Assembly: GCA_040757085.1 (NCBI GenBank)
Contig: JBFLXJ010000033.1
Location: forward strand, 28,751-92,750
Direction: 5' to 3'
DNA: 64,000 bases
DNA from: Bacillota bacterium
Lineage (GTDB): Bacteria > Bacillota > Sulfobacillia > JACIYH01
A program made the position numbers and the translations under genes. This document shows, piece by piece, positions 1 through 64,000 of this stretch. Positions within the stretch are counted from its first letter, which is position 1, and each line of letters starts with the position of its first letter. The notes beneath the pieces were generated by a model. The model saw only the letters and a program-made list of their open reading frames with translations. It had not been told where the DNA came from and made no database searches.

Positions 1-302
1 AGGTAGAGCCAGATATTATCGAACACGTTGAACTGGTGGGTAAGCCCTCCCCCCTGGGGAACCAGGGCAATGTGACGTCTCACCTGGAATGACTCGGTGC
101 GTATGTCGTACCCGCAGACCCTGGCGGTCCCGGTGCAGGGCGGGATGGCCGTGGTGAGCATCCTCACCGTGGTGGTCTTGCCCGCACCGTTCGGGCCCAG
201 GAGCGCGAATATGCACCCCTCCTCCACCGCCAGATCGAGTTCCCTCACCGCCCAGGTCATCCGGTACCGCTTGCCCAGGCGCTCCCCCTCCACGATCGCC
301 AC
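1..302 (-). CDS. ABC transporter ATP-binding protein, N-terminal part only; the gene runs off the window start
   Basis: My own reverse-complement translation of 1-302 gives VAIVEGERLGKRYRMTWAVRELDLAVEEGCIFALLGPNGAGKTTTVRMLTTAIPPCTGTARVCGYDIRTESFQVRRHIALVPQ. This has a Walker A motif and an ABC N-terminus. No stop occurs before the window edge, so it is missing from the ORF track. I placed a GTG start at 300-302, with GGGGGTGAGAGGG upstream. Confidence 0.55.
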   Translation of the reverse strand, partial: MAIVEGERLGKRYRMTWAVRELDLAVEEGCIFALLGPNGAGKTTTVRMLTTAIPPCTGTARVCGYDIRTESFQVRRHIALVPQGGGLTHQFNVFDNIWLY

Positions 303-548
303 CCTCTCACCCCCGCGCCACCGGCCTCGCCGGATGCCCGCTGCACGCGTCAGGCGTCCGCCGACACACGACCGCAACGGGACCTCGGAGCAGCCCAACG
401 CATGCCTACTGTCGCAGCGCAATATTCTCGCCGGTACGGCAGATACCTTCAACGCTTCACGCGCATCACCCCCATTCTCAAAAGCGGAAGGGGTCCCGCA
501 TAGCGACCAGGATCTGCTCAGGAACAAGAAATTGACAGATAGCAAAGG

Positions 549-848
549 CTAGGGTAATGTACCAGCAGACCTTCCTTTCCGTGGTGACGAGGGCACCGGC
601 CAAGGGGTCCACCGGTTGAGGTGATGGTCTTGGTCGGACTCCTTACACCCGAGGAGGTTGATCTGGCCCACCTCAGCGACGCGGAGCCCTATGACTGGGG
701 GCCAGGTGGGCCGCCCAAAGGCAAACCGCTCCGGTACGAGCCCGGCGTTGGTGTCGTAATAGTTGACCAGAGGAACCAAGATGGTTAAGAGGGTCACGCC
801 CCCGCGTCGCCGCAGGAACTGCAGGCCCTCCTGGCAACTCCCTTGCAC
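549..848 (-). CDS. hypothetical protein (99 aa, GTG start), unknown function
   Basis: ORF track 549..848. It contains a non-low-complexity stretch, LVPLVNYYDTNAGLVPERFAFGRPTWPPVIGLRVAEVGQ. I recognise no motif and see no clear RBS. Confidence 0.2.
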   Translation of the reverse strand: MQGSCQEGLQFLRRRGGVTLLTILVPLVNYYDTNAGLVPERFAFGRPTWPPVIGLRVAEVGQINLLGCKESDQDHHLNRWTPWPVPSSPRKGRSAGTLP

Positions 849-1114
849 TGCTCGATCAGACCAGAGCTGTGGACCTCGCGCGGGTTACCGCATACATAGG
901 CGCGCTGCCACGAAAGGCGTATCAACCCGTACGCGACAGCATCCTGCGCATGCTGGCGCGCCCCAGGAGGACCCGGCGGGGCAAGAGGGAGTAACTGTCA
1001 GGCCCGCGGGCCGCAGTGACGACGTGCCCGGCGGGAGTCAATGGCCCAGGCGGCACAACCCGGGGGCTTTCAGGGGCCCCAATGCCGGCCACCGTTCCAT
1101 GGGGGGTGGGAATC

Positions 1115-1831
1115 ATGAACGCGGTGGTATTCGACCTGTTTCACACCCTGGTGGATCCCGAACAGTTTCGTCCTCCAGGCTTCGTGCGGTCACACGCCGT
1201 CGCCGACCTGCTGGGGTTTCCCCGGGCCGAGTTTACGCACTACTGGGCCCTGACCAGGCACCAGCGCAACACCGATTCGTCTCTCTCCGTGCGGACGCTC
1301 ATCCGGGAATACGCCCTGTCCAGGGGCCTGCCCGCGTCCGAGCAGGCTCTGCAGGAAGCGGAGGAGTGCCTGGGCAGGTACCAGGATAGGGCCATCCTGG
1401 AACCCGACCCTGGGGTACTCGATGCCCTGCGGAACCTCAGGGGCCGGGGGATGCGCATCGCCGTGCTGAGCAACGTGGACGCACGTGAAATCGCGGCGTG
1501 GCCGCGCTCGCCCCTCCGCCCGCTGGTGGACCGGACCTGCTTCTCCTGCTTCACCGGGGTGGAGAAGCCCGACCCGCGGGCGTTCGCCATGTGCCTGGAG
1601 GCTCTCGGTGTGGCAGCGGCGGATGCGGCCTTCGTCGGGGACGGGGGCGACGGCGAACTGGTGGGGGCGAAGCGGGCCGGTTTCGGGTGCGTCGTCTTCC
1701 TGCGCCGCTGGGTAGCAGTGAACGGGTTACGTTCCCCGGAGGAACTCGCTGCCTTCGCCCGGCAGGCAGACTGTTGCGTGGACGATTTCCCCGCGCTGGT
1801 GGATCTCCTGCTGTCTAGTTCCCGCGGCTGA
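1115..1831 (+). CDS. HAD-superfamily hydrolase
   Basis: An internal ATG at 1115 is preceded by GGGGGGTGGGAATC. The N-terminus MNAVVFDLFHTLVDPE resembles HAD motif I, and the C-terminal LSNVD...FVGDGGDG resembles HAD motifs III/IV. Confidence 0.6.
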   Translation: MNAVVFDLFHTLVDPEQFRPPGFVRSHAVADLLGFPRAEFTHYWALTRHQRNTDSSLSVRTLIREYALSRGLPASEQALQEAEECLGRYQDRAILEPDPGVLDALRNLRGRGMRIAVLSNVDAREIAAWPRSPLRPLVDRTCFSCFTGVEKPDPRAFAMCLEALGVAAADAAFVGDGGDGELVGAKRAGFGCVVFLRRWVAVNGLRSPEELAAFARQADCCVDDFPALVDLLLSSSRG

Positions 1832-1861
1832 TGGCCATCCTCCTGGGCCCGTACGGCTCGC

Positions 1862-2515
1862 CTATCCGCGCTTCCTGCACAGGATGATCCTCTGCTCAGC
1901 ACGATCCGAACCCGCGAAGTCCAGGATCTGCCACGCCCCCTCAACCAGGGCAGCGATCTCATCGTTCTGGTAGACCCGGAACAGCATCCCTTCCCACTCC
2001 CCGCCCGTGTAGCGGATGGTGCCGTCGGCCAGGACCTCGTGGGGCGGGGCCCCCTGGTCCTCCTCCTCCCCATCAAACGAACAGAGCAGGACACCGCCCG
2101 GCCTCGTGATGCGCGCGAATTCCCTCACCACCAGCCTTGCCTCGAAGAGCGTCATGTGATCGAGTACGCTCCAGGCCAGTACACCGTCGAACGACTCTGT
2201 TTCCGCATCGATATTGCCCCACTCGTAGCTGCATCTCTCCAGACTGAGACCTTCCCGCGAAGCCCTCTCCTCGCAAAGGCGGACGGCTTCTGCCGAGATA
2301 TCCGCCACCGCCACGCGATAACCGAGCCTGGCGAGGGCAAGAGCGTTGCGACCCAAGCCGCAGCCGAAATCCAGGACCCGCCCTCCTTCCGGCAGCATGG
2401 CCAGGAAAGTGCGGCAGGCCTGCCGGGGCCCTTCGAACACCGACGGTCGGGCCGATCCGCTGGCGTGTGCCGCCCTGCGCACAGACTCGTCCCAATAGTC
2501 CCTTGGTGTCCTCAA
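1862..2515 (-). CDS. class I SAM-dependent methyltransferase
   Basis: VLDFGCGLGRNALALARLGYRVAVADIS is the glycine-rich SAM-binding motif I; acidic motif II follows. Confidence 0.7.
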   Translation of the reverse strand: MRTPRDYWDESVRRAAHASGSARPSVFEGPRQACRTFLAMLPEGGRVLDFGCGLGRNALALARLGYRVAVADISAEAVRLCEERASREGLSLERCSYEWGNIDAETESFDGVLAWSVLDHMTLFEARLVVREFARITRPGGVLLCSFDGEEEDQGAPPHEVLADGTIRYTGGEWEGMLFRVYQNDEIAALVEGAWQILDFAGSDRAEQRIILCRKRG

Positions 2516-2850
2516 TTCTGACCCTCCCCGGCATCCGGTACCGCGGAACCCTCACCGTCTGCTTGGACGAAGGGTGACGCCTCACGTCCCAGCTCGCGGG
2601 GCAGGGCACAACAGACCGCCCGCAGGGTGGTCGCCACCTGCTTGGTCCGGTAGCCCTCCATCCAGCTCTCGCCGAAGAGTTCGTCGGTAATGAGGAGCAT
2701 TCTCCTCAAGACCGGGGATTCTCGCTGGCAGCACCTGCCTCCTTCTTCAACGACGCGGCAAAGACTTGGACCAGGACTCTCCCCGCTCGGGTCCCCCATC
2801 CAGGAAGCCGTTCACCAGAACGGCCGTCCCTGCAAACCCCCAGTCCAGCA

Positions 2851-3714
2851 TCAAGCGGAAGTGGGTCCGGCCAGGAGCCGGAGAATCTGGGGGATGTACC
2901 TGCGTGTCTCCTCTTCCCCCGCGGAGCTATATCGTTCGATATTTCTGGCCATCGACGCGGACGGGGGCGGCAACACTGGCGCGATGACCACGTCCGCGAG
3001 AGAGGCCAGCCGTGCGCGGATTGCCTCCCGCTCGAGCAAACCTATGGCGCGTGCGATTATTTCCACCGCGTTGTCCACTTCAACCGGTTCTTCCTGCCCT
3101 GATAGAAGGTCGACCGCTACCACGAACTCTGCCCCCAAAGCCCTCAGGACCGCGGTGGGAACCATGTCACGCACGGCGCCATCCACCAGCTTTCGACCAT
3201 CGAGCCGCTTTGGCACAAACACGCCCGGTATTGAGATGCTCGCCCGGATTGCTTCGGACACCCGAACGTCCGTAAGCCAGCAGGTGCGTGCCAAGGGCAG
3301 GACGCCAGGGTTTTCCAGCGTCGACATGATCACCAGTTCCCCGGTCTCGATGTCCACCGCCTCAATAACCACCGGCGGATCCACGTCCGACAGGCTACGC
3401 CCTCCAAGGAGACGGTCAAGTTCCCTCTCGATGACGTCGCCGTCGACCATTCCCGCCCGTGTGCTAAGACCCCTGGCGATAGCCGGAATTCCCTTCACCA
3501 CCAACCTCGATGGCACCGCCATCCGTCTTAACTCGCGCTCAATGTCGCCCAGGGCCACTCCAGCTGCATACAGCCCCGCAGCAATTGCTCCGGCGCTGGT
3601 TCCCGAGACCAGGTCAGGCCGCAGCCCAGCATCGGCCAGCGCTTTGAACATGCCCACGTAGGCCAGGCCGTACAATCCGCCGGCCCCCAATGCTAGTCCC
3701 CACCTCTTAGCCAC
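2851..3714 (-). CDS. patatin-like phospholipase
   Basis: The N-terminus has GAGGLYG and GTSAG (a GxSxG nucleophile elbow), and a later DGA supplies the Asp of the dyad. GTG start with GGAGGGGGTG upstream. Confidence 0.7.
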   Translation of the reverse strand: MAKRWGLALGAGGLYGLAYVGMFKALADAGLRPDLVSGTSAGAIAAGLYAAGVALGDIERELRRMAVPSRLVVKGIPAIARGLSTRAGMVDGDVIERELDRLLGGRSLSDVDPPVVIEAVDIETGELVIMSTLENPGVLPLARTCWLTDVRVSEAIRASISIPGVFVPKRLDGRKLVDGAVRDMVPTAVLRALGAEFVVAVDLLSGQEEPVEVDNAVEIIARAIGLLEREAIRARLASLADVVIAPVLPPPSASMARNIERYSSAGEEETRRYIPQILRLLAGPTSA

Positions 3715-4085
3715 GAAGTGACACCCCCTCCGCGCGCGCAGAAAGCACTCGTCTGCCCCTGCACGCCGGTGTTAAGCTTGCCTTTGCACGGATTACTCAA
3801 CATCGCACAGCCCCACCGTACGCCTCGCCCTGTGAGGTCACCGAACCGTACCCAAAAGACGGCGGGGCGCACTTTTCCAGGTTCGCCCCGCCCGTGGTGG
3901 ATTCCTCGCTCACCGCCCAAAGCTTATTCCTTTGACGTGGGAGCCCTGGCGAGCCCGCGGCGAGGGGCCCGCCGGGCGGGCCTCGGAGGAAAAGTAAAGG
4001 CCGCCCGGCGGCTCCCCCGGCCCCGCCCGACTGCCCCCAAAACCGTCGGCAGAAACCGTTGCGGCTCAAAAGCTTTCAAAACTTT

Positions 4086-4173
4086 TGGTGCCGAAGGTGG
4101 GACTCGAACCCACACGGGCCTTGCGCCCACGGCGCCCTGAACACCGCGTGTCTACCTATTCCACCACTTCGGC
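4086..4173 (-). tRNA. tRNA-Leu(CAG), type II with long variable arm, CCA encoded
   Basis: The reverse complement folds as follows. Acceptor stem GCCGAAG/CTTCGGC. Anticodon stem CGGTG/CGCCG with loop TTCAGGG, giving anticodon CAG. Variable arm GGGCGCAAGGCCC. T-arm GTGGG-TTCGAGT-CCCAC. Discriminator A followed by CCA. Confidence 0.8.
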
Positions 4174-4183
4174 ACCTGCCAGT

Positions 4184-4243
4184 ATGATAGCACAAGCCCG
4201 CCCGCCGCGCAAGCACTGGCCGTCTTCGGCACTGGCCGTCTTC
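4184..4243 (-). promoter_or_regulatory. putative sigma-A promoter of tRNA-Leu(CAG) (TTGCGC-17-TATCAT) with a 16-nt tandem direct repeat immediately upstream
   Basis: Minus-strand reading gives TTGCGC (4212-4207), a 17-nt spacer, TATCAT (4189-4184), then the tRNA 5' end about 10 nt downstream. GCACTGGCCGTCTTCG occurs twice in tandem at 4212-4243. Confidence 0.4.
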
Positions 4244-4310
4244 GGTTCTGATGTCAGTCTGCGGCACACCCGGAGACCAGCGCACATCTCTCCGGGCACG
4301 CTGTCGGCGT

Positions 4311-5237
4311 TCAGTGGGAGGTGACCATGTCCAGGAGCCCGCGCTGCCTCGCCAGCCGCTCGCAGCCCACGAAGACCGCCAGGCACACCAGCGCCAGAAC
4401 CAGGGCTGTCCCCAGCAGTATCGCCAGGATCACGCCGTCGGAGGCCCAGGCCAGGGCCCCGGTGGTCATGCCGCGACCCAGGCAGGCTCGCCGCAGTCCC
4501 TCGATCCACCAGGTGAGGGGTAGAACCTGGGATAGAGGTTGCACCCATCCCGGGAGGATGTCGACCGGATAAACCACTCCCGCCAGGACGTAGAACATTC
4601 CGGCCAGCGCTTCCGAATACACACCACCATGCCGGGCGCTCACCAGGTACACGCCAGCCAGGGCCATCCCCAGGGCGGCGCAGGTGAGGATTCCGAGTAC
4701 GAAGACGGGAAGGAAGTACGCCCAGTTCACCCGCGACGCGTACAGGGGTATCCCCAGGAACAGGCGGCCAAACGCGAGCAGAATGATTACCGAAAGGCCC
4801 CCGATGGCCGCGCCAGCAGCCGCTCGCCCCACTACATACCACTGCAGCCGTCCGGGGAGGATGTAGATGTACCGGAAGGTGCGGAAAAACTCACGGTCCT
4901 CCCAGATACACCAACTCACCCCCATCATGACCTGCCCCACGAAGACGAAGAAGGCATTGCCGAGGTACACGTGGGCGAACATGGGCGAGGAAAGGGCATC
5001 CCGGGAGATGACCAGGTACATGAAGACCAGGATGAGCCCCTGGGCTACGGGCCGGAAGATGGAATAGACCGCAAACAGGAAGGGATCCGTCCAGTTGGAG
5101 CCGATCTGCCAGCCCAGCCAGGCCCCCGTGCGCATGAGGTGCCACCACCCCCCGCGGACGCAAGCCGGATCGCCGGGCTTGCAGGGCAGGTCAGCCACCG
5201 CACGGGGATGGGAGCCCCCGGCTGAGTTTACTGCCAT
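4311..5237 (-). CDS. ABC-2 type transporter permease (second of two)
   Basis: The C-terminal ~300 aa of the 565-aa ORF 4311..6008 has a typical ABC-2 six-helix permease sequence. The ATG at 5237 overlaps the upstream stop (ATGGCAGTAA); an alternative ATG lies at 5135. Confidence 0.6.
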   Translation of the reverse strand: MAVNSAGGSHPRAVADLPCKPGDPACVRGGWWHLMRTGAWLGWQIGSNWTDPFLFAVYSIFRPVAQGLILVFMYLVISRDALSSPMFAHVYLGNAFFVFVGQVMMGVSWCIWEDREFFRTFRYIYILPGRLQWYVVGRAAAGAAIGGLSVIILLAFGRLFLGIPLYASRVNWAYFLPVFVLGILTCAALGMALAGVYLVSARHGGVYSEALAGMFYVLAGVVYPVDILPGWVQPLSQVLPLTWWIEGLRRACLGRGMTTGALAWASDGVILAILLGTALVLALVCLAVFVGCERLARQRGLLDMVTSH

Positions 5238-6100
5238 CGCATGGTCAGCCTCCCTTCCCGCTTGGCCACCCGTTCCATGTATCCCAGAGCCAGCGAGGCG
5301 GCGACCAGGTACAGTACGGCCAGGCCAGCATTGATCGCTACCTCCACCCCGGCGGGCAGGAACCCCATCCCGGCATCGCCGAATGCCAGTTGACGCAGGG
5401 CATCCAGTCCCAGGGCAAGGGGCACCACCGAGGCCAGGGCGGCCACCCAGAAGCCCAGGGCCTTCACGGGGAAGTAGAATCCCGAAAGGAGGAATACGGG
5501 CTCCTGCAGGAGGTTGGATAGGTGCCAGGCCTCCCGACCGTGCAGCAGGAAGAGGGAGGCAAACACCATGCCCAGCCCGTACAGGGCAACGAGGGTGACC
5601 AGGAAGGCGGCCAGCAGGAGGCCCAGCGCCTCTGTGCGGTACTCCACCCCGAAAGCAAGGCTGCCCAGCGCCAGCACGCCCCCCGCCCGCACCGTGGTTT
5701 GAACGATGCCGCCGAGGGCCATGCCGCCCAGGATGGACATGCGGGAGATGGGGGCGATGAAGAACAGCTCCAGTTGCCCGCTCTGCTTGTCGAAGTAGAA
5801 TGTCGACCCCATGCCCCACAGGACGTGCAACCAGTACGCGGAGATAGCCCCTCCTAACACGGCGTAGCCCACGAACACTTCCGGGGCCTGCAGGGAGCGG
5901 TAGATGTATACGTAAGCGGCCACGGCCAGGATGGGCAGGAATGTATCGAAGAACACCCATGACAACTCCCGATTGGTGCCCACCACCCGCACGTAAGCAC
6001 GACCCCACAGGGCCCGCATGTTGTCCACCAGGTAGGACGTCATGCTCGCACGGGGCAGGGCCGCTCCCGGCTGTCTCCTGTCAAGGCTCGCCCCGGGCAT
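5228..6100 (-). CDS. ABC-2 type transporter permease (first of two)
   Basis: ORF 5228..6109 is hydrophobic with an ABC-2 permease profile. I prefer the ATG at 6100, 6 nt after AGGTGA. It overlaps the 3' end of the ATPase gene. Confidence 0.6.
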   Translation of the reverse strand: MPGASLDRRQPGAALPRASMTSYLVDNMRALWGRAYVRVVGTNRELSWVFFDTFLPILAVAAYVYIYRSLQAPEVFVGYAVLGGAISAYWLHVLWGMGSTFYFDKQSGQLELFFIAPISRMSILGGMALGGIVQTTVRAGGVLALGSLAFGVEYRTEALGLLLAAFLVTLVALYGLGMVFASLFLLHGREAWHLSNLLQEPVFLLSGFYFPVKALGFWVAALASVVPLALGLDALRQLAFGDAGMGFLPAGVEVAINAGLAVLYLVAASLALGYMERVAKREGRLTMRWQ

Positions 6101-7241
6101 GGTCTTCACCTGCCGTTTCTTCCTCGAGACCCCTGCCCACCAGAGAGACGAAGACGTCCTCCAGGGTGGGTTCTTCCTTGCGGAATGCGCGCACGCGGAT
6201 GCCCGCCTCGTCCATGCGTCCCATCACGGGCACGATGGCGGCGTCCTCTGCGAGGACGAGGGTGAGTTCGCACACGCCCCGCCCCGGCACCACCCGCTGA
6301 CGGGACGACCTCACCCCCGGCCAGGCCGCAACCGTGGCCGCCAGGCGCTCGTCCGCAACCGCTTGACCATCCACCTCCAGGCGGATGACCACTTCCCGGC
6401 CCAGGGATCGCTTGAGGGCCGCCGGGGAATCGCAGGCCAGGATACGGCCCCGGTCGATGATGGCCACCCTGTCGCAGAGTTCGTCCGCTTCCGCCATGTA
6501 GTGGGTGGTGAGGAGGACGGTTCGTCCGGGGCACTCAGCAATCCACTCCCGGATAAAGCCGCGGATGGTGCGGGCTGCGTTCACGTCCAGGCCGACTGTG
6601 GGCTCGTCCAGGAAGATGACGGCGGGATCGGAGATGAATCCCCGGGCGAAATTCATCTTCTGCTTCTGGCCGGTGGACAACCGGTTGATGCGGGTGCTGG
6701 CCTTTTCCGCCAGGTCCAGCCTGGCCATGAGGGCGTCGATGCGGCGGAGGGCCTCGCGGGAAGGGATCCCGTAGAACTGGGAGAACATCCACAGGTTCTC
6801 CCGCACGGTGAGGACGTCGTATCCCACCGATTCGCCGCCGGAAACCATGTTGATCAGGCGCTTGACCGCCATCGGTTCCTTCACCACGTCATGACCGCCC
6901 ACCAGGGCGCGGCCGGACGTGGGGTAAAGCAGGGTGGCCAGGATCTTGATCAGCGTGGTCTTTCCCGCTCCGTTAGGGCCCAGCAGGCCGAATAGTTCTC
7001 CTTCCCTCACCTGGAGGTCGACCCCCTCCAGCGCCCTGATCTCTCGCACCACCCGACTCCGCCGCCCTCCTGGCCAGAACCGGCGCCCGCGGCCGCGGGC
7101 GTTACTGGCGCAGGCGCCAGCGGACGGCTCCTCCTGCGCGGCGGCCGGCGGCTTATCCTCGGCGGCGACCGGTCGCTTCTCCTTTTTCTCGCCCCGGACC
7201 TGGAAGGTGCGGGTGAGTTTCTCCGTTTCTATGGCGAGCAT
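6081..7241 (-). CDS. ABC transporter ATP-binding protein with a low-complexity N-terminal insertion
   Basis: Contains Walker A (GLLGPNGAGKTTL), the signature LSTGQKQKMNFARG, Walker B (IFLDEPTVGLD) and an H-loop (TTHYM). A strong RBS, GGGAGGTAAACC, precedes the ATG. Residues ~17-60 (KEKRPVAAEDKPPAAAQEEPSAGA...) are an insertion. Confidence 0.85.
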   Translation of the reverse strand: MLAIETEKLTRTFQVRGEKKEKRPVAAEDKPPAAAQEEPSAGACASNARGRGRRFWPGGRRSRVVREIRALEGVDLQVREGELFGLLGPNGAGKTTLIKILATLLYPTSGRALVGGHDVVKEPMAVKRLINMVSGGESVGYDVLTVRENLWMFSQFYGIPSREALRRIDALMARLDLAEKASTRINRLSTGQKQKMNFARGFISDPAVIFLDEPTVGLDVNAARTIRGFIREWIAECPGRTVLLTTHYMAEADELCDRVAIIDRGRILACDSPAALKRSLGREVVIRLEVDGQAVADERLAATVAAWPGVRSSRQRVVPGRGVCELTLVLAEDAAIVPVMGRMDEAGIRVRAFRKEEPTLEDVFVSLVGRGLEEETAGEDHARGEP

Positions 7242-7264
7242 GGTTTACCTCCCATCAGCAAGAA

Positions 7265-7288
7265 GAGAGCCGGGTTGCCCCGGCTCTC
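7265..7288 (-). terminator. terminator-like hairpin (attenuator candidate) 15 nt upstream of the ABC ATPase RBS
   Basis: GAGAGCCGGG-GCAA-CCCGGCTCTC is a perfect 10-bp stem. On the minus strand it is followed by TTCTTGCT and preceded by a TTTTT run. Confidence 0.4.
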
Positions 7289-7382
7289 CTGCAGAAAAAC
7301 GAAGACCCTCCGGCTGGAGCCAGGGCAATGCCCCTCCCGCTCCGGCCAGGGGCCCGGACAGCCTCACCTGGGCCGGGCGGAC

Positions 7383-7418
7383 CTAGATGCTGCCACCTTC
7401 CTCGCGGATTTTGAACAT
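7383..7418 (-). CDS. putative 11-codon leader peptide ORF (MFKIREEGGSI) upstream of the ABC-2 operon
   Basis: My own translation: GGGAGGAGGTG sits 6 nt upstream of an ATG, followed by 11 codons and a TAG. It lies between a sigma-A-like promoter and a terminator-like hairpin. Confidence 0.3.
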   Translation of the reverse strand: MFKIREEGGSI

Positions 7419-7451
7419 GTCCGCACCTCCTCCCGTACACGACCGTACGCG

Positions 7452-7481
7452 AGATTACCACATGCTGCCTACCAGTGTCAA
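7452..7481 (-). promoter_or_regulatory. putative sigma-A promoter (TTGACA-18-TAATCT with a TGg extended -10) for the leader and ABC-2 operon
   Basis: Minus-strand reading gives TTGACA (7481-7476), an 18-nt spacer, then TGGTAATCT (-10 at 7457-7452). It is located in the coaE to ABC intergenic region. Confidence 0.4.
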
Positions 7482-7522
7482 TCCCACCCAGGGCAACCGT
7501 CCCAGCCGCCATTCAGGGCGGC

Positions 7523-8143
7523 TCAGTCGCAGCGGTGGGGATGGGGCGCGTCGCGCGTGGCTTCCTGCCAGCACTGCAGCACCTGGTCGCGGGTCCGGTC
7601 CGGGGAGCCGTCGTTGTGGATGACGCGGTCGGCCAGGCGGACCTTCTCCTCGAGGGGCATCTGGGCCTGCAGGCGTGCTTCCGCCTCTTGCGGGGCAAGA
7701 CCGTTGCGCCTGCACAGGCGTTCGATCTGTTGCTGACGCGAGCAGGTCACCACCCAGACCTCGTCCACCGCGTCGCGCATACCGGCTTCCAGCAGTAAGG
7801 GCGCATCGATGACCAGGACCTCCACGCCCTGCTGGCGGGCCTGTTCCACCATCTCGCGGATGAGGCGGATGATGGAGGGATGGGTGATGGCATCCAGGTC
7901 GGCCCGAGCCTGCCGGTCGTGAAAGATGATATCCGCCAGGCGGGCGCGGTCGAGGGATCCATCGGGACGAAGGATGCCGCGCCCAAACCGCTCCGCCACC
8001 CGGGCCAGCACCGGACTGCCCGGGGCCAGCACCTCGCGCGCCACCTGGTCCGCATCCAGCACGGTGGCGCCCAACTCCCGCAACATGGCTGCCACCGTGC
8101 TCTTTCCACAGGCGATGCCCCCCGTGACTCCTATGACCAGCAG
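7523..8143 (-). CDS. coaE: dephospho-CoA kinase; the start is probably non-canonical (CTG)
   Basis: The P-loop GVTGGIACGKST is encoded in frame at 8130-8096, upstream of the first ATG/GTG at 8095. The in-frame stop TGA sits at 8161-8159. The only possible start codons upstream of the P-loop are CTG at 8143 and 8140, or ATA, with GAGGGGG/GAGGTGG just upstream. Confidence 0.7.
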   Translation of the reverse strand: MLVIGVTGGIACGKSTVAAMLRELGATVLDADQVAREVLAPGSPVLARVAERFGRGILRPDGSLDRARLADIIFHDRQARADLDAITHPSIIRLIREMVEQARQQGVEVLVIDAPLLLEAGMRDAVDEVWVVTCSRQQQIERLCRRNGLAPQEAEARLQAQMPLEEKVRLADRVIHNDGSPDRTRDQVLQCWQEATRDAPHPHRCD

Positions 8144-8165
8144 GCCACCTCGACCCCCTCACCAG

Positions 8166-9779
8166 CTACGGACCCTCGCGCCACCACCAGTCGTGGACGT
8201 TCCAGTGCCACCCGAAAGGCGACGCCACCGGGCCGGTGAGCCCCGCCCGCACGCCCAGGAAGACCCTCTCCGTCCACAGGGGGATGAAGGGAACATCCTG
8301 ACCGAGCCGGTAGGCCACCTGCTGGGTCAGGGATTTCCTCGTGGGGACGTCCAGCTCCTGCCGCAGACGGTCGAGCAGGACGTCCATAGCCGGCTCGCGG
8401 TAGGAGAATATGTTGCCGCCTCGCCCCTCGGCCGGGGTCTGGCGGGAGTGAAGGAGGGGGGTGAGGTCGGGATTGGCCGGGTAAGGCTCGGGGACCAGGG
8501 CCAGGTCGTAATCGAACGGGGGCTCAAGCCGCGCCACGAAGGCAGCAGGCTCCTCTGCGACCACCCTGACCCGGAGGCCCACCCGCCCCAGGTAGGCGGC
8601 TATGATGCGGGCAGCCTCGGCCCGGATTGGATCCCCACGCGGCAGCAGCAGGCTCAGGGGAGCGATTTCCTTCGCCCCGGCAAGCAGATCCCGCGCCCCG
8701 GCCGGGTCGTATGCTCCTGCGGGGACTTCAGCGGGATATGCCCAGGAAATGAGGGGCAGGGGGAAAACCGCCTCGCGCAGTCCGTAAACCCCACTGGCCC
8801 CCCCTGGCGCCCCGCCCGCCGTGCCGGTGGCCAACTCGCGCACCAGGGTGTGGCGGTCGATGGCCAGGGATATGGCCCGCCGCACCCCGGCATCCAGGCG
8901 GCTGCAGTTGAGAGCCAGGGCCACGTAATAAGGCTGGTGGGTCTCCAACACCCGCCATCCCCCCTGCCGCGCCCGTTCCAGGTCCGAAGGCACAACGGGA
9001 CCGGCGTCCACCTCGCCCTGGATGAGGACTCGACTCGCCCGGGCGAGGGACGGGTATATGTGCGCGACAAACCTGTCAAGGTGGGGACGCCCCCGGTGGT
9101 AGCGCAGGTGGGGAAGCAGGCCTATCTCGTCTCCCTCCCACGTGCCCAGGCGGAACGGCCCCGTCCCAACCGGGCGACGGGCGAAATCTTGCGCGGCCCC
9201 GGTACCATCAGCCAGAAGGTGCGCCGGCAGGACGGGCACGGTGGCCAGCCAATACGGGAAACCCGCATCGGGATATTTCAGGAAGAAGCGGATGGTACGG
9301 CTGTCCACCTTCTGCCAGGTAAGCCCGGGCAGAAGCTCAGGATGGGAGTGCAGGCTGAACACCACGTCGTCGGCGGTGACCGGCTGCCCGTCGTGCCACA
9401 TCGCGTCGGGGCGCAGGCGCACGGTCCAGTACACGCCTCCCCGGCCACCCACCCACCCCACGGCCAGATCCGGAAAAACCTCACCCCGGCCGTCTACCCC
9501 GGCCAGAGCAGAGAAGAGCAAACCCACCAGGACCTTTTCCGCCGGGCTGGTGGCCTCCCGGGGATCGAGGGATACCACCGGCCCCACCAGCGCCTCCCTC
9601 ACCACTCCCCCCTGGCGAACCCGCACGGCGGGCGCGGTGGTGGACGGCTCCCTCAGGCACCCCGCCCCCCACACGCCCATCAGCACGACCAGCAGCGCCA
9701 CCCCGGCCTGCCGCACGGTGGCTCGGGCCACCAGGCCCCGGCGCCCCGGCGGCCACCCGGCCCAACGAAATTCAGGCAT
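8166..9779 (-). CDS. ABC transporter substrate-binding protein, family 5 (peptide/nickel, OppA/DppA-like) lipoprotein
   Basis: Size and composition are typical of the SBP_bac_5 family. The N-terminus MPEFRW...ALLVVLMGVWGAGC looks like a signal peptide with a lipobox-like GAGC. I prefer the ATG at 9779 over 9818, which would overlap mutM. Confidence 0.65.
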   Translation of the reverse strand: MPEFRWAGWPPGRRGLVARATVRQAGVALLVVLMGVWGAGCLREPSTTAPAVRVRQGGVVREALVGPVVSLDPREATSPAEKVLVGLLFSALAGVDGRGEVFPDLAVGWVGGRGGVYWTVRLRPDAMWHDGQPVTADDVVFSLHSHPELLPGLTWQKVDSRTIRFFLKYPDAGFPYWLATVPVLPAHLLADGTGAAQDFARRPVGTGPFRLGTWEGDEIGLLPHLRYHRGRPHLDRFVAHIYPSLARASRVLIQGEVDAGPVVPSDLERARQGGWRVLETHQPYYVALALNCSRLDAGVRRAISLAIDRHTLVRELATGTAGGAPGGASGVYGLREAVFPLPLISWAYPAEVPAGAYDPAGARDLLAGAKEIAPLSLLLPRGDPIRAEAARIIAAYLGRVGLRVRVVAEEPAAFVARLEPPFDYDLALVPEPYPANPDLTPLLHSRQTPAEGRGGNIFSYREPAMDVLLDRLRQELDVPTRKSLTQQVAYRLGQDVPFIPLWTERVFLGVRAGLTGPVASPFGWHWNVHDWWWREGP

Positions 9780-9796
9780 GGATTTGCCTCGCGTGG

Positions 9797-10666
9797 CTAT
9801 TTTTGGCAACGGGGACAAAAGTACGTGCTTCGACCTCCGAACCGCTGCCTGGCGATGGTGGCCCCGCAGCGAGGGCAGGGCTCCCCTTCCCTCCCGTACA
9901 CCCGCAGGCGGGACACGAATTCGCCCGGCTGCCCTTCGCCGTCCCGGTAGTCGGAAAAGGTGGTCCCCCGGGCCGCAATGGCTTCCTGGAGCACCTGCTG
10001 CAGGGCATGCCGGAGAGCCTCCACCTCGACGGGCTTGAGTCCCCCGGCCGGGCGCAGGGGGTTGACTCCTGCCCGGTGCAGGGCCTCATCTGCGTATATA
10101 TTCCCCACCCCGGCCAGTATGTGCTGGTCGAGCAACACCGCCTTCACCGGAGCCCTCCGCCTGGCCAGCATCCTCTGCAGCACGGACGGCATAAACTCCT
10201 CATCCAGGGGCTCGGGTCCCAACCGCAGCCGGGGATGCGACTCCAGGGCATCCGCACGCAACAGTTCCAGGTAGCCGAAGCGCCGCTGGTCCCAAAAACA
10301 CAGTTCCCCTCGGTCGAAGGCGAACACCGCATGCACATGCCGGCCGGAGATCTCCTCCGGGTCGAGATGGGCGCCGGGCTCCTCTGTCCGTGGAACGAAA
10401 ATGAGCCGCCCCGTCATCCCCAGGTGCACGTGCAGCACCATCTCCACCGGCTCAGACGATCCTGGTGAGGGGGGTGGCGGAGACAGGAAGATAAGGAGGT
10501 GCTTCCCCCGCCTGTCAAGAGAGGCCACGCGCTTCCCCGCCACCTTCGCCGGATCCTGGCCCCGCCACACCGAAGGGGTGAGCAACCGTACCTGCCGCAC
10601 CACCTGCCCCAACAGGTGCGGTACCAGCGTGCGCCGGATGGTTTCCACTTCAGGCAACTCGGGCAT
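9797..10666 (-). CDS. mutM: formamidopyrimidine-DNA glycosylase
   Basis: The N-terminus MPELPEVETIRR carries the catalytic Pro2 and Glu3. The C-terminus has the zinc finger CPRCG...CPRCQ. Confidence 0.9.
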   Translation of the reverse strand: MPELPEVETIRRTLVPHLLGQVVRQVRLLTPSVWRGQDPAKVAGKRVASLDRRGKHLLIFLSPPPPSPGSSEPVEMVLHVHLGMTGRLIFVPRTEEPGAHLDPEEISGRHVHAVFAFDRGELCFWDQRRFGYLELLRADALESHPRLRLGPEPLDEEFMPSVLQRMLARRRAPVKAVLLDQHILAGVGNIYADEALHRAGVNPLRPAGGLKPVEVEALRHALQQVLQEAIAARGTTFSDYRDGEGQPGEFVSRLRVYGREGEPCPRCGATIARQRFGGRSTYFCPRCQK

Positions 10667-10673
10667 GGCGGCG

Positions 10674-13442
10674 TCAAAGGGCAGACAGGTCGTACCAGGT
10701 AGGACCCGCCTTCAGGTCCACTTGCAGGGGAACTGCCAGTTCCATCACCTGCTCCATACAGGAGCGCACGAGGCCACCGGCCTCGGGGAGTTCTTCCCGG
10801 GGCACCTCCAGGATTAGTTCGTCATGGACCTGGAGGATGATGCGGGACCGCATGCCCCGCTCCTGAAGCTGGCGGTGGAGCCTCACCATGGCCAGCTTGA
10901 TGATGTCGGCCGCACTCCCCTGCAGGGGGGTATTGACGGCCGTCCGTTCGGCAAACCCCCGCTCCTGAGGATTCCGGCTCAAGATGGTGGGCAACTGGCG
11001 GCGGCGTCCCATCAGCGTGGTGACGAAGCCCTGGGTGCGCGCCGTGCTCACCACTTCGTCAATCCACCTGCGCACCCCGGGGTAGCGCAGGAAGTAGCTG
11101 GCGATGTACTCCCGGGCCTCGCTCCGACCGATGCCCAGCTGCTGGGCCAGCCCGAAGTCGCTGATACCGTATACGATGCCGAAATTGACTGCCTTGGCCC
11201 GTAACCGCATCTCGTCGGTCACCTGATCAAGGGGAACCCCGAACACCTCGGCTGCCGTGCGCCGGTGGATGTCCTCACCGGCCCGGAATGCCTCCACCAG
11301 GCCGGGGTCACCACATACGTGGGCGAGGAGCCGCAACTCGATCTGGGAATAGTCGCCGGAAAGGAGGAGCCAGCCGTCCTCGGCGATGAACACCTGGCGG
11401 ATGCGCCGGCCCAACTCGTCCCGGACCGGGATGTTCTGCAGGTTGGGGTCATTGGACGAGAGCCGTCCCGTCGCCGTTACCGCCTGGTTGAAGGTGGTGT
11501 GGACCCGGCCCGTGGCCGGATTCACCAGGGCGGGCATGCCGTCCAGGTAAGTCCCCTTCAGTTTCACCAGCGTGCGGTGCTCGAGGATCTTCTCCACCAC
11601 CGGGTGAACGGCCCGTAACTCCTCGAGGGCCTCCGCGCTGGTGGAATACCCGGTCTTGGTACGGTGCTTGGCCGGCAGGCCCAGCTTGTCGAACAGGACC
11701 TCCTGCAACTGGTGGGTGGAATTGATATTGAAGGTGCACCCCGCCAAACGGTAAACTTCCCGGGCCACCGCCTCGATGCGGCGCCCGAAATCGTCAGCCA
11801 GCTCCCGCACCCTATCCAGGTCTACGCGCACGCCCACCTGCTCCATCTCCGCCAGCACGAGGAGCAGGGGCATCTCCACCTCGTCCATGAGCCGGGCAAG
11901 CCCGGCCGCCTCCAGCTCGGCGCGCAGAGGAGAAACCAGGTCGCGGCAGCAAGCAGCCTGTCCCCCCAGGAAGGAGGCGGCAGTGCGGGGATCAAGGGCG
12001 CGGAAGGGGATGGCCTGCCGGCCCTTGCCCAGGACGTCCTCCCGCGCGGGTACCGTCGTGCCGAGGAACTGCTCCGCCAGGTGCGACAGCGGGTAACCGG
12101 ACCGGGTGGGATCGAGCAGGTAGGCCGCCAGCATGGTATCGAAGGCGATGCCACGCGGGCGGATACCCCGGCCCAGCAGCCAGACCACCAGCGGTTTGAG
12201 ATCATGGCCGCTCTTGGGCAGCGCCTCGTCCTCGAGCAGGGGCGCCACCCGCCCCCGCAACTCCTCCCAGGGCACGCCATCCCCCCGTCCTTCCGGGGCG
12301 ATGGCCACGTAGACGACATGCCCGGGGGCCGCCAGCCCCAGCCCGGCCAGGGACGCCCGCACTGGCGGGGAACCCTCCAGGTGGGCAGCGATCCCCAGGG
12401 TGGCGCGGACGCAGGCTGCCCGGAATGCCGGCCAGATCTCTCCCAGCTGCTCAACCGAATTAACCAGCACCACGCCGGCAAACCCTTCCCGCCCTCCGAC
12501 ACCCGCTACCGCATCGGCACCGTCTGCCCGCTCGCCCGGACGGTCGGCCCTACCCAGGAGCGTGAGCAGACGCTGCCAGACCGTGCGCAGTTCGAGCTTG
12601 CGGAACAGATCCTCCGCCCCCTGCAGGTCCCCGGGCTGCCAGCGGCACGCTTCCAGGTCGACTTCCAGGGGGACGTCCGGGTCTATGGTGGCCAATTTCC
12701 GGGAAAGCAAGGCCTGATCCCGGTGGGCCGCCAGCGCCTCCCTGACCCGCCGATTCTCCTCAACCTCGTGGGCATGCTCCAAAACGGCGTCCAGGGTACC
12801 CCAGCGCTGGATCAGCCGGTAGGCGATCTTCTCTCCGATGCCTGGCACACCGGGTATGTTATCCGAGGCATCCCCCATCAGCCCCTTAACGTCGGGTACC
12901 TGCGCGGGGGAAATGCCAAATTCCCGCTCCACCGCCTCACGATCGAAGCGGGCGAGTTCGGTGATGCCGCGCCGGGTGAGCACCACATGGACGTCCTCAT
13001 CCACCAGCTGCAGGGCATCCCGGTCCCCGGTGACGATGATCACCTGGACCCCTGCCCGTTTGCCCTCGCGGGCCAGCTTCCCCAGGATGTCGTCCGCCTC
13101 GTAGCCCTCTTTTTCGAAGATGGGCACCCCCAAGGACTCCAGCACCTGCTTGAGCAGGGGTACCTGAGCCCGGAACTCCTCGGGGCTTCCCCCCCGCTGG
13201 GCCTTGTACCCCTCGTACTCCACGTGGCGGAAGGTGGGTTCGGCCCGGTCGAAGGCCACCGCAAGGTACGCAGGTCGCTCCTCTTCCACGAGGCGGAGCA
13301 GCATGGCCAGGAAGCCGTGAATGGCGCTGGTCGGTACACCCTCAGAGGTCCTGAGATCGGGAAGGGCCCAAAAAGCCCGGTGGGCCAGGCTGTTCCCGTC
13401 GATGAGGACCATGCGCTCCCGGGCCAATGTTACCACCCCCAC
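10674..13442 (-). CDS. polA: DNA polymerase I
   Basis: The 5'-3' exonuclease N-terminus reads LIDGNSLAHRAF. The polymerase motifs RRQLPTILS...AVNTPLQGSAADIIK...VHDELILEV are present. The start may be the TTG at 13427 or the ATG at 13412 rather than the GTG at 13442. Confidence 0.9.
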   Translation of the reverse strand: MGVVTLARERMVLIDGNSLAHRAFWALPDLRTSEGVPTSAIHGFLAMLLRLVEEERPAYLAVAFDRAEPTFRHVEYEGYKAQRGGSPEEFRAQVPLLKQVLESLGVPIFEKEGYEADDILGKLAREGKRAGVQVIIVTGDRDALQLVDEDVHVVLTRRGITELARFDREAVEREFGISPAQVPDVKGLMGDASDNIPGVPGIGEKIAYRLIQRWGTLDAVLEHAHEVEENRRVREALAAHRDQALLSRKLATIDPDVPLEVDLEACRWQPGDLQGAEDLFRKLELRTVWQRLLTLLGRADRPGERADGADAVAGVGGREGFAGVVLVNSVEQLGEIWPAFRAACVRATLGIAAHLEGSPPVRASLAGLGLAAPGHVVYVAIAPEGRGDGVPWEELRGRVAPLLEDEALPKSGHDLKPLVVWLLGRGIRPRGIAFDTMLAAYLLDPTRSGYPLSHLAEQFLGTTVPAREDVLGKGRQAIPFRALDPRTAASFLGGQAACCRDLVSPLRAELEAAGLARLMDEVEMPLLLVLAEMEQVGVRVDLDRVRELADDFGRRIEAVAREVYRLAGCTFNINSTHQLQEVLFDKLGLPAKHRTKTGYSTSAEALEELRAVHPVVEKILEHRTLVKLKGTYLDGMPALVNPATGRVHTTFNQAVTATGRLSSNDPNLQNIPVRDELGRRIRQVFIAEDGWLLLSGDYSQIELRLLAHVCGDPGLVEAFRAGEDIHRRTAAEVFGVPLDQVTDEMRLRAKAVNFGIVYGISDFGLAQQLGIGRSEAREYIASYFLRYPGVRRWIDEVVSTARTQGFVTTLMGRRRQLPTILSRNPQERGFAERTAVNTPLQGSAADIIKLAMVRLHRQLQERGMRSRIILQVHDELILEVPREELPEAGGLVRSCMEQVMELAVPLQVDLKAGPTWYDLSAL

Positions 13443-13560
13443 CTGATTGCTGTGCCCCCGTGCCCCGCACAGGTTGCTGCCACGGGCTCGTCCACCGCCT
13501 ACAGTATAGTACCAATCCGTCGGCCCTCACCAGCCCCCGTCAGCAATCTGCACGCGGCCA

Positions 13561-13596
13561 GGAAAATCGAAGGGCCGGGTGAGCCACACCCGGCCC
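13561..13596 (-). terminator. rho-independent terminator after the anti-sigma gene
   Basis: Minus-strand RNA: GGGCCGGGUG-uggcuc-CACCCGGCCC followed by UUCGAUUUUCC. Confidence 0.55.
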
Positions 13597-13616
13597 GCTC
13601 GTTCCGACGGTCGCAG

Positions 13617-14867
13617 TCAGCGGTGCCGGCGTCCGTGCCCGAACCGGGCATACACCAGCCACACCAGACCGGCCAGCAACACAACCGGGAAGGCCTGGGC
13701 CACGTATACGATTGCCTCCTGCCCCAGCCGCTCCATGGCTCTCACCGTCCCCAGGAAGGCCACCTGGGCCCTCTGCCAGGCACCCAGCGCGGTGCCTGCC
13801 TCCCGGAGCACCACCTGCAGCGCGGCCATGTCCAGGTCTTCCTGCAGGTACTTCATCCGGGCCTCCAGCGATTCGATGTCACCCTGCAAACGGTAGAGTT
13901 CGTACTGAATGCGCAGCACCTCGTCAATATTGCGCGCCCCGGACATGAGGGCCGTGAGGGCTTTTTCCTGCTCCCGCATGATGCGCAGGCGGGCTTCCGC
14001 GTCCACCCAATCCTGGGTAAGGCTGCGGGTGGTCACCCTCTGGCCCAGCAACCGGCCCAGGGCACTGACCTGCTGCATGACCCCGCTCAACGACTTCCCG
14101 GGGACCCGCACCACCACCACGGCCTGGCGCCCGCCGTCCTGGGAGGTAACCGTGGAATCCTGCAGGTAGCCACCCGCCTGCTCGGCCAGGGTGGTGAGGC
14201 GAGATACCGCCTCTTCGATATTCGCCACCTGAAGCTCCATCCTGCCCTGCAGGGCAACCTGCATCCCCTGTACCTGGCCCACCGCCACCGAGGCCCCGCC
14301 TGCGCCCAGCTGGGGACGCACGTCAGGCGCGATCACCGGACCGGTCGTCCGGCTCAACCCGGCGGTACGGTCGCTGCTGGCCACCTCGCTGCCGGTCAAG
14401 ACGCGGTCGTCCCCGGGCGGAGTTCCCTTCCAGACGGGAGAACCCGGTCCACCCTCGACACCGGAGGCGAACGAGGGCGCCAGGAAGGGGTTCTCCGCAG
14501 GCGACCACCAACCCCGACCCAGGCCGGCCACCACCATGAGGCTGGAACCCAGGAATACCACCAGGCAGGCCACAGCCAGCACGCGCGCCCAAGCCGGGTA
14601 GAAGGCAACCGGACCGGGCAAAAGGCGGGCCCACACCAGTCGCCACGACCTGCGCACCAGCCTGGCGTGCAGCTGCTCCCCGAACTCAGCCGGAAGAGGT
14701 TCTCGGGGCAGCGCCCCGAGAGCACTTACGAGCGCCTGCAGCTCCGCTAGCTCACACCGGCACTCGTCACACTGCTCCAGGTGGTCCTCCAGACGCGCCC
14801 GCTCCGCCGCCGGGAGCTCACCGTCTATATACAGGGACAGGAGATTGCGTGCCTGCTGGCAGTTCAA
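13617..14867 (-). CDS. anti-sigma factor with an N-terminal zf-HC2-like motif, one TM helix, a DUF4349-like coiled-coil periplasmic domain and a C-terminal TM helix
   Basis: The N-terminus MNCQQARNLLSLYIDGELPAAERARLEDHLEQCDECRCE has the H-x3-C-x2-C pattern. A hydrophobic segment LAVACLVVFLGSSLMVVAGLG and a C-terminal segment VVLLAGLVWLVYARF are present. The start overlaps the ECF sigma stop by 4 nt. Confidence 0.7.
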   Translation of the reverse strand: MNCQQARNLLSLYIDGELPAAERARLEDHLEQCDECRCELAELQALVSALGALPREPLPAEFGEQLHARLVRRSWRLVWARLLPGPVAFYPAWARVLAVACLVVFLGSSLMVVAGLGRGWWSPAENPFLAPSFASGVEGGPGSPVWKGTPPGDDRVLTGSEVASSDRTAGLSRTTGPVIAPDVRPQLGAGGASVAVGQVQGMQVALQGRMELQVANIEEAVSRLTTLAEQAGGYLQDSTVTSQDGGRQAVVVVRVPGKSLSGVMQQVSALGRLLGQRVTTRSLTQDWVDAEARLRIMREQEKALTALMSGARNIDEVLRIQYELYRLQGDIESLEARMKYLQEDLDMAALQVVLREAGTALGAWQRAQVAFLGTVRAMERLGQEAIVYVAQAFPVVLLAGLVWLVYARFGHGRRHR

Positions 14868-15499
14868 CGACTGGGCCTCCCTCTGTCCCTACTGACGTTT
14901 TGTCCCGAAAAAAGTTCCTGAGAGGCAAACCTTGCCTTGAGGGCACTGCGGGCCCGGTTGAGCCGGGATTTCACCGTTCCCAGGGAGATATCCAGCACCT
15001 GGGCGATTTCCTCATATGCAAGACCCTCTATGTCTCGCAGCACCAGTACGGCACGGAACTCGGGACTCAGGGACCGGATGCCCTCCCAGATGGCATCGCG
15101 GACCTCCCGGGTTTCCACCTCCTCGACCGGATCGCCGGTGGGCGAGATGAGCTGCCGGGGGCTCTTCTCGCCTTCGCCGGAAGCCAGGGGTTCATCGAGC
15201 GATAGGGACGGGTGCCGGCGGCGACGCCTGGCCTCGTCCCGGCACACGTTGAACGTGATGCGGTAGAGCCAGGTGGAAAAGGCACACTCTCCGCGGAAAT
15301 CCCGCAGGCTCACGAAGGCACGCAAGAGGGCCTCCTGCGCCAGGTCGCTGGCGTCCTCGGGGTTCCGGCTCAGGCGCAGGGCGAGATTGTACACCTTCTG
15401 CATATATGGCGCGATCAATTCCTCGAAGGCCTCTACGTTGCCGCGCCTGCACCGTTCGATGAGGCCTTCTGCGTAGCTGTCCAGAAAGACCCCCTCCAT
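14864..15499 (-). CDS. ECF-type RNA polymerase sigma factor
   Basis: Region 2 reads DLAQEALLRAFVSLRDF. Region 4 reads LAYEEIAQVLDISLGTVKSRLNRARSAL. Confidence 0.8.
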   Translation of the reverse strand: MEGVFLDSYAEGLIERCRRGNVEAFEELIAPYMQKVYNLALRLSRNPEDASDLAQEALLRAFVSLRDFRGECAFSTWLYRITFNVCRDEARRRRRHPSLSLDEPLASGEGEKSPRQLISPTGDPVEEVETREVRDAIWEGIRSLSPEFRAVLVLRDIEGLAYEEIAQVLDISLGTVKSRLNRARSALKARFASQELFSGQNVSRDRGRPSR

Positions 15500-15515
15500 T
15501 CAAAGGGCCAGGAAG

Positions 15516-16370
15516 CTAGTTCGACACCTCGTGCCCAACTCCTTTCCCTGCCAGCCAGAAACCTTTGTCCAGCAAGCGGATAGGTGCCTCCGGGCGAGGA
15601 GGGAAGGCACTCACCAGGACTACGGGCCCATCCGGCGCCCAGGCCAGAGCATCTTCCGCGAGGGGAAGGGTTTCCTCGGGGCAGGGACAAAGATCCGCCA
15701 GGTGCCGGGGGGTGAGGTCGCTGGTCTGGTACGGGTCGGGGAACACCACCAGGGCAGTGCCCCAACTGGCAACACTACCCACTATCCTCTCATACACTAT
15801 TCGCACCGGCATGCCCGGATATGCCCAGCGCCAGAGCAGGTGTACGTCTTCCTCGGAGAGCCTGATACATCCCCGGGAAACCGCCCGCCCGATGGAATCC
15901 GGTGCGTTGGTGCCGTGCAGGCCGTAGTCGGGCAGGTTCAGGCCCAGGAAACGGGAGCCCAGGGGATTGTCCGGGCCGGGCGGCACGGGAGGCCCGCCCT
16001 CAGGAGGGTACCAGGTGGGATGCAGCCGTCTGGTCACCACGCGGTAGATGCCGGTAGGAGTCGGCTGGGAAGGCCTGCCTATGGCCACGGGGTAACATCC
16101 CTGCAGCACCCCATCCCTCCACACCTGCACCCGCAGGGAGGGCAGGTTGAGCAGCAGGAAATCCGGCGGGAACTGGCCTGCTGTCACCAGGTGCGACCGC
16201 GGTGCGGCCGCACCAGCCGGGATACCAGCAAGACCAGCGTGGCCGGGGCCGGCCGCAGCACCGGGGCGTCCCGCTGCGGCAGCAGGGTCACAGGCGGAGG
16301 CGTTCACCGCCAGGACGATAAGACAGATGAGGATGATGAGGATGTCCTGTACTGCCCGCCTGAGTGCCAG
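15516..16370 (-). CDS. L,D-transpeptidase (YkuD domain) with a signal peptide; probable CTG start
   Basis: HGTNAPDSIGRAVSRGCIRL is the catalytic His/Cys motif. The first canonical start, GTG at 16307, would remove a clear signal peptide, ALRRAVQDILIILICLIVLAVNASAC. That peptide is in frame upstream between a TGA at 16379-16377 and the GTG. A CTG at 16370 sits behind GGGTGGAGTG. Confidence 0.65.
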   Translation of the reverse strand: MALRRAVQDILIILICLIVLAVNASACDPAAAAGRPGAAAGPGHAGLAGIPAGAAAPRSHLVTAGQFPPDFLLLNLPSLRVQVWRDGVLQGCYPVAIGRPSQPTPTGIYRVVTRRLHPTWYPPEGGPPVPPGPDNPLGSRFLGLNLPDYGLHGTNAPDSIGRAVSRGCIRLSEEDVHLLWRWAYPGMPVRIVYERIVGSVASWGTALVVFPDPYQTSDLTPRHLADLCPCPEETLPLAEDALAWAPDGPVVLVSAFPPRPEAPIRLLDKGFWLAGKGVGHEVSN

Positions 16371-16467
16371 GAGCGATCACACTCCACCCTAGCACTCTAT
16401 GCGTGCACCACCCCTCATTTCCCGCCCCATCGGGCGGGGGACCGAGGCCCCGCGCCAGCGGCGGCCG

Positions 16468-17643
16468 TCAGGGGAGAGAGCCGTAGACCGGCTCGCCGTC
16501 GATGAAGACGCACTGGACCCGGCTCTGGGGCTCCAGGGGGTGCCCCGCGAACAGGCTGAAGTCGGCGTCCTTGCCCGGTTCCAGGGTGCCCAGCCGGTCT
16601 TCCACGCCCATGATGCGAGCAGCGTTAACCGTTATCATCTTCATGCCTTCCTCCGGCGGGAGGCCGTAGCGCACAGCGATCCCCGCCTGCAGGCGCAGGT
16701 CGCGGATGGACACCACCGGGTGGTCGGTTTGCAGGGCCACCAGCACCCCGGCCTCCGCCAGCAGTCGGGGAGCCTGGGGGTCCGAGCGGGGGTAGGTGGG
16801 CACCCGCCTGTCGCCCAGGATGGGACCGTACACCACCGGGATGCCCCGCCGGGCCAGCAGGTCTGCCACAACGTGAGCCTCGTCCCCATGATCGATGGTG
16901 AAGTGGAACCCGAACTCGTCCTGCAGGCGGAAGAGGCCGTGGAAATCAACGGGCTGCATGGAGTGCACGCGGGCGGGGATCTCCCGCCTGAGCACGCGGG
17001 CCAGCACTTCCAGGGTCATGCGCCGGGCAGGATCTTTGGCGGCGGGAACGGCTTCCTCGCCCCCCTCCATCAACTGGCGCGCCTCTGCGAACATCTGGCG
17101 CAGGATGGCCGCCACCCCCATGCGGGTGGTGGGATAGGGCATGTTTTTCCCCTGGAACCTCCCGAACTTGCCCCCGCGGCTCCAGGCCATCTTCATCCCC
17201 GCCGGGTCCCGCAGGACACGGCGCGTCAGGTCGGGCCCGGCTGCCTTTACCGCCACATCGGTGCCGCCGATCACGTTGGCACTGCCCGGATGGATGAGCA
17301 GGGCGGTCACCCCGCCCTCCAGGGCATCGCGGAAGCCGGGATCATCGAAATCGATCCCGTCGATGGCGCGCACGTGTCCGGTCACCGGGTCGGTGGTCTC
17401 GTTGACGTCGGAATACTCCCAGTCCAGCTCCTCGGGGACTATGCCCACGTGGCAGTGGCAGTCGATGAACCCGGGCACGAGGAACAACCCCCGCGCTTCC
17501 ACCATTCCGGCCCCCGCAGGGACGGCGAGCCGCCGGCCCACGCCGGCAATGCGGCCCCCTTCTACGAGCAGCGTGCCTTCTTCTATTATGGTTTCGCCCG
17601 TGCCCGTCCAGATGGTGGCACCCCTGATGGCCAGCATCAGCAC
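16468..17643 (-). CDS. amidohydrolase-family metal-dependent hydrolase
   Basis: GFIDCHCHVG is the HxH metal motif; a later HxxxD region follows. Confidence 0.7.
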   Translation of the reverse strand: MLMLAIRGATIWTGTGETIIEEGTLLVEGGRIAGVGRRLAVPAGAGMVEARGLFLVPGFIDCHCHVGIVPEELDWEYSDVNETTDPVTGHVRAIDGIDFDDPGFRDALEGGVTALLIHPGSANVIGGTDVAVKAAGPDLTRRVLRDPAGMKMAWSRGGKFGRFQGKNMPYPTTRMGVAAILRQMFAEARQLMEGGEEAVPAAKDPARRMTLEVLARVLRREIPARVHSMQPVDFHGLFRLQDEFGFHFTIDHGDEAHVVADLLARRGIPVVYGPILGDRRVPTYPRSDPQAPRLLAEAGVLVALQTDHPVVSIRDLRLQAGIAVRYGLPPEEGMKMITVNAARIMGVEDRLGTLEPGKDADFSLFAGHPLEPQSRVQCVFIDGEPVYGSLP

Positions 17644-18905
17644 CTTCCCCCTTTGCCCCGATCCCCCTGTGCCGGCACGGCCGTGCCGGGGTCTCCCACC
17701 ACGACCTCACCCGATACCAGCACCAGGCTCACCCGGCCGGTAGCCTGCAGGGGATCGCCGGAGAAACCCACCATGTCCGCATCCTTGCCCGGCTCCAGCG
17801 AACCCACCCGATCGGCGACCCCCAGGATCTCTGCCGCGGAGATGGTGATCGCCCGCAGCGCCTCCTCGTAGGGTAAACCTTCCCGTACGGCCATGCCGGC
17901 ATGGATGGGAAGGTACCCGGCCGGAAACGTGGGAGAGTCGCTCATGATGGCCAGCTTCACTCCGGCCGCGGCCAGGCGGGCCGGATTGGCCAGGGAAAGG
18001 TTCTTCAGTTCCGGCCCCCGGCGGGCGAAGGGGAGAGGACCAACCACACAGGGGATGCCCCGGCGGGCGATGGCATCCGCCAGCAGGTATCCTTCCGTCA
18101 CGTGGTCCAGCACCAGGTCGATGCCGAACTCTTCGGCCAGGCGGAGCGCCGCCAGGATATCCTGCGTCTGGTGCACATGGGCCCGAGCGGGAAACTCCCG
18201 CCGCAGCAAGGAAACCAGGGCCTCCTTCTTGAGGTCGTACTCGCCAGGGCGCCCCTGATCGCCGGCAGCCGCGCCGGAGCGAGTCTCCGCACAGGCGCGC
18301 GTGCCGGAGCGGGCCTCGGCATACGCGCGCGCCCCCGCCAGGCTTTCCCGCAGCATGCCCACGATGTTCATGCGGGTGGCCGGGGGCGCCTTCTTCTCGG
18401 AAAACGTACGCTTGGGGTGGTCGCCGAAGGCCAGCTTCATGGCGGCCGGTTCCCGCAGCACCACCGGCTCCCCCCGGCACCAGGTCTTCACCACGGCGCC
18501 CTGGCCGGCGATGACGCTGATGCGTTCCACCGGCGATCCGAAGGACATGGTACTGCCCGGCAGCACACAGGCGGTGGTCACCCCCGCCCGGCAGGCGTCC
18601 GCCAGTCCCTCGTCCAGGGGATCGAAGGCATCCAGCACGCGCAGGTGGGGATTGAGGGGGGAAGTATCCTCGTTGGCATCGGGCACGCTCAGGCCCTCCC
18701 GCTGCAATCCCAGGTGGGTGTGGGCATCCACCAGCCCGGGGGTCAGGGTGAAAGCAGTGGCATCGATCACCCGCGCGTCCACGGGAGGATCCAGGCGTTC
18801 CTCCACGGCCACGATCTTGTCACCTTCGATCAGGATGACCGCCTGGGGCAGCGTGCCCCGCGGGCCGCAGGTGTGGGTGCGCCCGGCCCTGATCGCCAGC
18901 ATCAC
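17637..18905 (-). CDS. amidohydrolase-family metal-dependent hydrolase (paralogue)
   Basis: GLVDAHTHLG is the HxH motif. It contains an internal imperfect ~30-nt tandem duplication at about 18270-18335, which encodes ARSGTRACAETRSGAAAG. Confidence 0.7.
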   Translation of the reverse strand: MMLAIRAGRTHTCGPRGTLPQAVILIEGDKIVAVEERLDPPVDARVIDATAFTLTPGLVDAHTHLGLQREGLSVPDANEDTSPLNPHLRVLDAFDPLDEGLADACRAGVTTACVLPGSTMSFGSPVERISVIAGQGAVVKTWCRGEPVVLREPAAMKLAFGDHPKRTFSEKKAPPATRMNIVGMLRESLAGARAYAEARSGTRACAETRSGAAAGDQGRPGEYDLKKEALVSLLRREFPARAHVHQTQDILAALRLAEEFGIDLVLDHVTEGYLLADAIARRGIPCVVGPLPFARRGPELKNLSLANPARLAAAGVKLAIMSDSPTFPAGYLPIHAGMAVREGLPYEEALRAITISAAEILGVADRVGSLEPGKDADMVGFSGDPLQATGRVSLVLVSGEVVVGDPGTAVPAQGDRGKGGRC

Positions 18906-20326
18906 CTTTCGCCTCCTTCTGCTGCGTAACGGGCGGCCTCCAGAGCGCTGGCCAGCTGCACCGCCACCAGCTTGCGGATGGGGATGGGACGCCAGTTGAG
19001 CTGGGATTCCAATTCCGCTGCGCGCTCCCCGAGCTCCCGGTACACTTCTTCGCGCACCCGCGCCAGCTGGCCTGCGGCGCCGCAGCCGGAGGCAACAAGA
19101 CCGTCCTCGGGCGAGGCCGTGCGCTGGTCTTCCGAGGAGCCGGCGAGCTGGTACTCGATGGCACGGTGCAGCAGGCCCAGTAACAGCAGCCGGTAGAAGC
19201 GGGTGACCTGCAGGTTGTCAAACTTCTCGGCCACGGTGGCCGGTCGTTCCAGTTCGGGATCGCTCTTGGCCCAGCGCCGCTTTGCTTCCAGGCCGTCCCG
19301 CCCGTGCCGCAGGAAGTCGGTGAGGGCAGTGACAAAGGGGCTGGGCCGGGTCAGTTGATCGCGGATTCTGGTGAAGATGTTCTCTACGTAACTCCGCGCT
19401 TTCTCGTCGATCTCGATGGACGCCAGCACTGCCTCCCGGCGCGAGATGTCGGCCGGAGATGTATCCTCGATGCGCGGGTCGTAGAAGTAAGGCACTTCGC
19501 AGACGAGGACGAAGCTCCCCGCCACCTCGCGGGCGTAATCCACCGAGGACGTCCCCGCACTGATGATGGTGGCGGGGTCTTTGCCCGCGTACTTCTCGTA
19601 GTAGTCGTAAGTGTCCCGCGTGCCCGGCATCTCGAAGATGGCCTGGGCATACTTCTTCGCAAAGGGCATCTCGGGCTCCCCCAGGCTGAGGGGGAGTCCC
19701 TGCTCACGGACGATCTGGTGGAACCGTTCGTACAGCGGCGGGCAGGGACGCGACACGTACCAGTACACCCCGCCGAAGCCGGCGTTGTGCAGCGAATACA
19801 TGAAGCCAGGCCGGGCCAGGTCGATCAGGCGCATGAGGGCCTGCGTCTCGGGGATGGGCTTCTCCCACACCAGGGTCTTGTAGCGGATGGGGAAGGTCCA
19901 CTCCACCTGCTCGAACCCCGCCGGGCGGTAATAGTGACGGGCGTAGTTAAAAAGGGTAAAAGGACCCCGGAACCAGCCCTCGTTCAGCCTGGTACCGTCC
20001 GGATCGATGGTCTTCACCAGGTACCAGGTGTAGCCCAGCTTCTCCCGCAACTCATCGTCCTGGGCCAGCCGCCAGGAGAGGTACTCCAGCATCATGGCCC
20101 CCACGGGCTCGTTGGGATGGGGGCAGCCGAACAGCACCGCCCGCCGCGGCCCCGCACCTATCTTCAGCGCCCGGATGGGGTGTCCGGCCCGGGATTGCCC
20201 GATTTCCACCAGGTCCACCAGGGCCGGGAATTGTTCGCGCAGGCGTTCTGCACTATCCTCCAGTTCATCCACGGTCAGAAACCGCTCGTAGGCGGGAATA
20301 CCGTCGCATACCTCTCGCCACTGCAA
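18902..20326 (-). CDS. M14-family zinc carboxypeptidase-like protein
   Basis: GCPHPNEPVG is an HxxE zinc motif; size is appropriate. The assignment is moderately confident. Confidence 0.55.
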   Translation of the reverse strand: MQWREVCDGIPAYERFLTVDELEDSAERLREQFPALVDLVEIGQSRAGHPIRALKIGAGPRRAVLFGCPHPNEPVGAMMLEYLSWRLAQDDELREKLGYTWYLVKTIDPDGTRLNEGWFRGPFTLFNYARHYYRPAGFEQVEWTFPIRYKTLVWEKPIPETQALMRLIDLARPGFMYSLHNAGFGGVYWYVSRPCPPLYERFHQIVREQGLPLSLGEPEMPFAKKYAQAIFEMPGTRDTYDYYEKYAGKDPATIISAGTSSVDYAREVAGSFVLVCEVPYFYDPRIEDTSPADISRREAVLASIEIDEKARSYVENIFTRIRDQLTRPSPFVTALTDFLRHGRDGLEAKRRWAKSDPELERPATVAEKFDNLQVTRFYRLLLLGLLHRAIEYQLAGSSEDQRTASPEDGLVASGCGAAGQLARVREEVYRELGERAAELESQLNWRPIPIRKLVAVQLASALEAARYAAEGGER

Positions 20327-20455
20327 CCGGGTAGCCTCCTTTCAAATCCGCGTAACACGAAGGATATTTCTCGGGTACCGTAAAAATTCCTGCCCGGAGC
20401 AAAAGAACTGCTCCCGCGGCCGGCCCCGTCGTAGCTCACGGCCGGCGTGGGTGTT

Positions 20456-20509
20456 CTGCAAATGCCTGTCTGCAAATGCCTTGCGTGGGCACCACAGCTT
20501 TGCTAATAT
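20456..20509 (+). promoter_or_regulatory. putative sigma-A promoter of tRNA-Leu(CAA) (TTGCGT-17-TAATAT) preceded by an 11-nt tandem direct repeat
   Basis: CTGCAAATGCC occurs twice (20456-20466 and 20470-20480). TTGCGT is at 20481-20486, a 17-nt spacer follows, TAATAT is at 20504-20509, and the tRNA 5' end is at 20520. Confidence 0.45.
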
Positions 20510-20519
20510 AACAGGGCAA

Positions 20520-20607
20520 GCCGGAGTGCTGGAACGGGCAGACGGGTCCGCCTCAAAAGCGGATGGGGTCAATCCCCGTGTGGGTTCGATTCCCACCTCC
20601 GGCACCA
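20520..20607 (+). tRNA. tRNA-Leu(CAA), type II, CCA encoded
   Basis: Acceptor stem GCCGGAG/CTCCGGC. Anticodon stem TCCGC/GCGGA with loop CTCAAAA, giving anticodon CAA. Long variable arm. T-arm TGGGT-TCGATTC-CCACC. ACCA, then a T6 run. Confidence 0.85.
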
Positions 20608-20660
20608 TTTTTTAGAAGCATTGCAGTGCCGAATCCATGGGGGGAGGCGCACGCGGCCGG

Positions 20661-22424
20661 TCAGGGGACGTGGGCGCGACCCCGGTAGACCAGGCCGCGG
20701 CGGGCGTCCACGGTGACCACCGCGCCGCTCTGGAGCTTGCGGGTGGCGTCCTCCGCCCCAATCACCGCCGGTAGGTCCATCTCCAGGGCGCAGATGGCGG
20801 CATGGGAGCTGAGACCGCCCTCCTCCACCACCAAACCGGCCGCCTGGCGCAGGAGAGGGACGTACCCGGCGTCGGTCGCGGGCACCACCAGCACGTCGCC
20901 GGGACGGAAGCGGTCCCGCACCTCTTCCAGTGAACGCCCCGCGCACACCCGGCCGGAACCGGCGCGGAATCCCACCCCCCGTCCCTGGAGCAGAATCTCC
21001 CCCACCGTGTGCACACGGAGGAGGTTGGTGGTACCCGGCACTCCCGCCGGAATGCCGGCGGTGATCACCACCAGGTCCCCCTGGGATATGTACCCGGCCG
21101 CCAGGCAGGTGGCTATGGCCTCGGAGAACATCTCCTCCGGGTCCGTGGTCTCGGAGGAAGGCAGGGGGTGAACGCCCCACACCAGGGTGAGACGCCGGCG
21201 CACCCGCTCGTGAGGGCTGAGCGCCAGTACGGGGCAGGCAGGCCGGTACTTGGCCACCATGCGGGCCGTGTACCCCGACTGGGTGGGGGTAATGATGGCG
21301 GCCGCCCCCAGGTCCCGGGCCGCCCGACAGCTGGCGTGGCTGATGGCGTCCGTCACTGCCTCCAGGGGCCCCCGCTCGCGGGCGGCCAGGATGCGGTCGT
21401 AGGGGAGCGCCTCCTCGGTACGGGCGGCGATGCGGGCCATGAACGCCACTGCCTCCACCGGGTGCTTGCCCAGGGCTGTTTCCGCCGAGAGCATCACCGC
21501 GTCGGTACCGTCCAGGATGGCGTTCGCTACGTCGGAAGCCTCGGCCCGGGTGGGAACTGGCCGCTCTACCATGGACTCCAGCATCTGGGTGGCGGTGATG
21601 ACCGGCTTGCCCAGCATGTTGCACCGGGTGATCAGCTCCTTCTGGACCAGGGGAACCTCTTCGGCCGGCATTTCCACCCCCAGGTCGCCCCGGGCCACCA
21701 TGAGTCCGTCGGAAACCTTCATGATGGCATCCAGATCCTCGAGAGCCTGCCGGGTCTCGATCTTGGCTACGATCTCCTGGTCCCCGCCCAGTTCCTCCAC
21801 CACCCGCCGCACCTCGACCACGTCGGCGGCGCGGCGCACGAAGGAACAGGCAAAAAAGTCCACTTGCTGGGCCACCCCCCAGGCGATGGCTTCCCGGTCG
21901 GCTTCGGAGACCGCGGGCAGATTGAGCAGGCCGCCGGGCACCACCACCTTCTTGCCCTGAGCCAGCACCCCTCCCCGCTCTACCCGGCAGCGCACCTCGT
22001 CTCCGCCGACCTCTTCCACCGTCAGGGCGATGTTGCCGTCGTCCAGAAGTAGTAGCTGCCCCGCGGAAACGTCGCCCGGAAATCCCGGGTAATTGACCAT
22101 CACCCTGTCCCTGTCTCCGGTGACGGCGGCGGTGACAAGACAGAAGCGCGCTCCTGTTTCGAGGAGCACTGAACCTCCTGCGATGGGACCCACCCGCACC
22201 TCCGGGCCGCGCAGGTCGACCAGGACGCCCACCGTGACTTTCTCTCCCCGGCACACCCGGCGCAGGGAATCCAGGCGGGCCTGGTGCTCGTCCAGGCGGC
22301 CGTGGGACATATTCAGGCGCGCCACGTTCATGCCGGCCCGCACCATGCCCCGGAGGACATCGGGATGGGAGGATGCCGGTCCCAGGGTGGCTACTATCTT
22401 GGTCCGCCGCCAGTTCCCGCTCAT
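20661..22424 (-). CDS. pyk: pyruvate kinase with a C-terminal PEP-utilising-enzyme mobile domain
   Basis: The N-terminus reads KIVATLGPAS...MNVARLNMSHG and the catalytic region MVARGDLGVE is present. The C-terminal ~100 aa (GGLSSHAAICALEMDLPAVIG) form a PEP-utiliser domain, as in Bacillus-type Pyk. Confidence 0.9.
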   Translation of the reverse strand: MSGNWRRTKIVATLGPASSHPDVLRGMVRAGMNVARLNMSHGRLDEHQARLDSLRRVCRGEKVTVGVLVDLRGPEVRVGPIAGGSVLLETGARFCLVTAAVTGDRDRVMVNYPGFPGDVSAGQLLLLDDGNIALTVEEVGGDEVRCRVERGGVLAQGKKVVVPGGLLNLPAVSEADREAIAWGVAQQVDFFACSFVRRAADVVEVRRVVEELGGDQEIVAKIETRQALEDLDAIMKVSDGLMVARGDLGVEMPAEEVPLVQKELITRCNMLGKPVITATQMLESMVERPVPTRAEASDVANAILDGTDAVMLSAETALGKHPVEAVAFMARIAARTEEALPYDRILAARERGPLEAVTDAISHASCRAARDLGAAAIITPTQSGYTARMVAKYRPACPVLALSPHERVRRRLTLVWGVHPLPSSETTDPEEMFSEAIATCLAAGYISQGDLVVITAGIPAGVPGTTNLLRVHTVGEILLQGRGVGFRAGSGRVCAGRSLEEVRDRFRPGDVLVVPATDAGYVPLLRQAAGLVVEEGGLSSHAAICALEMDLPAVIGAEDATRKLQSGAVVTVDARRGLVYRGRAHVP

Positions 22425-22547
22425 CGACCATTCACCCCATCATTTCATTGCATTTACTTCCGCCGGGAACCGCTGTCAGCTTTCCCGGCGGGAAGAAGAC
22501 GTCTGCAGCATCGAGCCCGGGCCGGGGCTAGCTGACCGGACGACCGG

Positions 22548-23507
22548 TCAGATAGCGAGGATGTGCGTGAGTTCCCACAGGCGGCGATCCAGGGGGCGTC
22601 GCTGGGAAAAAACGCGCGGGAGAGGGGTAAACCTCACTTCTCCGCCCTCGGTGCCGACCATCACCCCGCTCATCCCCTGCTGCAACGCCTGCACCGCTCC
22701 CGCCCCCAGGCGGCTGGCCAGGGCGCGGTCGTAAGCGGTGGGCGATCCCCCGCGCTGTATGTGCCCCAGCACCGTCACCCGCGTCTCCATGCCGGTGCGG
22801 GCCTGCACTTCCCGGGCCAGGTCGTAAGCGCTTCCGGCCCCTTCCGCCACCACGATCAGGTCGTGCTTCTTGCCCCGATTCCTGCCCCGCAGCACCCTGG
22901 CGCAGATGACCTCGATGGGCTCGGGGAACTCGGGGACCACCACCGACTCCGCCCCCGCTGCCAGTCCCACGGCCAGGGCCAGGTGGCCGGAGTCCCGGCC
23001 CATCACCTCGATGACGAATATGCGCTCGTGGGACGTGGCCGTGTCCCGGATGCGGTCGATGGCCCACACTGCCGTGTTCACGGCCGTGTCAAACCCTATG
23101 CAATGCTCGGTGAAGGGGATGTCGTCATCGATGGTGGCGGGCACCCCCACCACGGCCAGGCCCAGCTCATGGAGGGCCTGAGCACCCCGGAAGGAGCCGT
23201 CGCCCCCTATCACCACCAGCCCGTCAATCCCCGCCGCCCTCAAGTTGGCGACTGCTCGCTCCTGGGCAGCCCGTTCCTTGAATTCCTCGCAGCGGGCGGT
23301 GAACAGCACCGTTCCGCCCCGGTGCAGGATGCCTCCCACCGACCCCAGGGGGAGGGGCCGGAACCCACCGGCCAGCAAGCCGGCAAACCCATGCTCGATC
23401 CCCACAACTTCGGCGCCCTCCGCGACCGCCTGCCTGACCACCGCCCTTACGGCCGCATTCATTCCCGGGGCGTCACCGCCGCTCGTCAGAACCCCAAATC
23501 TACCCAC
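22548..23507 (-). CDS. pfkA: ATP-dependent 6-phosphofructokinase
   Basis: GVLTSGGDAPGMNAA, GGDGS and MGRDSGHLAL motifs are present. GTG start. Confidence 0.9.
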   Translation of the reverse strand: MGRFGVLTSGGDAPGMNAAVRAVVRQAVAEGAEVVGIEHGFAGLLAGGFRPLPLGSVGGILHRGGTVLFTARCEEFKERAAQERAVANLRAAGIDGLVVIGGDGSFRGAQALHELGLAVVGVPATIDDDIPFTEHCIGFDTAVNTAVWAIDRIRDTATSHERIFVIEVMGRDSGHLALAVGLAAGAESVVVPEFPEPIEVICARVLRGRNRGKKHDLIVVAEGAGSAYDLAREVQARTGMETRVTVLGHIQRGGSPTAYDRALASRLGAGAVQALQQGMSGVMVGTEGGEVRFTPLPRVFSQRRPLDRRLWELTHILAI

Positions 23508-23552
23508 TCTGCACCCTCACCACCGACTCTGCACCCTCACCAGACCGCCCTG

Positions 23553-23810
23553 TCAGTCGCCCCACGTCGCGTCACAGCCATAGATTCTGCCCAGGACGGC
23601 CTGCAAAATCCGGGTGGCCTCCGCCGCCTCGCTCCTCAATACCAGCACCTCGAAAGAGGAACCTCCCACGCCGGCCGCGGCCTGCACGGGGCGAAGCATG
23701 ACCATGAAGCCCTCCTTCGCCAGCGCCTCCCGGGCAGCCTCTGCCCCCGACCGGTGGGGAGCGATGTGCACCACCTTCCAGACCCCAGTCACCGTTTTGC
23801 CCCGGCCCAT
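23553..23810 (-). CDS. small hypothetical protein (85 aa), possibly a DUF2007-like (PII-like fold) protein
   Basis: The real gene is the C-terminal part of the spurious 283-aa ORF 23553..24404. An ATG at 23810 is preceded by GGGAGGTACC. The product MGRGKTVTGVWKVVHIAPHRSGAEAAREALAKEGFMVMLRPV...FEVLVLRSEAAEATRILQ has a beta-alpha-beta pattern. Confidence 0.4.
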   Translation of the reverse strand: MGRGKTVTGVWKVVHIAPHRSGAEAAREALAKEGFMVMLRPVQAAAGVGGSSFEVLVLRSEAAEATRILQAVLGRIYGCDATWGD

Positions 23811-23872
23811 GGTACCTCCCGGCCCTTTCGGCCTGTGTCTAGGATCGTAACCGGGATTGTGCCCCTGCCGTC

Positions 23873-26800
23873 CTAACTCACCTCTCCGGCGGCGTAGACG
23901 GCGCCATCCCCCAGCAAATCCTGTAACTCCCACCGCAACTCGTTGGTGTCCTCCACCCAGAGGCCCGGCTCCACCAAAATCGCCTTCTTCCGCCTCACGA
24001 AGTCCACCCGAACGGGCAAACTGCCCGGGTACCGGGCAAGAATGCCCTTCAATTCGCGGAGCGCTTTTTCCTCCTGCTCGACCGTGCGGAGTTCCACCAC
24101 CAGGGAACCCGGGCAGGCCAGGGGGATTACCTCTTCGGCCATCAGCTTGACGACCCGCTGTCCCTCCTCCCCTTCGGATCGCTGCACGGTACCCTTCACC
24201 AGGACAACAGCATCCTTCACCAGGCACCCCCGGAACTTCTCGAAAACCCGCGGAAACACCACCACCTCGACGTGCCCCGACGTATCTTCCAGTTCCACGA
24301 ATCCCATCGGTTCCCCTGCCCTGGTGCTGATGCGCTTTACACCCAGCACCACGCCCCCTACCGTAGCCGTGCTGCCGTCGGTCGCATTGTGCAGGTCTGC
24401 GCAACGGTGGGTGGCACCCTTCTCCAGGTGGGGACGGAAGGGGTCAAGGGGATGGCCCGAGAGATAAAGACCCAGCACTTCTTTTTCCATGGCCAGCAGC
24501 GCGGCCTGGGGAAACTCGGGCACATCCGGGAGCAGATCCTGCGCGGCAAATTCTTCTGCACCCAGGTCGAAGAATGAGAGCTGCCCTGCACCGCGTGCTT
24601 CACCCTGCCCCCGCTCCAGGGCCTGATCCAGGATGCCCAGAAGCTGGGCTCGCTTCGCCCCCAGGCTGTCGAATGCCCCTGCCTTGATGAGGCTTTCCAC
24701 TGCCCGCCGGTTGAGGTGGCGGGTGTCCACCCGCTCGCAGAAGTCGTGCAGGGAACGGAAGGGGCCCTGCTCTCGCGCCCGCAGGATGGACTCGATGGCC
24801 GCCCGCCCCAGGTTCTTGATGGCACCCAGCCCGAAGCGAATGGCATCCCGGCCGCTTGCGTCCTTCTCGATGCTGAATTCCAGTTCCCCCCGGTTGACGT
24901 CCGGAGGCAGCAGAGTCACTCCCAACCGCCGGCATTCTTCGACGTATACCGCCACGTCGTCGGTGGAGTCCATGACCGACGTCAGCAGTGCCACCATGTA
25001 CTGCAGGGGATAATGCGCCTTGAGGTATGCGGTACGATACGCCAGCAAGGCGTACGCCGCGGCATGGCTACGGTTGAAGGCATAGCCGGCGAACCGCTCG
25101 ATGGCCGAGAAAACCTGCTCCGCCACCTGGCGGTCTACCCCGCGGCTGACGGCTCCCTCGATAAAACGCACCCTCTGCGCCGCCACCAGTTCCGGCTTCT
25201 TCTTGGCCATCCCGCGCCGGAGGATGTCAGCCTGGGCCAGGGTGAATCCCGCCAGTTGAGATACCACCTGCATGACCTGTTCCTGGTATATCATCACGCC
25301 GTAAGTATCCTTCAGGATGGGCTCCAGGCTAGGATGAAGATACCGTGCCCCCTCCTGCTTGGCCCGCTGGTATTCGGGTATCTGTTCCATAGGCCCGGGG
25401 CGCACCAGGGCCACGATGGCCACAATGTCTTCGAAGGTGGCGGGGCGCAGCTGGCGCAGGAGATCCTGAACCCAGCCCGCTTCCAGCTGGAATATGCCCA
25501 GTGTTTCCCCCCGGCTCAGGAGAGCGTACACGGCCGGATCATCCAGCGGGATGGTGTGCCAGTCCACTTCCTCTCCTGTCCTGCCCACCAGCTTCACGGC
25601 GTGGTCGATGACGGTGAGGTTGCGCAGGCCCAGGAAATCCATCTTGAGGAGGCCCAGTTCCTCCAGCACCTCCATGGGGAACTGGGTCACCACCGCCCCC
25701 TCGGGGGTCTTCTGCAGGGGCACCAGGTCGATCAGCGGTTCGGGCGCGATGACCACCCCGGCGGCGTGGACGGAAGCGTGCCGGGGCATGCCCTCGATCT
25801 GGCGGGCCAGGTCCACCACCTCGCGCACTTCCTCCCGGCCTCGATATGCCTGGGCCAGGTCGGGACTGGTCTCCAGGGCCTGGTCCAGGGTGATACCCAG
25901 CACGGGAGGCACCATCTTGGCGATGCGGTCCACTTCCCCGTAGGGGAGCCCCAGGGCGCGGCCCACATCGCGGATGGCCGCGCGTGCCTTCATGGTGCCG
26001 AAGGTGACGATCTGGGCCACGCAATCCTGCCCGTACTTTCCCACCACGTACCGGATCACTTCGTCCCGCCGCTCGAAGCAGAAGTCGATGTCCATGTCCG
26101 GCATGGAAACCCGCTCGGGGTTGAGGAAACGCTCAAAAAGCAGACCGTGGCGCAAAGGATCCACGTCCGTGATCCCCAGGACGTATGCCACCAGGCTGCC
26201 GGCCGCCGACCCCCGCCCCGGCCCTACCGGGATACCGTGCTGCCGGGCGAACTCCACGAAGTCCCAGACGATGAGGAAATAACCGGGATAGCCCATGCGC
26301 TCGATCATGCTCAGTTCGTATTCCAGCCGCTCCATCACTTCGGGCGGGGCCTGGGGGTAACGCCGCGGCAGACGCTGGTAACAAAGGTGACGCAGGTAAG
26401 AAGCCTCGGTTTCCCCCTCGGGTACCGGGAACTGGGGCAGGTGAAGCTGCCCGAAGCGCAGTTCAACCTGGCAGTTCTCCGCTATCTCCACGGTGGCCCC
26501 CAGGGCCTCGGGCAACTCGCGGAAGAGGTGTCCCATCTCCTGGGGGGAGCGCAGGTAAAACTGGTCAGACCCGAAGCGCAGGCGTCCGGGATCATCCACC
26601 GTGCTCTGGGTCTGGATACACAGGAGCACGTCGTGCATGCGGGCGTCCGCCTGTTCCAGGTAGTGGACGTCATTGGTCGCCACCAGGCCCACGCCCATCT
26701 CCCTGGCAAGGCGCACCAGCTCCCGGTTGACCTGGCGCTGGGTGGGAAGGCCGTTCTCTTGCACTTCCAGGTAGAAGGAATCGGCCCCGAACAGGTCGCG

Positions 26801-27289
26801 GTAGCGGGCCACGATCTCCCGCGCTCGCGCCCCGTCCTCCAGGACGGCCCGCGGCACCTCTCCCGCCAGGCAGGCGCTGAGGGCGATGAGGCCCCCATGG
26901 TGCCTCTCCAGCAGTTCCCAGTCCACCCGGGGCCGGTAGTAGAATCCCTCCATGTGGGCCAGGGAAACGAGGCGCATGAGGTTGCGGTAACCTTGCTGGT
27001 CCCGGGCCAGGAGCACCAGGTGGTGGGGATCCTCGTCCACCCTGGGTTGGCGGTCGTGCCTGGTGCGGCGGGCGACGTACACCTCGCATCCCAGGATGGG
27101 TTTGACACCGTGCTGCAGGCAGGCCTGGTAGAAGGGCACCACCCCGTACATGACACCGTGGTCGGTTATGGCCAGGGCGCTCATCCCCATGGCCGCAGCC
27201 CGGGGGACCACCTGCTCAATGCGAGCTGCCCCGTCCAGCAGGCTGAATTCGGTGTGCAGATGGAGGTGATTGAATGCGGCGGCACCCAT
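23873..27289 (-). CDS. dnaE: DNA polymerase III alpha subunit (DnaE type)
   Basis: The PHP-domain N-terminus reads FNHLHLHTEFSLLDGA. The length is ~1140 aa. An ATG at 27289 follows AAGGGGGAG. Confidence 0.9.
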   Translation of the reverse strand: MGAAAFNHLHLHTEFSLLDGAARIEQVVPRAAAMGMSALAITDHGVMYGVVPFYQACLQHGVKPILGCEVYVARRTRHDRQPRVDEDPHHLVLLARDQQGYRNLMRLVSLAHMEGFYYRPRVDWELLERHHGGLIALSACLAGEVPRAVLEDGARAREIVARYRDLFGADSFYLEVQENGLPTQRQVNRELVRLAREMGVGLVATNDVHYLEQADARMHDVLLCIQTQSTVDDPGRLRFGSDQFYLRSPQEMGHLFRELPEALGATVEIAENCQVELRFGQLHLPQFPVPEGETEASYLRHLCYQRLPRRYPQAPPEVMERLEYELSMIERMGYPGYFLIVWDFVEFARQHGIPVGPGRGSAAGSLVAYVLGITDVDPLRHGLLFERFLNPERVSMPDMDIDFCFERRDEVIRYVVGKYGQDCVAQIVTFGTMKARAAIRDVGRALGLPYGEVDRIAKMVPPVLGITLDQALETSPDLAQAYRGREEVREVVDLARQIEGMPRHASVHAAGVVIAPEPLIDLVPLQKTPEGAVVTQFPMEVLEELGLLKMDFLGLRNLTVIDHAVKLVGRTGEEVDWHTIPLDDPAVYALLSRGETLGIFQLEAGWVQDLLRQLRPATFEDIVAIVALVRPGPMEQIPEYQRAKQEGARYLHPSLEPILKDTYGVMIYQEQVMQVVSQLAGFTLAQADILRRGMAKKKPELVAAQRVRFIEGAVSRGVDRQVAEQVFSAIERFAGYAFNRSHAAAYALLAYRTAYLKAHYPLQYMVALLTSVMDSTDDVAVYVEECRRLGVTLLPPDVNRGELEFSIEKDASGRDAIRFGLGAIKNLGRAAIESILRAREQGPFRSLHDFCERVDTRHLNRRAVESLIKAGAFDSLGAKRAQLLGILDQALERGQGEARGAGQLSFFDLGAEEFAAQDLLPDVPEFPQAALLAMEKEVLGLYLSGHPLDPFRPHLEKGATHRCADLHNATDGSTATVGGVVLGVKRISTRAGEPMGFVELEDTSGHVEVVVFPRVFEKFRGCLVKDAVVLVKGTVQRSEGEEGQRVVKLMAEEVIPLACPGSLVVELRTVEQEEKALRELKGILARYPGSLPVRVDFVRRKKAILVEPGLWVEDTNELRWELQDLLGDGAVYAAGEVS

Positions 27290-27363
27290 CAGCTTTGCTC
27301 CCCCTTTGACGATGAATACCACGGGTGATAAAGTTTGGGAGGAAGAGAAGGGGGGACTCACCC

Positions 27364-27621
27364 GTGCCCTGGAAAAGGTGCCCTAACTGCCAGAGGCTTT
27401 CCTATTCGGCGGCCACCACCCCTATCCGCTGGATATGCCCGCATTGCGAGCACGACCTCACCCTGATCCCGGACATCCTTCCCGACCGCGCGGAAATCGA
27501 GGCCGAGTTCATGGAGCTTGAGGGCTGGCGGGAATGGAAGCAGCGTCACAAAGGGAACGCAACGGGCACTCGGGGCACCGGGGACGGCGCGCCCGGCACA
27601 CCTCCCGCCCGTGGGCGATGA
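27364..27621 (+). CDS. small zinc-ribbon protein (hypothetical)
   Basis: A GTG at 27364 sits 7 nt after GGGAGGAAGAGAAGGGGGG. CPNC...CPHC gives two CxxC pairs. Its 3' ~110 nt overlap the convergent nth gene, so part of the tail may be spurious read-through. Confidence 0.3.
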   Translation: MPWKRCPNCQRLSYSAATTPIRWICPHCEHDLTLIPDILPDRAEIEAEFMELEGWREWKQRHKGNATGTRGTGDGAPGTPPARGR

Positions 27622-28276
27622 GGTTCACGTGCAGGCGGAAGTAGCGATCCGGATCCAGATTCTCCTGTAAGATTCTCTGTGCCCGGACCCTGTCCGCCTT
27701 AGGGGGCACCAGCCCCAGCCGGCGCGCGACCCGGTACACGTGAGTATCGACGGGGAATGCCGCCCGCCCCAGCCCGAACAGGAGCACGCAGGCCGCCGTC
27801 TTCGGACCCACTCCGGGCAACCCCTCCAGGAAGCGACGCGCCTCCTCAGGCGGGACCCCGCGGAGGAAATCCAGGCATACCCGGCCAGCCTGGGCCTTGA
27901 GTGCCTTCAGGATGGCCGCGATGCGCATGGCTTTCTGGCGCCCCAGGCCGGCGGGAGCGATGAGCTTTTCCAGCTGGGCGGGCGAGGCCTCCAGGACGGC
28001 TTCCCAGCGGGGGAAATGTTCCTTCAGGCGGCGGAACGCTTCCATGCTCGCCCGGTCTGAGGTGGCCTGGGAGAGGACGGTGGCCACCAGCACGTCCACG
28101 GGGTCGCGTCCCACCTGCCCCAGCAAGAGCCGCGACTCATCGCTGCCGTACCGCTCCTCGAGCAGGCGATCCACCCGGGCAATGACCTCCCGGTCCGCCT
28201 GCACGCGCGCGGGAACCCGGCCCCGGTGCCCGCCGCGCCAGGCCTCCCGCTCCCGGCCGTCATCAGACGTCGTCAC
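27509..28276 (-). CDS. nth: endonuclease III
   Basis: Contains HhH-GPD (LPGVGPKTAACVLL) and the 4Fe-4S cluster loop CRARRPRCPECPLRSLC. A GTG start at 28276 overlaps the murD stop as GTGA and follows AAGGGGG. Confidence 0.8.
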   Translation of the reverse strand: MTTSDDGREREAWRGGHRGRVPARVQADREVIARVDRLLEERYGSDESRLLLGQVGRDPVDVLVATVLSQATSDRASMEAFRRLKEHFPRWEAVLEASPAQLEKLIAPAGLGRQKAMRIAAILKALKAQAGRVCLDFLRGVPPEEARRFLEGLPGVGPKTAACVLLFGLGRAAFPVDTHVYRVARRLGLVPPKADRVRAQRILQENLDPDRYFRLHVNLIAHGREVCRARRPRCPECPLRSLCDAASIPASPQAP

Positions 28277-29676
28277 CGGTCCGCCCCCTTTGCCAGGCGG
28301 TGCACCAGCTCTCTGAACACCGCCCCCCTCTCCTCGTAGTTGCGGAACAAACCGAAAGACGCGCACGCGGGCGAGAGCAACACGGTATCCCCGGGCCGGG
28401 CCAGGAAGCGGGCAAGCTCGACGGCCTCGGCCATGCCGGCCACCTCGTGCAGGCCCGGGCCGGGCAGGCCGGTCTCCGCAGCCGCCTGCTCCACGGCGAG
28501 CCTGATGCGCGGCGCCGTGGCCCCCAGCAATATAAGGTGGCGCACCTTCCCCAGCACCCCGCGGGCGAACCCGGCGAAGTCCAGTTTTTTGTCGTACCCT
28601 CCCGCGATCAGGATGAGGGGACCCGGCAGCGAGGCCAGGGCAGCCAGGGCCCGGTCGGGGGTGGTGGCGATGGAGTCGTTGACGTAGAGGACCCCGTCCA
28701 CCTCTGCCACCCGCTCCAGCCGGTGGGGAATCCCGGTGAAGCTACCCAGCACCTGGGCCATGGCGGCGCGCTGCCCCCCTACCAGCCCGGCCGCCGTCGC
28801 TGCCGCCAGGGCGTTGAGGAGGTTGTGTCGGCCCACCAGGCGCAGGGCCGCCACCGGGCACACGGGTGCCGCTTCTTCTCGGGGCAGGCGCAGAACCAGT
28901 TTCCGCCCCTCACCCTGCCCTTCCACCCATGCCCCCCGGGGGAAGGGACCCTGCTCACCAAAAAACAGGACTTTTCCCCTGGCGTCTTCGGCCTGACTCG
29001 CCACCACATCATCCTCGGCATTGAGGACCACATAATCCTGGGGGGTCTGATGCAGGAAAATCCTGCGCTTTGCCGCCACATACTCGTCCCACGAGGAGTG
29101 TACGTCCATGTGATCGGGGAACAGGTTGAGCAGCACCCCCACGTGCGGGCTGCGCTCGGTCAGTTCCAGTTGAAAAGAGGAAATCTCCAGCACCACCCGT
29201 GCGGAAGGGGGGATCTCGTGCACCCGGTCGATGAGGGGGGCTCCTATGTTCCCGCCCAGGTACACCCGGTAGCCGGATGCCTCCAGCATGCGGGCCACCA
29301 GGGTGGAGGTGGTGGTCTTGCCGGCGCTGCCGGTGATGCCCACCACGGGAGCGGGACACAGTTCCAGGAACAGGGGAATTTCCCCCGAAACCACGGCACC
29401 CCGCCGCCTGGCCTCCTCCACCTGGGGGAGGTGCTTGGGCATGCCGGGGGTGAGGAACACCACGTCGAACCCCTCGGAGAGGACGTCCAGGTACCCGGGA
29501 CCCAGTACGGTGCGCACGGGCCACTGCGCCACTTCCTGCAGGCGCTCGCCCAGTTCCCGGGCCGGCTTCTGGTCCAGGAGGGTCACCCGCGCCCCCTGGC
29601 GCACGAGAAAGCGCGCCAGGGCCAGGTTGGAAACCCCCAGCCCGACTACCGCCACCTTCTTACCCTCGAGGTGCAA
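28273..29676 (-). CDS. murD: UDP-N-acetylmuramoylalanine--D-glutamate ligase
   Basis: The N-terminus reads KKVAVVGLGVSNLALARFL. The Mur ligase P-loop GITGSAGKTTT is present. It lies outside any division and cell-wall cluster in this window. Confidence 0.85.
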   Translation of the reverse strand: MHLEGKKVAVVGLGVSNLALARFLVRQGARVTLLDQKPARELGERLQEVAQWPVRTVLGPGYLDVLSEGFDVVFLTPGMPKHLPQVEEARRRGAVVSGEIPLFLELCPAPVVGITGSAGKTTTSTLVARMLEASGYRVYLGGNIGAPLIDRVHEIPPSARVVLEISSFQLELTERSPHVGVLLNLFPDHMDVHSSWDEYVAAKRRIFLHQTPQDYVVLNAEDDVVASQAEDARGKVLFFGEQGPFPRGAWVEGQGEGRKLVLRLPREEAAPVCPVAALRLVGRHNLLNALAAATAAGLVGGQRAAMAQVLGSFTGIPHRLERVAEVDGVLYVNDSIATTPDRALAALASLPGPLILIAGGYDKKLDFAGFARGVLGKVRHLILLGATAPRIRLAVEQAAAETGLPGPGLHEVAGMAEAVELARFLARPGDTVLLSPACASFGLFRNYEERGAVFRELVHRLAKGADR

Positions 29677-29680
29677 TCGT

Positions 29681-31675
29681 TCACCCCCGGGTATAGCTTG
29701 CCTCGCTCAAAAGGCCCATCATGTCGGCCTTGAACGCCTGGTCGTAGCGTCCCCTGCGCAACGCTGTAACCAGCCGGGGGAGCGTCTCCTCGCCCCCCAG
29801 GTCGAGGGCGGGCCACGTGGCGAGAAACACGTCCCGCCCGTGCTTCCAGGCCGCCTTGAAGTACCGCAGACCTTGCCTGGCATCCCCGGCCCGCAGGGCA
29901 CATGCTCCCAGCAGGGTCAGCGCCACCGGGTGGGAGCGCTCGCGCGCCATTACCCGGCGGCACACGGCCTCACACGTAACCAGGTCTCCCTGGCGGAGGC
30001 ACACCTGTCCGTACAACATCTGGGCCACAATGTCCTCGGGAACCACCACCAGGTACCGCTCCCACGCCTCGCGAGCCTTGTCCGCCCTCCCCGTGCGCTG
30101 GTAGGCAAGGGCCAGGCGGCGCAGGTACCCCATATCCTCCGGGTCGAGACGGCAGGCGTCCTCCCACCAGCGCACCGCTTCTTCCCAGTCCCCGCGCCGG
30201 GCGTGCAGTTCCCCCAGGTCGCATGCCGTCCGGGGGTCGTTGCGGTCAAGGGCGTGGCCGCGTTCCAGGACTTCTCGGGCCTGTTCCAGCTCGCCCCGCT
30301 CCATGTGCCAGACCCCCAGCACCCGGTACACACCCGGGTCGGCGGGCTGCAGACGCCGTGCCCGTTCCGCATACTCACGGGCCAGGGCGAAGCTCCTCCC
30401 TCCGGTGTGCACCAGGGACGCTGCCAGCAGGATGGCCGGGTCGCTGGGGTAACGGCGCACCGCCGCATCGACCGTACGGGCGGCCAGTTCATAGATGGGG
30501 CAGTGAGCGTATGCCTCCAGCAGCAAATCGTGCAGCTGCTCGTCCAGGTCGGCAGGCAAGTCCAGGGCCAGCGCCTCCTCCAGTACCTCCCATGCCTCCT
30601 GCCAGCGGTGCAGGGAAGCATACAGGTCGGCCAGGAACACCCGCGCATATCCTTCCTGCTTGTCCTGACGACGGACCTCCTCCCAAAGGCGGGAAGCCCC
30701 GTAATAGTCACCCATGGCAGCGTTGGCCAGTCCCAGTTTCACCTTGGCTTCGGCATCGTCGGGATAGGCGAACAGGAGACGCTCCAGGTACCCGCGTGCC
30801 GCCTGGTAATCCTCCTGCTCGAGGGCCACGTTGGCCAGGGTGTGCAGGGAGGGACCGTAAGCATTCAGGCCGGAAACCGTCTTTTGCCACTCCCGCACGG
30901 CCTGTTCCACATCGCCGCTAAGGTAGTGCACCATCCCCAGCAGGTGGCGGGCCATGGGATACTGCGGATCGGCGAGCAGGGCCTGCCGGGCCATGAGGGA
31001 AGCCCGCCGCAGGTTGCCCAGGTGATACAGGTACAGTTCCCCCAGACGGCAGTACGCCTCCGCGCAAGAGGGATCGGCCTCCACCGCCTGACGGAGGCAA
31101 CTGACCGCCTGGGAGTATCTACCCTGCTGCATCTCCACCATGGCCGCTCCCACCATGGCGGAGGCGTTGCGCGGTTGCACGGACATGGCCCGCTGGAAAT
31201 GCTCGGCTGCCAGTTCGAGCCTGCCCAGTTGCAGGTACACGCGTCCCAGGAGGTCATGGGCCTCGGCGTCCTCGTTGCCCGTGGCGATGACGCGGTTGAG
31301 GGCTTCGGCCGCCTGGTCATAACGGCGGAAGCGGGCATATATGCGCCCCAGCAACTTCAGGCTTTCAGGGTCGGCGTTCCCCCTCAGGAGCGGGCGAAGG
31401 GGATCGATCACGGCCGCCATCCGCTGCTCCGTCCACTCCCGCCCCAGTGCCCCTCCCACCATCCAGTCTTCGCAGGAATCCAGGAGGACCTCTGCCAGTT
31501 GACGACGGATCTCCGGGTTGTGGGGATCTTCGTCCATAGCCTGGTAAAGGGCTCGGGCCGCGTAACGATGGTTACCGCGTGCCAGATGACCTGCCGCCCG
31601 GGATAGGAGGCGAGCTACCCTCCTCTTATTCGTCTCGCCTTTGCTTGCTGCCCGGGCGCTTTCCTTCTTGTCCAA
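29681..31675 (-). CDS. tetratricopeptide-repeat protein
   Basis: TPR-like 34-aa A/L/Y/G/R-rich repeats run throughout. TTG start. Confidence 0.65.
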   Translation of the reverse strand: MDKKESARAASKGETNKRRVARLLSRAAGHLARGNHRYAARALYQAMDEDPHNPEIRRQLAEVLLDSCEDWMVGGALGREWTEQRMAAVIDPLRPLLRGNADPESLKLLGRIYARFRRYDQAAEALNRVIATGNEDAEAHDLLGRVYLQLGRLELAAEHFQRAMSVQPRNASAMVGAAMVEMQQGRYSQAVSCLRQAVEADPSCAEAYCRLGELYLYHLGNLRRASLMARQALLADPQYPMARHLLGMVHYLSGDVEQAVREWQKTVSGLNAYGPSLHTLANVALEQEDYQAARGYLERLLFAYPDDAEAKVKLGLANAAMGDYYGASRLWEEVRRQDKQEGYARVFLADLYASLHRWQEAWEVLEEALALDLPADLDEQLHDLLLEAYAHCPIYELAARTVDAAVRRYPSDPAILLAASLVHTGGRSFALAREYAERARRLQPADPGVYRVLGVWHMERGELEQAREVLERGHALDRNDPRTACDLGELHARRGDWEEAVRWWEDACRLDPEDMGYLRRLALAYQRTGRADKAREAWERYLVVVPEDIVAQMLYGQVCLRQGDLVTCEAVCRRVMARERSHPVALTLLGACALRAGDARQGLRYFKAAWKHGRDVFLATWPALDLGGEETLPRLVTALRRGRYDQAFKADMMGLLSEASYTRG

Positions 31676-31874
31676 CGGTATGTTAGCCCCCCGATGGTTT
31701 CTCCGTGCTCATTCGACGCAGGCAAGAATATCCCTCTCTGAACTCAGTCTACGGCAACATTCGTCCCCGGCGTGCCCGCGACTCCCCTCCCCCGTACCGC
31801 CACGCGCAACTCCTGATCTCATGGGGCAGCCATCCGCACGCCTGGATCTCTCCGGTGCCGGCACCTGGACATCC

Positions 31875-32615
31875 CTAGATCTGGTAACGGCTGCCCTCAC
31901 CCGCAAGTTCCACGGGGAGGCCCGCTTCCCCCACGACTGCCTGGGCTTCTTCCAGCACCTTCGCCCAATCCGCGGTGGGCCAGAGGTGGGTGAGGAGTAA
32001 GCGCTTGGCCCCTGCCCGCCGGCCCAGTTCTCCGGCCTGGCGCCCCGTGAGGTGTCCGGGCGACCGTGGCTCGTCCTCGAGCAGGGTCGCCTCGCACAGC
32101 AAGAGGTCGGCGTCCCGGGCAAATTCCACCAGGGGGTCGTGCCAGGAGGTGTCCCCCGTATATACGAGCTTCCTGCCCCCCTGTTCTATCGACATGGCGT
32201 ATGTAAGCACGGTATGGGGCACGGCCAGGAACCGAAACACCAGCCCTCCCAGGTCAAGCTTCTCGTCGGGGTCGATGGGCCGGGGATCCAGCACCTGCTT
32301 GTAGCGCAGGCGCTCGAACTCTTCCTCGGGCAGGGGCGGGGCGTACAGCGTGAGCGGCCGCGAGCGCGTGCCGTCAGCGACGGCACGCTGAACCGCATAC
32401 CGTAGCACAAGCAAGTCGGACATGTGGTCTCCGTGCAGGTGAGAAAAGACGACGGCTTCCAGGCCGCGGAAGTCGGCGTGGCGGGCCAGGTTGGCCATCA
32501 CCCCGCTGCCGCAGTCCACCAGCACCGAGATCGGACCTGCCTGCACCAGGTACCCCGAACAAGCTCTCCCCGCCGCCGGGTACCCGCCACAAACCCCCAG
32601 TACCGTCAGTCGCAT
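31875..32615 (-). CDS. MBL-fold metallo-hydrolase
   Basis: HLHGDH is the HxHxDH motif. The ATG at 32615 is directly preceded by GGAGGGAGGAGC. Confidence 0.7.
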   Translation of the reverse strand: MRLTVLGVCGGYPAAGRACSGYLVQAGPISVLVDCGSGVMANLARHADFRGLEAVVFSHLHGDHMSDLLVLRYAVQRAVADGTRSRPLTLYAPPLPEEEFERLRYKQVLDPRPIDPDEKLDLGGLVFRFLAVPHTVLTYAMSIEQGGRKLVYTGDTSWHDPLVEFARDADLLLCEATLLEDEPRSPGHLTGRQAGELGRRAGAKRLLLTHLWPTADWAKVLEEAQAVVGEAGLPVELAGEGSRYQI

Positions 32616-32700
32616 GCTCCTCCCTCCGCTTCTCACCCGACAGCACAGGCAGAACGCCCCGCTGATCTCCCGGCAGCCGGGCCGGGATCACAACCTTCAC

Positions 32701-34656
32701 CTACATGACGACGGGCGCCGGGATGCCCAGGATGTCCAGCACCCCGGCCATCACACGGCGAAAAGCGTCCACCAGTGCCAGACGAAACCGCCGCTCCTCG
32801 GGTTCCGCAGCCAGGACGGGAGTGGTCTCATAGAAGTCGGTGAACACCTGGGCGAGCCCGTAAGCATAATCGGCGAACAGTGAGGGCAGGTTGAGGTCAC
32901 AGGCCTTGCCCAGCACCAGGGACATCTCCATCATCTTCAGGATCAGGGCCTTTTCCGCAGGCCCCACCTGCGGCTCCCTGCCGAAACCTTGCTCTCCCGC
33001 GGGCACGGCCAGCAGGCCCCGTTCGCGCGCACGGGCAAGAATGCTGCACGCCCGGGCATGGGAGTACTGCAGGTAGGGACCGCTGTTCCCCTGCATGCTC
33101 AGGGCATCGTCGAAGTCAAAGGCCACCAGGGTGTTGGGGTGGAACCTCACCATGTAGTAACGCACGGCGCCACAGGCGATGGAGCGGGCGATTTCTTCCC
33201 GGCGGGAGGGTTCCAATTCCGGGTGGCGGGCCTCCACTTCGCGCAGGGCCAGGCGCTCGGCGGCGGCCAGCAGGTCCTTTGCCTTCACTCCCACCCCCTT
33301 GCGCCCGGACATGGCCACCGCCCCGGCGTCTTCTTCCACCTCAAGGCCCAGCTCCCGGGCGGCCCGGGGCGAGAGGGCCACCACTTCGTAGGCGAAGTGG
33401 ATGGAGTTGCGGGCCGCCTCTTCGAACCCCAGCCGGCGCAAGGAATAACGGAGGACGTCCTGCAGGTACTTTTGCCTGACATCTATGACGTTGATCACAC
33501 GCCAGGCCCGCCCGAATTCACCCTCCTGGCCATCGGCGGTGGTGGACGTCCACAGGACGGTCCCGTCCGGTTGCCGCACGTAAGGGCGATAACGGAAGTC
33601 CTTCCCCAGCAGGCCGAACTTCCACAACTGGTAGGCGATGTCTTTGCCCGTATAGGTGGCGGTGCCATCCGAACGCACCAGGACCTTGTCCGGGTTTTCC
33701 AGGTGGGCGAACTCAGGCAGGTCGGAGAGCTTGACCACCCAGCAGCCGGCGTTGGGACCCGTCTCCTCTTTGACCAACGTGCCTTCCTGCCGCAACATTT
33801 CAAAGGCGTGGCGGAAAAACCCGGCCCGCAGGATGTCAGACTCCCAGGTGAGGAGGTCATAGCGAATCCCGAGCGGCCACATGGTGTGAAGGTGCTCCTT
33901 CACAATGGCCTCCGCCACCTCACGGGCGGTGCGCGCGACCTCATTATCCCCTTCTTCGATCAGGGAGAGCACCTGGCGGCGGTACTCGCGCGCACCCGGG
34001 TCGCGCTCGTACAGGTCCTGCACCTCGGTGTAAAGATCCCAGCAGAAGTAGTCAAAGGGCTCGTCAGGCCGGGGACGACAACCCAGGCGGTGCAGCCCCA
34101 CCACGATGTCGGCCACCTGCACGCCGGTATCGTCGATGTAGTTCTGCACCTCCACCTGATACCCCCGCGCCCGGTACAACCGGGCCAGGGTGTCTCCCAG
34201 GCAGGCGTTGCGGAGGTGACCGATATGGGCAGCCTTGTTGGGATTTATGTTGGTGTGCTCGATGACCACCTTGGGCCCGGTGCCGGGATCGCTGCGACCG
34301 TACGCCTCTCCCCGCTCGGCCACCTGGCTCAGGAACTCCAGGGCCAGGTTGCCCGCTGCCAGCCGGAAGTTCACGTAGCCGGGGGCGGTGGCCGTCACCT
34401 CCCGCACCCAGGGCAGTTCGCCGCGCGAAACGCGCGCGGTTATGCTCTCCGCCACCTCGCGGGCCATGTCCAGGGGAGGCCGCCGCAACGTGCGGGCCAG
34501 GGTCAGGCACACGGGGGAGGACAGGTCCCCGAACTCCTCCCGTGGCGGGGTTTCCAGGCCCACCTCCTCCGGCGCGATGCGGGCACCCAGTTCGGCCACC
34601 GCCCGAACCAGCGCCTCCCGTAACGTCTCCTGTAACCTGGCCAGATCCAGTTCCAC
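32701..34656 (-). CDS. argS: arginine--tRNA ligase
   Basis: The class I motif PNKAAHIGHLRN is present. The length is ~650 aa. AAGGGAG RBS. Confidence 0.9.
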   Translation of the reverse strand: MELDLARLQETLREALVRAVAELGARIAPEEVGLETPPREEFGDLSSPVCLTLARTLRRPPLDMAREVAESITARVSRGELPWVREVTATAPGYVNFRLAAGNLALEFLSQVAERGEAYGRSDPGTGPKVVIEHTNINPNKAAHIGHLRNACLGDTLARLYRARGYQVEVQNYIDDTGVQVADIVVGLHRLGCRPRPDEPFDYFCWDLYTEVQDLYERDPGAREYRRQVLSLIEEGDNEVARTAREVAEAIVKEHLHTMWPLGIRYDLLTWESDILRAGFFRHAFEMLRQEGTLVKEETGPNAGCWVVKLSDLPEFAHLENPDKVLVRSDGTATYTGKDIAYQLWKFGLLGKDFRYRPYVRQPDGTVLWTSTTADGQEGEFGRAWRVINVIDVRQKYLQDVLRYSLRRLGFEEAARNSIHFAYEVVALSPRAARELGLEVEEDAGAVAMSGRKGVGVKAKDLLAAAERLALREVEARHPELEPSRREEIARSIACGAVRYYMVRFHPNTLVAFDFDDALSMQGNSGPYLQYSHARACSILARARERGLLAVPAGEQGFGREPQVGPAEKALILKMMEMSLVLGKACDLNLPSLFADYAYGLAQVFTDFYETTPVLAAEPEERRFRLALVDAFRRVMAGVLDILGIPAPVVM

Positions 34657-34776
34657 CCACTCCCTTATCGTCCCAGGCGGCTACCGGGGGCCGCAGGACA
34701 GCCACCGGTATTCTAGCCAAGCCGCCCGGTCCCATGCAACAGTCCGGCGACCCCCCTCTTGTCGCGGATCGGTCCC

Positions 34777-34804
34777 TTGACACGAGCGGTGGGGATCATA
34801 ATCA
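34777..34804 (+). promoter_or_regulatory. putative sigma-A promoter (TTGACA-16-TAATCA) for the downstream membrane protein gene
   Basis: TTGACA at 34777-34782 and ATAATC/TAATCA at 34798-34804. Confidence 0.4.
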
Positions 34805-34874
34805 TTTAGGGGGCAAGCCCGATCCCGAGACGGGGCCGCCGGCACAAACTTTTTTGGGGGAGTGAACGAACACC

Positions 34875-35891
34875 GTGGTAGCAGGGCTCGTAGCCATCCT
34901 GATTCTGGTCCTGGTACTTCCTTTCGTTTTCCGTCCCGTCGAGCACAACCTGGAGGCGTTTCTCTTTGTGATGGGGGTGGCGGCTACCCTGGTTTCCCGC
35001 ACCCTCAGCGTGCACCTCTTCCTGCACGCGCTCCGCGAACCCCTCATGATCACCGGCGCCGTCCTGGTAGCCGGGCTCCTGTTCCGGTTCCTCCAGAAGC
35101 AGGTGGGGGCCACAGTGGAAGGGGCCGTGCGCAAACTGTCCCTGCCCTTCTTCGGGGCCCTGGTGGTGGTGGCCCTGGGCATGGTGTCCAGCATAATCAC
35201 CGCCATCATCGCTTCCCTGGTACTGGTGGAAATCGTCAACTCCCTGCCCGTCGACAGGCAACGCCGGGTGCCCTTCACCGTGGCCGCCTGCTTTGCCATC
35301 GGCCTGGGGGCTGCGCTCACGCCGGTGGGAGAACCCCTTTCTACCATCGCCACATCCAAAATGGGCCAGGGATTCTGGTACCTGGCCGGGCTGCTGGCAA
35401 AGTTCATAGTGCCGGGGATCCTCGCGCTGGGTGTCCTGTCCGCCTATCTGCTGCGGGGGCGGGCAGTGACGCCCGGGGGTGAGCGGCGGGAAATCCGGGG
35501 TGAAACCGTCCCCGGTGTCATCGTAAGAGCGTTGAAGGTCTACCTGTTCGTGATGGCGCTGGTCCTCTTGGGGGAAGGATTCAAGCCGGTCATCGACATG
35601 TACGTGCTCAAGCTGTCCCCCCAGATCCTGTACTGGATTAACATGGTCTCTGCCGTCTTAGACAACGCTACCCTGACCGCGGCGGAGATCACCCGGGAGA
35701 TGACGGACGCCCAGGTGCGGGCGATCCTGATGGGCCTCCTCATTTCCGGCGGAATGCTCATCCCCGGGAACATCCCCAACATCATCTCGGCGGGGAAGCT
35801 CGGCATCGGCAGCCGCGACTGGGCCCGCACCGGCATCCCCCTCGGCCTGGTGCTGCTCGCGGCCTACTTCGTCATCCTGTTCGTGCTCTAG
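34875..35891 (+). CDS. integral membrane protein, possibly a DUF1646-like predicted cation transporter
   Basis: About 10 hydrophobic helices. GTG start. The family assignment is from memory only. Confidence 0.5.
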   Translation: MVAGLVAILILVLVLPFVFRPVEHNLEAFLFVMGVAATLVSRTLSVHLFLHALREPLMITGAVLVAGLLFRFLQKQVGATVEGAVRKLSLPFFGALVVVALGMVSSIITAIIASLVLVEIVNSLPVDRQRRVPFTVAACFAIGLGAALTPVGEPLSTIATSKMGQGFWYLAGLLAKFIVPGILALGVLSAYLLRGRAVTPGGERREIRGETVPGVIVRALKVYLFVMALVLLGEGFKPVIDMYVLKLSPQILYWINMVSAVLDNATLTAAEITREMTDAQVRAILMGLLISGGMLIPGNIPNIISAGKLGIGSRDWARTGIPLGLVLLAAYFVILFVL

Positions 35892-36083
35892 CGCGGCGGC
35901 CCGGGTGCGATGGTAAAGCAGACCGCCAATGCGGCCCGTCTCCGCAGCACTCAGACCGCCCCATCCGCGCGCCCGTACCTTGTCCCACAGCCCCAACTCC
36001 CTGGCAATGGCCTCCTTGAGGGGAGCCAGGGGATCTTCCTTCCTGACGCTCAAAACCTGCACCACCGCCCGGCCCGGTCCCGC

Positions 36084-37910
36084 TTATTTTGGCCTCCAGC
36101 GCCGTGTCGCTATACCGGCACCACCCCCCGCGGCGGCGGCGAACTGCATGTCATACAGGCGCCGGTACATGCCGCCCCGGGCCAGGAGCTCATCGTGGGT
36201 GCCTGCTTCCACGATGCGGCCCTCGTCCAGCACGTAGATGCGGTCAGCGTCCCGTACGGTGGAAAGCCGGTGGGCAATCACCACCGCTGTGCGGCCCCTG
36301 AGCAGGCGGCGCAGGGCCTCCTGGATCAGGGCCTCCGTGTACGGGTCCACGCTGGAGGTGGCCTCATCCAGCACCAGGATGGCGGGATCGGCCAGCAGGG
36401 CGCGGGCGAAGGCCAGGAGCTGCCGCTGCCCCACGGAAATGCGGGCCCCCCTCTCCCCCACCTCGGTGTCGTAGCCCTGAGGGAGCCGGCGGATGAAGGC
36501 ATCCGCCCCCACCGCTCGCGCGGCTTCTTCCACCTCGTGGTCGCTAGCGGTGGGCCTGCCGTACCGGATGTTTTCCCGGACGGTACCCGAGAAAACGAAG
36601 CTGTCCTGCAGCACCACTCCCATCTGGCGACGCAACGAGGCCAGCGTCACGCGGCGGATGTCATGGCCGTCTATGGTGATGCGCCCCTCCTGGGGGTCGT
36701 AAAAGCGGGCCAGCAGGTTGATCACGGTGGTCTTGCCCGCCCCGGTCGGGCCCACGAGTGCGACGGTTTCTCCCGGCCGCGCCTCCAGGTTGATGCGGTG
36801 CAGCACCTCCTGGCCGGGCTCGTAGGAGAAGCTGACGTCCTCGAACTTCACCTCGCCCCGCACCCTGGGCAGTTCGACCGCGTCCGGGGCCTCCCTCACC
36901 GCGGGTTGGGTGCCCAGGATCTCCAGGATGCGCTCGGTGGAAACCCCTGCGGAGAGGAACACGCTGTAAACCTGGGTGATTTCCCGGATGGGCATGAAAA
37001 ACCGAGCCAGGTAGCTCAGGAAGGCCACCACGGTGCCGAGGGGTACCTCCCCCAGCGAGATGAGGTAACCCCCGTACCAGACCACCACCGCCGACCCCAC
37101 CGCTCCCACCAGTTCCACCGCCGGGTAGAAGGCAGACTCCAGGGCGGCGGCCTGCACGTTGGCCCGCAAGTTGCGAGCGTTGATTTCGTCGAAGCGTTCC
37201 GCATTAACCTCTTCTCTCGAAAAGGCCTGGGTCACCCGCACACCTGATATGGACTCCTGCAGGTTAGCGTTCACATCGGCTATGCGCCGCCTCACGCGGT
37301 GAAAGGCCTGGACCAGCCTCCCTTGGAATCCCCAGGTAAGCAGAAACAGCAGGGGAAGCACCGAGAAGGAGGCCAGGGCCAGGGGCGCGTCGATACGCAG
37401 CATGACGTAGATGATGCCCACGATGCTCACCAGGTCTCCCAGCGTGCTCACCAGGCCGGAGGTGATCAGTTGACTGAGGGCATCCACGTCATTGGTGACC
37501 CGGGACATGACCCGACCCACCTGGGTGCGGTCCCAGAAGTCCGGGCCCAGGCCCAGGAGATGGGCGAACAGGCGCTGGCGCACATCGAACACGACGGTCT
37601 GGCCCACCCGCGACATGATGTACACCTGGGCGTACAGGGCCAGCCACTGGGCCAGGTGAGCAGCCAGGTAGAGCGCGCCGGCGCCCAGCACCCCGCGCAT
37701 ATCCCGGGCCGGGATATAGCGGTCGATGACCAGCTTGACCAGGTAAGGCCCGGGGAGCCCCAGGGCAGCCACCAGGATCACCAGCACCGTGGCTGCCGCC
37801 AGGGACGAAAGGTGCGGCCGCAGCCAGCGCCCCAGTTCCCGGTAGGCACGGCGGCTGACCTGGGAAAGGCGGGCGTCGGCATCCAGGGCATCATGAGGTC
37901 CGAACCACAT
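36084..37910 (-). CDS. ABC exporter, fused transmembrane and ATP-binding subunit (heterodimer partner B)
   Basis: A 6-helix TMD is followed by Walker A GPTGAGKTT, the signature LSVGQRQLL and Walker B LVLDEATSSVD. Confidence 0.8.
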   Translation of the reverse strand: MWFGPHDALDADARLSQVSRRAYRELGRWLRPHLSSLAAATVLVILVAALGLPGPYLVKLVIDRYIPARDMRGVLGAGALYLAAHLAQWLALYAQVYIMSRVGQTVVFDVRQRLFAHLLGLGPDFWDRTQVGRVMSRVTNDVDALSQLITSGLVSTLGDLVSIVGIIYVMLRIDAPLALASFSVLPLLFLLTWGFQGRLVQAFHRVRRRIADVNANLQESISGVRVTQAFSREEVNAERFDEINARNLRANVQAAALESAFYPAVELVGAVGSAVVVWYGGYLISLGEVPLGTVVAFLSYLARFFMPIREITQVYSVFLSAGVSTERILEILGTQPAVREAPDAVELPRVRGEVKFEDVSFSYEPGQEVLHRINLEARPGETVALVGPTGAGKTTVINLLARFYDPQEGRITIDGHDIRRVTLASLRRQMGVVLQDSFVFSGTVRENIRYGRPTASDHEVEEAARAVGADAFIRRLPQGYDTEVGERGARISVGQRQLLAFARALLADPAILVLDEATSSVDPYTEALIQEALRRLLRGRTAVVIAHRLSTVRDADRIYVLDEGRIVEAGTHDELLARGGMYRRLYDMQFAAAAGGGAGIATRRWRPK

Positions 37911-39649
37911 CAGGCCGGCACCCCTTCGGAACCGCCCAGCTGGGTCTCATATATCTTGCGGTAAAGCGGGCACGACCGGAGGAGTTCGTCGTGGCCGCCA
38001 CGGGCCACAATGCGGCCCTCATCGAGAACCACCACCAGGTCGGCAGCGCGCACGGTGGACAGGCGCTGGGCGATGATGAACGAGGTGCGGTCACGCAACA
38101 GCCGGGTGAATTCTTGCTGGATGCGGTACTCGGTCTCGGCGTCCACGCTGGAGGTGGACTCGTCGAAGAGCAGGATGCGGGCATCCATGAGAAGGGCCCG
38201 GGCGATGGCCACCCGTTGCTTCTGACCACCGGACAGTCCCACTCCCCGCTCCCCGATCACCGTGTCGTATCCCCGGGGAAGAGACATGATGAAGTCATGG
38301 ATGTGGGCGGCCCGGGCTGCCCTGATCACCTCGTCCAGCGTGGCCTCGGGGCGCCCGTACGCGATGTTCTCCCGGATGGACGCCGAAAACAGGAAGGTTT
38401 CCTGAGTCACTACTCCGATTTGCCGGCGCAGGCTGTCCAGGGTCATGTCCCGCACATCCACCCCGTCGATGAGCACGCGTCCCTCGTCCACGTCATAAAA
38501 GCGCGGGATCAGGTGGATGAGGCTGCTCTTGCCCGAACCCGTGGGCCCCAGGATCACCACCGTCTGTCCGGGCTGCACCTCCAGATCGACGTGCTCCAGG
38601 GCCCGGAATCCCGAACGGTAACGGAAGGAAACGTTCTCGAAGCGGACGTGGCCGCGGAACGGAGGCATCTTGCGGGCCCCCGGCTTCTCTCTAACCTCGG
38701 CCGGGGTATCCAGCAACTCGAACAAGCGCTGGGCGGCGGCCGTCCCCCGCGAGGCGAGGTTGACCAGGAAGCCCAGTTGCCGGATGGGTATCATGAGCTG
38801 CCCCAGGTACGAGGTGAACGCCACCAGGCCCCCGACGGTGAGCCGGCCCAGCATCACCTCCCGGCCTCCGTATCCGAGCACCAGCGCGGTGCCGGCTGCA
38901 CCCAGGAAGTTCATGTACGGTCCCCAGAATGCCTGCCCGCGCAGGGCCATCATGGTAATCTCCATGTAGCGACGGTTCTGGGCAGTGAACTTCTCCTTCT
39001 CCAGGTCCTCGCGGGCGAAGGATTGCACCACCCTGATGCCGGCCAGGCTCTCCTGCAGGTAGGCGTTCAGCACGGCCACCTGCTGGTGAATCTGGCGCCA
39101 CAGGGGACGCACCCGGCTGCCGAACTGTATCACCGCATGGACCAGGAGGGGGAAGACGGCCATGCATACCAGGGTAAGCCTCCAGTTGAGTCGCAACAGG
39201 ATGCCCAGGGTGACGATCACCTGCAACAGGCTGTTCCCCGTGCCCATGATGCCCATGGCCAGGAAGCGATTGACCGTCTCCACGTCGATGGTGAGCCGGG
39301 ACATGATCTGGCCCGTCTGGGCCTGGTCGTAAAACCCGAAGGAAAGTTGCTGCAGATGCCCGAAGAGCCGGTTGCGGAGATCGTATGTAACCCGCTGGGC
39401 CACGTATTGCATGGAATATCGCTGCAGGAACCTGGCTGCCCCCTGCGCACCCGCCACCGCCACCAGGGCAACGGCGCCCCAGGGAAGCAAGTTCCAACGC
39501 CCCTGCTCCAGGATGGCGTCCACCACCCACATGAGCACCCAGGGGGAAAGGGCGGCCACGGCGGGCACTACCAGGATCATGACCACGCCGCAGGCCAGGA
39601 GATTGCGGTACGGGCGCAAGAACGGTACCAGCCGCCGCAGCCCTCGCAT
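37910..39649 (-). CDS. ABC exporter, fused transmembrane and ATP-binding subunit (heterodimer partner A)
   Basis: A TMD is followed by Walker A GPTGSGKSS, the signature LSGGQKQRVAIARAL and Walker B LLFDESTSSVD. It overlaps partner B by the start/stop codons. Confidence 0.8.
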   Translation of the reverse strand: MRGLRRLVPFLRPYRNLLACGVVMILVVPAVAALSPWVLMWVVDAILEQGRWNLLPWGAVALVAVAGAQGAARFLQRYSMQYVAQRVTYDLRNRLFGHLQQLSFGFYDQAQTGQIMSRLTIDVETVNRFLAMGIMGTGNSLLQVIVTLGILLRLNWRLTLVCMAVFPLLVHAVIQFGSRVRPLWRQIHQQVAVLNAYLQESLAGIRVVQSFAREDLEKEKFTAQNRRYMEITMMALRGQAFWGPYMNFLGAAGTALVLGYGGREVMLGRLTVGGLVAFTSYLGQLMIPIRQLGFLVNLASRGTAAAQRLFELLDTPAEVREKPGARKMPPFRGHVRFENVSFRYRSGFRALEHVDLEVQPGQTVVILGPTGSGKSSLIHLIPRFYDVDEGRVLIDGVDVRDMTLDSLRRQIGVVTQETFLFSASIRENIAYGRPEATLDEVIRAARAAHIHDFIMSLPRGYDTVIGERGVGLSGGQKQRVAIARALLMDARILLFDESTSSVDAETEYRIQQEFTRLLRDRTSFIIAQRLSTVRAADLVVVLDEGRIVARGGHDELLRSCPLYRKIYETQLGGSEGVPA

Positions 39650-39973
39650 CTATTCCCGACCCTCCCGGCCCGGTCGCTCTCCGGGCCCGTCCCCGGTGCG
39701 TTCCCGCCCTCCCGGCTGTTCCGGGCCGGCCGGTTGCTCGAGGACACGCAGGCCCACCGCCCGCAACAGGTCCTGCAAGTACTCGGTGACCAGGTCCGCC
39801 TTGAGCAGGATCAGCCCGTTGCCGTGATGGCTTCCGAAAACCATCACCTTGTCCCCGATCTCCAGGCCCAGTTCCTTGCGCGCCTCGACCGGGATCACCA
39901 CCTGCCCGCGCTCCCCAACGGTGGATGAGCCGTAGAACCTGCCACCCGGCAGGTGCCCGACCTTCTTCCCCAA
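39650..39973 (-). CDS. AbrB/SpoVT-domain DNA-binding protein (putative regulator), first gene of the ABC exporter operon
   Basis: STVGERGQVVIPVEARKELGLEIGDKV is a swapped-hairpin AbrB/MazE-type domain. TTG start with GGTGGTGA upstream. The stop, TAG, abuts the ATG of the ABC gene. Confidence 0.55.
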   Translation of the reverse strand: MGKKVGHLPGGRFYGSSTVGERGQVVIPVEARKELGLEIGDKVMVFGSHHGNGLILLKADLVTEYLQDLLRAVGLRVLEQPAGPEQPGGRERTGDGPGERPGREGRE

Positions 39974-39997
39974 GACAAATCACCACCGGATACGAAA

Positions 39998-40053
39998 AGT
40001 ACGATGGATCATCTCCATCGTACCCATTATACCCGGCAGCAAACGGTAAGTTA
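39998..40053 (-). promoter_or_regulatory. putative sigma-A promoter (TTAACT-17-TATAAT) with a perfect 9-bp inverted-repeat operator just downstream of the -10
   Basis: Minus-strand reading gives TTAACT (40053-40048), a 17-nt spacer, TATAAT (40030-40025), then GTACGATGG-N7-CCATCGTAC (40022-39998). Confidence 0.45.
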
Positions 40054-40063
40054 ACCCCCCAGG

Positions 40064-41497
40064 CTACCGCCGGGAGACCAGGGCCGGGTCCACGTAACCT
40101 ACCGTACCGCTTTGCCCCACCAGCAACAGGCCCTCCTGGCCCGTATCCTCGGGGTCAAAGAAGTACACGGACCGAAGGGGGTCCCCCAGTTCGGGAAAGC
40201 TCAGCCGCCGCACCCTGTAGACACCCGGGCGGAACCAGGCAGCCATCCCCCGTGAAGGGGTCCATTCCACGACCGCCACGTCGTTCCCCTCCGGGTGCAC
40301 GCCCGCCAGGGTACCCGCGGCGGAAGCCACCGCCGTCCCGGGCCGGAAGATGGGTGCCGGCAGCCGCCGCCAGCGCAACTGGCCGTCCCGCCCCTCCCCC
40401 AGATAGGACACCTCTTGCTGCCCCGCTCGCACCGCCAGATACACGGTGAGGCCCCTGTCACCCCGGCACGCCGCCAGGTCCAGCACGTCGGGATGCTCGG
40501 GCGCCAGGTAGGGCCGCCCACCCACCCCCTCGAAACTCAGGCTTCCCTGCTGCCAGGCAAGCAACCACACCTGAACCTCGTAACCGCCCCTCTGCCGCAG
40601 GGCGCCTGCGGCGAGCAGGGTCGTCACCGTGCCACCCCCCGGTACCGGGCACAGGCGGTGCACCTGGGCGGGCAAGCTGAGGGCAGCCGGGTCCCCGTTC
40701 AGCCGCAAGCCCCCCTGGGAATCCACCCACAGGGCCACGGGAGTCTCTTTCCCAGGCAGCAGTACCAGACTGCCCGCCCGGCCGGCGGCGGGCAGCAGGT
40801 TCTCCCCGCCCACGAGCGAACCTCCCACGTAGCGCCACACCCTGCCCGTGGCCGTCACCACCACGGCCTGTCCGGATACCTCGCCCGCATAGGTCAGGGG
40901 TTCGGAAAAGCGGACCTCTTCCATTTCCGGCACTGCGGTCAGGCCCGCCGGCTCCGCCGTCCCCCGCGCCCAGACGGTGTTCCCGTCCTCCTTCGCCAGT
41001 GCGGACCGTGCCTGGGCAGCCGCCGGCGTGCCCAGCACGCGAAGCAGGCGCACGCGGGCAGGCGCTGTTTTGGCGTAGTAACTTGCCTGGGCCTTCCCTT
41101 CCGGCGCCGGGGCCAACCCGGCGCGACCTGCAACAGCCTCATCGCGCACGGACGGTACAGGAGCACGGGCGGTCAGGACCAAGCCTCCCTGGCCCCCGGG
41201 ATCCTCCACCACCGGTGGCACCTGGGCCCGCAGGTCGACCACCACACCCCCCAGCATGACCAGGATTGCGGCTGCAACCGCCGCCACCCGGAGGGCGCGT
41301 ACCACCCGGCGTCGCCCCTCGCGGGCCACAATGGCCGGCACCTGAGCCAGCACGCGGCGCCGCATGGTAACATCGAAAACCAGGTCCGGGGGCACCAGCC
41401 CGTCGGCCCATACCCGCATGTGCTCAAGGAGTTCCTCGCACGAACCCGAGCAGGGGCTCTCAATCTTCCTGAATTCCTGGCCCCGCTCCCCCATCAT
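40064..41497 (-). CDS. anti-sigma factor with a zf-HC2-like N-terminus and a large (~350 aa) extracytoplasmic domain
   Basis: An ATG at 41497 overlaps the sigma stop as ATGA. The N-terminus MMGERGQEFRKIESPCSGSCEELLEH has the H/C signature. One TM segment, ALRVAAVAAAILVMLGGVVV, is present. Confidence 0.55.
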   Translation of the reverse strand: MMGERGQEFRKIESPCSGSCEELLEHMRVWADGLVPPDLVFDVTMRRRVLAQVPAIVAREGRRRVVRALRVAAVAAAILVMLGGVVVDLRAQVPPVVEDPGGQGGLVLTARAPVPSVRDEAVAGRAGLAPAPEGKAQASYYAKTAPARVRLLRVLGTPAAAQARSALAKEDGNTVWARGTAEPAGLTAVPEMEEVRFSEPLTYAGEVSGQAVVVTATGRVWRYVGGSLVGGENLLPAAGRAGSLVLLPGKETPVALWVDSQGGLRLNGDPAALSLPAQVHRLCPVPGGGTVTTLLAAGALRQRGGYEVQVWLLAWQQGSLSFEGVGGRPYLAPEHPDVLDLAACRGDRGLTVYLAVRAGQQEVSYLGEGRDGQLRWRRLPAPIFRPGTAVASAAGTLAGVHPEGNDVAVVEWTPSRGMAAWFRPGVYRVRRLSFPELGDPLRSVYFFDPEDTGQEGLLLVGQSGTVGYVDPALVSRR

Positions 41498-42066
41498 GAG
41501 GTCCAGCCCTCTTTCTCCAGCAGGGTCTTGAGCATCAACCTGGCCCGGTGCAACCGGGATCGTATCGTGGCGGGAACTACCCCCATGGCCCGGGCGATCT
41601 CCACGGTGTCGTAGCCACTCCAGTAGTGCAACATGACCACGTCCCTGTATACGGGCGGCAACCTTCTCACCATGGCAAGCATCCGCTGCTGCTGCACCCG
41701 GCGCCATCCCCCCTCCCCGTCCTCTCCCACGGCAGGAAGGGGATCTGCCAGCAGCATGGTCCGGCCGGCCGTCCGCCGCCGGTCACGACACAGGTTGAGA
41801 CAAATGCGACCCAGCCAGGCCCCCAATTGACATTCTCCCCTGAACTGACCCCCCTTCGCCAGGGCCCGCAGGAACGTTTCCTGGGCCACGTCTTCCGCCT
41901 CGTGACGGTCTCCCAGAGTAAGGTACGCCAGGCGCAGGATATAGTCGCCGTACCGCTGCATAGCCTGCTCCACTGCCCGGGCGGGATCACACCGGTACAC
42001 CCTCAGCCATTCCGCCGCCTCGGGCACCATCTTCCCGCCCGCTCCCGGCGCGCCGTTCCTACTCAT
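41494..42066 (-). CDS. ECF-type RNA polymerase sigma factor
   Basis: Region 2 reads DVAQETFLRALAK. Region 4 reads TVEIARAMGVVPATIRSRLHRARLML. The ATG at 42030 may be the true start if the predicted ECF promoter at 42070-42096 is real. Confidence 0.75.
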   Translation of the reverse strand: MSRNGAPGAGGKMVPEAAEWLRVYRCDPARAVEQAMQRYGDYILRLAYLTLGDRHEAEDVAQETFLRALAKGGQFRGECQLGAWLGRICLNLCRDRRRTAGRTMLLADPLPAVGEDGEGGWRRVQQQRMLAMVRRLPPVYRDVVMLHYWSGYDTVEIARAMGVVPATIRSRLHRARLMLKTLLEKEGWTS

Positions 42067-42358
42067 AATGACGCCTCGCGACGCACTAACGTTGCAGATG
42101 CACCCCAAGCGCAGCAGGGCACCGCTACCCCCTAGCCCGGAATAACAGGGCGCTGCTGCCCAGCCGCCCGGACCTGCCAGCCTAACCAGTTCTTCTCGGG
42201 GGGCCCCGTTTCCTCCGTCGCTGTGCAACGCTTGCCCCAGCCGGCCCGTCTATACATCGGGTGGCAGGCAACCCGGCCTACCGGCAAACGATCCGCCCCG
42301 CAGCCCTGTACCGGTGGCCGCTACCTGCTATCGGACTGCAGGTTCCGGCCTGGCACCC

Positions 42359-42432
42359 GCAAGAAAGGCGCAGCAGTACCGGAGGACAACCGGCGCCCCG
42401 CCAACCCTCCGGTGCCGCCCGCGCCTTCTTGC
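42359..42432. other. nested inverted-repeat (structured RNA candidate) between the radical SAM stop and the ECF sigma gene
   Basis: The outer stem pairs GCAAGAAAGGCGC (42359-42371) with GCGCCTTCTTGC (42421-42432), 12 bp with one bulge. The inner stem pairs CCGGAGG (42379-42385) with CCTCCGG (42406-42412). No U-tract sits on either strand. Confidence 0.4.
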
Positions 42433-42444
42433 TCCTGTGCACCT

Positions 42445-43884
42445 TCACGAGCGGCCGCGCAAATCGGCCAGGTGGCCACGCAGGTAAAAACGGGGATTGA
42501 GGCTACACCTGACGCCCGAAGCGATACGCCAAATGTGGGGCAGGGACACCCGGCCCGCCATCACGTTCCGCAATAGGATGAACAGGTTGGGGATCAGGTA
42601 CCAACTGCTGCGCACGGCAGTACGGTAAAGCGACGTGAACTCCCGATAAAAATCCTCCAGCTTGAGCCGGGTTGGGATAACGCTGTGGAACAGGTCGTAC
42701 AACTCGTAGTTAGTGGTGATCAGGCGGTCTCTCCACTTGCGGTAAAGCTCGGTTCCCGGCAGGGGAGTCAGCACGGCAATGGAGGGCGCCGAAATCCGGT
42801 ACTTGCGCAGAAACGCACGCAGCTTTTCGAACTGACGGTGGGTGTAATCCGGATCCACGATGAAGGACGGGGTCACGGCTATTCCCAGGCGCCGTAACAC
42901 GTCCAGGGCTCGCACGTTGTTTTCCACCGTATTCTTCTTGTTCAGGACGTGCAGTTCTTCGTCATCCACCTTTTCCATGCCGATGAACACCCGGTACAGC
43001 CCGACTTCCTTCCACAGGCGCAGGAGGTCGGGGTGCTTGACCACCGTGTCGCTCCGGGCCTGGACGGTATAGCGGTGGCGGATGCGGTTACGCTTCAACT
43101 CCTGGGCGATGGCTTCCGCCCGCGGGACGCTCAGCAGGAAGTTGTCATCGGTGATAAGGACATACTCTTCCCGCACCCCATCCAGTTCCTCCGCCACCCG
43201 GGCCGGACTCTTGACCCGGACCGTTCCCCGGTAGAACTTCCAGACCGAGCAAAAGGTGCACCGGTAGGGGCAGCCCCGGGCCGTTTCCACCGAGGCCATG
43301 GGTTTTTGCAGACCCAGGTAGTAGAACCGGCGGTAAGGAGCCGTCAGTTGACGGGCCACCGGAGACAGATCATCCAGGGCCGCCGGGGGCCTTTCGCCCG
43401 TCCACACCTGTCCCGAGGAGGTGTTCAGCACCAGGCCCGATACGTCCCGCAGGCACCCGCCGCGGGCCACCGTGTCCACCAACTCCCGGGCCGTGAGTTC
43501 ACCCTCGCCCACCACCACGGCGTCCACCTCGGTCCCGGAGAAGTCTTCCGGACAAAGGGAGGCGTGGTGCCCGCCCACGAACACGAAGCAATCGGGCCGC
43601 CGTTCCTTCACCCGCCGTGCCACCGCTCTGGTGCGGTAAACGTCCATGGTAAACCCGCAGCTGATCCCGCACAGTTGGGGTTCGAACTCTGCCAGGGCGC
43701 GATCGAGCCACCGCGGCGCCAAAAGGTCCACCAGGTTCACCTCGTGAGGGGGACCCCAGCGCCGGTCAAGGAGGGCCCCGGCCACTGCCTCCAGACCCAG
43801 CGGCTCCACCACCGCAGTACTTCCGAAGCCCACCCCCCCCGCGGGGCGGGGCTGTACCAGCAGGACTCTCGCCACCTGCACCAC
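42445..43884 (-). CDS. B12-binding domain-containing radical SAM protein
   Basis: An N-terminal Rossmann-like B12-binding region is followed by the CxxxCxxC cluster (CPYRCTFC). It lies 29 nt downstream of nrdJ. Confidence 0.75.
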   Translation of the reverse strand: MVQVARVLLVQPRPAGGVGFGSTAVVEPLGLEAVAGALLDRRWGPPHEVNLVDLLAPRWLDRALAEFEPQLCGISCGFTMDVYRTRAVARRVKERRPDCFVFVGGHHASLCPEDFSGTEVDAVVVGEGELTARELVDTVARGGCLRDVSGLVLNTSSGQVWTGERPPAALDDLSPVARQLTAPYRRFYYLGLQKPMASVETARGCPYRCTFCSVWKFYRGTVRVKSPARVAEELDGVREEYVLITDDNFLLSVPRAEAIAQELKRNRIRHRYTVQARSDTVVKHPDLLRLWKEVGLYRVFIGMEKVDDEELHVLNKKNTVENNVRALDVLRRLGIAVTPSFIVDPDYTHRQFEKLRAFLRKYRISAPSIAVLTPLPGTELYRKWRDRLITTNYELYDLFHSVIPTRLKLEDFYREFTSLYRTAVRSSWYLIPNLFILLRNVMAGRVSLPHIWRIASGVRCSLNPRFYLRGHLADLRGRS

Positions 43885-43913
43885 CCCCTGCTAGTTTGCA
43901 CGACGCAGCCCGG

Positions 43914-46900
43914 TTAGCCGCAACGGGAGAAACCGCAGAAATGGCAGACCAGGCACCCGCTTTCGTGAGTGAGGTGGCCACCGCACTCGGGGCAGGCACC
44001 CATGTGGTTGTCGACGGGATCGAGACTCACTGCCATCTGATCCCAGGAATGCTGGCCGACACTGCCGGGGTTGGGAGAAATGCTCTCCCGGGCCGTATTC
44101 TCTCGGGCCGCAGCCTTCCGTTTCAGATAGCGCTCCAGCACAATGCCGATGGCGTCCGGGCAGGAAAGCACCATTCCACCGCCTTCCACCCAGGCAGGCG
44201 ACGGGCAGCGGATGCCCCGCAATTCCTTCACGACAGACTCCGGCCGGACTCCCGAACGCAACGCCAGCGATATGAGCCGGGCCACCGCCTCGGACTGGGA
44301 TGACGCACAGCCGCCCGACTTGCCCATGGAGGCGAACACCTCGCACAGGCCGTACTCGTCCTCATTGATGGTCACGTACAGGTTCCCGCAGCCCGTCCTT
44401 ATGCGCTCGGTGCTGCCGTGGGTGACCGATGGCCTGGCCCTTGGCGTAATCCCTCCCCGGCCCCCCGCAGGCGCCGCCGCAAGCCGGGGCTCTGCCGCGC
44501 CTTCCCGCACCACCGGGCCGACGGCCGGGCGCTCTTCCGCGCTCTCTCCCCCGGCTCGCACGGGCTCCTCGGGCGCCACACGCACCTGGCCCGGAACACC
44601 GCCCGAAACAGCCTGAGAGCGCCCGAGTTCCGCCTGCCGCGGCAGCTCCCCGGGCGGCTCCTCTCCCTTCCGCACCGTGCCCACGTTCAGCACCTGCTCC
44701 TCCCGACTCCGGTCACGATATATGGTCACGCCCTTGCACCCCAGTTCGTACGCCAGGAAGTAAACCTTCGCCACGTCCTCGCGCGTGGCCTCGTTGCACA
44801 TATTCACCGTCTTGGAGACGGCATTGTCCGTGTGCGTCTGAAAAGCGGCCTGCATGCGGATGTGCCATTCGGGATCGATCTGCAGGGCGGTGACGAACAC
44901 CCGCTGCCACCGCTCGGGGACGCCGGGTAGCCCCCGGACCGAGCCGCGCTCCGCCACCAGCCGCATCAGCTCCGGGCTGTAAAACCCCTCTCTCCTGGCC
45001 ACTTCCTCGAAGATCGGGTTGACTTCGACCAGTTGCTGGCCTTCCAAAACCTTGCGGAAGAAGGCCAGGGCGAACAGGGGCTCGATACCGGAAGAGCAAC
45101 CCGCGATGATGCTGATGGTGCCCGTGGGTGCAATAGTGGTGAGGGTGGCGTTCCGCACGGGAGGACCGTCCCGGAACACGCTGTGGGAGAAATTTGGAAA
45201 CGCCCCCCGTTCCCGTGCCAGCTGGCGAGTTGCCTCCCGTGCCTCGCGGTGGATGAACCCCATCACCTCGTCAGCCAGGCGCAGTGCCTCGGAGGAATCG
45301 TAGGGGATCCCCAGCTTGATGAGCATGTCCGCCCAGCCCATCACGCCCAGGCCGATCTTGCGGTTGCCCCGGGCCATCTTTTCGATTTCGGGCAGGGGGT
45401 ATTTGTTTGCGTCTATGATGTTATCCAGAAAACGGACGCCCAGACGGGTAATCCGGGAAAGCTCATCCCAATCTATCGCCTCCCTGGCGTAGGCCAGCAG
45501 TTCCTCGCCCCTCAAATCCCAAACCCGCAGTTTTTCCCATGACTCCGCGCCCGGCCTCACCGCAAGCGAAAGGTTGATGGACCCCAGGCAGCACGCCTCG
45601 TACGGGAGCAGAGGTTGCTCCCCGCAGTTGTGGGCACATATCCCGTTGGCGTCAAAGGCGTTGACGCCGGGGACCCGCACGTCGTAGACCTCCTCGACAC
45701 CGTCCTCCTTGACCGCCAGGACGGTGGCCACGAACCGCTCGCGGTTCAACGTGCGCCGGCAGGCACGGAGGAGCAATGCGAGCTTCCGCGCCTTGACGCT
45801 ATCGCCAAAGCCAATCCGTTCCGCAAACACGGCCACGTTATCGCCGCTGATGACTAACTCGTGCCGGGTCGTGCCCCTGTACTCTCTGGCCCGTCCTTTG
45901 CCATCCGGCATCAGCCGGGCAGCAGGCGGCCGCCGCTCCTCATGGATGGTGCTCACCATGCCCAGCCTGAGCAGCATGCGCTGGACCAAACGCAAAAGAT
46001 CAAGGCTGCTCTGGGACAGGCGGATGCTCACGCCCTTTTCCTGGCTCCCCTGGACCGAGCCGGCGCAGTCAAAGAGGCCGCGCAGGAAGCCCCGGTAGCC
46101 CTCTGACGAAGCGCGTTCGATCTCCGGGGAAACCGCCTTGGCGCCCGGACGCATCCCCATCCGCCCCGCCAGCACCTCCAAAGCAGCCGAATTGAGGCGG
46201 AAGTCCCCGCAACCGGTGAGCGGTACCCACCCGGTGAAGTCCATGCGGTGCGGCACTGCCTCCGCGCACCCCAGCGCAAGCCGCATGGCCGCGGACGCTC
46301 CCCCATGCGCGGGCGGGCCGTCGACCGCTTCCCACACCGCTCCCCCTCCTGCCGCCACGCCGCCAGACGCTTCCTCCCCGGAGCACACAGCCAGGACAGC
46401 TGCATTTTTCTTGAGCACTCCGTCGCCGGCCAGCAGGCCGAGCAGATAACCCTCACCCTCGCTCAACTCTCCGGTCCAGCCGGGAAGCGACCGATGGTCG
46501 TGCAGGACGATCCGGTCGCCGGGCTTGAGTTCCCCCGCCCTGACCCACTCGCAGCCAATACGGTAGCGCGCACGGTCGACCAAGCGCAGGACCCGATGGT
46601 CGGCGGTGAGCCGGACGCTGTACCCCTCCCGGGTGGATAGCCTCACGACCGGCCTGGTCGCTGTCCTGAAAAAGCCCTCTTTCCCGGTCTTGTAGCACAC
46701 GCCGTTGATAACTGCTTCGAAAGGCCGGCCCACCAGTTCCCGCACCTGGCGCGGGCCTTCACCCGTCATCACCCAGGTATCACCGGTGACACAGGGGTTG
46801 GTGCTCTCGATCTCGCCCAGTTCGGGGGTGGGGTTGTCCCGGTTCAGGCGATCCAGAAAGACGATGCCCGGCTCCCCGTTCCGCCACGCCCCCTCCACGA

Positions 46901-47810
46901 TACGGTCGAAAACATCGCGCGCCCGCAGGCGACCCACTGCCTCCCCGGTACGGGGGTTGACCAGGTCGTACTCACGGTCTTCCCGCACCGCACGCATGAA
47001 CTCTTCCGTAATCCCCACCGAGATGTTGAAGTTGGTGATGTCGGCGTTGTCCTGCTTGCAGGTGATGAACTCCATAATGTCGGGGTGATCCACCCGCAAG
47101 ATACCCATATTCGCTCCGCGACGCGTGCCCCCTTGCTTTATGGCTTCGGTGGCGGCGTTGAATACCCGCATGAAGGACACCGGCCCGGAGGCAACGCCAC
47201 CGGTGGTACGCACCACGTCGTTCTTGGGGCGAAGCCGCGAGAAGCTCATGCCCGTGCCGCCCCCCGATTGGTGGATGAGGGCAGCATGTTTGATACTTTC
47301 AAAAATCCCCACCAGGGAGTCGTCCACGGGCAGGACGAAGCAGGCCGACAACTGGCTCAGTTCCCGCCCCGCATTCATCAGGGTGGGCGAGTTGAACATG
47401 AACCTCTTCTCCGTCATGGCGTCGTACAGCCGATCCTGGAAAGAGCGGATGCCGGCACTTTCTCGCTCCATCACCCTGGCCAGTTCGTCAAAAGGCACCC
47501 TCATGTGCCCGTGCCTGTCCAGCCATATGTAGGCGCGCTGCAACATCTCCCAATCCCAGCGGGTCAGTCCCTCCAGTACTCCCAGCCGCTCCGGCCACCC
47601 CGCCGGCGGAGTCCCCGGTTCGCCATGGGGAGTCTGACCTCCCTCGGGATCATATACCTCAACCAGATACAGACCTTCCACCAGTGCGATGTTCCGTGCT
47701 ACCCGCCGGAACAACTGCTCCGGAGTCTCCACCACCTTCCCGCTGGCATCCTTGGCCAGGTACCGCTTCCGCAACACCACCAGGCCGTTCTCACTCAACT
47801 GCAGTTCTGC
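43914..47810 (-). CDS. nrdJ: adenosylcobalamin-dependent (class II) ribonucleoside-diphosphate reductase, interrupted by an intein and carrying a C-terminal zinc-finger tail
   Basis: The N-terminus reads ENGLVVLRKRYLAKD. The catalytic region is FNSPTLMNAGRELSQLSACFVLPV. The catalytic loop STNP/CGEQPLLPYEACCLGSINLS is split by ~389 aa. The C-terminus has CPECGG...CLVCHFCGFSRCG. I prefer the GTG at 47810, 5 nt after GGGAGGGGAG. Confidence 0.85.
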   Translation of the reverse strand, partial: AELQLSENGLVVLRKRYLAKDASGKVVETPEQLFRRVARNIALVEGLYLVEVYDPEGGQTPHGEPGTPPAGWPERLGVLEGLTRWDWEMLQRAYIWLDRHGHMRVPFDELARVMERESAGIRSFQDRLYDAMTEKRFMFNSPTLMNAGRELSQLSACFVLPVDDSLVGIFESIKHAALIHQSGGGTGMSFSRLRPKNDVVRTTGGVASGPVSFMRVFNAATEAIKQGGTRRGANMGILRVDHPDIMEFITCKQDNADITNFNISVGITEEFMRAVREDREYDLVNPRTGEAVGRLRARDVFDRIVEGAWRNGEPGIVFLDRLNRDNPTPELGEIESTNPCVTGDTWVMTGEGPRQVRELVGRPFEAVINGVCYKTGKEGFFRTATRPVVRLSTREGYSVRLTADHRVLRLVDRARYRIGCEWVRAGELKPGDRIVLHDHRSLPGWTGELSEGEGYLLGLLAGDGVLKKNAAVLAVCSGEEASGGVAAGGGAVWEAVDGPPAHGGASAAMRLALGCAEAVPHRMDFTGWVPLTGCGDFRLNSAALEVLAGRMGMRPGAKAVSPEIERASSEGYRGFLRGLFDCAGSVQGSQEKGVSIRLSQSSLDLLRLVQRMLLRLGMVSTIHEERRPPAARLMPDGKGRAREYRGTTRHELVISGDNVAVFAERIGFGDSVKARKLALLLRACRRTLNRERFVATVLAVKEDGVEEVYDVRVPGVNAFDANGICAHNCGEQPLLPYEACCLGSINLSLAVRPGAESWEKLRVWDLRGEELLAYAREAIDWDELSRITRLGVRFLDNIIDANKYPLPEIEKMARGNRKIGLGVMGWADMLIKLGIPYDSSEALRLADEVMGFIHREAREATRQLARERGAFPNFSHSVFRDGPPVRNATLTTIAPTGTISIIAGCSSGIEPLFALAFFRKVLEGQQLVEVNPIFEEVARREGFYSPELMRLVAERGSVRGLPGVPERWQRVFVTALQIDPEWHIRMQAAFQTHTDNAVSKTVNMCNEATREDVAKVYFLAYELGCKGVTIYRDRSREEQVLNVGTVRKGEEPPGELPRQAELGRSQAVSGGVPGQVRVAPEEPVRAGGESAEERPAVGPVVREGAAEPRLAAAPAGGRGGITPRARPSVTHGSTERIRTGCGNLYVTINEDEYGLCEVFASMGKSGGCASSQSEAVARLISLALRSGVRPESVVKELRGIRCPSPAWVEGGGMVLSCPDAIGIVLERYLKRKAAARENTARESISPNPGSVGQHSWDQMAVSLDPVDNHMGACPECGGHLTHESGCLVCHFCGFSRCG
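45627..46793 (-). mobile_element. intein (~389 aa) with a LAGLIDADG homing-endonuclease domain, inserted at the catalytic cysteine codon of nrdJ
   Basis: The insert starts with CVTGDTWV and contains LTADHRV (a TxxH-like block). Two LAGLIDADG-like blocks are present, LLGLLAGDGVL and GFLRGLFDCAGSV. It ends VYDVRVPGVNAFDANGICAHN, directly before a Cys. The flanks rejoin as the canonical STNPCGEQPLL. Confidence 0.8.
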
Positions 47811-47875
47811 CACTTCATCTCCCCTCCCCGTCCGGGCCCAACTCGCCTGCCTCATCCACCCCCTTCTTCCGCACC

Positions 47876-48487
47876 CTACCCCCCGCCCGCGCCACGCCCG
47901 CAATCGCCACTGCCGGGCCCCCCGCCGTGCGCGCTGGCCCCGCTGCCGCCGCCCCCACTCCCGCCGCCGCTGCCGTGGACCCCGCTGCCGTGGCTCCCGC
48001 TGCCCCCAAGACCGGGCGCTTCCTGTCCGCACTCGCGCTCCCGCAGCAGGCGCTGCACCTCCTCGGCAAACCGCCTAAGGTCGGCAAACTGCCGGTACAC
48101 GGAGGCAAAACGCACATAGGCCACCTCGTCCAGCTCCCGCAGGTGCTCCATCACCATCTCGCCGATGACCCTTGACTCCACCTCCCGCTCCCCCCGGGAG
48201 CGTAATTCCTTCTCGATATCCTGGACCACCGCATGCAGGCGCTCCGAAGGCACCGGGCGCTTCTCACACGCCTTCAGCAAACCGGCCAGGATTTTGCCGG
48301 AGTCGAAGCGTTCCCGGCGTCCATCCTTCTTGACCACCACCAGGGGGGGCTCGTCCACCTTCTCGTAAGTCGTGAAGCGGCGGTGGCAATCCTCACACTC
48401 CCGCCGCCTCCGGATGACGGTCCCGTCCTCGGTGGGGCGAGAGTCCAGAACCCTGCTCTCGGGAAACCCGCAGTACGGACACTTCAC
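47876..48487 (-). CDS. nrdR: transcriptional repressor NrdR with a ~50-aa Gly/Ser-rich C-terminal tail
   Basis: A GTG at 48487 gives the canonical N-terminus MKCPYCG...SRVLDSR (zinc ribbon) followed by an ATP-cone. The tail reads [36 protein letters not shown]. Confidence 0.8.
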
Positions 48488-48578
48488 GGTAAACACCTCA
48501 GGGCAGCAAATCTGGTTGCGTGACGCAGGGACGCGCGGCGGTATCCGGCCTGGCGAGCCATACTACCGCACTAAAGTT

Positions 48579-48633
48579 TCACCCATATGTTGACCCGGCA
48601 CACACATTATACCACCATATTTGGGGCTGGCAA
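48579..48633 (-). promoter_or_regulatory. putative nrdR-nrdJ promoter (TTGCCA-16-TGgTATAAT) overlapped by two AT-rich repeats, candidate NrdR boxes
   Basis: Minus-strand reading gives TTGCCA (48633-48628), a 16-nt spacer, then TATAAT (48611-48606). The repeats CAAATATGGTGG (48624-48612) and CAACATATGGGTG (48591-48579) lie about 33 bp apart, centre to centre, in an AT-rich patch. Confidence 0.4.
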
Positions 48634-48699
48634 GCCCCCGCCAGGGACATGCTCGGCCAGCGAAGCGCAACCAGCGGCACCTCGCTGCACCGTGAGGGG

Positions 48700-49026
48700 T
48701 CAGGCTCGCTCGGGTTCGTCCTGGCGTTTCCCGCGTTCCCTCAGGCACACTCTCCCCAGCAGCACCCACTGCCTGCGCCCGGCCCCGCGATCCAGATACA
48801 GCCGAAAACGCTCCCCGTCCTCGGTCTCCACCTCGTAGCAGGTGCGGTGCCTCCTCTGATACCACTTCTTCCGAGTCGGAGCCGCCACACCAAAACCGTA
48901 ATCGTCCCACCGGGCCACCACTGCCTTCACCCGGTACTGCCGGCCCGCCCAGGTAAAGCTGATCGGCCGCTTCCACCCCGGCTCCTGAACCCATTCCACG
49001 CCCACCGGCCTGCCAATGAACTCCAT
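48700..49026 (-). CDS. conserved-looking small hypothetical protein (108 aa)
   Basis: The ORF reads WKRPISFTWAGRQYRVKAVVARWDDYGFG...RTCYEVETEDGERFRLYLD. The pattern is non-random and looks like a domain, but I cannot name the family. Confidence 0.45.
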   Translation of the reverse strand: MEFIGRPVGVEWVQEPGWKRPISFTWAGRQYRVKAVVARWDDYGFGVAAPTRKKWYQRRHRTCYEVETEDGERFRLYLDRGAGRRQWVLLGRVCLRERGKRQDEPERA

Positions 49027-49049
49027 GCTTCCATCCCCCGGCTGCCAAC

Positions 49050-49805
49050 TCAGCCGTGCTTTACGGACTTGCGGAGGTACAGGGCACTGACCTCGTTCAG
49101 GAATACCACCCGGGGATCATCCTCGGGGATGTCCCGGAGGGGCAATAATCCCTCTCCTTTCCGCCTGATGCCAGTATAACTCAGATCCTCCGGGCGGATG
49201 GTCACCAGTTTGACCTCGTGCTGCTCGCTAAGACCCCTCTTCATGAGGTCCCGTGCCATCGTTTGCCTGGCCTTGTCAGTATCCGGGTACGCTTCGGTCG
49301 GGCCGGAGTGCTGCGGGCCGTTGAATTCGAAGGCCACGCCACAGGTGTACCATCTATCATATTCCATCCTTTCGCCTGTTAGGGGGTTGACCAGGAAACC
49401 GGGGCGGGCGTTGTCGGTGTAATCATCCGAATCAACGGTCAGAGTGAGCCATTCCTTCATGATGGCCTCTCCCTTGAACTCCGCGCGGTCGAGCCGCCTC
49501 CGAATAAGGTCCAGATCCCGGCGGATGCGATCCAGCTCGACGTCGTGCAGGATGAACACCGTTCGCCTCGTGCGCCGCACATATTCGAACTCCAACCAGC
49601 CCCGCTCCGCCAACATCCGCAGGTAACTGCGCATGCTGGTCGGGCTACGGACGCCGACCATCTTCATGAGTTCTTCGCGCGTAGGTGAACACCGCCTGTT
49701 TGCCCGAGAGCAGAAACTGGCCAGCACCAGGTAAGTAACCTTGGCCTCGGGTGGCAACGCCGGATCCCTCACCAAACCAACTGGCACATACACCCAGTTG
49801 TGCAC
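49050..49805 (-). CDS. hypothetical protein with an N-terminal winged-HTH-like region and a C-terminal DUF559/Vsr-like (PD-(D/E)xK-fold) domain
   Basis: The wHTH-like part reads TYLVLASFCSRANRRCSPTREELMKMVGVRSPTSMRSYLRMLAERGWLEF. The C-terminal part reads GVAFEFNGPQH...DKARQTMARDLMKRG...EVKLVTIRPEDL and resembles DUF559, with N in place of the usual catalytic D. I prefer the GTG at 49805, 9 nt after GGGAGGCAAGGAGGG. Confidence 0.5.
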   Translation of the reverse strand: MHNWVYVPVGLVRDPALPPEAKVTYLVLASFCSRANRRCSPTREELMKMVGVRSPTSMRSYLRMLAERGWLEFEYVRRTRRTVFILHDVELDRIRRDLDLIRRRLDRAEFKGEAIMKEWLTLTVDSDDYTDNARPGFLVNPLTGERMEYDRWYTCGVAFEFNGPQHSGPTEAYPDTDKARQTMARDLMKRGLSEQHEVKLVTIRPEDLSYTGIRRKGEGLLPLRDIPEDDPRVVFLNEVSALYLRKSVKHG

Positions 49806-50002
49806 CTGGCACACCCCTCCTTGCCTCCCATAATTTAACACAGGCGCTGCCCTTTCCTCCCACACCGTCCAGACCGTCAGCCCGGTAACTGTGTTGTCCG
49901 GCAAAACACCGTCACCCAGGTGACACTACACCCCTGTATGCTTTACATAAAACCGGTCCCCCAGGTTATGTCCCCGGGTATGGCGCCCAACTGCCGCACA
50001 CC

Positions 50003-50051
50003 GTCAGCCGGCTGACAGTCCGGAACGCAGGAATACGGTCAGCTAGCTGAC
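50003..50051. repeat. two perfect 14-bp palindromes of one family, 21 nt apart, plus a nearby half-site
   Basis: GTCAGCCGGCTGAC is at 50003-50016 and GTCAGCTAGCTGAC at 50038-50051. A half-site GGTCAGCCGGC is at 50103-50113. They lie between sfsA and the wHTH/DUF559 gene. Confidence 0.5.
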
Positions 50052-50104
50052 TGCATGGCAGGCGCCGGATACCGGGGAACCGGCCGATGCCGGTGCCGAC
50101 GCGG

Positions 50105-50878
50105 TCAGCCGGCAGGCGGCACCGCGGACAGGCAAACCGGGAGGGGCTCGGCCAGCACGATTTCCTTCCGGGAGACGCGGCATTTTCCCGCCAGGACCAG
50201 GACGCCGCGACCAGCAGCATCGACCAGGGCAGCAGCAAAGGCGGGATCTGTATCGCGGTTGGGGGCAAAGCAGCATGCATCGGCGCGCTGAACCACAAAT
50301 ACCACTGCCGCCGCCGGTGCCAACCGGGCCAGTCCCTCCAGGTGACGCCTGCCCCGTACAGTCGGTGCATCCGGGAATAAGGCCACGCCGTGCCGCACCA
50401 GCGTCACCGACTTGCACTCGATCATCCAGCCGCCCACCGCCAGGTCGAACCGTCCCCGGCCCCAGGTGGGTTCCCTGACCAGCCTCCCCCACCCGGACGC
50501 GCCCAGCGCCTCCGCCACCAGCAGGGGAGGCAGGCGGGCGTCCACGCAAACCAGTCCTCCCCTGGACTCAACCAGGAGGAGGTCCGCCGCAGTTCGCCTA
50601 CCTCCACTTTCAGGCGGGGTATCCTGCCAAGCACCTGCAGGCGGCCACGCCTCAGCCCGAACGGAGCCCGCTACCGCCCGGCGCCCAATGCCTGCCGCTG
50701 CATGCAGCCAGCCCGGTGGAGCCAGCCAGACCCGGGCACCGGAGACGAGCAATTCGAGCAGCCGTCCGCTGTTGGGGACGTGCACCGGTATGATCCCATG
50801 GCCTGCGCTGACCCGGGCGGAAAACCGCGAAGTACGTTCGATAAACTGGCCGGGCAAAAGGTGGGGAGGAAGTTTCAT
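50105..50878 (-). CDS. sfsA: sugar fermentation stimulation protein A homologue
   Basis: FIERTSRFSARV at the N-terminus and the internal ECKSVTL...FPDAPTVRG are typical of SfsA. Confidence 0.7.
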   Translation of the reverse strand: MKLPPHLLPGQFIERTSRFSARVSAGHGIIPVHVPNSGRLLELLVSGARVWLAPPGWLHAAAGIGRRAVAGSVRAEAWPPAGAWQDTPPESGGRRTAADLLLVESRGGLVCVDARLPPLLVAEALGASGWGRLVREPTWGRGRFDLAVGGWMIECKSVTLVRHGVALFPDAPTVRGRRHLEGLARLAPAAAVVFVVQRADACCFAPNRDTDPAFAAALVDAAGRGVLVLAGKCRVSRKEIVLAEPLPVCLSAVPPAG

Positions 50879-51447
50879 CCGGAAGACCGCGGCCGCCGGG
50901 TGAATCCGTATTCGCCGAGCAGGGGGCCGAGGGCGTAATACCCTTCCAGGGCGTAGACCGGGGGAGCCACCCGGGCCGGATCAATGAGCCCCTCTACCAC
51001 TACGTCCGGATCGGCGCGGACGGCCAGCACCCGCCCCACGAATAGTTCGTGACTCCCCAAGGGAACCCGTTGCTCCACCCGGCACTCGAGGTTCACGGGG
51101 AATTCTGCCACCAGGGGGGCCGCCACCCGGGAACCGGCCACCGGAGTAAGCCCGAGGGCGGAAAACTTGTTCACGTCGCGCCCGGACCTGGTACCGCAGA
51201 AGTCAGCCAGGTGAAGCTGGTCTGCCCGGGGGATGTTGACGGTGAACTCCCCCCGGTCGGCCAGGATGCGGTAGGAATGGCGATCGGTGCGCACAGAAAT
51301 GCCCACCATGGGAGGCCGTGAACACAGGGTCCCCACCAGGGCCAGCGTCACCAGGTTGGGATTCTGCATGTCCCCCACCGAAACCACTACCACGGGCAGG
51401 GGAAACAGCCAGGTACCCACTTCCAGTTCGACCTTTCCTGCCACCAT
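50875..51447 (-). CDS. flavin reductase-like (FMN-binding split-barrel) protein
   Basis: LFPLPVVVVSVGD...PNLVTLALVG matches the flavin_reduct domain pattern. The ATG at 51447 is chosen over the upstream extension. Confidence 0.6.
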   Translation of the reverse strand: MVAGKVELEVGTWLFPLPVVVVSVGDMQNPNLVTLALVGTLCSRPPMVGISVRTDRHSYRILADRGEFTVNIPRADQLHLADFCGTRSGRDVNKFSALGLTPVAGSRVAAPLVAEFPVNLECRVEQRVPLGSHELFVGRVLAVRADPDVVVEGLIDPARVAPPVYALEGYYALGPLLGEYGFTRRPRSSG

Positions 51448-51620
51448 GGGCAGACCTCCTTTCCGATGCGGAATGGGAGCCGCCGGAGCCCAGGCGCACC
51501 ACAGGCAAAATCGGCACCCGGAGCAGGACTGCGGTGTCAGAGGGGCGAAGTCCCAAGCATGCATATCGCCCCCGGGTCCGCACGTGAGCGCCTGCCGCGG
51601 GGGAAATGGAGGTGGCGCCG

Positions 51621-54059
51621 ATGCGACTGGTGCTGGGCGTCGACGCGGGGGCTACCAAGACCCTGGCGGTGGTGGCTGACCTGGCCGGCCAGGTCAGGGG
51701 CTGGGGCCGGGCAGGATGCGGGAACTTTCAGGTAACCGGGACCCGGGCACCCCGCGAGATAAGCCGGGCCATCCGCCGGGCCTTGGCCATGGCCGGTGCG
51801 GGGCCTTCCCACGTAGTCGCCGCCTACTACGGCATAGCAGGGGCGGACCGGCCAGCCGACTTTGCCTATATCCATTCTTTCCTGGAACCCATCAACCCTG
51901 CCCCGCGCTGGGAAGTGGAGAACGATGCCACCATCGCCCTCGTTGCCGCCACCCGGCGCCGCCTGGGCGTGGTGGTGGCATGCGGGACCGGATTCAACTG
52001 CCTGGCATTCCACCCCGGCGGGACCCGCCTGCAGGTGGGGGGACTGGGTTACATCTTCGGCGACTTCGCGGGGGCAGGCCAGATCGGCGCCGAAGTGATC
52101 CGGGCAGCCACCCGGGCATACGACGGGCGGGGCCCGGCCACCGCCCTGCTCGATCTCCTCAGGCAGCAAATTGACCTGGACGACCCCTCCGACCTGGCAC
52201 CCATGATGTACGGGGCAGCAACCCGCTCCTTGCACCCGGGGGAACTGGCTCCCCTGGCCTTCCGGGCCGCCGCCGCAGGCGATCCGGTGGCGCACGAGAT
52301 CCTGCACCGCACGGCCGAGGAGATGGCCCTGGCCACAAAGGTTGCCATCGAGCGGGCAAGACTCCACACCCTCCCCAGCGTGCCGGTAGTCCTGGCCGGG
52401 GCACTGCTGCAGGGCGAACCGGGCCGGTTGCTGGTCCCCATTATGACCGGTATGATCACTAGCGCCTGTCCCCAGGCGGAGATCCACGTCCTGCAGACGG
52501 AACCCGCGCTGGGTGCGGTGATAGCGGCGCTGGAACTGGCCGGAGTACAGGTTGACGACTCCCTCTCCCGGACGCTGCAGTCCACCTGGGCGAGCCGCAC
52601 ACGGTCCCGCGCCGGCGCAAACGGGACTGCAGATGGCCCCCAGCCGCTGCCGGGGACGAACGGCAGCGCGGAGGCCCGCACCCTGGATGGGCCGAGGGCG
52701 GAGCGAGGCCTCAAGGTGGCGGTGGTAGGCGGGGGGAGCACATACACTCCCGAACTGGTATCAGGACTGGTGGAAGCCAGGGACGCCTTCCCCCTGCGCG
52801 AGCTTGCCCTCATGGACCCCGATTATGCACGGTTGGAGGCGGTGGGAGGACTGGCGGGGCGCATGCTTGAGGACGCCGGCCTGGGAAATGCCCTCCGTCT
52901 TGTCAGCACCCTCGAGGAAGCCCTGTCAGGTGCAGACTTCGTAATCGTGCAGGTGCGGGTCGGGGGGATGACAGCCCGGATGCTGGACGAGCGCCTCCCG
53001 CTGGAACTCGGCTGCATCGGGCAGGAGACGGTGGGAGCGGGCGGGATCTCCTGTGCCCTGCGTACCGTCCCGGTGATCCTGAACATCGCCCGCCAGGTGG
53101 AGCGGCTCTGTCCCGCGGCATGGCTCATCAACTTCACCAATCCCTCCGGGCTGATCACCGAGGCCCTGTACCGCCACGCCGACGTACGGGCGGTGGGCCT
53201 GTGCAACGTCCCCATCACCATGACGAAGGCCCTGGCCGGCACCGCAGGCGTGGATGCGACAGGCCAGCAGGCGCCCCCTGAAGGCAGAGACGGGGAAAGC
53301 CTGCAGGTCGACCAGCCAGGAGTAGATGCAGGAAGGCTGCACGTGGACTACCGGGGCCTGAATCACCTGGGGTGGTTCGTGGGGGTCCGGGACGGCCACG
53401 GCCGGGACCTCATGCCGATCATTCTGTCCCGCTACCTGGAACAGGTGGCAGAACACACCAGGGTGGACTCCGACCTGATCACCGCCTGGAGAGCCATACC
53501 CAACCCCTATCTGCGTTACTATTGCCACCCTGACCGTGTGCTGGCCGAGATGAAGGCGTCCGCTCGCACCCGGGCAGAGGAGGTCATCGACCTGGAAAGG
53601 CACCTCCTGGAGATATACAGGAATCCCGCCGTCCGCCAACGCCCTCCCGAGCTGGACAGGCGGGGAGGCGCTTTCTATGCCCTCGCCGCAGTGGAACTGA
53701 TGCTGTCTCTGGCCGGGATACGGCCGGGGGAGCACGTGGTCTCCGTACCGCATGAAGGAAGGATGTCCGACCTCCCCCCCGATGCGGTGGCCGAACTGAC
53801 CTGCCACGTGGACCGCGACCAGATCACCCCGGCGGTGGAAGGGGGCCTGCCGCCGGGCACAGCCGGACTGGTACGCACGGTCAAGGAGTGCGAATTACTG
53901 GCCATAGAAGCCGCAGTCAAGGGATCCCGCCCCCTCGCCTACCTCGCCCTCGCTTCCCACCCCCTGGTCCCCTCCGCCCAGGTAGCCCGGCAACTCCTCG
54001 ATCGCCTCCTGGCCGCCCACGCCGCATACCTGCCACCCGGCCTGCAGCCACGCCGCTAG
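51621..54059 (+). CDS. fusion protein: N-terminal BadF/BadG/BcrA/BcrD-type ATPase (N-acetylglucosamine-kinase-like) and C-terminal family 4 glycoside hydrolase
   Basis: The N-terminus LVLGVDAGATKTLAVV is an ASKHA-fold ATPase. After a low-complexity linker, KVAVVGGGSTYTPELV is the GH4 NAD-binding N-terminus, and CNVPITM...GLNHLGW follows. The ATG at 51621 sits 7 nt after GGAGGTGG. No stop separates the two domains. Confidence 0.7.
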   Translation: MRLVLGVDAGATKTLAVVADLAGQVRGWGRAGCGNFQVTGTRAPREISRAIRRALAMAGAGPSHVVAAYYGIAGADRPADFAYIHSFLEPINPAPRWEVENDATIALVAATRRRLGVVVACGTGFNCLAFHPGGTRLQVGGLGYIFGDFAGAGQIGAEVIRAATRAYDGRGPATALLDLLRQQIDLDDPSDLAPMMYGAATRSLHPGELAPLAFRAAAAGDPVAHEILHRTAEEMALATKVAIERARLHTLPSVPVVLAGALLQGEPGRLLVPIMTGMITSACPQAEIHVLQTEPALGAVIAALELAGVQVDDSLSRTLQSTWASRTRSRAGANGTADGPQPLPGTNGSAEARTLDGPRAERGLKVAVVGGGSTYTPELVSGLVEARDAFPLRELALMDPDYARLEAVGGLAGRMLEDAGLGNALRLVSTLEEALSGADFVIVQVRVGGMTARMLDERLPLELGCIGQETVGAGGISCALRTVPVILNIARQVERLCPAAWLINFTNPSGLITEALYRHADVRAVGLCNVPITMTKALAGTAGVDATGQQAPPEGRDGESLQVDQPGVDAGRLHVDYRGLNHLGWFVGVRDGHGRDLMPIILSRYLEQVAEHTRVDSDLITAWRAIPNPYLRYYCHPDRVLAEMKASARTRAEEVIDLERHLLEIYRNPAVRQRPPELDRRGGAFYALAAVELMLSLAGIRPGEHVVSVPHEGRMSDLPPDAVAELTCHVDRDQITPAVEGGLPPGTAGLVRTVKECELLAIEAAVKGSRPLAYLALASHPLVPSAQVARQLLDRLLAAHAAYLPPGLQPRR

Positions 54060-55900
54060 GAGAGGCCCAGTTCGGCCAGTTTGGCTTCGGTGGGGATGCC
54101 GGTCTCCGGGTGCCATCCCATCATGCCGTAATACAGCCGCTGCGCCCAGAGCAATTCGTCCTGCGGTACGCGCACTCCGTCCAGGGGGCCGCCGACGAAG
54201 GGCTCGTAGAAGCGGGGGTGGAGCACATCCTCATCCCGGCTCCAGCCGTGGCCCAGGTTGAAGAGACGGGCGAGGGTGGCCACCCGCTCGCCCACCTTCT
54301 CCAGTTCGAACAAGGAGGTGTTCCAGCCGGTCACGGCCCGCACCAGTTCCACCAACTGGTTGTACGTCCAGGGGACGAAGTAGCACACCACGGCGGAATC
54401 CTGAAAATGCCGCCAGTTGGTCACATAGGTGAAGAGGCGCACCTTGTCGGGCCCGAGGTCGTGCAGGGGAAGGGGCCCGGTCACCCCCAATACGCCGGCT
54501 TCCTTCACGGACGACGACTCTTCCCTGACCCAGGCAGTGTCGTGCAGGTTGTGGCAGTGGTCAGCTCCCGTAGGGGAAACCGCATACCCCAGGCCCAGGG
54601 CGTGCTTCAGGCGAGGTTCGTGCATCGGGACCTCCTGCCCCTTGACCTGTACGGCCCAGGATTCGGACCCCTGCCCGAGGAAGCGGGCCGCCCTCAGGGT
54701 CCCCTCCGCCAGCAGGTCGCCGACCCCGTTGCGGGTGGCAAGCTGCCGCACCAGATCGACCATCCCCTCTGCATCGCCGAACCCGGGCAGGCTCTGTCCC
54801 TGCCAGGCGTCAAGCACGCCCCGTTCGACGCACTCCATGGCAAACGCCACCGCCACCCCGGTGGAGATAGTATCGAGGCCCTGGGCCGCACATATCTCGT
54901 TGGCCTTGCACACGGCAGCCAGATCGTCAACCCCGCAGCAGGACCCCAGGGCGGCCACCGTCTCGTACTCGGGCCCTCCGTAACGTGGGTCGATGGAATA
55001 CGGGGAGGCAGCCTTCACCACCCGCTTACACCGGATGGGGCAGGCAAAACAACTTTCCCGGCCCACCAGCAGGGTGGCGGTCATGGTGCGGCCATCGATT
55101 TTCTCCGCGCCCGGGAAGGACCCTTCGCGAAAGTTGCGGGTAGGTAGCCCGCCCTGGGCAGAAAGGGCGGCCGTCCCCCCCGCCGTGCCGTGCTCGTGCA
55201 GTCCGCGGGCGCTTTCCCTCCAGGTCGTACCCATCTCCCGCACCAGCCGGCGGAAGACCCCCTCGTCGGCCACGGGCACGGGCGTGTCGCCGCGCACTGC
55301 CACGGCCCGCAGCCTCTTGGCCCCCATCACCGCCCCCAGGCCCGTGCGTCCGGCAAAATGGGTGAGGTCATTCACCACGCATGCGAATCTGACCAGCTTC
55401 TCCCCTGCCGGTCCGCACTGGCAAACCCGGATGCGGGGACCCAGTTCCTCCCGCAGGCGGGAATCCACCTCCGCCGTCTCAAGACCCCACAGGTGGCGGG
55501 CATCCCTTATCTCCGCCCCGCCCTCGTGAATCCACAGGTACACCGGGACGGGGGAGCGTCCCTGCACCACCAGGGCATCGAAGCCAGCCCGCTTCAGTTC
55601 CGCTCCCCAGAATCCGCCTGCCTCCGCACTCCCCAGACGCCCGGTAAGGGGACTGAGGGCAGCCACACCGTTTCGTCCGCACCCCGGAGCCGGCACCCCG
55701 GTGAGCACACCGGGGGCGAAAACCAGCCTGTTCTCAGGCCCCAGAGGGTCCGCTTTGGGCGGCACCTCTTGCCGGAGGAGATAGGTGGCCAGGCCCCGCC
55801 CTCCCATGAATTTGCGCAGCAGCTTCTCGTCCAGGGGTTCAGTATGTACCCGCCCCCGGGTCAGGTCCACCCGGAGCAGCCGTCCGCACCAGCCTCCCAT
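54056..55900 (-). CDS. aldehyde:ferredoxin oxidoreductase (tungsten-containing AOR family)
   Basis: The N-terminus MGGWCGRLLRVDLT is typical of the AOR family. The length is ~615 aa and Cys-rich cluster motifs are present. The ATG at 55900 follows GAGAGGAGG. Confidence 0.8.
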   Translation of the reverse strand: MGGWCGRLLRVDLTRGRVHTEPLDEKLLRKFMGGRGLATYLLRQEVPPKADPLGPENRLVFAPGVLTGVPAPGCGRNGVAALSPLTGRLGSAEAGGFWGAELKRAGFDALVVQGRSPVPVYLWIHEGGAEIRDARHLWGLETAEVDSRLREELGPRIRVCQCGPAGEKLVRFACVVNDLTHFAGRTGLGAVMGAKRLRAVAVRGDTPVPVADEGVFRRLVREMGTTWRESARGLHEHGTAGGTAALSAQGGLPTRNFREGSFPGAEKIDGRTMTATLLVGRESCFACPIRCKRVVKAASPYSIDPRYGGPEYETVAALGSCCGVDDLAAVCKANEICAAQGLDTISTGVAVAFAMECVERGVLDAWQGQSLPGFGDAEGMVDLVRQLATRNGVGDLLAEGTLRAARFLGQGSESWAVQVKGQEVPMHEPRLKHALGLGYAVSPTGADHCHNLHDTAWVREESSSVKEAGVLGVTGPLPLHDLGPDKVRLFTYVTNWRHFQDSAVVCYFVPWTYNQLVELVRAVTGWNTSLFELEKVGERVATLARLFNLGHGWSRDEDVLHPRFYEPFVGGPLDGVRVPQDELLWAQRLYYGMMGWHPETGIPTEAKLAELGLS

Positions 55901-55916
55901 CAGGAATGCCTCCTCT

Positions 55917-57287
55917 CTAACGGATGAATACGGGGATGCGCACGACCACTCCTGCCGCATTTTCGTGCCTAGGAGGCAGATGGCTCACCTGAACGATTCC
56001 CGCACTGGAGGTCAGTGGACGCGGGAAATGCAACCACTCGGCAAACCAGCCCCATCCGGTGCCGGCTTTCCCGGAAGATACCAGGGCAACCCGGGCTGCC
56101 AGTTCCCGGCCGCGGGAATCCAGCAAGGCTACGACAACCTGCCCGTCCGGCCACCGGGCCGCACCGGTCACCAGCACCTCGCCTTCCAGGCTCTCCTGGG
56201 AGACGGGACTGACCAGGTACAGGTCGGGACCACCCAGGCGCAACATACGTGCCAGCATAAGGGCCCAATCCCCCCGGGAGATCGCCTCCCGGCCGGCCCA
56301 AGAATGCAGGGCACGATCAAGGATGCCCTGGGAAACCAGCCACGCCTCTGCCTCCTCCTGGGAAGCCCCGGCCGCATCCCCGCCAGGTTCCGCACACCCC
56401 TGTGACCCGGTCATCCCGCCGGCCACCGGGCCGGCCACCCGGTAGAGCCAGCGGACCAGGGTGGCTCCGTCCAGGGGGGCATCCGGAGAGAATTCTTCCT
56501 CAGGGCCGGGCTGCGGCACGATCCCCTTCCTAACCGCCTCCCGCAGGTAGGGAAGCACCCAGTGCCCCCGGGGGACGTCAGAGAACCAATCCGACTCCGA
56601 CGGGGCTACCGCCATCCCGACGGGCAGACCGCGTCCAGGAAGGGCCTCGACCAGAGACTTAACCGCCTCTGCCCGGCTCACCGCCAGCGAGGACCGAAAA
56701 CTGCCGTCCGGATAACCGGTGAACACCCCCCGCAGGGCCAGGGCCAAAATGGCGCCGTCCCGCGGCTCACCCTCCAGGTCGGGAAAGCCTGCAAATATCA
56801 AATGGGGGTCGGGGTGTAGCCCGGAAGTATCCCTGTCGCGCGAGCCGGCGCGGGGCCAGGGCTGTCCCCCCACTCGCACCACAACCTTCGCTATCTGGGG
56901 GAACTGGGAAAGGCTGTGGACGATGGCCTGCGCCGCCAGGGTGACACGATTTCCCTGTGGCTCGGGCTTCCCCAGCTGCAGATCCACGGTGGCAGTGCCT
57001 CCCGCCACGCTGAGGCGCTCCACCCGGGTGCCCCGGGGCAAGACAGCATCCACCACGCCGTTGCCGGGCTGCGGCCCCCGGCAGAGAGCCTCCAGCACAT
57101 CCCGCTGCGAGCTGGCGCCCTCCACCAGGACCACTCTGACCGGCAACAGCCAGGCAGGTTGCTCCCGGGGGAAGGCGAAATAAAGCAAACGCCCGTAGCC
57201 CGCCTGGGCCTGTAGCCGCCACATCGGCCCTGCCAGGAGCATCAGGCACACCAGCAGCGCCACCAAACCATACCGCGCGCTCCGCAC
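55917..57287 (-). CDS. secreted protein with GerMN-like and SLH-like domains
   Basis: The N-terminus has a signal peptide. GerMN-like blocks read LYFA...VLEALCRGPQPG...ATVDL. An SLH-like motif reads FSDVPRGHWVLPYLREAVRKGIV. Moderate certainty. Confidence 0.5.
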   Translation of the reverse strand: MRSARYGLVALLVCLMLLAGPMWRLQAQAGYGRLLYFAFPREQPAWLLPVRVVLVEGASSQRDVLEALCRGPQPGNGVVDAVLPRGTRVERLSVAGGTATVDLQLGKPEPQGNRVTLAAQAIVHSLSQFPQIAKVVVRVGGQPWPRAGSRDRDTSGLHPDPHLIFAGFPDLEGEPRDGAILALALRGVFTGYPDGSFRSSLAVSRAEAVKSLVEALPGRGLPVGMAVAPSESDWFSDVPRGHWVLPYLREAVRKGIVPQPGPEEEFSPDAPLDGATLVRWLYRVAGPVAGGMTGSQGCAEPGGDAAGASQEEAEAWLVSQGILDRALHSWAGREAISRGDWALMLARMLRLGGPDLYLVSPVSQESLEGEVLVTGAARWPDGQVVVALLDSRGRELAARVALVSSGKAGTGWGWFAEWLHFPRPLTSSAGIVQVSHLPPRHENAAGVVVRIPVFIR

Positions 57288-57321
57288 CTCGGCGTCCCCA
57301 CCCCACGGCGTGTCTATCCGT

Positions 57322-60300
57322 TTAGACTCCGCGCTTCTCGGTGCAGTTCCCCCTTTTCGCCACCAGCAGGAATAGCTTTCCCAATATTTCGAGGAGCTGA
57401 GAGAATTCCTCCATCGTCAACTGCTCGCCCGTACGCAACGCCACTTGCCCGGGGCCGGATGTCGCGTGTGCCTCGCCTGGCACCGGGGTCAAACCTGCCG
57501 CTGTGGAAGAAGCAGACGGGTCCGGGCCAACCGGCGCTGCAGCTGGCGCCGCAACCGCCCCAGGCGCGGGGCCGGCAGCCACCCCCCCGGCGGCAGGCGC
57601 GGGGCCGGCGGCGATCCCCCCGGCGGCAGGCGCAGGGGCGGCGGCCATCTCCCCGGCAGGAGAGGGGGCAGTGGCAACGTCCACGGCGGGTACGCGGCGC
57701 AAGGACCCCGCGAGCAGGCTGTACGCGACCGGGATCACCAGCAGGGTGAGTGCGGTGGAGGTCGTCAGTCCGCCCACCACCGCCCGGGCCAGAGGAGCGT
57801 TCAGTTCACCACCCTCGCCCCAGGCCAGGGCGAGGGGAAGCAGCCCGAGCAGGGTGGTCAGGGCAGTCATGAGCACCGGGCGCAGCCGCACGTTCGCCCC
57901 CTGTACGATGGCATCCCGGGCTCCCAGTCCGCTGCGCCGGAGCTGGTTAATGTAGTCCACCATGACGATGCCGTTGTTGACCACGATGCCAGCGAGGACG
58001 ATGCCACCGATGTAGGCAGTGATGCCCAGCGAAGTCCCGGTGGCGTACAGGATGACCACCACCCCCACGAAGGCGAGGGGAATGGTAAACATGATGATCA
58101 GGGGATGAAGCACCGATTCGAACTGGGCGGCCATGACCATGTAAACCAGGGCTACAGAGAGGGCCAGGGCCAGATTCAGCCCGCTGAACCCCTCCTCCAT
58201 CATGGCGGAAGCACCGCCGATTTCCACCGTGACCCCTGGGGGGAGGTCGAGCCGGCCCAGGACCTTCCGCACATCGGCGGTCACGCTGCCCAGGTCGCGT
58301 CCCTCCACCAGGGCGGTGATGAGGGCAGAAGGCCGCTGTCCATCCCGCGTCACGCTCACCGGCCCCCGTGCTTCCGACAGACTGGCCACGTCCGCAAGCC
58401 TTACCGCCTGGCCGGTAGGCGCCAGAATGCGCAGGGATTCCACATCCTCGGGGGTGGGGAAGCGTCCGAAATCCTGGCGGAGCCGCACGGGCAGGGACTC
58501 AGCACCCAGTTCCACCCTGGTGACCACCTGTCCCTTGATGGCGTTGCTCACAGCGGCAGCCACCTGGGCGGGGGTAAATCCGCGGGACAAGGCCTTTTCC
58601 CGGTTCACGGAAACGTCCAGTTCGGGCTTTGCCTCCTGGAGGTTGCACTCAGGGTTACGGAATCCTTCCACGTCTCGGAGGGCAGCCATCACCCGGTCCG
58701 CCGCAGCCGGGAGCTGGTCAGGATCCAGGCTCTTCACGTAGACCTGTATGGAGTTCCAGGCCATGCCGCTGGCGTTACTGGCGAAGGACTGCATGTTGAA
58801 GGTGACGTTGGCGGCGCCCTTGACCTGCTCCACGCGTTCTCTCACCCGATCCATGACCTCGGCGGTGGTGGCTTCCCGCTCCTCTTCCGGTACCAGGTTC
58901 ACCAGGATCTGCGCCACCGAAGTCCCACCCGTGACACCTCGGGCCACCACCCCGAATCCCTCGCCGGTACCAACCGTGGTGGTATACAGCTCCACTTCCG
59001 GGAACCCGTCCAGGATGCGCTCGATTTCCCTTGCCTTGGCGCTGGTGGCTTCCAGGCCCGTTCCCGCCGGCATGGCGATGTCGATACTGAAGGCCCCCTC
59101 GTCCGTGACGGGCAGGAATTCCGTGCCGATGCGGGGAGCCAGGTGGGCAGCACCGCCCAGGCAAAGAAGCACGACAAGCACCACCACGGCCCGGTGTCCG
59201 AGGCACCAGCGCAGGGTGCGAGCATATGCGCCTTCCCTGCGGGTGGCACCGCGCCGGCCCCGCCGGGGACGGAAGAGGTAGGCAGCCATGGCCGGCACCA
59301 GCGTCACCGCCACCACCAGGCTGGCGGCAAGGGCGAAGCTCACCGTGAGCGCCAGCTCCCGGAACAGGTGGCCCGTGATCCCTCCCACGAACACGACGGG
59401 CAGGAAGACAGCCAGGGTGGTGAGGGTGGAGGCGGTGATGGCCATGGCCACCTCGGACGTCCCCGTAATGGCGGCGTGCCGCGGGTCCTCGCCCTGCTCC
59501 AGGTGGCGGAAAACGCTCTCGATGACCACGATGGCGTTATCGACCAGCATCCCCACCCCCAGGGCCAGGCCCCCCAGGGTCATGATGTTGAGGGTGAGGC
59601 CGGAAAAGTGCAACAGCACGAAAGTGGCCACCACGGAAAAGGGTATAGCCACCGCAATCGCAAAGGTGCTGGCCAGGTGCCGAAGGAACAGGAACAGGAC
59701 CACCACCGCCAGGACGCCCCCGATGAGCAGGTTGTCGCGCAGAGTGCTGAGAAACATCTCGATGATACGGGCCTGGTCCATGGCCACGAATATCCGCGCC
59801 TGGGGGTAGTCCTCCCTGATCGCGTCCAGTTCGTTCCGCAACCGGCGGGCTACCTGGACGGTGTTGGCATCTCCCTCCTTCTGGATGGAAAGCTCCACGC
59901 TGGGATTCCCGCCCGTCCGGGACACGGAGCTGGACGGGGCAAACCCCCGTTCCACCGTGGCCACGTCACGCAGCCTGACAGGCAGTAGCGGGGGCCGGGG
60001 GGCAGCGCTGCGGGGAGCAGGGGTGGCCGGGTAGTATCCCACCACCAGATCACGAAGGTCGTCCAGGCTCTCCAGGCGCCCGGACAGCCTCACCCCCAGC
60101 TCCCGCCCGTCCTGGCGCACCGATCCCAAGGGCCAATCCAGGTTAGAAGCCCTGATCACATTTGCCACCTGATCCTGGGTGAGTCCATAGCGATCCAGGG
60201 CCGCCGGGTCAAGCTCCACCTGGATTTCCGGCTCGCTGCTTCCGAATATGTCCACGGCTGCCACGCCCTCGATGCTCTCCAGGCGCGGCTTGAGCACCTG

Positions 60301-60765
60301 GCGGGCAAAAGTGGTGGCCTCCCCCAGGTCGCCTTCCGTCGCTACTGTCAACGACATCACCGGCAAGAGGGTAGGGTCGAACTTGACCAGAACCGGCCGC
60401 CGGGCACCTTCGGGCAGGTTCACCTGATCCACCCGCTCCGCCACGCTGGCCCGCGCTTCGGCCATGTCCGTACCCCAGGCGAACTCCAGGATGACCACCG
60501 ACACGCCTTCCTGCGAAATCGACCGGCAATGCGTAACCCCCGGGGTAGTGGCCGCTGCCGCCTCGATGGGCTCCGTGACCAGGGAAGCCACCTCGCGGGC
60601 AGAGGCCCCCGGGTAGGAGGTGATGGCCGCCACCACGGGCGCGTTCAACCGGGGCAGAAGTTCCAGCCTCAGGTTCGTAAGGGCGACAACCCCAAGCAAG
60701 ACCACCGCCAGCACCAGCATGGTGGTGGCCACGGGTCGCCGCACCGTATGCTCCCAAATCTTCAT
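57322..60765 (-). CDS. RND-family efflux transporter permease (AcrB-like) with an Ala/Pro/Gly-rich repetitive C-terminal tail
   Basis: The N-terminus reads IRRPVATTMLVLAVVLLG. There are 12 TM helices and two large loops. I see no adjacent periplasmic adaptor or outer-membrane factor. Confidence 0.85.
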   Translation of the reverse strand: MKIWEHTVRRPVATTMLVLAVVLLGVVALTNLRLELLPRLNAPVVAAITSYPGASAREVASLVTEPIEAAAATTPGVTHCRSISQEGVSVVILEFAWGTDMAEARASVAERVDQVNLPEGARRPVLVKFDPTLLPVMSLTVATEGDLGEATTFARQVLKPRLESIEGVAAVDIFGSSEPEIQVELDPAALDRYGLTQDQVANVIRASNLDWPLGSVRQDGRELGVRLSGRLESLDDLRDLVVGYYPATPAPRSAAPRPPLLPVRLRDVATVERGFAPSSSVSRTGGNPSVELSIQKEGDANTVQVARRLRNELDAIREDYPQARIFVAMDQARIIEMFLSTLRDNLLIGGVLAVVVLFLFLRHLASTFAIAVAIPFSVVATFVLLHFSGLTLNIMTLGGLALGVGMLVDNAIVVIESVFRHLEQGEDPRHAAITGTSEVAMAITASTLTTLAVFLPVVFVGGITGHLFRELALTVSFALAASLVVAVTLVPAMAAYLFRPRRGRRGATRREGAYARTLRWCLGHRAVVVLVVLLCLGGAAHLAPRIGTEFLPVTDEGAFSIDIAMPAGTGLEATSAKAREIERILDGFPEVELYTTTVGTGEGFGVVARGVTGGTSVAQILVNLVPEEEREATTAEVMDRVRERVEQVKGAANVTFNMQSFASNASGMAWNSIQVYVKSLDPDQLPAAADRVMAALRDVEGFRNPECNLQEAKPELDVSVNREKALSRGFTPAQVAAAVSNAIKGQVVTRVELGAESLPVRLRQDFGRFPTPEDVESLRILAPTGQAVRLADVASLSEARGPVSVTRDGQRPSALITALVEGRDLGSVTADVRKVLGRLDLPPGVTVEIGGASAMMEEGFSGLNLALALSVALVYMVMAAQFESVLHPLIIMFTIPLAFVGVVVILYATGTSLGITAYIGGIVLAGIVVNNGIVMVDYINQLRRSGLGARDAIVQGANVRLRPVLMTALTTLLGLLPLALAWGEGGELNAPLARAVVGGLTTSTALTLLVIPVAYSLLAGSLRRVPAVDVATAPSPAGEMAAAPAPAAGGIAAGPAPAAGGVAAGPAPGAVAAPAAAPVGPDPSASSTAAGLTPVPGEAHATSGPGQVALRTGEQLTMEEFSQLLEILGKLFLLVAKRGNCTEKRGV
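57561..57660 (-). repeat. three tandem ~33-nt direct repeats inside the RND gene 3' region
   Basis: The unit CAGGCGCGGGGCCGGC(A/G)GC(C/G)A(C/T)CCCCCCGGCGG occurs three times in tandem. On the minus strand it encodes AAGPAPAAGG-type repeats. Confidence 0.6.
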
Positions 60766-60876
60766 ACCCTCGCCCCCCGTCTGCGGCAATTATACCGCCG
60801 ACGCAAATCCACCGTCATCACCCGCGTGCAGTCCTCCGGGTGGGGCACGCGTGCGCAACTCCGAAAATCCCCCACC

Positions 60877-60905
60877 TTGACACCGGCTTCCAGGGGATAT
60901 ATGAT
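60877..60905 (+). promoter_or_regulatory. putative sigma-A promoter (TTGACA-17-TATGAT) for degV
   Basis: TTGACA is at 60877-60882 and TATGAT at 60900-60905. Confidence 0.45.
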
Positions 60906-60962
60906 GGCCCCAGACAAAATTGGGTCTTTTGGGGATGCCCGGAGGGCTAAGGGGGGAGATCG

Positions 60963-61814
60963 GTGGGGAAAGTTAAGGTGGTAACCGACAGTTGCTCTTG
61001 TTTCCCGGACGAACTGGCGGCCGCCCACGGGGTGACAGTCATCCCTCTCACTGTGCACTTCGGAGACGAAGCCTTCCGCGATGGCGTCGACATGACGGCG
61101 GAGGAGTTCTATCGCCGCCTGCCGGCGGCACGGGAACTACCCAAGACATCCCAGCCGTCGGTGGCAGAATTCCTCGAGGCATTCAGGCGCCTGGCCGAAC
61201 AGGAGGACACCGCAGGCATCCTGGTGGTCACCCTGAGTCACAAGCTGAGCGGTACATACCAGTCGGCGCTGCAGGCAGCACGGGAGTTCACTCGGGTCCC
61301 GGTGGAGGTAGTGGATTCCCTGACCGCCTCGGTGCCACAGGTGTTCGCCGCCTCGGCGGCGGCCCGGGCTGCAAACGAGGGGGCCAGCCTTCCGGAGGCG
61401 GCCCGAGTGGCCCGCGAGGTGGCGGGCAAATCGCGCCTCTACGCCACCCTGGACACCCTGGAGTACCTGCGCCGGGGCGGGCGCATCGGACGGGCAGCGG
61501 CTTGGGCGGGGGCCATGCTCCAGATCAAACCCGTGATCACCCTGGACGGGGGAGAGGTAGCACCGGTAGCCCGTCTGCGTACCCGGGCTAAAGCACTGGA
61601 GTTCATCCTGGGACGCCTGCAGGAGGAAATCAGGCCGGGCAGACCACTACACGCCGGCGTCATCCACGCCAACTCGCCCGACGAGGCAGGTAGCCTGGCA
61701 GAGGAGGTGAAAAACCGCTTCCAGCCTGACGAGCTGATCATCTCGGGGCTCACCCCCGTCATGGGCACCTATGCGGGCCCGGGGGTCCTGGGAGTGGCTT
61801 ATTACCAGGAGTAA
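60963..61814 (+). CDS. DegV-family (fatty-acid-binding) protein
   Basis: The N-terminus VKVVTDSCSCFP and the typical length of ~280 aa identify the family. GTG start. Confidence 0.8.
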   Translation: MGKVKVVTDSCSCFPDELAAAHGVTVIPLTVHFGDEAFRDGVDMTAEEFYRRLPAARELPKTSQPSVAEFLEAFRRLAEQEDTAGILVVTLSHKLSGTYQSALQAAREFTRVPVEVVDSLTASVPQVFAASAAARAANEGASLPEAARVAREVAGKSRLYATLDTLEYLRRGGRIGRAAAWAGAMLQIKPVITLDGGEVAPVARLRTRAKALEFILGRLQEEIRPGRPLHAGVIHANSPDEAGSLAEEVKNRFQPDELIISGLTPVMGTYAGPGVLGVAYYQE

Positions 61815-61831
61815 CGAGGAGGCGAACGGTC

Positions 61832-63301
61832 ATGAGTACACCGGCCCGGGCGAATTTGTCCACTCGCGCCAAGCGGTACGCAGCCCGCCGGGCCATGGAG
61901 TGGCTGGTTGGGTATTTGCGGCGAGACCCTGACCGGGCGGTCGACACCATCCTGTCGTGGGGCACCCGGCTGGCGATAATGGAAGCCCATCGCCGGCAGA
62001 TAGCGGAAATAGCGGAGACCCTGCGGCGGAACCCGGCCATGATGCAGTTCGTACGCCGGTTGGCCCTGGAGGTCCATCCCAACCAGCACCGGGGGATCGT
62101 CTTCAACTGGTTCGTAAACAACATCCTCTTAGGTGTGCCCACCCAGTACGCCCTGGCGGGCAGATTGGGGCACGGCATCCCCAACTTCATCCTGGTGGAC
62201 CCCACCGAGGCGTGCAACCTGCGCTGCACGGGTTGCTGGGCAGGGGAGTATGCCCAGCACCACACCATGGACTTCGAGCTCCTCGACCGCATCGTGACCG
62301 AGGCCAAGGAATTGGGAATCTACTGGATCGTGATGTCCGGGGGCGAACCCCTCGTTTACAAGCGTCTTTTTGATCTCTTCGCCAAGCACCAGGACGTGGC
62401 TTTCATGGCGTTCACCAACGGCACCCTCATCGACGACCGGGTGGCAGACCGCATCCTGGAAGTGGCCAATTTCGTCCCCTGCTTCAGCCTGGAAGGTTTC
62501 CGCCAGAGCACGGACGCCCGGCGCGGAGCCGGGGTGTTCGACAAGATCTCCGCGGCCATGGACCGGCTGAAGGAGAGGAAACTGATATTCGGGACCTCGG
62601 TGACCATTACCCGGCATAACGTGGAGGAGATTACCTCCGACGCCTTCATCGACTGGCTCATAAACAAGGGTGCCTTCTTCGGCTGGAGCTTCCACTACGT
62701 CCCCATTGGACGGGACCCCGACGTCAACCTGATGGTCAGCCCCGAACAGCGGGAATACTTGGTGTGGAGGGTGCGGGAGATCCGCACCACTAAACCGTAC
62801 CTGATGGCCGATTTCTGGAACGACGGCTACCTCACCCTGGGATGCATTGCGGGCGGGCGGCGCTATTTCCACATCACCGCTTCCGGAGACGTGGAACCCT
62901 GTGCCTTCGCCCACTTCTCCGTGGACAACATCAAGAACAAGAGCTTGCGTGAGGTACTGGCCAACCCCCTCTTCCGCGCCTACCAGAAGCGGCAGCCCTT
63001 CAACTCCAACTACCTGCTGCCCTGTCCCATCATCGACAACCCCCGGGCCCTGCGGGAGATCGTGGCCGAGTCGGGGGCCCATCCCACCCACCCGGGCGCG
63101 GAAACCGTACTGCAGGACCCCATCGCCTCCCACCTGGACGACCTCTCCCGCCGCTGGGGCGAGAGGGCAGCCCTGATCCAGCAACGCTTGCAGGAGTTTG
63201 CCCGCACCCGACCCGCACCCCCCGCACCGGACGCCTGCCCCGCCTGCACCGGGGAACATGAGGAGCAGCGGATAGCCGTCGCCCACGGAGGGGAAACGTG
63301 A
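61832..63301 (+). CDS. radical SAM protein with a C-terminal SPASM-like Cys-rich domain
   Basis: CNLRCTGC is the CxxxCxxC cluster. Later Cys-rich segments read CIAGG...CAFAHF...CPIID. A ~110-aa N-terminal extension of unknown function precedes them. Confidence 0.7.
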
Positions 63302-63699
63302 TGGCAGAGGAAAAGCCAGGTGGAGCCGGAGCAACCGAGGGCCCGGCCACCGGCAGGACCGACACACCGGCCGCCGAGGGCACAGGTGCCAGCAGGACCG
63401 GGGTGGCGGACAGGATCACGGAAGCCGCCCTGAAGGCGGCCGACCTGGCCCTGGGCGCCGCCGACTACGCCCTGGATGCCGCCCGCCGGCTCAGCACCCA
63501 GCTGGCAGGCCAGGGGACCCGGCGCCGCCAGGAGATCGGGCGCCGCCTGAACCTCCTGGCCGAGCGCGGCCGGCGCCTGCGCCTGGCCACCCGGTCCAAC
63601 CTGGATCGACTGGGAACCCTCCTGGTCACACGGGCCGACATCGAGCGCCTGGAGGCCAGGATCAGCGCCCTGGAAAAGGCAGCCCGGGGGGAAAGCTGA
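63301..63699 (+). CDS. hypothetical coiled-coil protein
   Basis: Its ATG overlaps the upstream stop. The product is Ala/Arg/Leu-rich with heptad-like periodicity. Confidence 0.35.
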
Positions 63700-63704
63700 T
63701 CCGG

Positions 63705-64000
63705 GTGGCCTCCCGGCGGGCACAACTGGCCAGGCTACGCGAGATCTCCCGGGTCATGCTGCGTCATGGCCTGGGATTTCTCCTTGTTCAGGCTGGGCTG
63801 GCCAACCTGGTCCCCCGCGCCCATCGTCGCCCGGCCACACGCGGATATCGCCTGCGGGCCGCCCTGGAAGAACTTGGCCCCACCTTCATTAAGCTCGGTC
63901 AGGCCCTGAGCACCCGGCGTGACCTGCTGCCCGCGGACATCATCCAGGACCTGGAGGGCCTGCAGGACCGGGCTCCGCCCATGCCCTTCTCACGGGCCAG
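63705..64000 (+). CDS. ABC1/UbiB-family protein kinase-like protein; the gene runs off the window end, so its 3' end is missing
   Basis: [23 protein letters not shown] is the characteristic ABC1 N-terminal motif. GTG start at 63705. Confidence 0.6.

Follow-up and report, generated by a model that had tools for sequence, protein, structure and literature searches.

Introduction

In the trp, his and pheL leaders of Proteobacteria, the 5' strand of the antiterminator is masked once a ribosome arrives at the leader stop codon, and the terminator forms; a ribosome held further upstream leaves that strand free. The tlrB leader also uses sequestration of a Shine-Dalgarno (SD) sequence and a NusG-dependent pause. 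In Bacillus subtilis, a multidrug ABC exporter is controlled by the bmrB-bmrCD system, an experimentally supported case of ribosome-mediated attenuation that is induced by drugs (PMC4191407). The leaders of the ARE ABC-F genes vmlR, msrD and lmo0919 and the toiL upstream reading frame (uORF) of E. coli likewise sense antibiotics that target the ribosome (PMC9226507, PMC10314930, PMC12121999).

Here we analyse a leader from an uncultured Bacillota MAG, using positions in the window, by which we mean the whole 64-kb stretch of DNA that was analysed. The leader occupies about 240 bases of the minus strand (7481 to 7239) ahead of an operon for an ABC-2 export pump. We think it rather probable that this element is a ribosome-mediated (leader-peptide) transcription attenuator that forms part of the operon and travels with it. 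As a well-supported in silico attenuator, it is most likely a new example of a well-known type of control, and the pump is most likely turned on when translation of a short uORF is slowed.

Results

A leader module precedes an ABC-2 exporter operon

The promoter and the downstream genes frame the leader as follows.

7476-7481, minus strand: -35 box TTGACA, read from the sequence and the same in all four leader versions
7452-7460, minus strand: extended -10 element TGgTAATCT, 18 nt from the -35 box, with a predicted transcription start at about 7446-7443
7239-7253, minus strand: ATPase SD sequence GGGAGG (7253-7248) and ATG (7241-7239), the SD lying 11 nt after hairpin h3
4311-7241, minus strand: the putatively regulated operon, with genes for a DrrA-type ABC ATPase (7241-6081) and for a pair of ABC-2 permeases (6109-5228 and about 5198-4311)

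Pfam assigns ABC_tran and DrrA1-3_C domains to the ATPase and ABC2_membrane to both permeases, the second of which has an uncertain start (about 5198). The ATPase scored 296 bits against the NCBIfam model TIGR01188 (drrA), just under the cutoff of 312, and its match to Otr(C) fell far below the cutoff of that model. It also carries the low-complexity insertion near its N-terminus that a preliminary description of this DNA had put at about 45 residues; we count about 44. The order of the three genes is the same in relatives.

That description had called the promoter a good sigma-A promoter. This wording rests on the perfect -35 box and the extended TG and on their conservation in relatives, where the -10 element reads TGgTATTCT or TGgTATCCT at unchanged spacing; the form TTGACA/TGnTAxxCT is common to all four versions. 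The -10 hexamer is weak: TAATCT matches TATAAT at three of six positions (three or four of six across the versions). A consensus scanner did not call the promoter.

Only four distinct versions of the leader were present in the public data that we searched: that of the window and those of three relatives, whose ATPases are 78-80% identical to it. Samples SRR28822775, ERR15113712 and GCA_040756455.1 derive from communities with this MAG or relatives. Upstream of the -35 box the DNA is only 39-48% identical between versions, and conservation starts about 10 nt before the box. The genes upstream also differ, with coaE in the window and pilM, pilN and one other gene in the relatives, and the module is conserved as a unit despite these different neighbors. 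We considered whether the leader hairpins simply terminate the upstream gene and rejected this reading, since the promoter separates the hairpins from that gene and the module travels with the ABC operon. Within the module, a 116-nt core stands out. The core is 91-92% identical between the window and the relatives and 96-97% identical among the relatives, above the 81-84% found for the ATPase coding sequence.

A short reading frame with an invariant ribosome-binding site

Between the promoter and the core lies a short reading frame.

7424-7434, minus strand: SD sequence GGGAGGAGGTG of the uORF, 100% identical in all four versions
7383-7418, minus strand: uORF MFKIREEGGSI followed by TAG, an ATG with 10 more sense codons

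The 11-codon frame is the one reported before (7418-7383 on the minus strand), as is the SD sequence ahead of it, with the correction that the spacing is 5 nt and not 6. The SD sequence GGGAGGAGGTG ends 5 nt before the ATG at 7418, and its GGAGG core lies 7 nt before that codon; across the four versions, the start is ATG or GTG at this same distance of 7 nt from GGAGG. The surrounding 5' UTR is 59-71% identical between the window and its relatives. Although the nucleotides of the uORF itself are only 50-58% identical in this comparison, it retains its frame, length class and stop position. In the relatives the peptide is M(V)SLREVSGAV or M(V)RIREVSGAI, and a TGA in the same alignment column closes the frame, so that the uORF has 10-11 codons and the versions differ by one in-frame codon. 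No other reading frame is open in all four leader versions.

Residues R5, E6 and G9 are kept in relatives, and 4 of 11 residues are identical between the window and the relatives. Because the peptide is so poorly conserved, a sequence-specific arrest peptide is not established. A +X+ motif can be seen in the window (KIR) and in relative L084 (RIR, or MRIR if the second GTG serves as start), with SLR at the same place in L081 and L082; this match was noticed post hoc in Arg-rich peptides. Such short Arg-rich peptides are expected from GC-rich DNA.

The distance from the uORF stop to the first strand of the structures described below is 2 nt in all four versions. The letters of this spacer vary (GU, AA or CA), and its length is fixed.

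Two other frames were examined as coding explanations of the core and rejected. An 85-aa frame at 7512-7255 on the minus strand is broken by stops and frameshifts in relatives. An antisense frame at 7275-7736 on the plus strand is open across the core, but neither its start nor its end is conserved and the substitutions lack 3-periodicity.

The core can adopt two mutually exclusive folds

The 116 nt that follow the uORF stop have two complete, mutually exclusive folds that are at most about 1-2 kcal/mol apart (no more than 1.1 kcal/mol in any of the four sequences). Fold T consists of three hairpins, h1, h2 and h3, the last two followed by U-tracts. Fold R consists of two long hairpins and destroys both terminators.

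7367-7380, minus strand: segment A, CCGCCCGGCCCAGG, the 5' strand of both h1 and H-alt, beginning 2 nt after the uORF stop
7353-7377, minus strand: hairpin h1 of fold T, present in the MFE and RNAalifold structures, with its sole variable column in an internal loop
7337-7380, minus strand: H-alt of fold R, candidate antiterminator 1, which pairs A with C, excludes h1 and h2 and is invariant except for a bulged Y
7306-7352, minus strand: hairpin h2 of fold T, stem-loop of putative terminator 1, with variable columns only in the bulge, internal loop and apical loop, including a 3-nt loop indel
7317-7326, minus strand: segment D', GCCCUGGCUC, part of the h2 3' arm in fold T, pairing instead with the 5' arm of h3 in fold R (candidate antiterminator 2)
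7293-7305, minus strand: U-tract of putative terminator 1, TCTTCGTTTTTCT, all but one base invariant
7265-7288, minus strand: hairpin h3 of fold T, putative terminator 2, GAGAGCCGGG-GCAA-CCCGGCTCTC, a perfect 10-bp stem 94 nt after the uORF stop
7257-7264, minus strand: U-rich tail of putative terminator 2, TTCTTGCT, which in relatives reads TTTC, TTTT or TTTTT followed by GA

Hairpin h3 is the perfect 10-bp GC hairpin of the preliminary description, found at 7288-7265 with its tail after it and followed by the ATPase SD as claimed. It is conserved except for the loop-closing pair in L081. The 64-kb window has only four perfect hairpins, h3 included, with stems of 10 bp or more and loops of 3-8 nt, compared to about one in shuffled sequence. 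A segment able to pair with the 5' arm of this terminator had been given as 9 bp with one G-U pair. We confirmed the pairing and the G-U pair, and the helix has 10 bp: GCCCUGGCUC (7326-7317) pairs with GAGCCGGGGC (7286-7277). This D:E duplex has a predicted energy of -21.8 kcal/mol, equalled by 78 of 2000 shuffles, and in each of the four versions no upstream segment pairs better with the terminator arm than D'. The same segment does belong to the 3' half of an upstream hairpin, being part of the 3' arm of 7352-7306.

What needed revision is the role of that upstream hairpin, which had been read as an alternative structure. Its U-tract is conserved, and h2 (7352-7306) is therefore probably a first terminator, which would place two terminators in tandem. 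This better U-tract directly after the hairpin had been overlooked, as had an alternative helix that links the switch to the uORF stop. The 95-nt gap between the uORF and the switch is in fact closed by pairing of 7380-7367 with the 5' arm of h2, which yields the complete second fold. The helix in question, segment A with segment C (7349-7337), has 13 bp and two bulges at -25.5 kcal/mol, a value that 48 of 2000 shuffles equalled. H-alt is the MFE structure for L084. H-alt excludes h2, and D:E excludes h3.

Both U-tracts are interrupted. That of terminator 1 is similar to the tail TTCGATTTTC of another terminator-like hairpin elsewhere in the window (13596-13572). For terminator 2, the relatives have stronger tails than the window, where the tail is poor (UUCUUGCU). 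A further candidate, a 5-bp hairpin (CGGAG/CUUCG) before a U5 run, is not kept in relatives and was dropped.

Alternative pairings come easily in GC-rich, CCGG-rich sequence, and individually those in the leader beat shuffles modestly (p of about 0.02-0.04, and about 0.10 for A+B against C). The folding z-score of the whole leader, -1.54, is unremarkable alone. Another comparison used controls in which fold T and base composition were kept and base pairs permuted: there, the best fold other than T was 12.4 +/- 6 kcal/mol worse, and the real gap between T and R was reached by only 1 of 300 and 4 of 300 controls.

Substitutions in the relatives spare the strong stems. The core alignment has 119 columns, 12 of them variable (including the 3-nt loop indel); three of the 12 touch pairs of fold T, all peripheral (p = 0.0026), and H-alt and the core of D:E are invariant. 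Because the four close sequences have invariant stems and show no compensatory covariation, backing for the structures comes solely from the lack of disruptive changes. Promoter, SD, uORF frame and stop, hairpins and alternative pairings are thus kept in three related operons. Conservation of both the short frame and the alternative pairings favors the earlier reading of this region as an attenuator.

Ribosome position is predicted to decide which fold forms

The analysis so far shows the features of the sequence and how well they are conserved, together with a pair of near-isoenergetic folds and their geometry. We then modelled how a translating ribosome would act on the leader. A ribosome with a stop codon in its A site gives a toeprint at +15/16 (PMC6851288), which here corresponds to about 7373. 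In constrained folding with the stop codon in the A site and the RNA masked to about 7373, the probability of H-alt is 0.00-0.19. It is 0.96-1.00 once segment C has been transcribed if there is no ribosome or if the P site is at codon 8 or earlier. While E has been transcribed and the 3' arm of h3 (F) has not, D:E has a probability of 0.83-1.00. We also considered a ribosome at the stop codon that frees segment B as a trp-like 2:3 antiterminator and rejected this variant, as the constrained folds still form h2.

Order of folding matters in this scheme. In the full transcript, the equilibrium probability of h2 is 0.87-0.99 for two of three sequences, and that of h3 is about 0.9. Since h2 and h3 win at equilibrium, read-through depends on an assumed kinetic trap, and the barrier for refolding from H-alt to h2 is estimated at about 18-19 kcal/mol. 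In Bacillota, transcription can outrun translation, and a ribosome on the leader would then need an RNA polymerase pause. We identified no such pause in the leader.

These elements suggest the following sequence of events. Transcription would begin at the leader's own sigma-A-type promoter, and the 10-11 codon uORF with its very strong SD would be translated. The 116 nt past the uORF stop would then choose between fold T, with two terminators, and fold R, with none. A ribosome at the last or stop codon would cover 8 nt at the start of the H-alt strand; h2 would then form and transcription would stop at terminator 1, with terminator 2 as a back-up. In other words, a ribosome that finishes the uORF should force fold T, because only 2 nt separate the stop from the 5' strand of fold R. 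When the polymerase makes segment C with no ribosome in place, either because initiation is blocked or because the ribosome has slowed or stalled no later than codon 8, H-alt would form first and be kinetically trapped. The freed 3' arm of h2 would then capture the 5' arm of h3 as the second long hairpin of fold R, and polymerase would read through into the ATPase gene.

We infer termination at the hairpins and translation of the uORF from these features. By analogy with BmrB and trp, and from the modelled folds, we infer that efficient leader translation leads to termination and slowed translation to read-through. Translation stress would then be the physiological trigger; a ribosome-targeting antibiotic is the most obvious candidate, though we offer this as a guess.

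Alternative explanations of the leader

Could the core instead be a switch controlled by a ligand or a protein, with the uORF incidental or modulating? The core is conserved even where it is unpaired in fold T, as in the h1 loop GGUGAGG, its near-isoenergetic folds could be tipped by modest binding energy, and little of the uORF peptide is preserved, all of which would suit such a switch. The invariant positions that are unpaired in fold T are, however, either paired in fold R or part of U-tracts, so no ligand is needed to account for them. Both folds are simple stacked hairpins with neither a multi-helix junction nor an obvious pocket. A search of window positions 6000-9000 against Rfam 15 (4227 families, E up to 10) gave no relevant match, the best scoring 17 bits against cutoffs of 39-55, and the leaders of nine distant orthologous loci gave none either. 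A covariance model of the core found nothing outside the clade (in the window, 80 orthologous loci and 28 metagenome loci), and blastn, nhmmer and the covariance model detected no homologue of the leader at the 80 orthologous loci of GTDB genomes. Among 28 metagenome matches to the 19-mer CCAGGTGAGGCTGTCCGGG, 26 were chance matches inside coding sequences and the remaining two duplicate the L082 version. In L095 and L102 a 25-nt match was considered as a recurring motif, but it too falls within coding sequence. The operon has no conserved regulator gene beside it, and the invariant SD, the kept frame and the fixed 2-nt spacing between stop and switch would go unexplained. A ligand- or protein-controlled switch is unlikely on this evidence.

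A little less credit goes to a constitutive, structured 5' UTR, in which the hairpins would stabilize mRNA or act as leaky insulating terminators and the uORF would be a small-protein gene or translational enhancer, with no switch at all. Such a UTR would fit the equilibrium preference for fold T in the full leader of most versions and the imperfect U-tracts. It would also fit the genes upstream (coaE and, in relatives, a 211-aa ORF), which lack a canonical terminator, the hairpin at 7522-7505 having no U-tract. Against it, an insulator located downstream of the promoter would block the operon's own transcripts too, and the controls that keep fold T seldom have a second fold like the conserved one, which removes both terminators. 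The juxtaposition of stop codon and antiterminator also recurs in unrelated leaders of orthologous operons, which is hard to understand without regulation. We regard the constitutive reading as improbable.

The promoter, strong SD, 11 codons and hairpin with U-tract look like a complete gene, which raises the idea of an independent sRNA or small-protein gene: a transcript of about 150 nt, possibly dual-function, would act mainly in trans, and the exporter would be expressed by occasional read-through. Trans-acting sRNAs and leader peptides derived from attenuators are documented, for example rnTrpL/peTrpL (PMC6614838, PMC7298713), and provide a precedent. The element nevertheless always directly precedes the same ABC-2 operon, and the 50 nt left before the ATPase SD contain no other promoter for it; only action in cis makes sense of the conserved D:E pairing and the second terminator; and the window holds no other copy and no target-like complement. 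We consider an independent gene decidedly improbable as a replacement for the attenuator model, with which it is compatible.

An amino-acid-responsive attenuator of the trp, his or leu type, sensing one charged tRNA at regulatory codons, is very improbable and disfavored despite the classical architecture (leader ORF, antiterminator strand by the stop, terminator), as none of the four uORFs has a tandem codon repeat or codon run, conservation is limited to single R, E and G positions, and the genes downstream encode an exporter and not a biosynthetic pathway.

Distant orthologous operons carry leaders of similar geometry

Many bacterial and archaeal phyla have orthologues of the exporter, at 47-62% identity. 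Among these orthologous operons (at most 62% identity), we found unrelated-looking leaders with a strong-SD uORF, a terminator and the same geometry in Bacillota (L001, L011, L015, L017 and L116), Zixibacteria (L053 and L062) and Ignavibacteria (L024, L031 and L063). In seven of the nine distant leaders that were scored, the terminator 5' arm pairs best with a segment within the uORF or spanning its stop; the exceptions are L001, with the best partner at the uORF start, and L053, with weak pairing. No terminator was called in L017. The orthologues of Limnochorda pilosa, Carboxydochorda and L117/L118 lack a comparable leader, so the feature is not universal.

This recurrence of uORF-terminator leaders in three phyla suggests a selective pressure tied to the transporter and a hint at its function. 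The N-termini of the distant uORF peptides include KVR, RMR, RLR and KIR, and such a (K/R)-(I/V/L/M)-R core may resemble the macrolide/ketolide +X+ arrest motif. More speculatively, and with a rather low chance of being right, the window leader could be one branch of an undescribed set of attenuators, spanning Bacillota, Zixibacteria and Ignavibacteria, that accompanies one DrrAB-like exporter and shares an antiterminator strand in the uORF or at its stop and the (K/R)-(I/V/L/M)-R core. If so, the exporter would be an inducible defense against ribosome-targeting antibiotics or other translation stress in many environmental lineages, with the leaders as sensors.

Discussion

The attenuator model offers a concrete, testable form of regulation for an uncharacterized DrrAB-type exporter. 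Should the leader respond to translation stress, the pump would probably serve uncultured Bacillota as an inducible exporter of drugs or toxins, and the leader would be a compact sensor that can be moved into reporters. For RNA-switch engineering, the interest lies in a bistable 116-nt RNA whose tandem terminators would be removed by a relay of two antiterminator helices.

Comparing with described systems, we identified in the window leader no SD sequestration or NusG-dependent pause of the kind found in tlrB. As in the trp, his and pheL leaders, a ribosome at the leader stop would mask an antiterminator strand and choose between two mutually exclusive folds. The window leader differs from these in having no runs of regulatory codons, a competitor hairpin (h1) downstream of the antiterminator strand, and transporter genes under its control. 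Some likeness to short +X+ arrest leader peptides is found in K3-I4-R5 of the window and R-I-R of L084, and a stall with codon 4 in the P site would free the antiterminator strand; with SLR in two of the four close versions, we treat the resemblance as a lead.

The leaders of vmlR, msrD, lmo0919 and toiL have no sequence or structural homology to that of the window, and they serve ribosome-protection factors or a toxin-antitoxin system where we find an exporter, with toiL acting via Rho. What we propose is a shared principle, in which a short uORF acts as a translation-stress sensor that governs premature termination before a gene that counters the stress.

Likeness to bmrB-bmrCD extends further, to a leader ORF, an intrinsic terminator, overlapping antiterminator and anti-antiterminator structures, ABC exporter genes and the same proposed logic (PMC4191407). 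The two have no sequence similarity, and the half-transporter pair of bmrCD is replaced here by a DrrAB-type ABC-2 system of one ATPase and two permeases. Whereas BmrB has 53 codons with the terminator inside the ORF, the uORF of the window leader has 10-11 codons and the whole switch lies past its stop, where two terminators stand in tandem and two antiterminator helices form a relay.

Layout of the exporter leader

The leader, on the minus strand, separates coaE from a three-gene ABC-2 operon. All of the elements listed in the preliminary description were found on reading the sequence, together with a U-tract behind hairpin h2 that it had missed and that is better than the one behind h3.

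Features of the locus

8095-7523, minus: coaE
7481-7476, minus: -35 box TTGACA, followed by an 18-nt spacer
7460-7452, minus: extended -10, TGgTAATCT
7434-7424, minus: uORF SD, GGGAGGAGGTG
7418-7383, minus: uORF, ATG...TAG, encoding MFKIREEGGSI
7377-7353, minus: hairpin h1
7352-7306, minus: large hairpin h2
7305-7293, minus: U-tract after h2, UCUUCGUUUUUCU
7288-7265, minus: hairpin h3, perfect 10-bp stem with a GCAA loop
7264-7257, minus: tail after h3, UUCUUGCU
7253-7248, minus: ATPase SD, GGGAGG
7241-6081, minus: ATPase (Pfam ABC_tran and DrrA1-3_C), start codon ATG at 7241
6109-5228, minus: first permease
about 5198-4311, minus: second permease

The promoter had been called good, and its boxes and spacer are present as described, but the -10 hexamer matches consensus at 3/6 positions and a simple promoter scan made no call. 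The SD is likewise present, although it ends 5 nt (7 nt from GGAGG) rather than 6 nt before the uORF. Directly after the coaE stop codon (7525-7523), a hairpin without a U-tract, GCCGCC-CTGAAT-GGCGGC (7505-7522, minus), may be a weak coaE terminator or stabiliser; it is absent from relatives, where the upstream gene differs.

Against the NCBIfam DrrA subfamily, the ATPase scores 296 bits (cutoff 312). Its N-terminal low-complexity insertion, put earlier at ~45 aa, comprises about 44 P/A/G/E/R-rich residues (about residues 18-65; 7100-7190, minus), placed between beta-strands one and two by comparison with 331-aa Thermus-type homologues, which do not have it. Its length and sequence differ even among the closest relatives (proteins of 367-386 aa), and the Limnochorda ATPase has a long C-terminal low-complexity tail instead. 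The ATPase stop and first permease start overlap by 29 nt (6081-6109, minus) and by 8-17 nt in relatives, which suggests translational coupling inside the operon. Directly 3' of the second permease, and on its strand, is a tRNA-Leu(CAG) gene (4086-4173, minus), after which comes a short GC hairpin whose tail is CTTTACTTTT (4000-4012, minus); the operon and this gene may share one terminator.

Taken as a whole, the leader folds with an energy ordinary for its composition (z = -1.54). The window has only four perfect hairpins with stems of 10 bp or longer, h3 being one, compared to about one in shuffles. The h2 tail resembles TTCGATTTTC, the tail of a perfect 10-bp hairpin, GGGCCGGGTG-TGGCT-CACCCGGCCC (13596-13572, minus), that we used as the reference for terminator appearance in this genome. 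The polA start (13442) is about 130 nt downstream of this hairpin, which could alternatively be a polA leader element.

Conservation among close relatives

The GTDB species-representative collection contains no orthologue above 62% identity, and the leader had no sequence or covariance-model match in any of 80 GTDB orthologous loci. A large protein collection yielded three ATPase clusters at 78-80% identity (contigs L081, L082/L083 and L084/L085), each in the same three-gene operon preceded by pilM-pilN-unknown instead of coaE. Scanning metagenomes with a 19-mer from the core, the stretch after the uORF stop codon, added only two further contigs, both identical to the L082 version; the remaining 26 matches were chance matches within coding DNA. 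All searches together thus gave four distinct leader versions.

Identity of the window leader to the three close relatives

Upstream of the -35 box: 39-48%
-35 box and TGnTAxxCT: kept
SD: 100%
uORF: 50-58%
Core, 7380-7265: 91-92% (96-97% among the relatives themselves)
ATPase coding sequence: 81-84%

The short ORF, though divergent, is conserved in all four versions. It starts at the same SD spacing (in relatives, at the second of two in-frame GTGs), its frame stays open, and its stop, TAG or TGA, falls in one alignment column; length varies by one in-frame codon and in no other way. The relatives' peptides are M(V)SLREVSGAV and M(V)RIREVSGAI. No other ORF with consistent ends is conserved in any frame on either strand.

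Variation affects 12 of the 119 core columns, among them those of a 3-nt indel of the h2 apical loop, and only three of the 12 touch predicted pairs of h1, h2 or h3, all peripherally (hypergeometric p = 0.0026). No pair of the core structures shows a compensatory change, so what supports the structures is avoided disruption and not covariation, the check proposed in the preliminary description.

Two alternative folds of the core

The core can form two folds that have no base pair in common. Fold T consists of h1, h2 and h3. In fold R, segment A (7380-7367), which begins 2 nt past the uORF stop codon, pairs with the 5' arm of h2 (segment C, 7349-7337) over 13 bp with two single-base bulges, giving a long hairpin, H-alt (7380-7337), that is incompatible with h1 and h2 and is the MFE solution for L084. 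Loss of h2 frees its 3' arm for pairing to the h3 5' arm (D:E, 7326-7317 with 7286-7277, -21.8 kcal/mol), which closes a second long hairpin, 7336-7265. The three competing structures recognized earlier (h3, 7326-7317 paired with the h3 5' arm, and h2 competing for 7326-7317) are correct and form part of this larger arrangement. The suggested comparison of terminator and antiterminator energies found the folds near-isoenergetic in all four versions.

Energies of the two folds (kcal/mol)

Window: fold T -65.6, fold R -66.4
L081: fold T -67.5, fold R -67.3
L082: fold T -68.7, fold R -69.0
L084: fold T -70.6, fold R -70.1

In 300 control sequences that kept fold T and base composition while base pairs were permuted inside each hairpin, the best fold without any T pair lay 12.4 +/- 6 kcal/mol above T. 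The real gaps, -2.1 (window) and -0.8 (L082), were reached by 1 and 4 of the controls. Dinucleotide shuffles equalled the single duplexes more often (A:C in 48/2000, D:E in 78/2000), so the case rests on whole-fold bistability and conservation. Because 103 of the 119 core columns are paired in one fold or the other, a dual constraint accounts for the near-invariant sequence. A purely constitutive structured UTR fails to explain the conserved second fold.

Predicted coupling of the folds to the uORF

The gap between stop codon and segment A is 2 nt in 4/4 versions, while the bases themselves vary (GU, AA, CA). The toeprint convention (PMC6851288) puts the ribosome leading edge at +15/16, counted from the first nucleotide in the P-site. 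By this measure, a ribosome that has the stop codon in the A site would cover 7380-7373, which takes in 8 basal bp of H-alt as well as the h1 5' arm. Separately, GCGGAC before the uORF ATG (7419-7424) is perfectly complementary to GUCCGC after the stop codon (7377-7382, both minus). L082 has GGUGUC/GACACC there, a double change that retains pairing, and L081 and L084 keep 3 bp only; this may be a weak stem around the whole uORF and, if so, would tie up the first bases of segment A as well.

For transcripts of increasing length, constrained partition functions gave H-alt a probability of 0.96-1.00 once segment C is made with no ribosome, or with the P-site at codon 8 or earlier, and 0.00-0.19 with the P-site at codon 11. 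Once its 3' arm is made, h2 is favoured at equilibrium; D:E reaches 0.83-1.00 while the h3 5' arm is transcribed and its 3' arm still absent, and completed h3 about 0.9. The findpath barrier out of the H-alt state is about 18-19 kcal/mol even when h2 is favoured, so read-through past both terminators would have to arise kinetically, as it usually does in attenuators. The bmrB antiterminator has been described as less stable than its terminator (PMC4191407).

Leaders of distant orthologous operons

Several orthologous operons (at most 62% identity) have leaders that are built alike, with no detectable sequence similarity to the window leader.

Distant leaders

L001 (Bacillota), 2560-2842: uORF MIRSFVRLRS..., 41 codons
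L011 (Bacillota), 2640-2938: uORF MLRMRNSSGS..., 30 codons
L015 (Bacillota), 2680-2977: uORF MAVRLIRDSVGG..., 31 codons
L017 (Bacillota), 2650-2950: uORF MTKVRLIEVT..., 22 codons
L116 (Bacillota), 1250-1500: uORF MIRAALIPGEVYTFVCPCKDAT, 22 codons
L053, L062 (Zixibacteria), 2640-2915: clear TTGACA/TATAAT promoter, 24-codon uORF M(K/I)IRINTN...RLK
L024, L031, L063 (Ignavibacteria), 2640-2906: 31-32 codon uORF ...QGxS(V/M)PI...RRLL

The five Bacillota leaders have terminator-like hairpins immediately 5' of the ATPase SD, and their peptides begin M-x-(K/R)-(I/V/M)-R or M-I-R. The Zixibacteria and Ignavibacteria uORFs have strong SDs and peptide-level conservation (G-x-S/T-hydrophobic-P), and their leaders have in common a near-identical terminator, ACCGTGRCYTAT(C/G)CAGAGTAGRTCACGGTTTT, whose apical half is complementary to the last uORF codons and stop codon. 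A terminator could be scored in nine of the ten leaders; none was called in L017, which has two tandem terminator-like hairpins, as in the window. In 7/9, the terminator 5' arm finds its best upstream partner within the uORF or over the uORF stop codon: the Ignavibacteria partner CUACUCUGAAUAGG spans UGA, and in L116 the 11-nt GUCUGCCCAUG (codons 15-18) is a perfect complement of CAUGGGCAGAC in the terminator. This rule does not hold for L053, where pairing is weak, or for L001, whose partner is at the uORF start. None of these leaders matched Rfam. Since Limnochorda pilosa, Carboxydochorda, L117 and L118 (distant loci) have no such leader, the type is frequent, not universal. As judged from sequence, its recurrence offers independent support for the transporter being commonly under uORF-dependent attenuation.

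Proposed mechanism and relation to known systems

The window leader is a genuine conserved regulatory leader. On the best reading it is a leader-peptide transcription attenuator in which two terminators stand in tandem and two antiterminator helices act as a relay. Ribosomes that translate the uORF efficiently to its end would block H-alt, allowing h2 to form and transcription to stop at terminator 1 (h2 and its U-tract), with h3 as a second barrier. If the uORF end were free of ribosome while polymerase makes segment C, H-alt would form and persist, the h2 3' arm would capture the h3 5' arm, and polymerase would enter the ATPase gene. Blocked initiation, slowed elongation or ribosome arrest at codon 8 or earlier would be expected to give read-through.

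A ribosome-targeting antibiotic is an attractive candidate trigger because the pump is DrrAB-like. Codons 3-5 of the uORF, K-I-R (window) and R-I-R (L084), might be a further hint, though as a lead only: these codons give S-L-R in L081 and L082, and GC-rich ORFs commonly encode Arg.

A ligand- or protein-operated switch could also be built on this RNA, as any binder could tip a near-isoenergetic bistable structure, but it leaves the invariant SD, preserved frame and fixed stop-to-switch spacing unexplained, and neither Rfam nor the wider distribution supports it. An sRNA or small-protein gene would be compatible with the attenuator, as an addition to it. An amino-acid attenuator is excluded, as the uORF has no codon runs.

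Directly shown are the conserved sequence elements, both folds and the stop-codon geometry, which agree with the likeness to ribosome-mediated attenuators first proposed from sequence; uORF translation, termination at h2 and h3, the kinetic trap and the switch direction are inferred. The leader is new as a sequence family and of a well-known kind: its proposed logic is shared by the bmrB-bmrCD leader, which has been studied experimentally (PMC4191407), and by the trp leader at the stop codon.

What the first reader, a model, noticed from the sequence alone, without database searches (positions are those of the whole stretch)
8096..8161. coaE: the P-loop is encoded upstream of the first canonical start, implying a CTG or other non-ATG/GTG/TTG initiation, or an indel
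The frame of MAAMLRELGA... (ATG at 8095) continues upstream as GGRGG-LLVIGVTGGIACGKSTVAA with no intervening stop back to a TGA at 8161-8159. That 5' extension contains the essential P-loop. It has no ATG, GTG or TTG codon, only CTG CTG GTC ATA. A strong SD-like GAGGGGGTCGAGGTGG lies immediately 5' of the CTG codons. A CoaE starting at the annotated ATG would lack its Walker A motif and be inactive. The same situation occurs in the L,D-transpeptidase gene, where a signal peptide is only reachable via a CTG at 16370. Two instances make a sequencing error less likely and suggest real use of CTG starts in this organism.
Basis: seen in the sequence. Interest (0 to 1): 0.5.

Follow-up and report, generated by a model that had tools for sequence, protein, structure and literature searches.

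The report
coaE starts at a CTG codon
The dephospho-CoA kinase gene of this uncultured Bacillota species has the rare start codon CTG where its relatives have TTG or GTG; this is a real single-base change, not a sequencing error, NCBI's annotation already uses it, and it is a tidy but ordinary example of a known phenomenon.

Summary
On the minus strand the coaE frame runs from TGA 8161-8159 through CTG CTG GTC ATA and the whole Walker A motif, with no ATG, GTG or TTG.

The cause is a substitution, not an indel. In the nearest relatives (70-74% amino-acid identity, same polA-fpg-SBP-coaE order) the codon aligned with CTG 8143 is the start, TTG in three and GTG in three. The alignment is collinear codon by codon.

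The DNA is identical in two other sequencing runs and in a strain 99.2-99.4% identical. The 15 codons after the CTG show 7 synonymous and 1 conservative change against the closest relative. Whole-gene dN/dS (0.25-0.28) matches the relatives. A strong Shine-Dalgarno sequence precedes the CTGs; GTG 8095 has none.

NCBI already lists the 206-residue product from CTG 8143 (MEW6547750.1, MFZ5768345.1).

The second case, the L,D-transpeptidase, also holds. A 1-nt insertion, shared with sister lineages, put the ancestral GTG out of frame, and CTG 16370 is the only route to an intact signal peptide.

About 33 other genes checked in the window have canonical starts. This is a new member of a known kind. 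No experiment has confirmed the start.

The parts
7523..8143 (-). coaE (dephospho-CoA kinase) coding sequence, 206 codons plus TGA, counted from the CTG start
   Evidence: TIGR00152 scores 183 bits against a cutoff of 65.55. The product is identical to NCBI protein P0234, MLVIGVTGG..., 206 aa.
8141..8143 (-). CTG, the most likely start codon. It is homologous to the TTG or GTG start of orthologues.
   Evidence: Codon alignment with L083, L084, L086 and L088; L090 and L091; PRK03333 profile position 1; it is the NCBI start.
8138..8140 (-). Second CTG, an alternative start with better spacing from GAGGTGG
   Evidence: Register analysis: 5 nt after the AGGAGGTG-like 8-mer, within the 4-8 nt range common for other window genes. 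CTG1 is 2 nt after it.
8145..8160 (-). Tandem Shine-Dalgarno-like motifs, GAGGGGG and GAGGTGG
   Evidence: Duplex energy with the assumed anti-SD is -11.8 / -10.4 kcal/mol. For other window genes with a clear SD it is -9 to -14.4 (a few have little or none), and for GTG 8095 it is -3.7.
8159..8161 (-). In-frame TGA that closes the coaE frame upstream
8166..8168 (-). TAG stop of the upstream SBP_bac_5 gene, 22 nt before CTG 8143. The gap is 79-94 nt in relatives.
8099..8122 (-). Walker A / P-loop GGIACGKS, encoded upstream of the first canonical start
8093..8095 (-). First in-frame canonical start (GTG), with no SD. It would give a kinase without a P-loop.
8084..8086 (-). ATG used by the Logan and JGI gene callers (187-aa product without a P-loop)
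   Evidence: P0001 and P0235
8131..8148 (-). Out-of-frame mini-ORF GTG GCC TGC TGG TCA TAG overlapping both CTGs. Significance unknown.
   Evidence: Read from the sequence; GTG lies 5 nt after GAGGGGG; register score.
15516..16370 (-). L,D-transpeptidase (YkuD) coding sequence counted from CTG 16370, the second CTG-dependent gene
16368..16370 (-). CTG, the only near-cognate start upstream of the ldt signal peptide with a positively charged n-region. It is conserved in L086, L087 and L092.
16378..16380 (-). Ancestral GTG start of ldt, now one base out of frame through an extra C at 16371/16370
   Evidence: L096 and L098 read GTG ATC GCT CTG GCA in frame (MIALARAP...LVIGC). The window reads GTGATCGCTCCTGGCA.
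16293..16370 (-). Predicted Sec signal peptide MALRRAVQDILIILICLIVLAVNASA (RR n-region, 13-residue hydrophobic core, ASA motif)
   Evidence: Kyte-Doolittle mean of 3.88 for ILIILICLIVLAV. Homologues P0125-P0129 carry N-terminal signal peptides.

Best explanation
coaE of this species is translated from a CTG codon. CTG 8143 is the start by homology and by NCBI's call. The adjacent CTG 8140 is an equally possible start by Shine-Dalgarno spacing.

The CTG arose from the TTG or GTG start used by the nearest relatives through a single base change at the first codon position. By analogy with E. coli CTG starts, initiator fMet-tRNA would read the near-cognate CUG, giving MLVIGVTGGIACGKST..., a complete dephospho-CoA kinase with its P-loop.

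Initiation at CUG should be weak: 1-2% of AUG in E. coli, against 10-100% for the canonical AUG/GUG/UUG group. Three things may offset this, all inferred rather than shown:
- two strong tandem SD motifs directly upstream;
- a gap of only 22 nt from the stop of the upstream SBP gene, in the same polA-fpg-SBP-coaE gene string (co-transcription was not tested), which allows translational coupling;
- the presumably small amount of this enzyme a cell needs.

Shown here: the sequence, its reproducibility, the homology of the start position, selection on the upstream codons, and the SD. Inferred: that ribosomes actually start there, and the coupling.
For: - **Start position.** The codon alignment puts CTG 8143 opposite TTG (L083, L084/L092, L091) or GTG (L086, L088, L090). 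Every following codon is collinear, so no indel is needed.
- **Reproducibility.** The DNA is 100% identical over 5.7 and 10.7 kb in SRR29635773 and SRR32167787. The start region is identical in a 99.2-99.4% strain variant from JGI 3300032204 and SRR29054603. Two NCBI MAG proteins carry it.
- **Selection on the upstream codons.** In the 15 codons between the CTG and GTG 8095 there are 7 synonymous and 1 conservative non-synonymous difference from L083 (P = 0.0009 under neutrality). Against L086 it is 9 and 2 (P = 0.0004).
- **No relaxed constraint.** Whole-gene dN/dS for the window against relatives is 0.25-0.28. Among the relatives it is 0.25-0.29.
- **Ribosome binding.** SD duplex energy is -11.8 kcal/mol upstream of the CTGs and -3.7 for GTG 8095.
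- **Profile fit.** CoaE profiles begin at or next to the CTG.
- **Public annotation.** NCBI's product is 206 aa, MLVIGVTGG....
- **Precedent.** CUG initiates at 1-2% of AUG in E. coli (bioRxiv 10.1101/063800). CTG starts are verified for hda, yfjD and FIB rep (PMC3531124, PMC11983097).
Against: - There is no protein-level or ribosome-profiling evidence, and the organism is known only from metagenomes.
- CUG is a poor start in E. coli. An out-of-frame GTG (8148) sits at ideal spacing from the first SD and could compete for ribosomes.
- Selection measured over a long branch cannot exclude a very recent loss of function.
- A second coaE copy elsewhere in the genome could not be looked for.
- The 3' end of the 16S rRNA used for the SD energies was assumed, not read from this genome.
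Confidence: 0.8

Rival explanations
1. Sequencing or assembly indel. A base is missing or extra near the homopolymers, and the true gene starts at an in-frame canonical codon, for example GTG 8148 brought into frame.
For: GTG 8148 lies 5 nt after GAGGGGG (sequence; register score), and one extra base in GG/CC would give MALLVIGVTGG. G5 and G6 runs are nearby.
Against: Three assemblies from different runs are identical, and a second strain with 28 differences in 4.6 kb has the same start region. The codon alignment with six relatives needs no gap, and the start codon itself is simply C instead of T or G.
Confidence: 0.01
2. The gene is a recent pseudogene or makes an inactive kinase without a P-loop from GTG 8095 or ATG 8086. 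CoA synthesis would then depend on another copy or on scavenging.
For: The canonical start was lost. ATG 8086 has a weak GGTGG motif upstream (-8.3 kcal/mol). Gene callers choose it.
Against: The ORF and the P-loop are intact. dN/dS equals that of the orthologues. The upstream codons change almost only synonymously. The allele is fixed in two strains. Strong SD motifs are kept in front of the CTGs. By general knowledge, coaE is the last step of CoA synthesis and is normally essential and single-copy.
Confidence: 0.06
3. Initiation at another near-cognate codon in the stretch, ATA 8134, giving MGVTGGIACGKST. One possible route is termination-reinitiation after the mini-ORF GTG 8148..TAG 8131, whose stop overlaps ATA (ATAG).
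For: AUA initiates about as well as CUG in E. coli. The mini-ORF exists and its GTG is well placed after the first SD (sequence).
Against: ATA is 11-13 nt from the SD. It would shorten the first beta-strand to two residues before the P-loop. All six relatives start three codons further upstream. The mini-ORF is absent from the relatives.
Confidence: 0.07
4. Recoding: a programmed frameshift from GTG 8148, or from the SBP frame, into the coaE frame.
For: An out-of-frame GTG lies just upstream, both here and in ldt.
Against: No slippery heptamer or re-pairing site is visible in GTG GCC TGC TGG or GTG ATC GCT CCT (read from the sequence). The two genes would need shifts in opposite directions. 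Both the SBP frame and the coaE frame carry stops.
Confidence: 0.01

Closest known systems
E. coli hda and yfjD, chromosomal genes with experimentally verified CTG start codons (EcoGene 3.0, PMC3531124)
   Same: In both, a conserved N-terminus lies upstream of the first ATG/GTG/TTG, a CTG follows a ribosome-binding site, and automatic annotation tends to pick a downstream canonical codon.
   Different: Those starts were verified by mutagenesis and protein fusions. Here the evidence is only comparative. Here the ancestral canonical codon (TTG or GTG) can also be seen in sister lineages.
IncFIB plasmid rep gene, CTG start (PMC11983097)
   Same: A CTG start combined with a good ribosome-binding site; commonly mis-annotated at a GTG 14 codons downstream; interpreted as setting a low expression level.
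   Different: For rep the CTG is conserved across the replicon family and shown to be functionally tuned. For coaE the CTG is specific to one species, and there is no evidence that the low level is selected rather than merely tolerated.
Near-cognate initiation measured for all 64 codons in E. coli (Hecht et al., bioRxiv 10.1101/063800). Translation table 11 lists CTG as a permitted start (general knowledge, not from that paper).
   Same: CUG belongs to the near-cognate group (CUG, AUA, AUC, AUU) that initiates at 1-2% of AUG. About 0.024% of annotated genes in model genomes use CTG.
   Different: Nothing is known about start-codon discrimination in this uncultured Bacillota lineage.
Typical CoaE (TIGR00152 / PF01121), e.g. 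M. tuberculosis MLRIGLTGGIGAGKS and E. coli MRYIVALTGGIGSGKS (both N-termini quoted from memory)
   Same: The same architecture: Met, two to five residues, then the beta-strand and P-loop. M-L-V-I-G-V-T-G-G fits exactly.
   Different: Only the start codon differs.

Membership tests
Dephospho-CoA kinase CoaE (TIGR00152 / PF01121) | Full-length profile match above the curated cutoff | tested here: met
   TIGR00152 scores 183 bits against a cutoff of 65.55, with profile positions 1-186 of 188 aligned.
Dephospho-CoA kinase CoaE (TIGR00152 / PF01121) | N-terminal Walker A motif GxxxxGK[ST] | tested here: met
   GGIACGKS at 8122-8099. It is present only if translation starts upstream of GTG 8095.
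Dephospho-CoA kinase CoaE (TIGR00152 / PF01121) | Kinase activity on dephospho-CoA | not testable with these tools
   Needs an enzyme assay or complementation.
Bacterial genes with a CTG (near-cognate) start codon | A conserved, required N-terminal segment lies upstream of every in-frame ATG/GTG/TTG and downstream of an in-frame stop | tested here: met
Bacterial genes with a CTG (near-cognate) start codon | The CTG sits at the position of the start codon of orthologues | tested here: met
   TTG or GTG in six relatives aligns with CTG 8143.
Bacterial genes with a CTG (near-cognate) start codon | A ribosome-binding site at workable spacing | tested here: met
   GAGGTGG and GAGGGGG, -10.4 to -11.8 kcal/mol, spacing 2-5 nt in the 8-mer register. 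The anti-SD sequence was assumed.
Bacterial genes with a CTG (near-cognate) start codon | The sequence is genuine, not an error | tested here: met
   Four further datasets covering two strains, plus two NCBI MAG protein records whose product starts at this CTG.
Bacterial genes with a CTG (near-cognate) start codon | N-terminus or initiation site demonstrated experimentally | not testable with these tools
   No proteomics or ribosome profiling is available.
Pseudogene | Relaxed selection, or disruptions of the frame | tested here: not met
   dN/dS is 0.25-0.28, the same as among orthologues. The ORF is intact, and the upstream codons show pS 0.55 against pN 0.03.
Programmed ribosomal frameshift | A slippery site allowing tRNA re-pairing in the new frame, with conservation of the shift site | tested here: not met
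   No such site is visible between GTG 8148 and CTG 8143, or between GTG 16380 and CTG 16370 (sequence inspection).

The most novel reading that the evidence does not exclude
This uncultured high-G+C Bacillota clade tolerates CTG initiation far more than model bacteria do. Two of about 45 genes in 64 kb depend on it, against about 0.024% of annotated genes in model genomes. The two cases arose independently: a TTG-to-CTG substitution in coaE, and a frameshifting insertion that handed ldt initiation to a CTG, which has been kept across lineages about 25% diverged in DNA. If so, start-codon discrimination (IF3, or the 16S P-site) would be relaxed in this lineage, and gene callers limited to ATG/GTG/TTG would truncate many of its proteins.
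Probability: 0.12. Interest if true: 0.6.

Novelty: new member of a known kind. Interest (0 to 1): 0.22.

Why it matters
The main value is for annotation.
- Gene callers restricted to ATG/GTG/TTG (the Logan and JGI calls here) produce a 187-aa CoaE without its ATP-binding loop. NCBI gives a 223-aa L,D-transpeptidase with no signal peptide. Both would mislead metabolic and localisation inference.
- The case is a clean natural example of start-codon turnover among NTG codons. Sister lineages use TTG, GTG and CTG at one homologous position.
- The ldt case shows a frameshift being rescued by a near-cognate start.

Neither case changes what is known about bacterial initiation unless CTG use proves to be systematically higher in this clade.

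Tried and rejected
- **Exact-protein look-ups that failed.** The 190-aa GTG-start CoaE and the neighbouring ABC ATPase found nothing. The species was reached only through the homologue search.
- **Genome-contig scan with CoaE.** It returned only relatives at 53% identity or less.
- **Suspected parallel cases in relatives.** P0018 (184 aa) and P0012 (198 aa) looked like further missing-start cases. The DNA shows ordinary GTG and TTG starts that the gene callers skipped.
- **Metagenome scan for the conserved ldt leader.** It gave one useful locus (L098) and one chance hit (L097).
- **HMM check of about 33 other window genes.** It found no further gene needing a non-canonical start.
- **Rfam.** Only two tRNA-Leu genes matched.
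- **Rejected explanations.** Indel or sequencing error, programmed frameshift, and fusion with the SBP gene (stops in both frames).

Full report
**1. What is in the sequence**

On the minus strand the coaE frame reads TGA(8161-8159) GGG GGT CGA GGT GGC CTG(8143) CTG(8140) GTC ATA GGA GTC ACG GGG GGC ATC GCC TGT GGA AAG AGC ACG GTG(8095) GCA GCC ATG(8086).

- There is no in-frame ATG, GTG or TTG between the TGA and 8095.
- The Walker A motif GGIACGKS (8122-8099) lies entirely in that stretch.
- The upstream SBP_bac_5 gene stops at TAG 8168-8166, 22 nt before the first CTG.
- TIGR00152 (CoaE) matches at 183 bits (cutoff 65.55) with profile position 1 at V 8137. PRK03333 position 1 aligns at CTG 8143.
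- A 21-codon stretch with no start is common in this 67% G+C DNA. The signal is the conserved N-terminus, not the gap.

**2. Is the DNA right?**

The exact 187-aa product called from ATG 8086 is on record from two Logan assemblies, SRR32167787 and SRR29635773. Their contigs are 100% identical to the window over 10,745 and 5,751 bases, covering both coaE and ldt.

A variant product (P0235) comes from JGI metagenome 3300032204 and from SRR29054603. Those contigs are 99.4% and 99.2% identical to the window (28 and 8 mismatches), so they represent another strain. The start region is identical to the base.

A sequencing or assembly indel is therefore excluded.

**3. What do the orthologues do?**

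The nearest relatives are 70-74% identical in protein and share the gene order YkuD, ECF sigma, anti-sigma, polA, fpg, SBP_bac_5, coaE. Their products begin MLVIGLTGG or MRVIGLTGG.

| Start codon | Loci |
|---|---|
| TTG | L083, L084/L092, L091 |
| GTG | L086, L088, L090 |
| CTG | window |

The start codons were read. The codon alignment is collinear from that codon onward, and the window has CTG exactly there. One base substitution at the first codon position explains the finding.

Two relatives that looked like parallel cases (P0018, 184 aa; P0012, 198 aa) turned out to be gene-caller choices. Canonical starts are present in their DNA.

**4. Is the upstream part translated?**

- Between the CTG and GTG 8095, the window differs from L083 by 7 synonymous changes and 1 conservative change (V/L). 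That gives pS 0.55 against pN 0.03, P = 0.0009 under neutrality.
- Against L086 the counts are 9 and 2 (P = 0.0004).
- Whole-gene dN/dS for the window against relatives is 0.25-0.28. Among the relatives it is 0.25-0.29, and it is similar for neighbouring genes.
- The region before the CTGs pairs with the assumed anti-SD at -11.8 / -10.4 kcal/mol. That is within the -9 to -14.4 range of the window genes that have a clear SD. GTG 8095 gives -3.7.
- By homology the start is CTG 8143. By SD register the second CTG (8140) is better spaced. I cannot separate the two.

**5. Public annotation**

The protein cluster contains a 206-aa NCBI member, MLVIGVTGGIACGKST... (MEW6547750.1 and MFZ5768345.1, "MAG: dephospho-CoA kinase [Bacillota bacterium]", contig 126,452 bases). 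NCBI's annotation therefore already starts the gene at CTG 8143. The Logan and JGI callers give the 187-aa product without a P-loop.

**6. Mechanism**

Shown: the points in sections 1-5.

Inferred:
- fMet-tRNA initiates on CUG. In E. coli CUG works at 1-2% of AUG, and the canonical AUG/GUG/UUG group at 10-100% (bioRxiv 10.1101/063800). The change probably lowered initiation several-fold.
- The two SD motifs, and an intergenic gap of 22 nt against 79-94 nt in relatives, may compensate through coupling with the SBP gene.
- By general knowledge, CoaE is probably needed only in small amounts.

Verified precedents are E. coli hda and yfjD (PMC3531124) and the FIB rep gene (PMC11983097). The latter paper also quotes 0.024% of annotated genes as CTG-started.

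**7. The second gene, ldt**

The frame reads TGA(16379) TCG CTC CTG(16370) GCA CTC AGG CGG ... GTG(16307). From the CTG it encodes MALRRAVQDILIILICLIVLAVNASA|C. This has an RR n-region, a 13-residue core with mean hydropathy 3.88, and an ASA motif.

- GTG 16307 has no SD (-1.5 kcal/mol). The CTG has GGGTGGAG upstream (-9.8), at a long spacing of 11 nt.
- Homologues in other lineages carry N-terminal signal peptides.
- L096 and L098 read GTG ATC GCT CTG GCA CGC... = MIALARAPTLPL..LVIGC, in frame behind the same conserved leader GCATAGAGTGCTAGGGCGGAGT.
- The window reads GTGATCGCTC**C**TGGCA. One extra C puts that GTG (16380) out of frame.
- L086, L087 and L092 carry the same +1 state (GTGATCCTCCCTGGCA) and keep CTG GCA STC AGG CGG.

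So the ancestral GTG was displaced by an old, real 1-nt insertion. The CTG immediately after it is the only route to the signal peptide in the window. This also accounts for the long SD spacing. NCBI annotates this gene from GTG 16187 (223 aa) with no signal peptide, which is probably a truncation.

**8. How general is it?**

Stop-to-stop translations of 30 other window ORFs (about 33 genes counting those judged by eye) were scanned against NCBIfam. Wherever a profile reaches its N-terminus, a canonical start lies at or upstream of it. Two CTG-dependent genes in about 45 is more than the quoted 0.024%. But the sample is small and was selected by a reader looking for oddities.

**9. Verdict**

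For coaE the indel reading is rejected. This is another instance of a known, rare kind of start codon, and the public annotation already adopts it for coaE. The ldt case is not yet annotated and has a neat evolutionary explanation. Interest is low to moderate. It would rise only if a genome-wide survey showed systematically higher CTG use in this clade.

Noticed in passing
window 16290-16400 (-); L096 205-340; L098 9015-9200; L086 1385-1520: ldt lost its ancestral GTG start through a 1-nt insertion (extra C at 16371/16370) shared with sister lineages. CTG 16370 directly after the insertion is the only route to an intact Sec signal peptide. Lineages L096 and L098 keep the in-frame GTG and a lipoprotein signal (LVIGC).
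   Followed up: yes
window 16185-16187 (-): NCBI's product for ldt (P0121, 223 aa) starts at GTG 16187. The Logan call (263 aa) starts at GTG 16307. Both lack the signal peptide that an extracytoplasmic L,D-transpeptidase needs, so both are probably truncated annotations.
   Followed up: partly
window 7383-7481 (-): Directly after the coaE stop lies a promoter-like TTGACA-18-TAATCT with TGg (7481-7452). It is followed by a strong SD, gggaggaggtg (7433-7423), and an 11-codon ORF from ATG 7418 to TAG 7383 (MFKIREEGGSI). This sits ahead of a G+C-rich stretch and the DrrA-like ABC ATPase gene (6081-7241). It may be a leader peptide or attenuator for the transporter.
   Followed up: no
window 7259-7342: All four independent short-read contigs of this species end at 7342 (L082, L089) or 7259 (L094, L095). 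Relatives carry type IV pilus genes after coaE, whereas the window has an ABC-2 transporter. This looks like a synteny and assembly break just 3' of coaE.
   Followed up: no
window 8131-8148 (-): An out-of-frame mini-ORF, GTG GCC TGC TGG TCA TAG (MACWS*), overlaps both CTG codons. Its GTG is 5 nt after GAGGGGG, and its stop overlaps ATA 8134. It could compete with coaE initiation or feed reinitiation.
   Followed up: partly
L092 vs L086 (coaE at L092 9042-9644 and L086 10001-10603; SBP at L092 7271-8962 and L086 8215-9906): These two relatives are 98-99% identical in protein for polA, fpg, sigma and anti-sigma. They are only 84% identical in CoaE and 91% in the SBP, and they use different coaE start codons (TTG vs GTG). 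This suggests local recombination at this spot.
   Followed up: no
L090 1100-1200 (JGI Ga0080004_1104928): The intergenic region is deleted, so the SBP ORF runs over the coaE start. The JGI caller then began coaE at the internal GTG (184 aa, no P-loop), although GTG CGG GTA ATC GGG is in frame upstream. CoaE calls without a P-loop are a recurring gene-caller artefact in this clade.
   Followed up: yes
window 20520-20607 (+) and 4086-4173 (-): tRNA-Leu(CAA) and tRNA-Leu(CAG). The stretch around the first (window 20499-20613) is 91% identical to L086 751-863, which explains an isolated conserved block outside the syntenic genes.
   Followed up: partly

What the first reader, a model, noticed from the sequence alone, without database searches (positions are those of the whole stretch)
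39650..40053. AbrB/SpoVT-domain protein fused in an operon with a heterodimeric ABC exporter, controlled by a promoter with a perfect palindromic operator
A 107-aa swapped-hairpin AbrB-type protein is encoded directly before two half-size ABC exporter genes; its stop codon abuts their ATG, and the genes overlap start to stop. Upstream is a near-consensus promoter, TTAACT-17-TATAAT. Immediately downstream of the -10 is a perfect inverted repeat, GTACGATGG-N7-CCATCGTAC. This is the classic position for a repressor operator. An AbrB/MazE-like DNA binder as the first cistron of an exporter operon suggests an autoregulated, possibly peptide- or toxin-related, export module. It is not a standard TetR/MarR-controlled efflux pump.
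Basis: partly seen in the sequence, partly recalled or inferred. Interest (0 to 1): 0.5.

Follow-up and report, generated by a model that had tools for sequence, protein, structure and literature searches.

The report
AbrB-type repressor controlling an efflux operon
A small DNA-binding protein of the AbrB fold, encoded just ahead of a two-gene ABC export pump, most likely shuts off its own operon by binding a palindrome at the promoter. It belongs to a large unstudied family that precedes drug-pump genes of every class in many bacterial phyla and sits behind the same DNA motif in bacteria and some archaea.

Summary
A 107-aa AbrB/MazE-fold ORF (39650-39973, TTG start) abuts two half-size ABC exporter genes. 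It lies behind TTAACT-17-TATAAT and a perfect palindrome, which is really GTACGATGGA-N5-TCCATCGTAC (39999-40023).

Neither the promoter match nor a 10-nt inverted repeat is statistically unusual alone. Comparison with relatives makes the case.
- The ORF is under strong purifying selection.
- The -10, palindrome, RBS and TTG are conserved in three relatives whose upstream DNA has diverged.
- All 12 Bacillota orthologues with readable downstream DNA keep the regulator followed directly by an ABC exporter gene.
- More distant homologues sit first in operons for RND, MacAB-type, DrrA/ABC-2 and MFS pumps. In 107 of 131 non-redundant loci the next gene is an efflux component.
- Their promoters carry GTATGA/TCATAC hexamers in 9-10 bp phase: 123 of 153 upstream regions against 6 of 757 controls.
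- The window's palindrome is a GC-shifted version of that array.

Best reading: an operon-encoded autorepressor of an efflux pump. Binding, repression and the inducing signal are all inferred. I found no paper describing this family. It is a new variant (AbrB fold) of a known kind (locally repressed efflux operon), of moderate interest.

The parts
40049..40054 (-). -35-like hexamer TTAACT
   Evidence: Only the leading TT is kept in relatives L083-L085 at 17-18 nt from the -10, so this is a weak element.
40026..40031 (-). -10 hexamer TATAAT
   Evidence: Invariant in the window and L083-L085 although DNA upstream of it is not alignable. With the preceding G it also reads as a fifth hexamer, GTATAA, in 9-bp phase with the array.
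39999..40023 (.). Perfect palindrome GTACGATGGA-N5-TCCATCGTAC, the proposed core operator, covering about -5 to +20
   Evidence: Conserved with a compensatory change at arm position 10 in L083 and L084; L085 has GTATGA in the left arm.
39990..40032 (-). Phased hexamer array read on the gene strand: GTATAA-n3-GTACGA-n3-AGATGA-n4-TCGTAC-n3-TCGTAT. Hexamer positions: 40032-40027, 40023-40018, 40014-40009, 40004-39999, 39995-39990.
   Evidence: Same 9/10-bp architecture as GTATGA-n3-GTATGA-n4-TCATAC in Patescibacteria loci L059 and L080, and GTATGA-n4-TCATAC-n3-TCATAC in L016 and L030.
39980..39987 (-). Ribosome-binding site GGTGGTGA, 6 nt before the TTG start
   Evidence: GGTGGTG is invariant in L083-L085; the eighth base is A or G.
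39650..39973 (-). AbrB/MazE-fold regulator gene, 107 aa, TTG start. Residues 12-58 form the swapped-hairpin-type domain, 59-79 a helix, and 83-107 a disordered, non-conserved tail.
   Evidence: Over 70 codons there are 19-32 synonymous against 1-6 non-synonymous codon differences from close relatives. The TTG start is conserved.
37910..39649 (-). ABC exporter half-transporter 1 (TMD-NBD, 579 aa). Signature LSGGQ; H-loop His replaced by Gln (FIIAQRL).
36084..37910 (-). ABC exporter half-transporter 2 (TMD-NBD, 608 aa). Degenerate signature ISVGQ; canonical H-loop His.

Best explanation
The 107-aa protein is an operon-encoded transcriptional autorepressor of the AbrB/MazE swapped-hairpin fold.

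Proposed mechanism:
- Acting as a dimer or a dimer of dimers, it binds a phased array of GTAYGA-type hexamers. The perfect 25-bp palindrome is the core of that array.
- The array overlaps the -10 and the transcription start of its own promoter.
- Binding holds down transcription of a three-gene operon: the regulator plus a heterodimeric type-IV ABC exporter with one degenerate ATP site.
- The weak TTG start and the stop-start junction TAG|ATG keep regulator output low and couple it to pump translation.

It is one member of a large, unnamed family of about 80-110-aa AbrB-fold proteins. These are first cistrons of efflux operons of any class and share the same hexamer recognition code.

Shown by sequence and comparison:
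- The gene is real and under selection.
- The fold family assignment.
- Conserved synteny.
- An operator-like array that is specific to promoters of this gene family and lies inside core promoters.

Inferred: that this protein binds the array, that the effect is repression, and that expression is inducible. The inducing signal is unknown.
For: - Fold: Pfam PF04014 and TIGR01439 score above their cutoffs. A family profile hits the AbrB N-domain, SpoVT and a Pyrococcus AbrB-like protein in the PDB. The AF2 model has strands at residues 13-18, 42-47 and 54-58, helices at 29-35 and 59-79, and a disordered tail.
- Coding: among four clade members, 19-32 synonymous against 1-6 non-synonymous codon differences in 70 codons.
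- Synteny: all 12 Bacillota relatives with readable downstream DNA (L001, L003-L013) have an ABC1 orthologue directly after the regulator, with gaps of 11-35 nt. All 10 whose contig reaches that far also have ABC2, overlapping ABC1 by 1-4 nt. The NBD asymmetry (ABC1 H-loop Gln, ABC2 signature SVGQ) is conserved.
- Family-wide link to efflux: in 107 of 131 non-redundant loci the next gene is an efflux component. These are 72 HlyD-type adaptors, 26 ABC ATPases (12 type-IV exporters, 14 DrrA-type), 7 RND, 1 OEP and 1 MFS.
- Operator: GTATGA-N4-TCATAC with at most 1 mismatch lies within 250 nt upstream of the regulator gene in 44 of 82 loci, and nowhere in the other 777 kb of those loci. This replicated in an independent metagenome set: 47 of 79 loci, 0 hits in 312 kb. 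Phased hexamer pairs occur in 123 of 153 unique upstream regions against 6 of 757 controls.
- The only component shared by these loci is the AbrB-like gene.
- In 64 of 114 unique sites the motif lies between a TTGAC -35 and merges with the -10, a repressor position in non-transcribed DNA.
- The window's palindrome has the same hexamer architecture. It is conserved in close relatives whose flanks have diverged.
Against: - No experiment exists for any member. I found none in the literature.
- The window has no exact GTATGA-N4-TCATAC. Its central hexamer is degenerate (AGATGA), so homology of its operator to the family motif rests on architecture plus 5/6 matches.
- A perfect 10-nt inverted repeat and a 10/12 promoter match are each within chance expectation for this window.
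- The fold search with the monomer model gave no significant hit.
- The protein has no recognisable ligand-binding domain, so how it would be relieved is unexplained.
- No terminator separates the operon from the upstream ECF sigma / putative anti-sigma genes, so read-through transcription could bypass the promoter.
Confidence: 0.75

Rival explanations
1. The hexamer array is an operator, but for a different, unlinked transcription factor. The AbrB-like protein does something else, for example acting as a pump accessory or chaperone.
For: Binding was never tested. Bacillota relatives carry a second conserved palindrome (TCGTGtCACGA) next to the -35, so other factors may act at these promoters. 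In B. subtilis an unlinked global AbrB represses the heterodimeric exporter operon bmrBCD (PMC4191407).
Against: The motif tracks the AbrB-like gene across Bacillota, Dehalococcoidia, Patescibacteria, Armatimonadota and archaea, and across six unrelated pump architectures. No other gene is shared by these loci. G15, G23, Q24, I27, P28, A31, R32 and K33 are invariant and G20 and R22 nearly so (motif G-x-R-G-Q ... I-P-x-x-A-R-K); all lie in the N-terminal part of the AbrB-type domain.
Confidence: 0.1
2. The palindrome acts at the RNA level, as a 5'-leader hairpin controlling stability or attenuation. The small upstream ORF would then act like a leader, as in bmrBCD or patAB.
For: The palindrome lies at or after the predicted start site. 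A 6-bp hairpin can form in the leader. The compensatory change in relatives would also preserve a hairpin. Leader-based control of heterodimeric ABC exporters is known.
Against: Leader folding is no better than shuffled sequence (z = 0.30). Rfam finds nothing there. There is no terminator between the ORF and ABC1, which are 0 nt apart. Across the family the arms are conserved in sequence rather than by covariation. In most loci the motif sits between -35 and -10, where it is not transcribed. The ORF encodes a conserved folded domain under purifying selection, not a leader peptide.
Confidence: 0.03
3. The ORF is an orphan or decayed type II antitoxin (MazE, VapB or PrlF type). It lies next to the pump by accident and only regulates itself.
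For: The best Pfam model is MazE_antitoxin. There are weak NCBIfam hits to MazE and PrlF antitoxins. Some public annotations call homologues PrlF antitoxin. A disordered C-terminal tail is typical of antitoxins.
Against: There is no toxin gene. The next genes are the ABC exporters, abutting with no intergenic gap. Adjacency to efflux genes holds in 107 of 131 non-redundant loci. The NCBIfam antitoxin hits are far below their cutoffs (19.5 against 65; 18 against 125).
Confidence: 0.03
4. The protein binds the array but acts as an activator or dual regulator rather than a simple autorepressor.
For: The -35 elements in the window clade are poor (TTAACT, TTCCGC, TTCGCC), which is common at activator-dependent promoters. 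Hexamers extend upstream into the -10.
Against: In the window the sites cover the -10 to about +30. In 64 of 114 family sites they fill the -35/-10 spacer. These positions occlude RNA polymerase. No sites lie upstream of the -35 in the window.
Confidence: 0.07

Closest known systems
[quoted passage not shown]
   Same: It is a swapped-hairpin-family DNA binder encoded as the first gene of the operon it regulates (PMC12957436). From my own knowledge, it reads several short repeats in helical phase at the promoter rather than one long palindrome.
   Different: MraZ has two fused domains and forms large rings. It controls cell-division genes and, as I recall, recognises GTGGG-type direct repeats. 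Here the protein has one domain plus a helix, the hexamer is GTATGA, repeats may be direct or inverted at 9-10 bp, and the cargo is an efflux pump.
Type II antitoxins of the AbrB fold (MazE, VapB, PrlF)
   Same: They are small first-cistron proteins with an N-terminal swapped-hairpin DNA-binding domain and a flexible C-terminus, and they autorepress through palindromic operators at the promoter. The best Pfam model is MazE_antitoxin.
   Different: No toxin partner is present; the downstream genes are transporters. NCBIfam antitoxin equivalog scores are far below their cutoffs.
Bacillus subtilis AbrB and its repression of bmrBCD
   Same: An AbrB-fold protein represses a heterodimeric ABC multidrug exporter operon that begins with a small ORF (PMC4191407).
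   Different: AbrB is an unlinked global transition-state regulator with loose sequence specificity, and bmrB is a leader peptide for attenuation. Here the AbrB-fold protein is itself the small first ORF, and its sites are a well-defined hexamer array. Similarity to the AbrB N-domain is only E about 1e-3 with the family profile.
TetR/MarR/MerR-type local efflux repressors (TetR, QacR, AcrR, MarR)
   Same: The logic is the same: a small regulator gene next to the pump genes, binding a palindromic operator that overlaps the promoter.
   Different: The DNA-binding fold is unrelated (beta-sheet swapped hairpin against helix-turn-helix). There is no recognisable ligand pocket. The gene is co-transcribed as first cistron rather than divergently. 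One recognition code is reused across ABC, RND, MacAB, ABC-2 and MFS pumps.
HgcC (NCBIfam NF040962, HgcAB-associated AbrB-like protein)
   Same: It is a small single-domain AbrB-like protein of similar length. The match spans 57 of the model's 70 positions (9-65; E 2.3e-8).
   Different: The score is 33.7 bits against a cutoff of 70. None of the genes examined on either side matched HgcA or HgcB.
Heterodimeric type-IV ABC exporters TmrAB, TM287/288 and BmrCD
   Same: They have two adjacent TMD-NBD half-transporter genes. These are among the best bacterial PDB matches: TmrA 5mkk 477 bits, TM288 3qf4_B 462 bits, BmrD 7m33_D 372 bits for ABC2. ABC1's best bacterial match is the homodimeric exporter Sav1866 (2hyd, 412 bits), ahead of TmrA (399 bits). 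The ATP sites are asymmetric.
   Different: The substrate is unknown. The Walker-B Glu is retained in both subunits, so the degenerate site is only partly degenerate. No NCBIfam equivalog cutoff is reached.

Membership tests
AbrB/MazE/SpoVT swapped-hairpin superfamily | Sequence match to the domain models above curated cutoffs | tested here: met
   PF04014 scores 35 bits (cutoff 24.7). TIGR01439 scores 35.7 bits (cutoff 28.3).
AbrB/MazE/SpoVT swapped-hairpin superfamily | Beta-hairpin / helix / beta-hairpin half-barrel that dimerises into a swapped-hairpin barrel | tested here: inconclusive
   The AF2 monomer model has strands at 13-18, 42-47 and 54-58 and a helix at 29-35, with pLDDT 82-91 over the domain. 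Foldseek lists AbrB-N, Sso7c4 and MazE among its top hits, but all have E > 0.1. The dimer could not be modelled.
AbrB/MazE/SpoVT swapped-hairpin superfamily | Sequence-specific DNA binding | not testable with these tools
   Indirect only: a family-specific hexamer array in the promoters.
Type II toxin-antitoxin module (MazEF, VapBC, PrlF-YhaV) | A cognate toxin gene adjacent to the antitoxin gene | tested here: not met
   The downstream genes are ABC_membrane+ABC_tran proteins. The upstream gene is a 547-aa protein with no Pfam match.
Type II toxin-antitoxin module (MazEF, VapBC, PrlF-YhaV) | Match to an antitoxin equivalog model | tested here: not met
   MazE_Deino scores 19.5 against 65. 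PrlF scores 18 against 125.
HgcC (NF040962) | Score at or above the equivalog cutoff, and adjacency to hgcAB | tested here: not met
   The score is 33.7 against 70. The neighbours are ABC exporters, a protein with no Pfam match that I take to be an anti-sigma factor, and an ECF sigma factor.
Heterodimeric type-IV ABC exporter with a degenerate ATP site | Two adjacent, co-oriented genes, each encoding TMD+NBD | tested here: met
   Both proteins carry PF00664+PF00005. The stop and start share one base. This is conserved in the 10 relatives whose contig covers both genes.
Heterodimeric type-IV ABC exporter with a degenerate ATP site | Complementary non-consensus motifs: H-loop or Walker B in one subunit, signature in the other | tested here: met
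   ABC1 has H-loop FIIAQRL (Gln in place of His). ABC2 has signature ISVGQ. The ABC1 H-loop Gln is present in all 10 relatives scanned and the ABC2 SVGQ signature in the 7 where the motif was read. The Walker-B Glu is retained in both subunits.
Leader-peptide attenuation as in bmrBCD | A short non-conserved leader ORF with alternative stem-loops and an intrinsic terminator before the first pump gene | tested here: not met
   The ORF encodes a conserved domain under purifying selection. There are 0 nt between it and ABC1, and no terminator is predicted there. Leader folding gives z = 0.30.
Efflux-linked AbrB-like family proposed here (unnamed) | An 80-110-aa protein with the motif G-x(4)-G-x-R-G-Q-x-x-I-P-x-x-A-R-K followed by a C-terminal helix | tested here: met
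   The window protein has all invariant columns of alignment A3: G15, G23, Q24, I27, P28, A31, R32 and K33.
Efflux-linked AbrB-like family proposed here (unnamed) | First cistron directly upstream of efflux pump genes | tested here: met
   Shown for the window. The family figure is 107 of 131 non-redundant loci.
Efflux-linked AbrB-like family proposed here (unnamed) | GTATGA/TCATAC hexamers in 9-10-bp phase at its own promoter | tested here: met
   The window has GTACGA and TCGTAC (5/6 each) 19 bp apart, plus in-phase GTATAA (5/6) and the weaker AGATGA and TCGTAT (4/6). It has no exact GTATGA-N4-TCATAC core, so it is a divergent member.

The most novel reading that the evidence does not exclude
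The family may be a domesticated antitoxin: a ligand-independent, weakly translated (TTG start) and proteolytically labile autorepressor with a disordered tail.

Its steady-state level would report on the cell's translation or proteostasis capacity. When protein synthesis is inhibited, or proteases are activated by toxic compounds, the repressor would decay and whatever pump operon follows it would be derepressed.

This would explain three observations:
- One small protein with no ligand pocket and one conserved DNA code serves ABC, RND, MacAB, ABC-2 and MFS pumps.
- It does so in phyla as distant as Bacillota and Patescibacteria.
- Related proteins in Bathyarchaeia sit behind the same hexamers, ahead of an unidentified gene.
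Probability: 0.15. Interest if true: 0.75.

Novelty: new variant of a known kind. Interest (0 to 1): 0.55.

Why it matters
Local control of efflux pumps is textbook for TetR, MarR, MerR and two-component regulators. An AbrB-fold family dedicated to efflux does not appear in the literature I could search.

If confirmed, it would add a regulator class that governs pumps of every mechanistic type in poorly studied lineages: Dehalococcoidia, Patescibacteria/CPR, and thermophilic and high-GC Bacillota. Related proteins with the same hexamers occur in Bathyarchaeia, ahead of an unidentified gene.

It has an unusually portable and predictable operator code (GTATGA hexamers, 9-10 bp phase). That code allows regulon prediction directly from metagenomes. 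It also offers a compact repressor-operator pair for synthetic biology.

It poses a concrete mechanistic question: how does a protein of about 90 aa with no ligand-binding domain sense the need for efflux?

It also corrects annotation. Public gene calls truncate the ORF at an internal GTG or label homologues as PrlF/MazE antitoxins.

Tried and rejected
- Rfam scan of the whole window found only two tRNAs and nothing at the locus.
- RNA folding of the leader was no more stable than shuffles, so I dropped the hairpin or riboswitch idea.
- Foldseek of the AF2 monomer model against the PDB gave no significant hits. This is expected for a fold that exists only as an intertwined dimer, so it is uninformative.
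- The literature search for the hexamer strings returned only primer noise. Five searches for AbrB-type efflux regulators found nothing relevant. The HgcC search returned only unrelated acronyms. One query was rejected for syntax.
- The metagenome scan with the single window protein aimed to enlarge the window's own clade. It found no relative above 59% identity, so I used that set as an independent replication of the motif instead.
- Only three close relatives (L083-L085) are available to test covariation in the palindrome.
- The first Pfam scan of all next-gene proteins exceeded the size limit. I repeated it with 131 sequences.
- I considered and rejected a TA module (no toxin), a bacteriocin or peptide export module (no peptidase domain, precursor or immunity gene seen), and leader-peptide attenuation.
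- I looked for a link between the G-E-R-G-Q, G-P-R-G-Q and G-A-R-G-Q protein variants and the hexamer variants GTATGA, GTAAGA and GTAGGA. By eye there is no clean correlation. I did not pursue this statistically.
Full report
**What is in the window**

The feature lies on the minus strand. Reading 5' to 3' on that strand, the order is:
- TTAACT (40054-40049), then 17 nt, then TATAAT (40031-40026), then GG.
- The palindrome GTACGATGGA-gatga-TCCATCGTAC (40023-39999).
- A 26-nt leader containing GGTGGTGA (39987-39980), then 6 nt, then TTG (39973).

The ORF from that TTG runs 107 codons to TAG (39652-39650). The next base starts the ATG of a 579-aa protein (37910-39649). That protein's stop shares one base with the ATG of a 608-aa protein (36084-37910).

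Both large proteins are ABC_membrane + ABC_tran half-transporters. None reaches an NCBIfam equivalog cutoff. Among bacterial solved structures, ABC2 matches TmrA and TM288 best, while ABC1 matches the homodimeric exporter Sav1866 slightly better than TmrA and TM288; BmrD also matches ABC2.

ABC1 has a canonical LSGGQ signature but Gln in place of the H-loop His. ABC2 has the degenerate signature ISVGQ and a normal H-loop. Together these would form one non-consensus ATP site, as in heterodimeric exporters. The ABC1 feature is conserved in all 10 orthologues scanned and the ABC2 feature in the 7 where the motif was read.

The small protein matches Pfam MazE_antitoxin and the NCBIfam AbrB domain above their cutoffs. 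Three details need adding: the strand, the TTG start, and a palindrome with 10-nt arms and a 5-nt spacer.

**Is it more than chance?**

Taken alone, no.
- The promoter scan finds 1 site in 7 kb where 0.8 are expected.
- Perfect inverted repeats with arms of at least 10 nt occur 5 times in the window, against 0-4 in Markov simulations.

The specific 25-mer is unique in the window, but what counts is conservation. Three metagenomic relatives have regulators 81-90% identical (L083-L085). Aligned with the window, their DNA upstream of the -10 cannot be aligned. Yet TATAAT, the palindrome arms, the leader, the RBS and the TTG are nearly invariant.

Arm position 10 changes on both sides together: GGA/TCC in the window, GGG/CCC in L083 and L084. 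Over the same evolutionary distance the coding region has accumulated 19-32 synonymous but only 1-6 non-synonymous codon differences in 70 codons.

So the ORF is translated and constrained. The non-coding stretch is more conserved than synonymous sites.

Public gene callers truncated this ORF to an internal GTG (P0001, 83 aa). That start would remove the first third of the conserved domain, including the invariant G15, G23 and Q24. The TTG is the only in-frame start upstream. It is conserved in the clade and in most Bacillota orthologues.

**Synteny**

A genome-collection scan with a profile of the regulator returned 80 loci. A metagenome scan returned 80 more. Five others came from exact-protein look-ups.

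All 12 Bacillota relatives with readable downstream DNA (L001, L003-L013; 46-61% identity) have an orthologue of ABC1 directly after the regulator, with gaps of 11-35 nt. The 10 whose contig extends far enough also have ABC2. ABC1 and ABC2 overlap by 1-4 nt.

More distant homologues from Dehalococcoidia, other Chloroflexota, Armatimonadota and Patescibacteria are also first in line, but ahead of other pumps:
- RND (ACR_tran).
- HlyD adaptor + 221-aa ABC ATPase + MacB/FtsX permease.
- Two DrrA-type ATPases + ABC-2 permease.
- OEP + HlyD.
- MFS.

A Thermoplasmata locus (L068) has the DrrA/ABC-2 arrangement. In Bathyarchaeia the next gene is an unidentified 158-182-aa protein.

Across 131 non-redundant loci, the next gene is an efflux component in 107. 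The breakdown is 72 HlyD-type adaptors, 26 ABC ATPases, 7 RND, 1 OEP and 1 MFS. Exceptions are ABC1-type kinases in Propionibacteriaceae and the small unknown proteins in Bathyarchaeia.

The family holds at least 3,659 clusters at 90% identity with E <= 1e-8. Among the 120 best-scoring clusters, the only ones listed, every name given is generic or an antitoxin label.

**The operator**

Upstream regions of the Bacillota orthologues show a palindrome, GTATGA-N4-TCATAC, just after an extended -10.

With at most one mismatch allowed, that 16-mer occurs within 250 nt upstream of the regulator gene in 44 of 82 loci. It occurs nowhere in the remaining 777 kb of those loci. In the independent metagenome set the figures are 47 of 79 loci and 0 hits in 312 kb.

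It is often flanked by a third hexamer in 9-bp phase:
- GTATGA-n3-GTATGA-n4-TCATAC in Patescibacteria.
- GTATGA-n4-TCATAC-n3-TCATAC in RND-linked loci.

Loci without the 16-mer still carry phased hexamers:
- Bathyarchaeia have TCATAT-n2-GT(A/G)TGA-n3-GTAGGA-n3-GTGTG(A/T) right after a TTAAAT TATA-like box.
- A Saccharibacteria MFS locus has three TCATAC-type repeats 9 bp apart across its promoter.
- L053 has GTAAGA-N13-TCTTAC.

Overall, 123 of 153 unique upstream regions contain a phased pair (9 or 18 bp direct; 10, 19 or 28 bp inverted), against 6 of 757 control segments. Hexamer density is 3.7 against 0.9 per 150 nt.

In 64 of 114 unique sites the motif fills the spacer between a TTGAC -35 and a -10 that is fused to the right hexamer (TCATACAAT). 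That DNA is not transcribed. This rules out an RNA-level role for the family.

**How the window fits**

Read on the gene strand, the window has GTATAA-n3-GTACGA-n3-AGATGA-n4-TCGTAC-n3-TCGTAT. That is five hexamers in 9/9/10/9-bp phase, running from the -10 to about +30.

The same outer pair is seen in L016 (GTATGA-N13-TCATAC) and L053.

Relative L085 still has GTATGA-tgg-GTAGGA-ctca-TCGTAC. This links the high-GC clade to the consensus. The T-to-C and A-to-G changes fit the roughly 66% GC of this genome.

**Mechanism**

The one component common to all these loci is the AbrB-like gene. Its invariant residues (G-x-R-G-Q ... I-P-x-x-A-R-K) lie in the N-terminal part of the AbrB-type domain.

The simplest model has dimers of the swapped-hairpin domain each reading one or two hexamers. 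The predicted C-terminal helix (residues 59-79) would link dimers. Occupancy of the array would block RNA polymerase.

Because the regulator is the first cistron, this is negative autoregulation of regulator and pump together. The TTG start and the TAG|ATG junction fit low, coupled expression.

What relieves repression is unknown. The protein has no ligand-binding domain. Its C-terminal tail is disordered and not conserved.

Two options are direct binding of pump substrates at an oligomer interface, or antitoxin-like instability. The second would work for any pump class, and I give it as the most novel reading still open. Neither was tested.

**Rivals**

- Another transcription factor binds the array. 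This is unlikely given co-occurrence across phyla and pump types.
- An RNA hairpin or leader-peptide attenuator. This is contradicted by site positions, sequence-level conservation, absence of a terminator and z = 0.30.
- An orphan antitoxin. There is no toxin, and efflux synteny is conserved.
- An activator role. The site positions argue against it.

**Comparison with known systems**

The logic is that of TetR- or MarR-type local efflux repressors, but the fold is AbrB/MazE.

Within that fold the nearest analogues are:
- Type II antitoxins, which are first-cistron autorepressors. Here the toxin criterion fails.
- B. subtilis AbrB, which represses the heterodimeric exporter operon bmrBCD in trans (PMC4191407).

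HgcC is the closest named NCBIfam model, but the score is half its cutoff.

Five literature searches found no description of an AbrB-type dedicated efflux regulator. The library is incomplete, so absence there is not proof.

**Verdict**

The window's locus is a divergent, GC-shifted member of a large uncharacterised regulator family with a conserved operator code. It is a new variant of a known kind. Interest is moderate (0.55). The claim that the protein binds the array and represses the operon stands at about 0.75, pending a simple EMSA and reporter test.

Noticed in passing
L001, L003-L012, about 20-40 nt upstream of the -10 (e.g. L003 about 5885-5910): Bacillota orthologues share a second conserved element, TTTCGTGTCACGATATACTTG, ending in the -35. 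It contains a small palindrome, TCGTG-t-CACGA. It is absent from the window and its close clade. It may be a site for a second regulator.
   Followed up: no
window 39650-39973(-); protein P0001: The public gene call for the near-identical protein (P0001, 99% identity) is 83 aa and starts at an internal GTG (residue 25). This cuts off the first third of the conserved domain. The conserved TTG start was missed by automated annotation.
   Followed up: partly
window 40064-42228(-): An ECF-type sigma factor (41494-42228) overlaps a 547-aa protein with no Pfam match (40064-41707), which I take to be an anti-sigma factor. That protein's stop is 10 nt from the -35 of the efflux operon. No terminator is predicted between them, so read-through into the efflux operon is possible.
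   Followed up: partly
window 43914-48032(-): A ribonucleotide reductase (barrel domain plus TSCPD domain) is interrupted by an intein with a LAGLIDADG homing-endonuclease domain. The called ORF also has an odd Arg-rich N-terminal extension, probably an over-extended start.
   Followed up: partly
window 35658-36065(-): About 20 nt downstream of ABC2 an ORF begins with a weak alpha/beta-type SASP-like segment (PF00269, 18 bits, below the cutoff of 22). If real, it hints at a spore-forming Bacillota host.
   Followed up: partly
L066, L067, L071, L074-L079, L081 (Bathyarchaeia and related archaea), about 6230-6800: In archaeal loci the AbrB-like gene is followed within 0-33 nt by a 158-182-aa protein with no significant Pfam match. 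The promoter has a TTAAAT box followed by the same GTATGA/GTAGGA/GTGTGA hexamers 9 bp apart.
   Followed up: partly
L043 and L057 (Propionibacteriaceae MAGs), about 6290-7940: Here the AbrB-like gene precedes an ABC1/UbiB-type atypical kinase rather than a pump. The phased hexamers are GCATGA in L043 and GTATGA in L057.
   Followed up: no
window 7265-7288, 13572-13596, 32366-32388, 51676-51697: There are four other perfect inverted repeats with arms of at least 10 nt, all GC-rich. They may be terminator or attenuator stems.
   Followed up: no
window 42445-43884(-): A B12-binding radical SAM enzyme gene lies between the ECF sigma gene and the ribonucleotide reductase gene.
   Followed up: no
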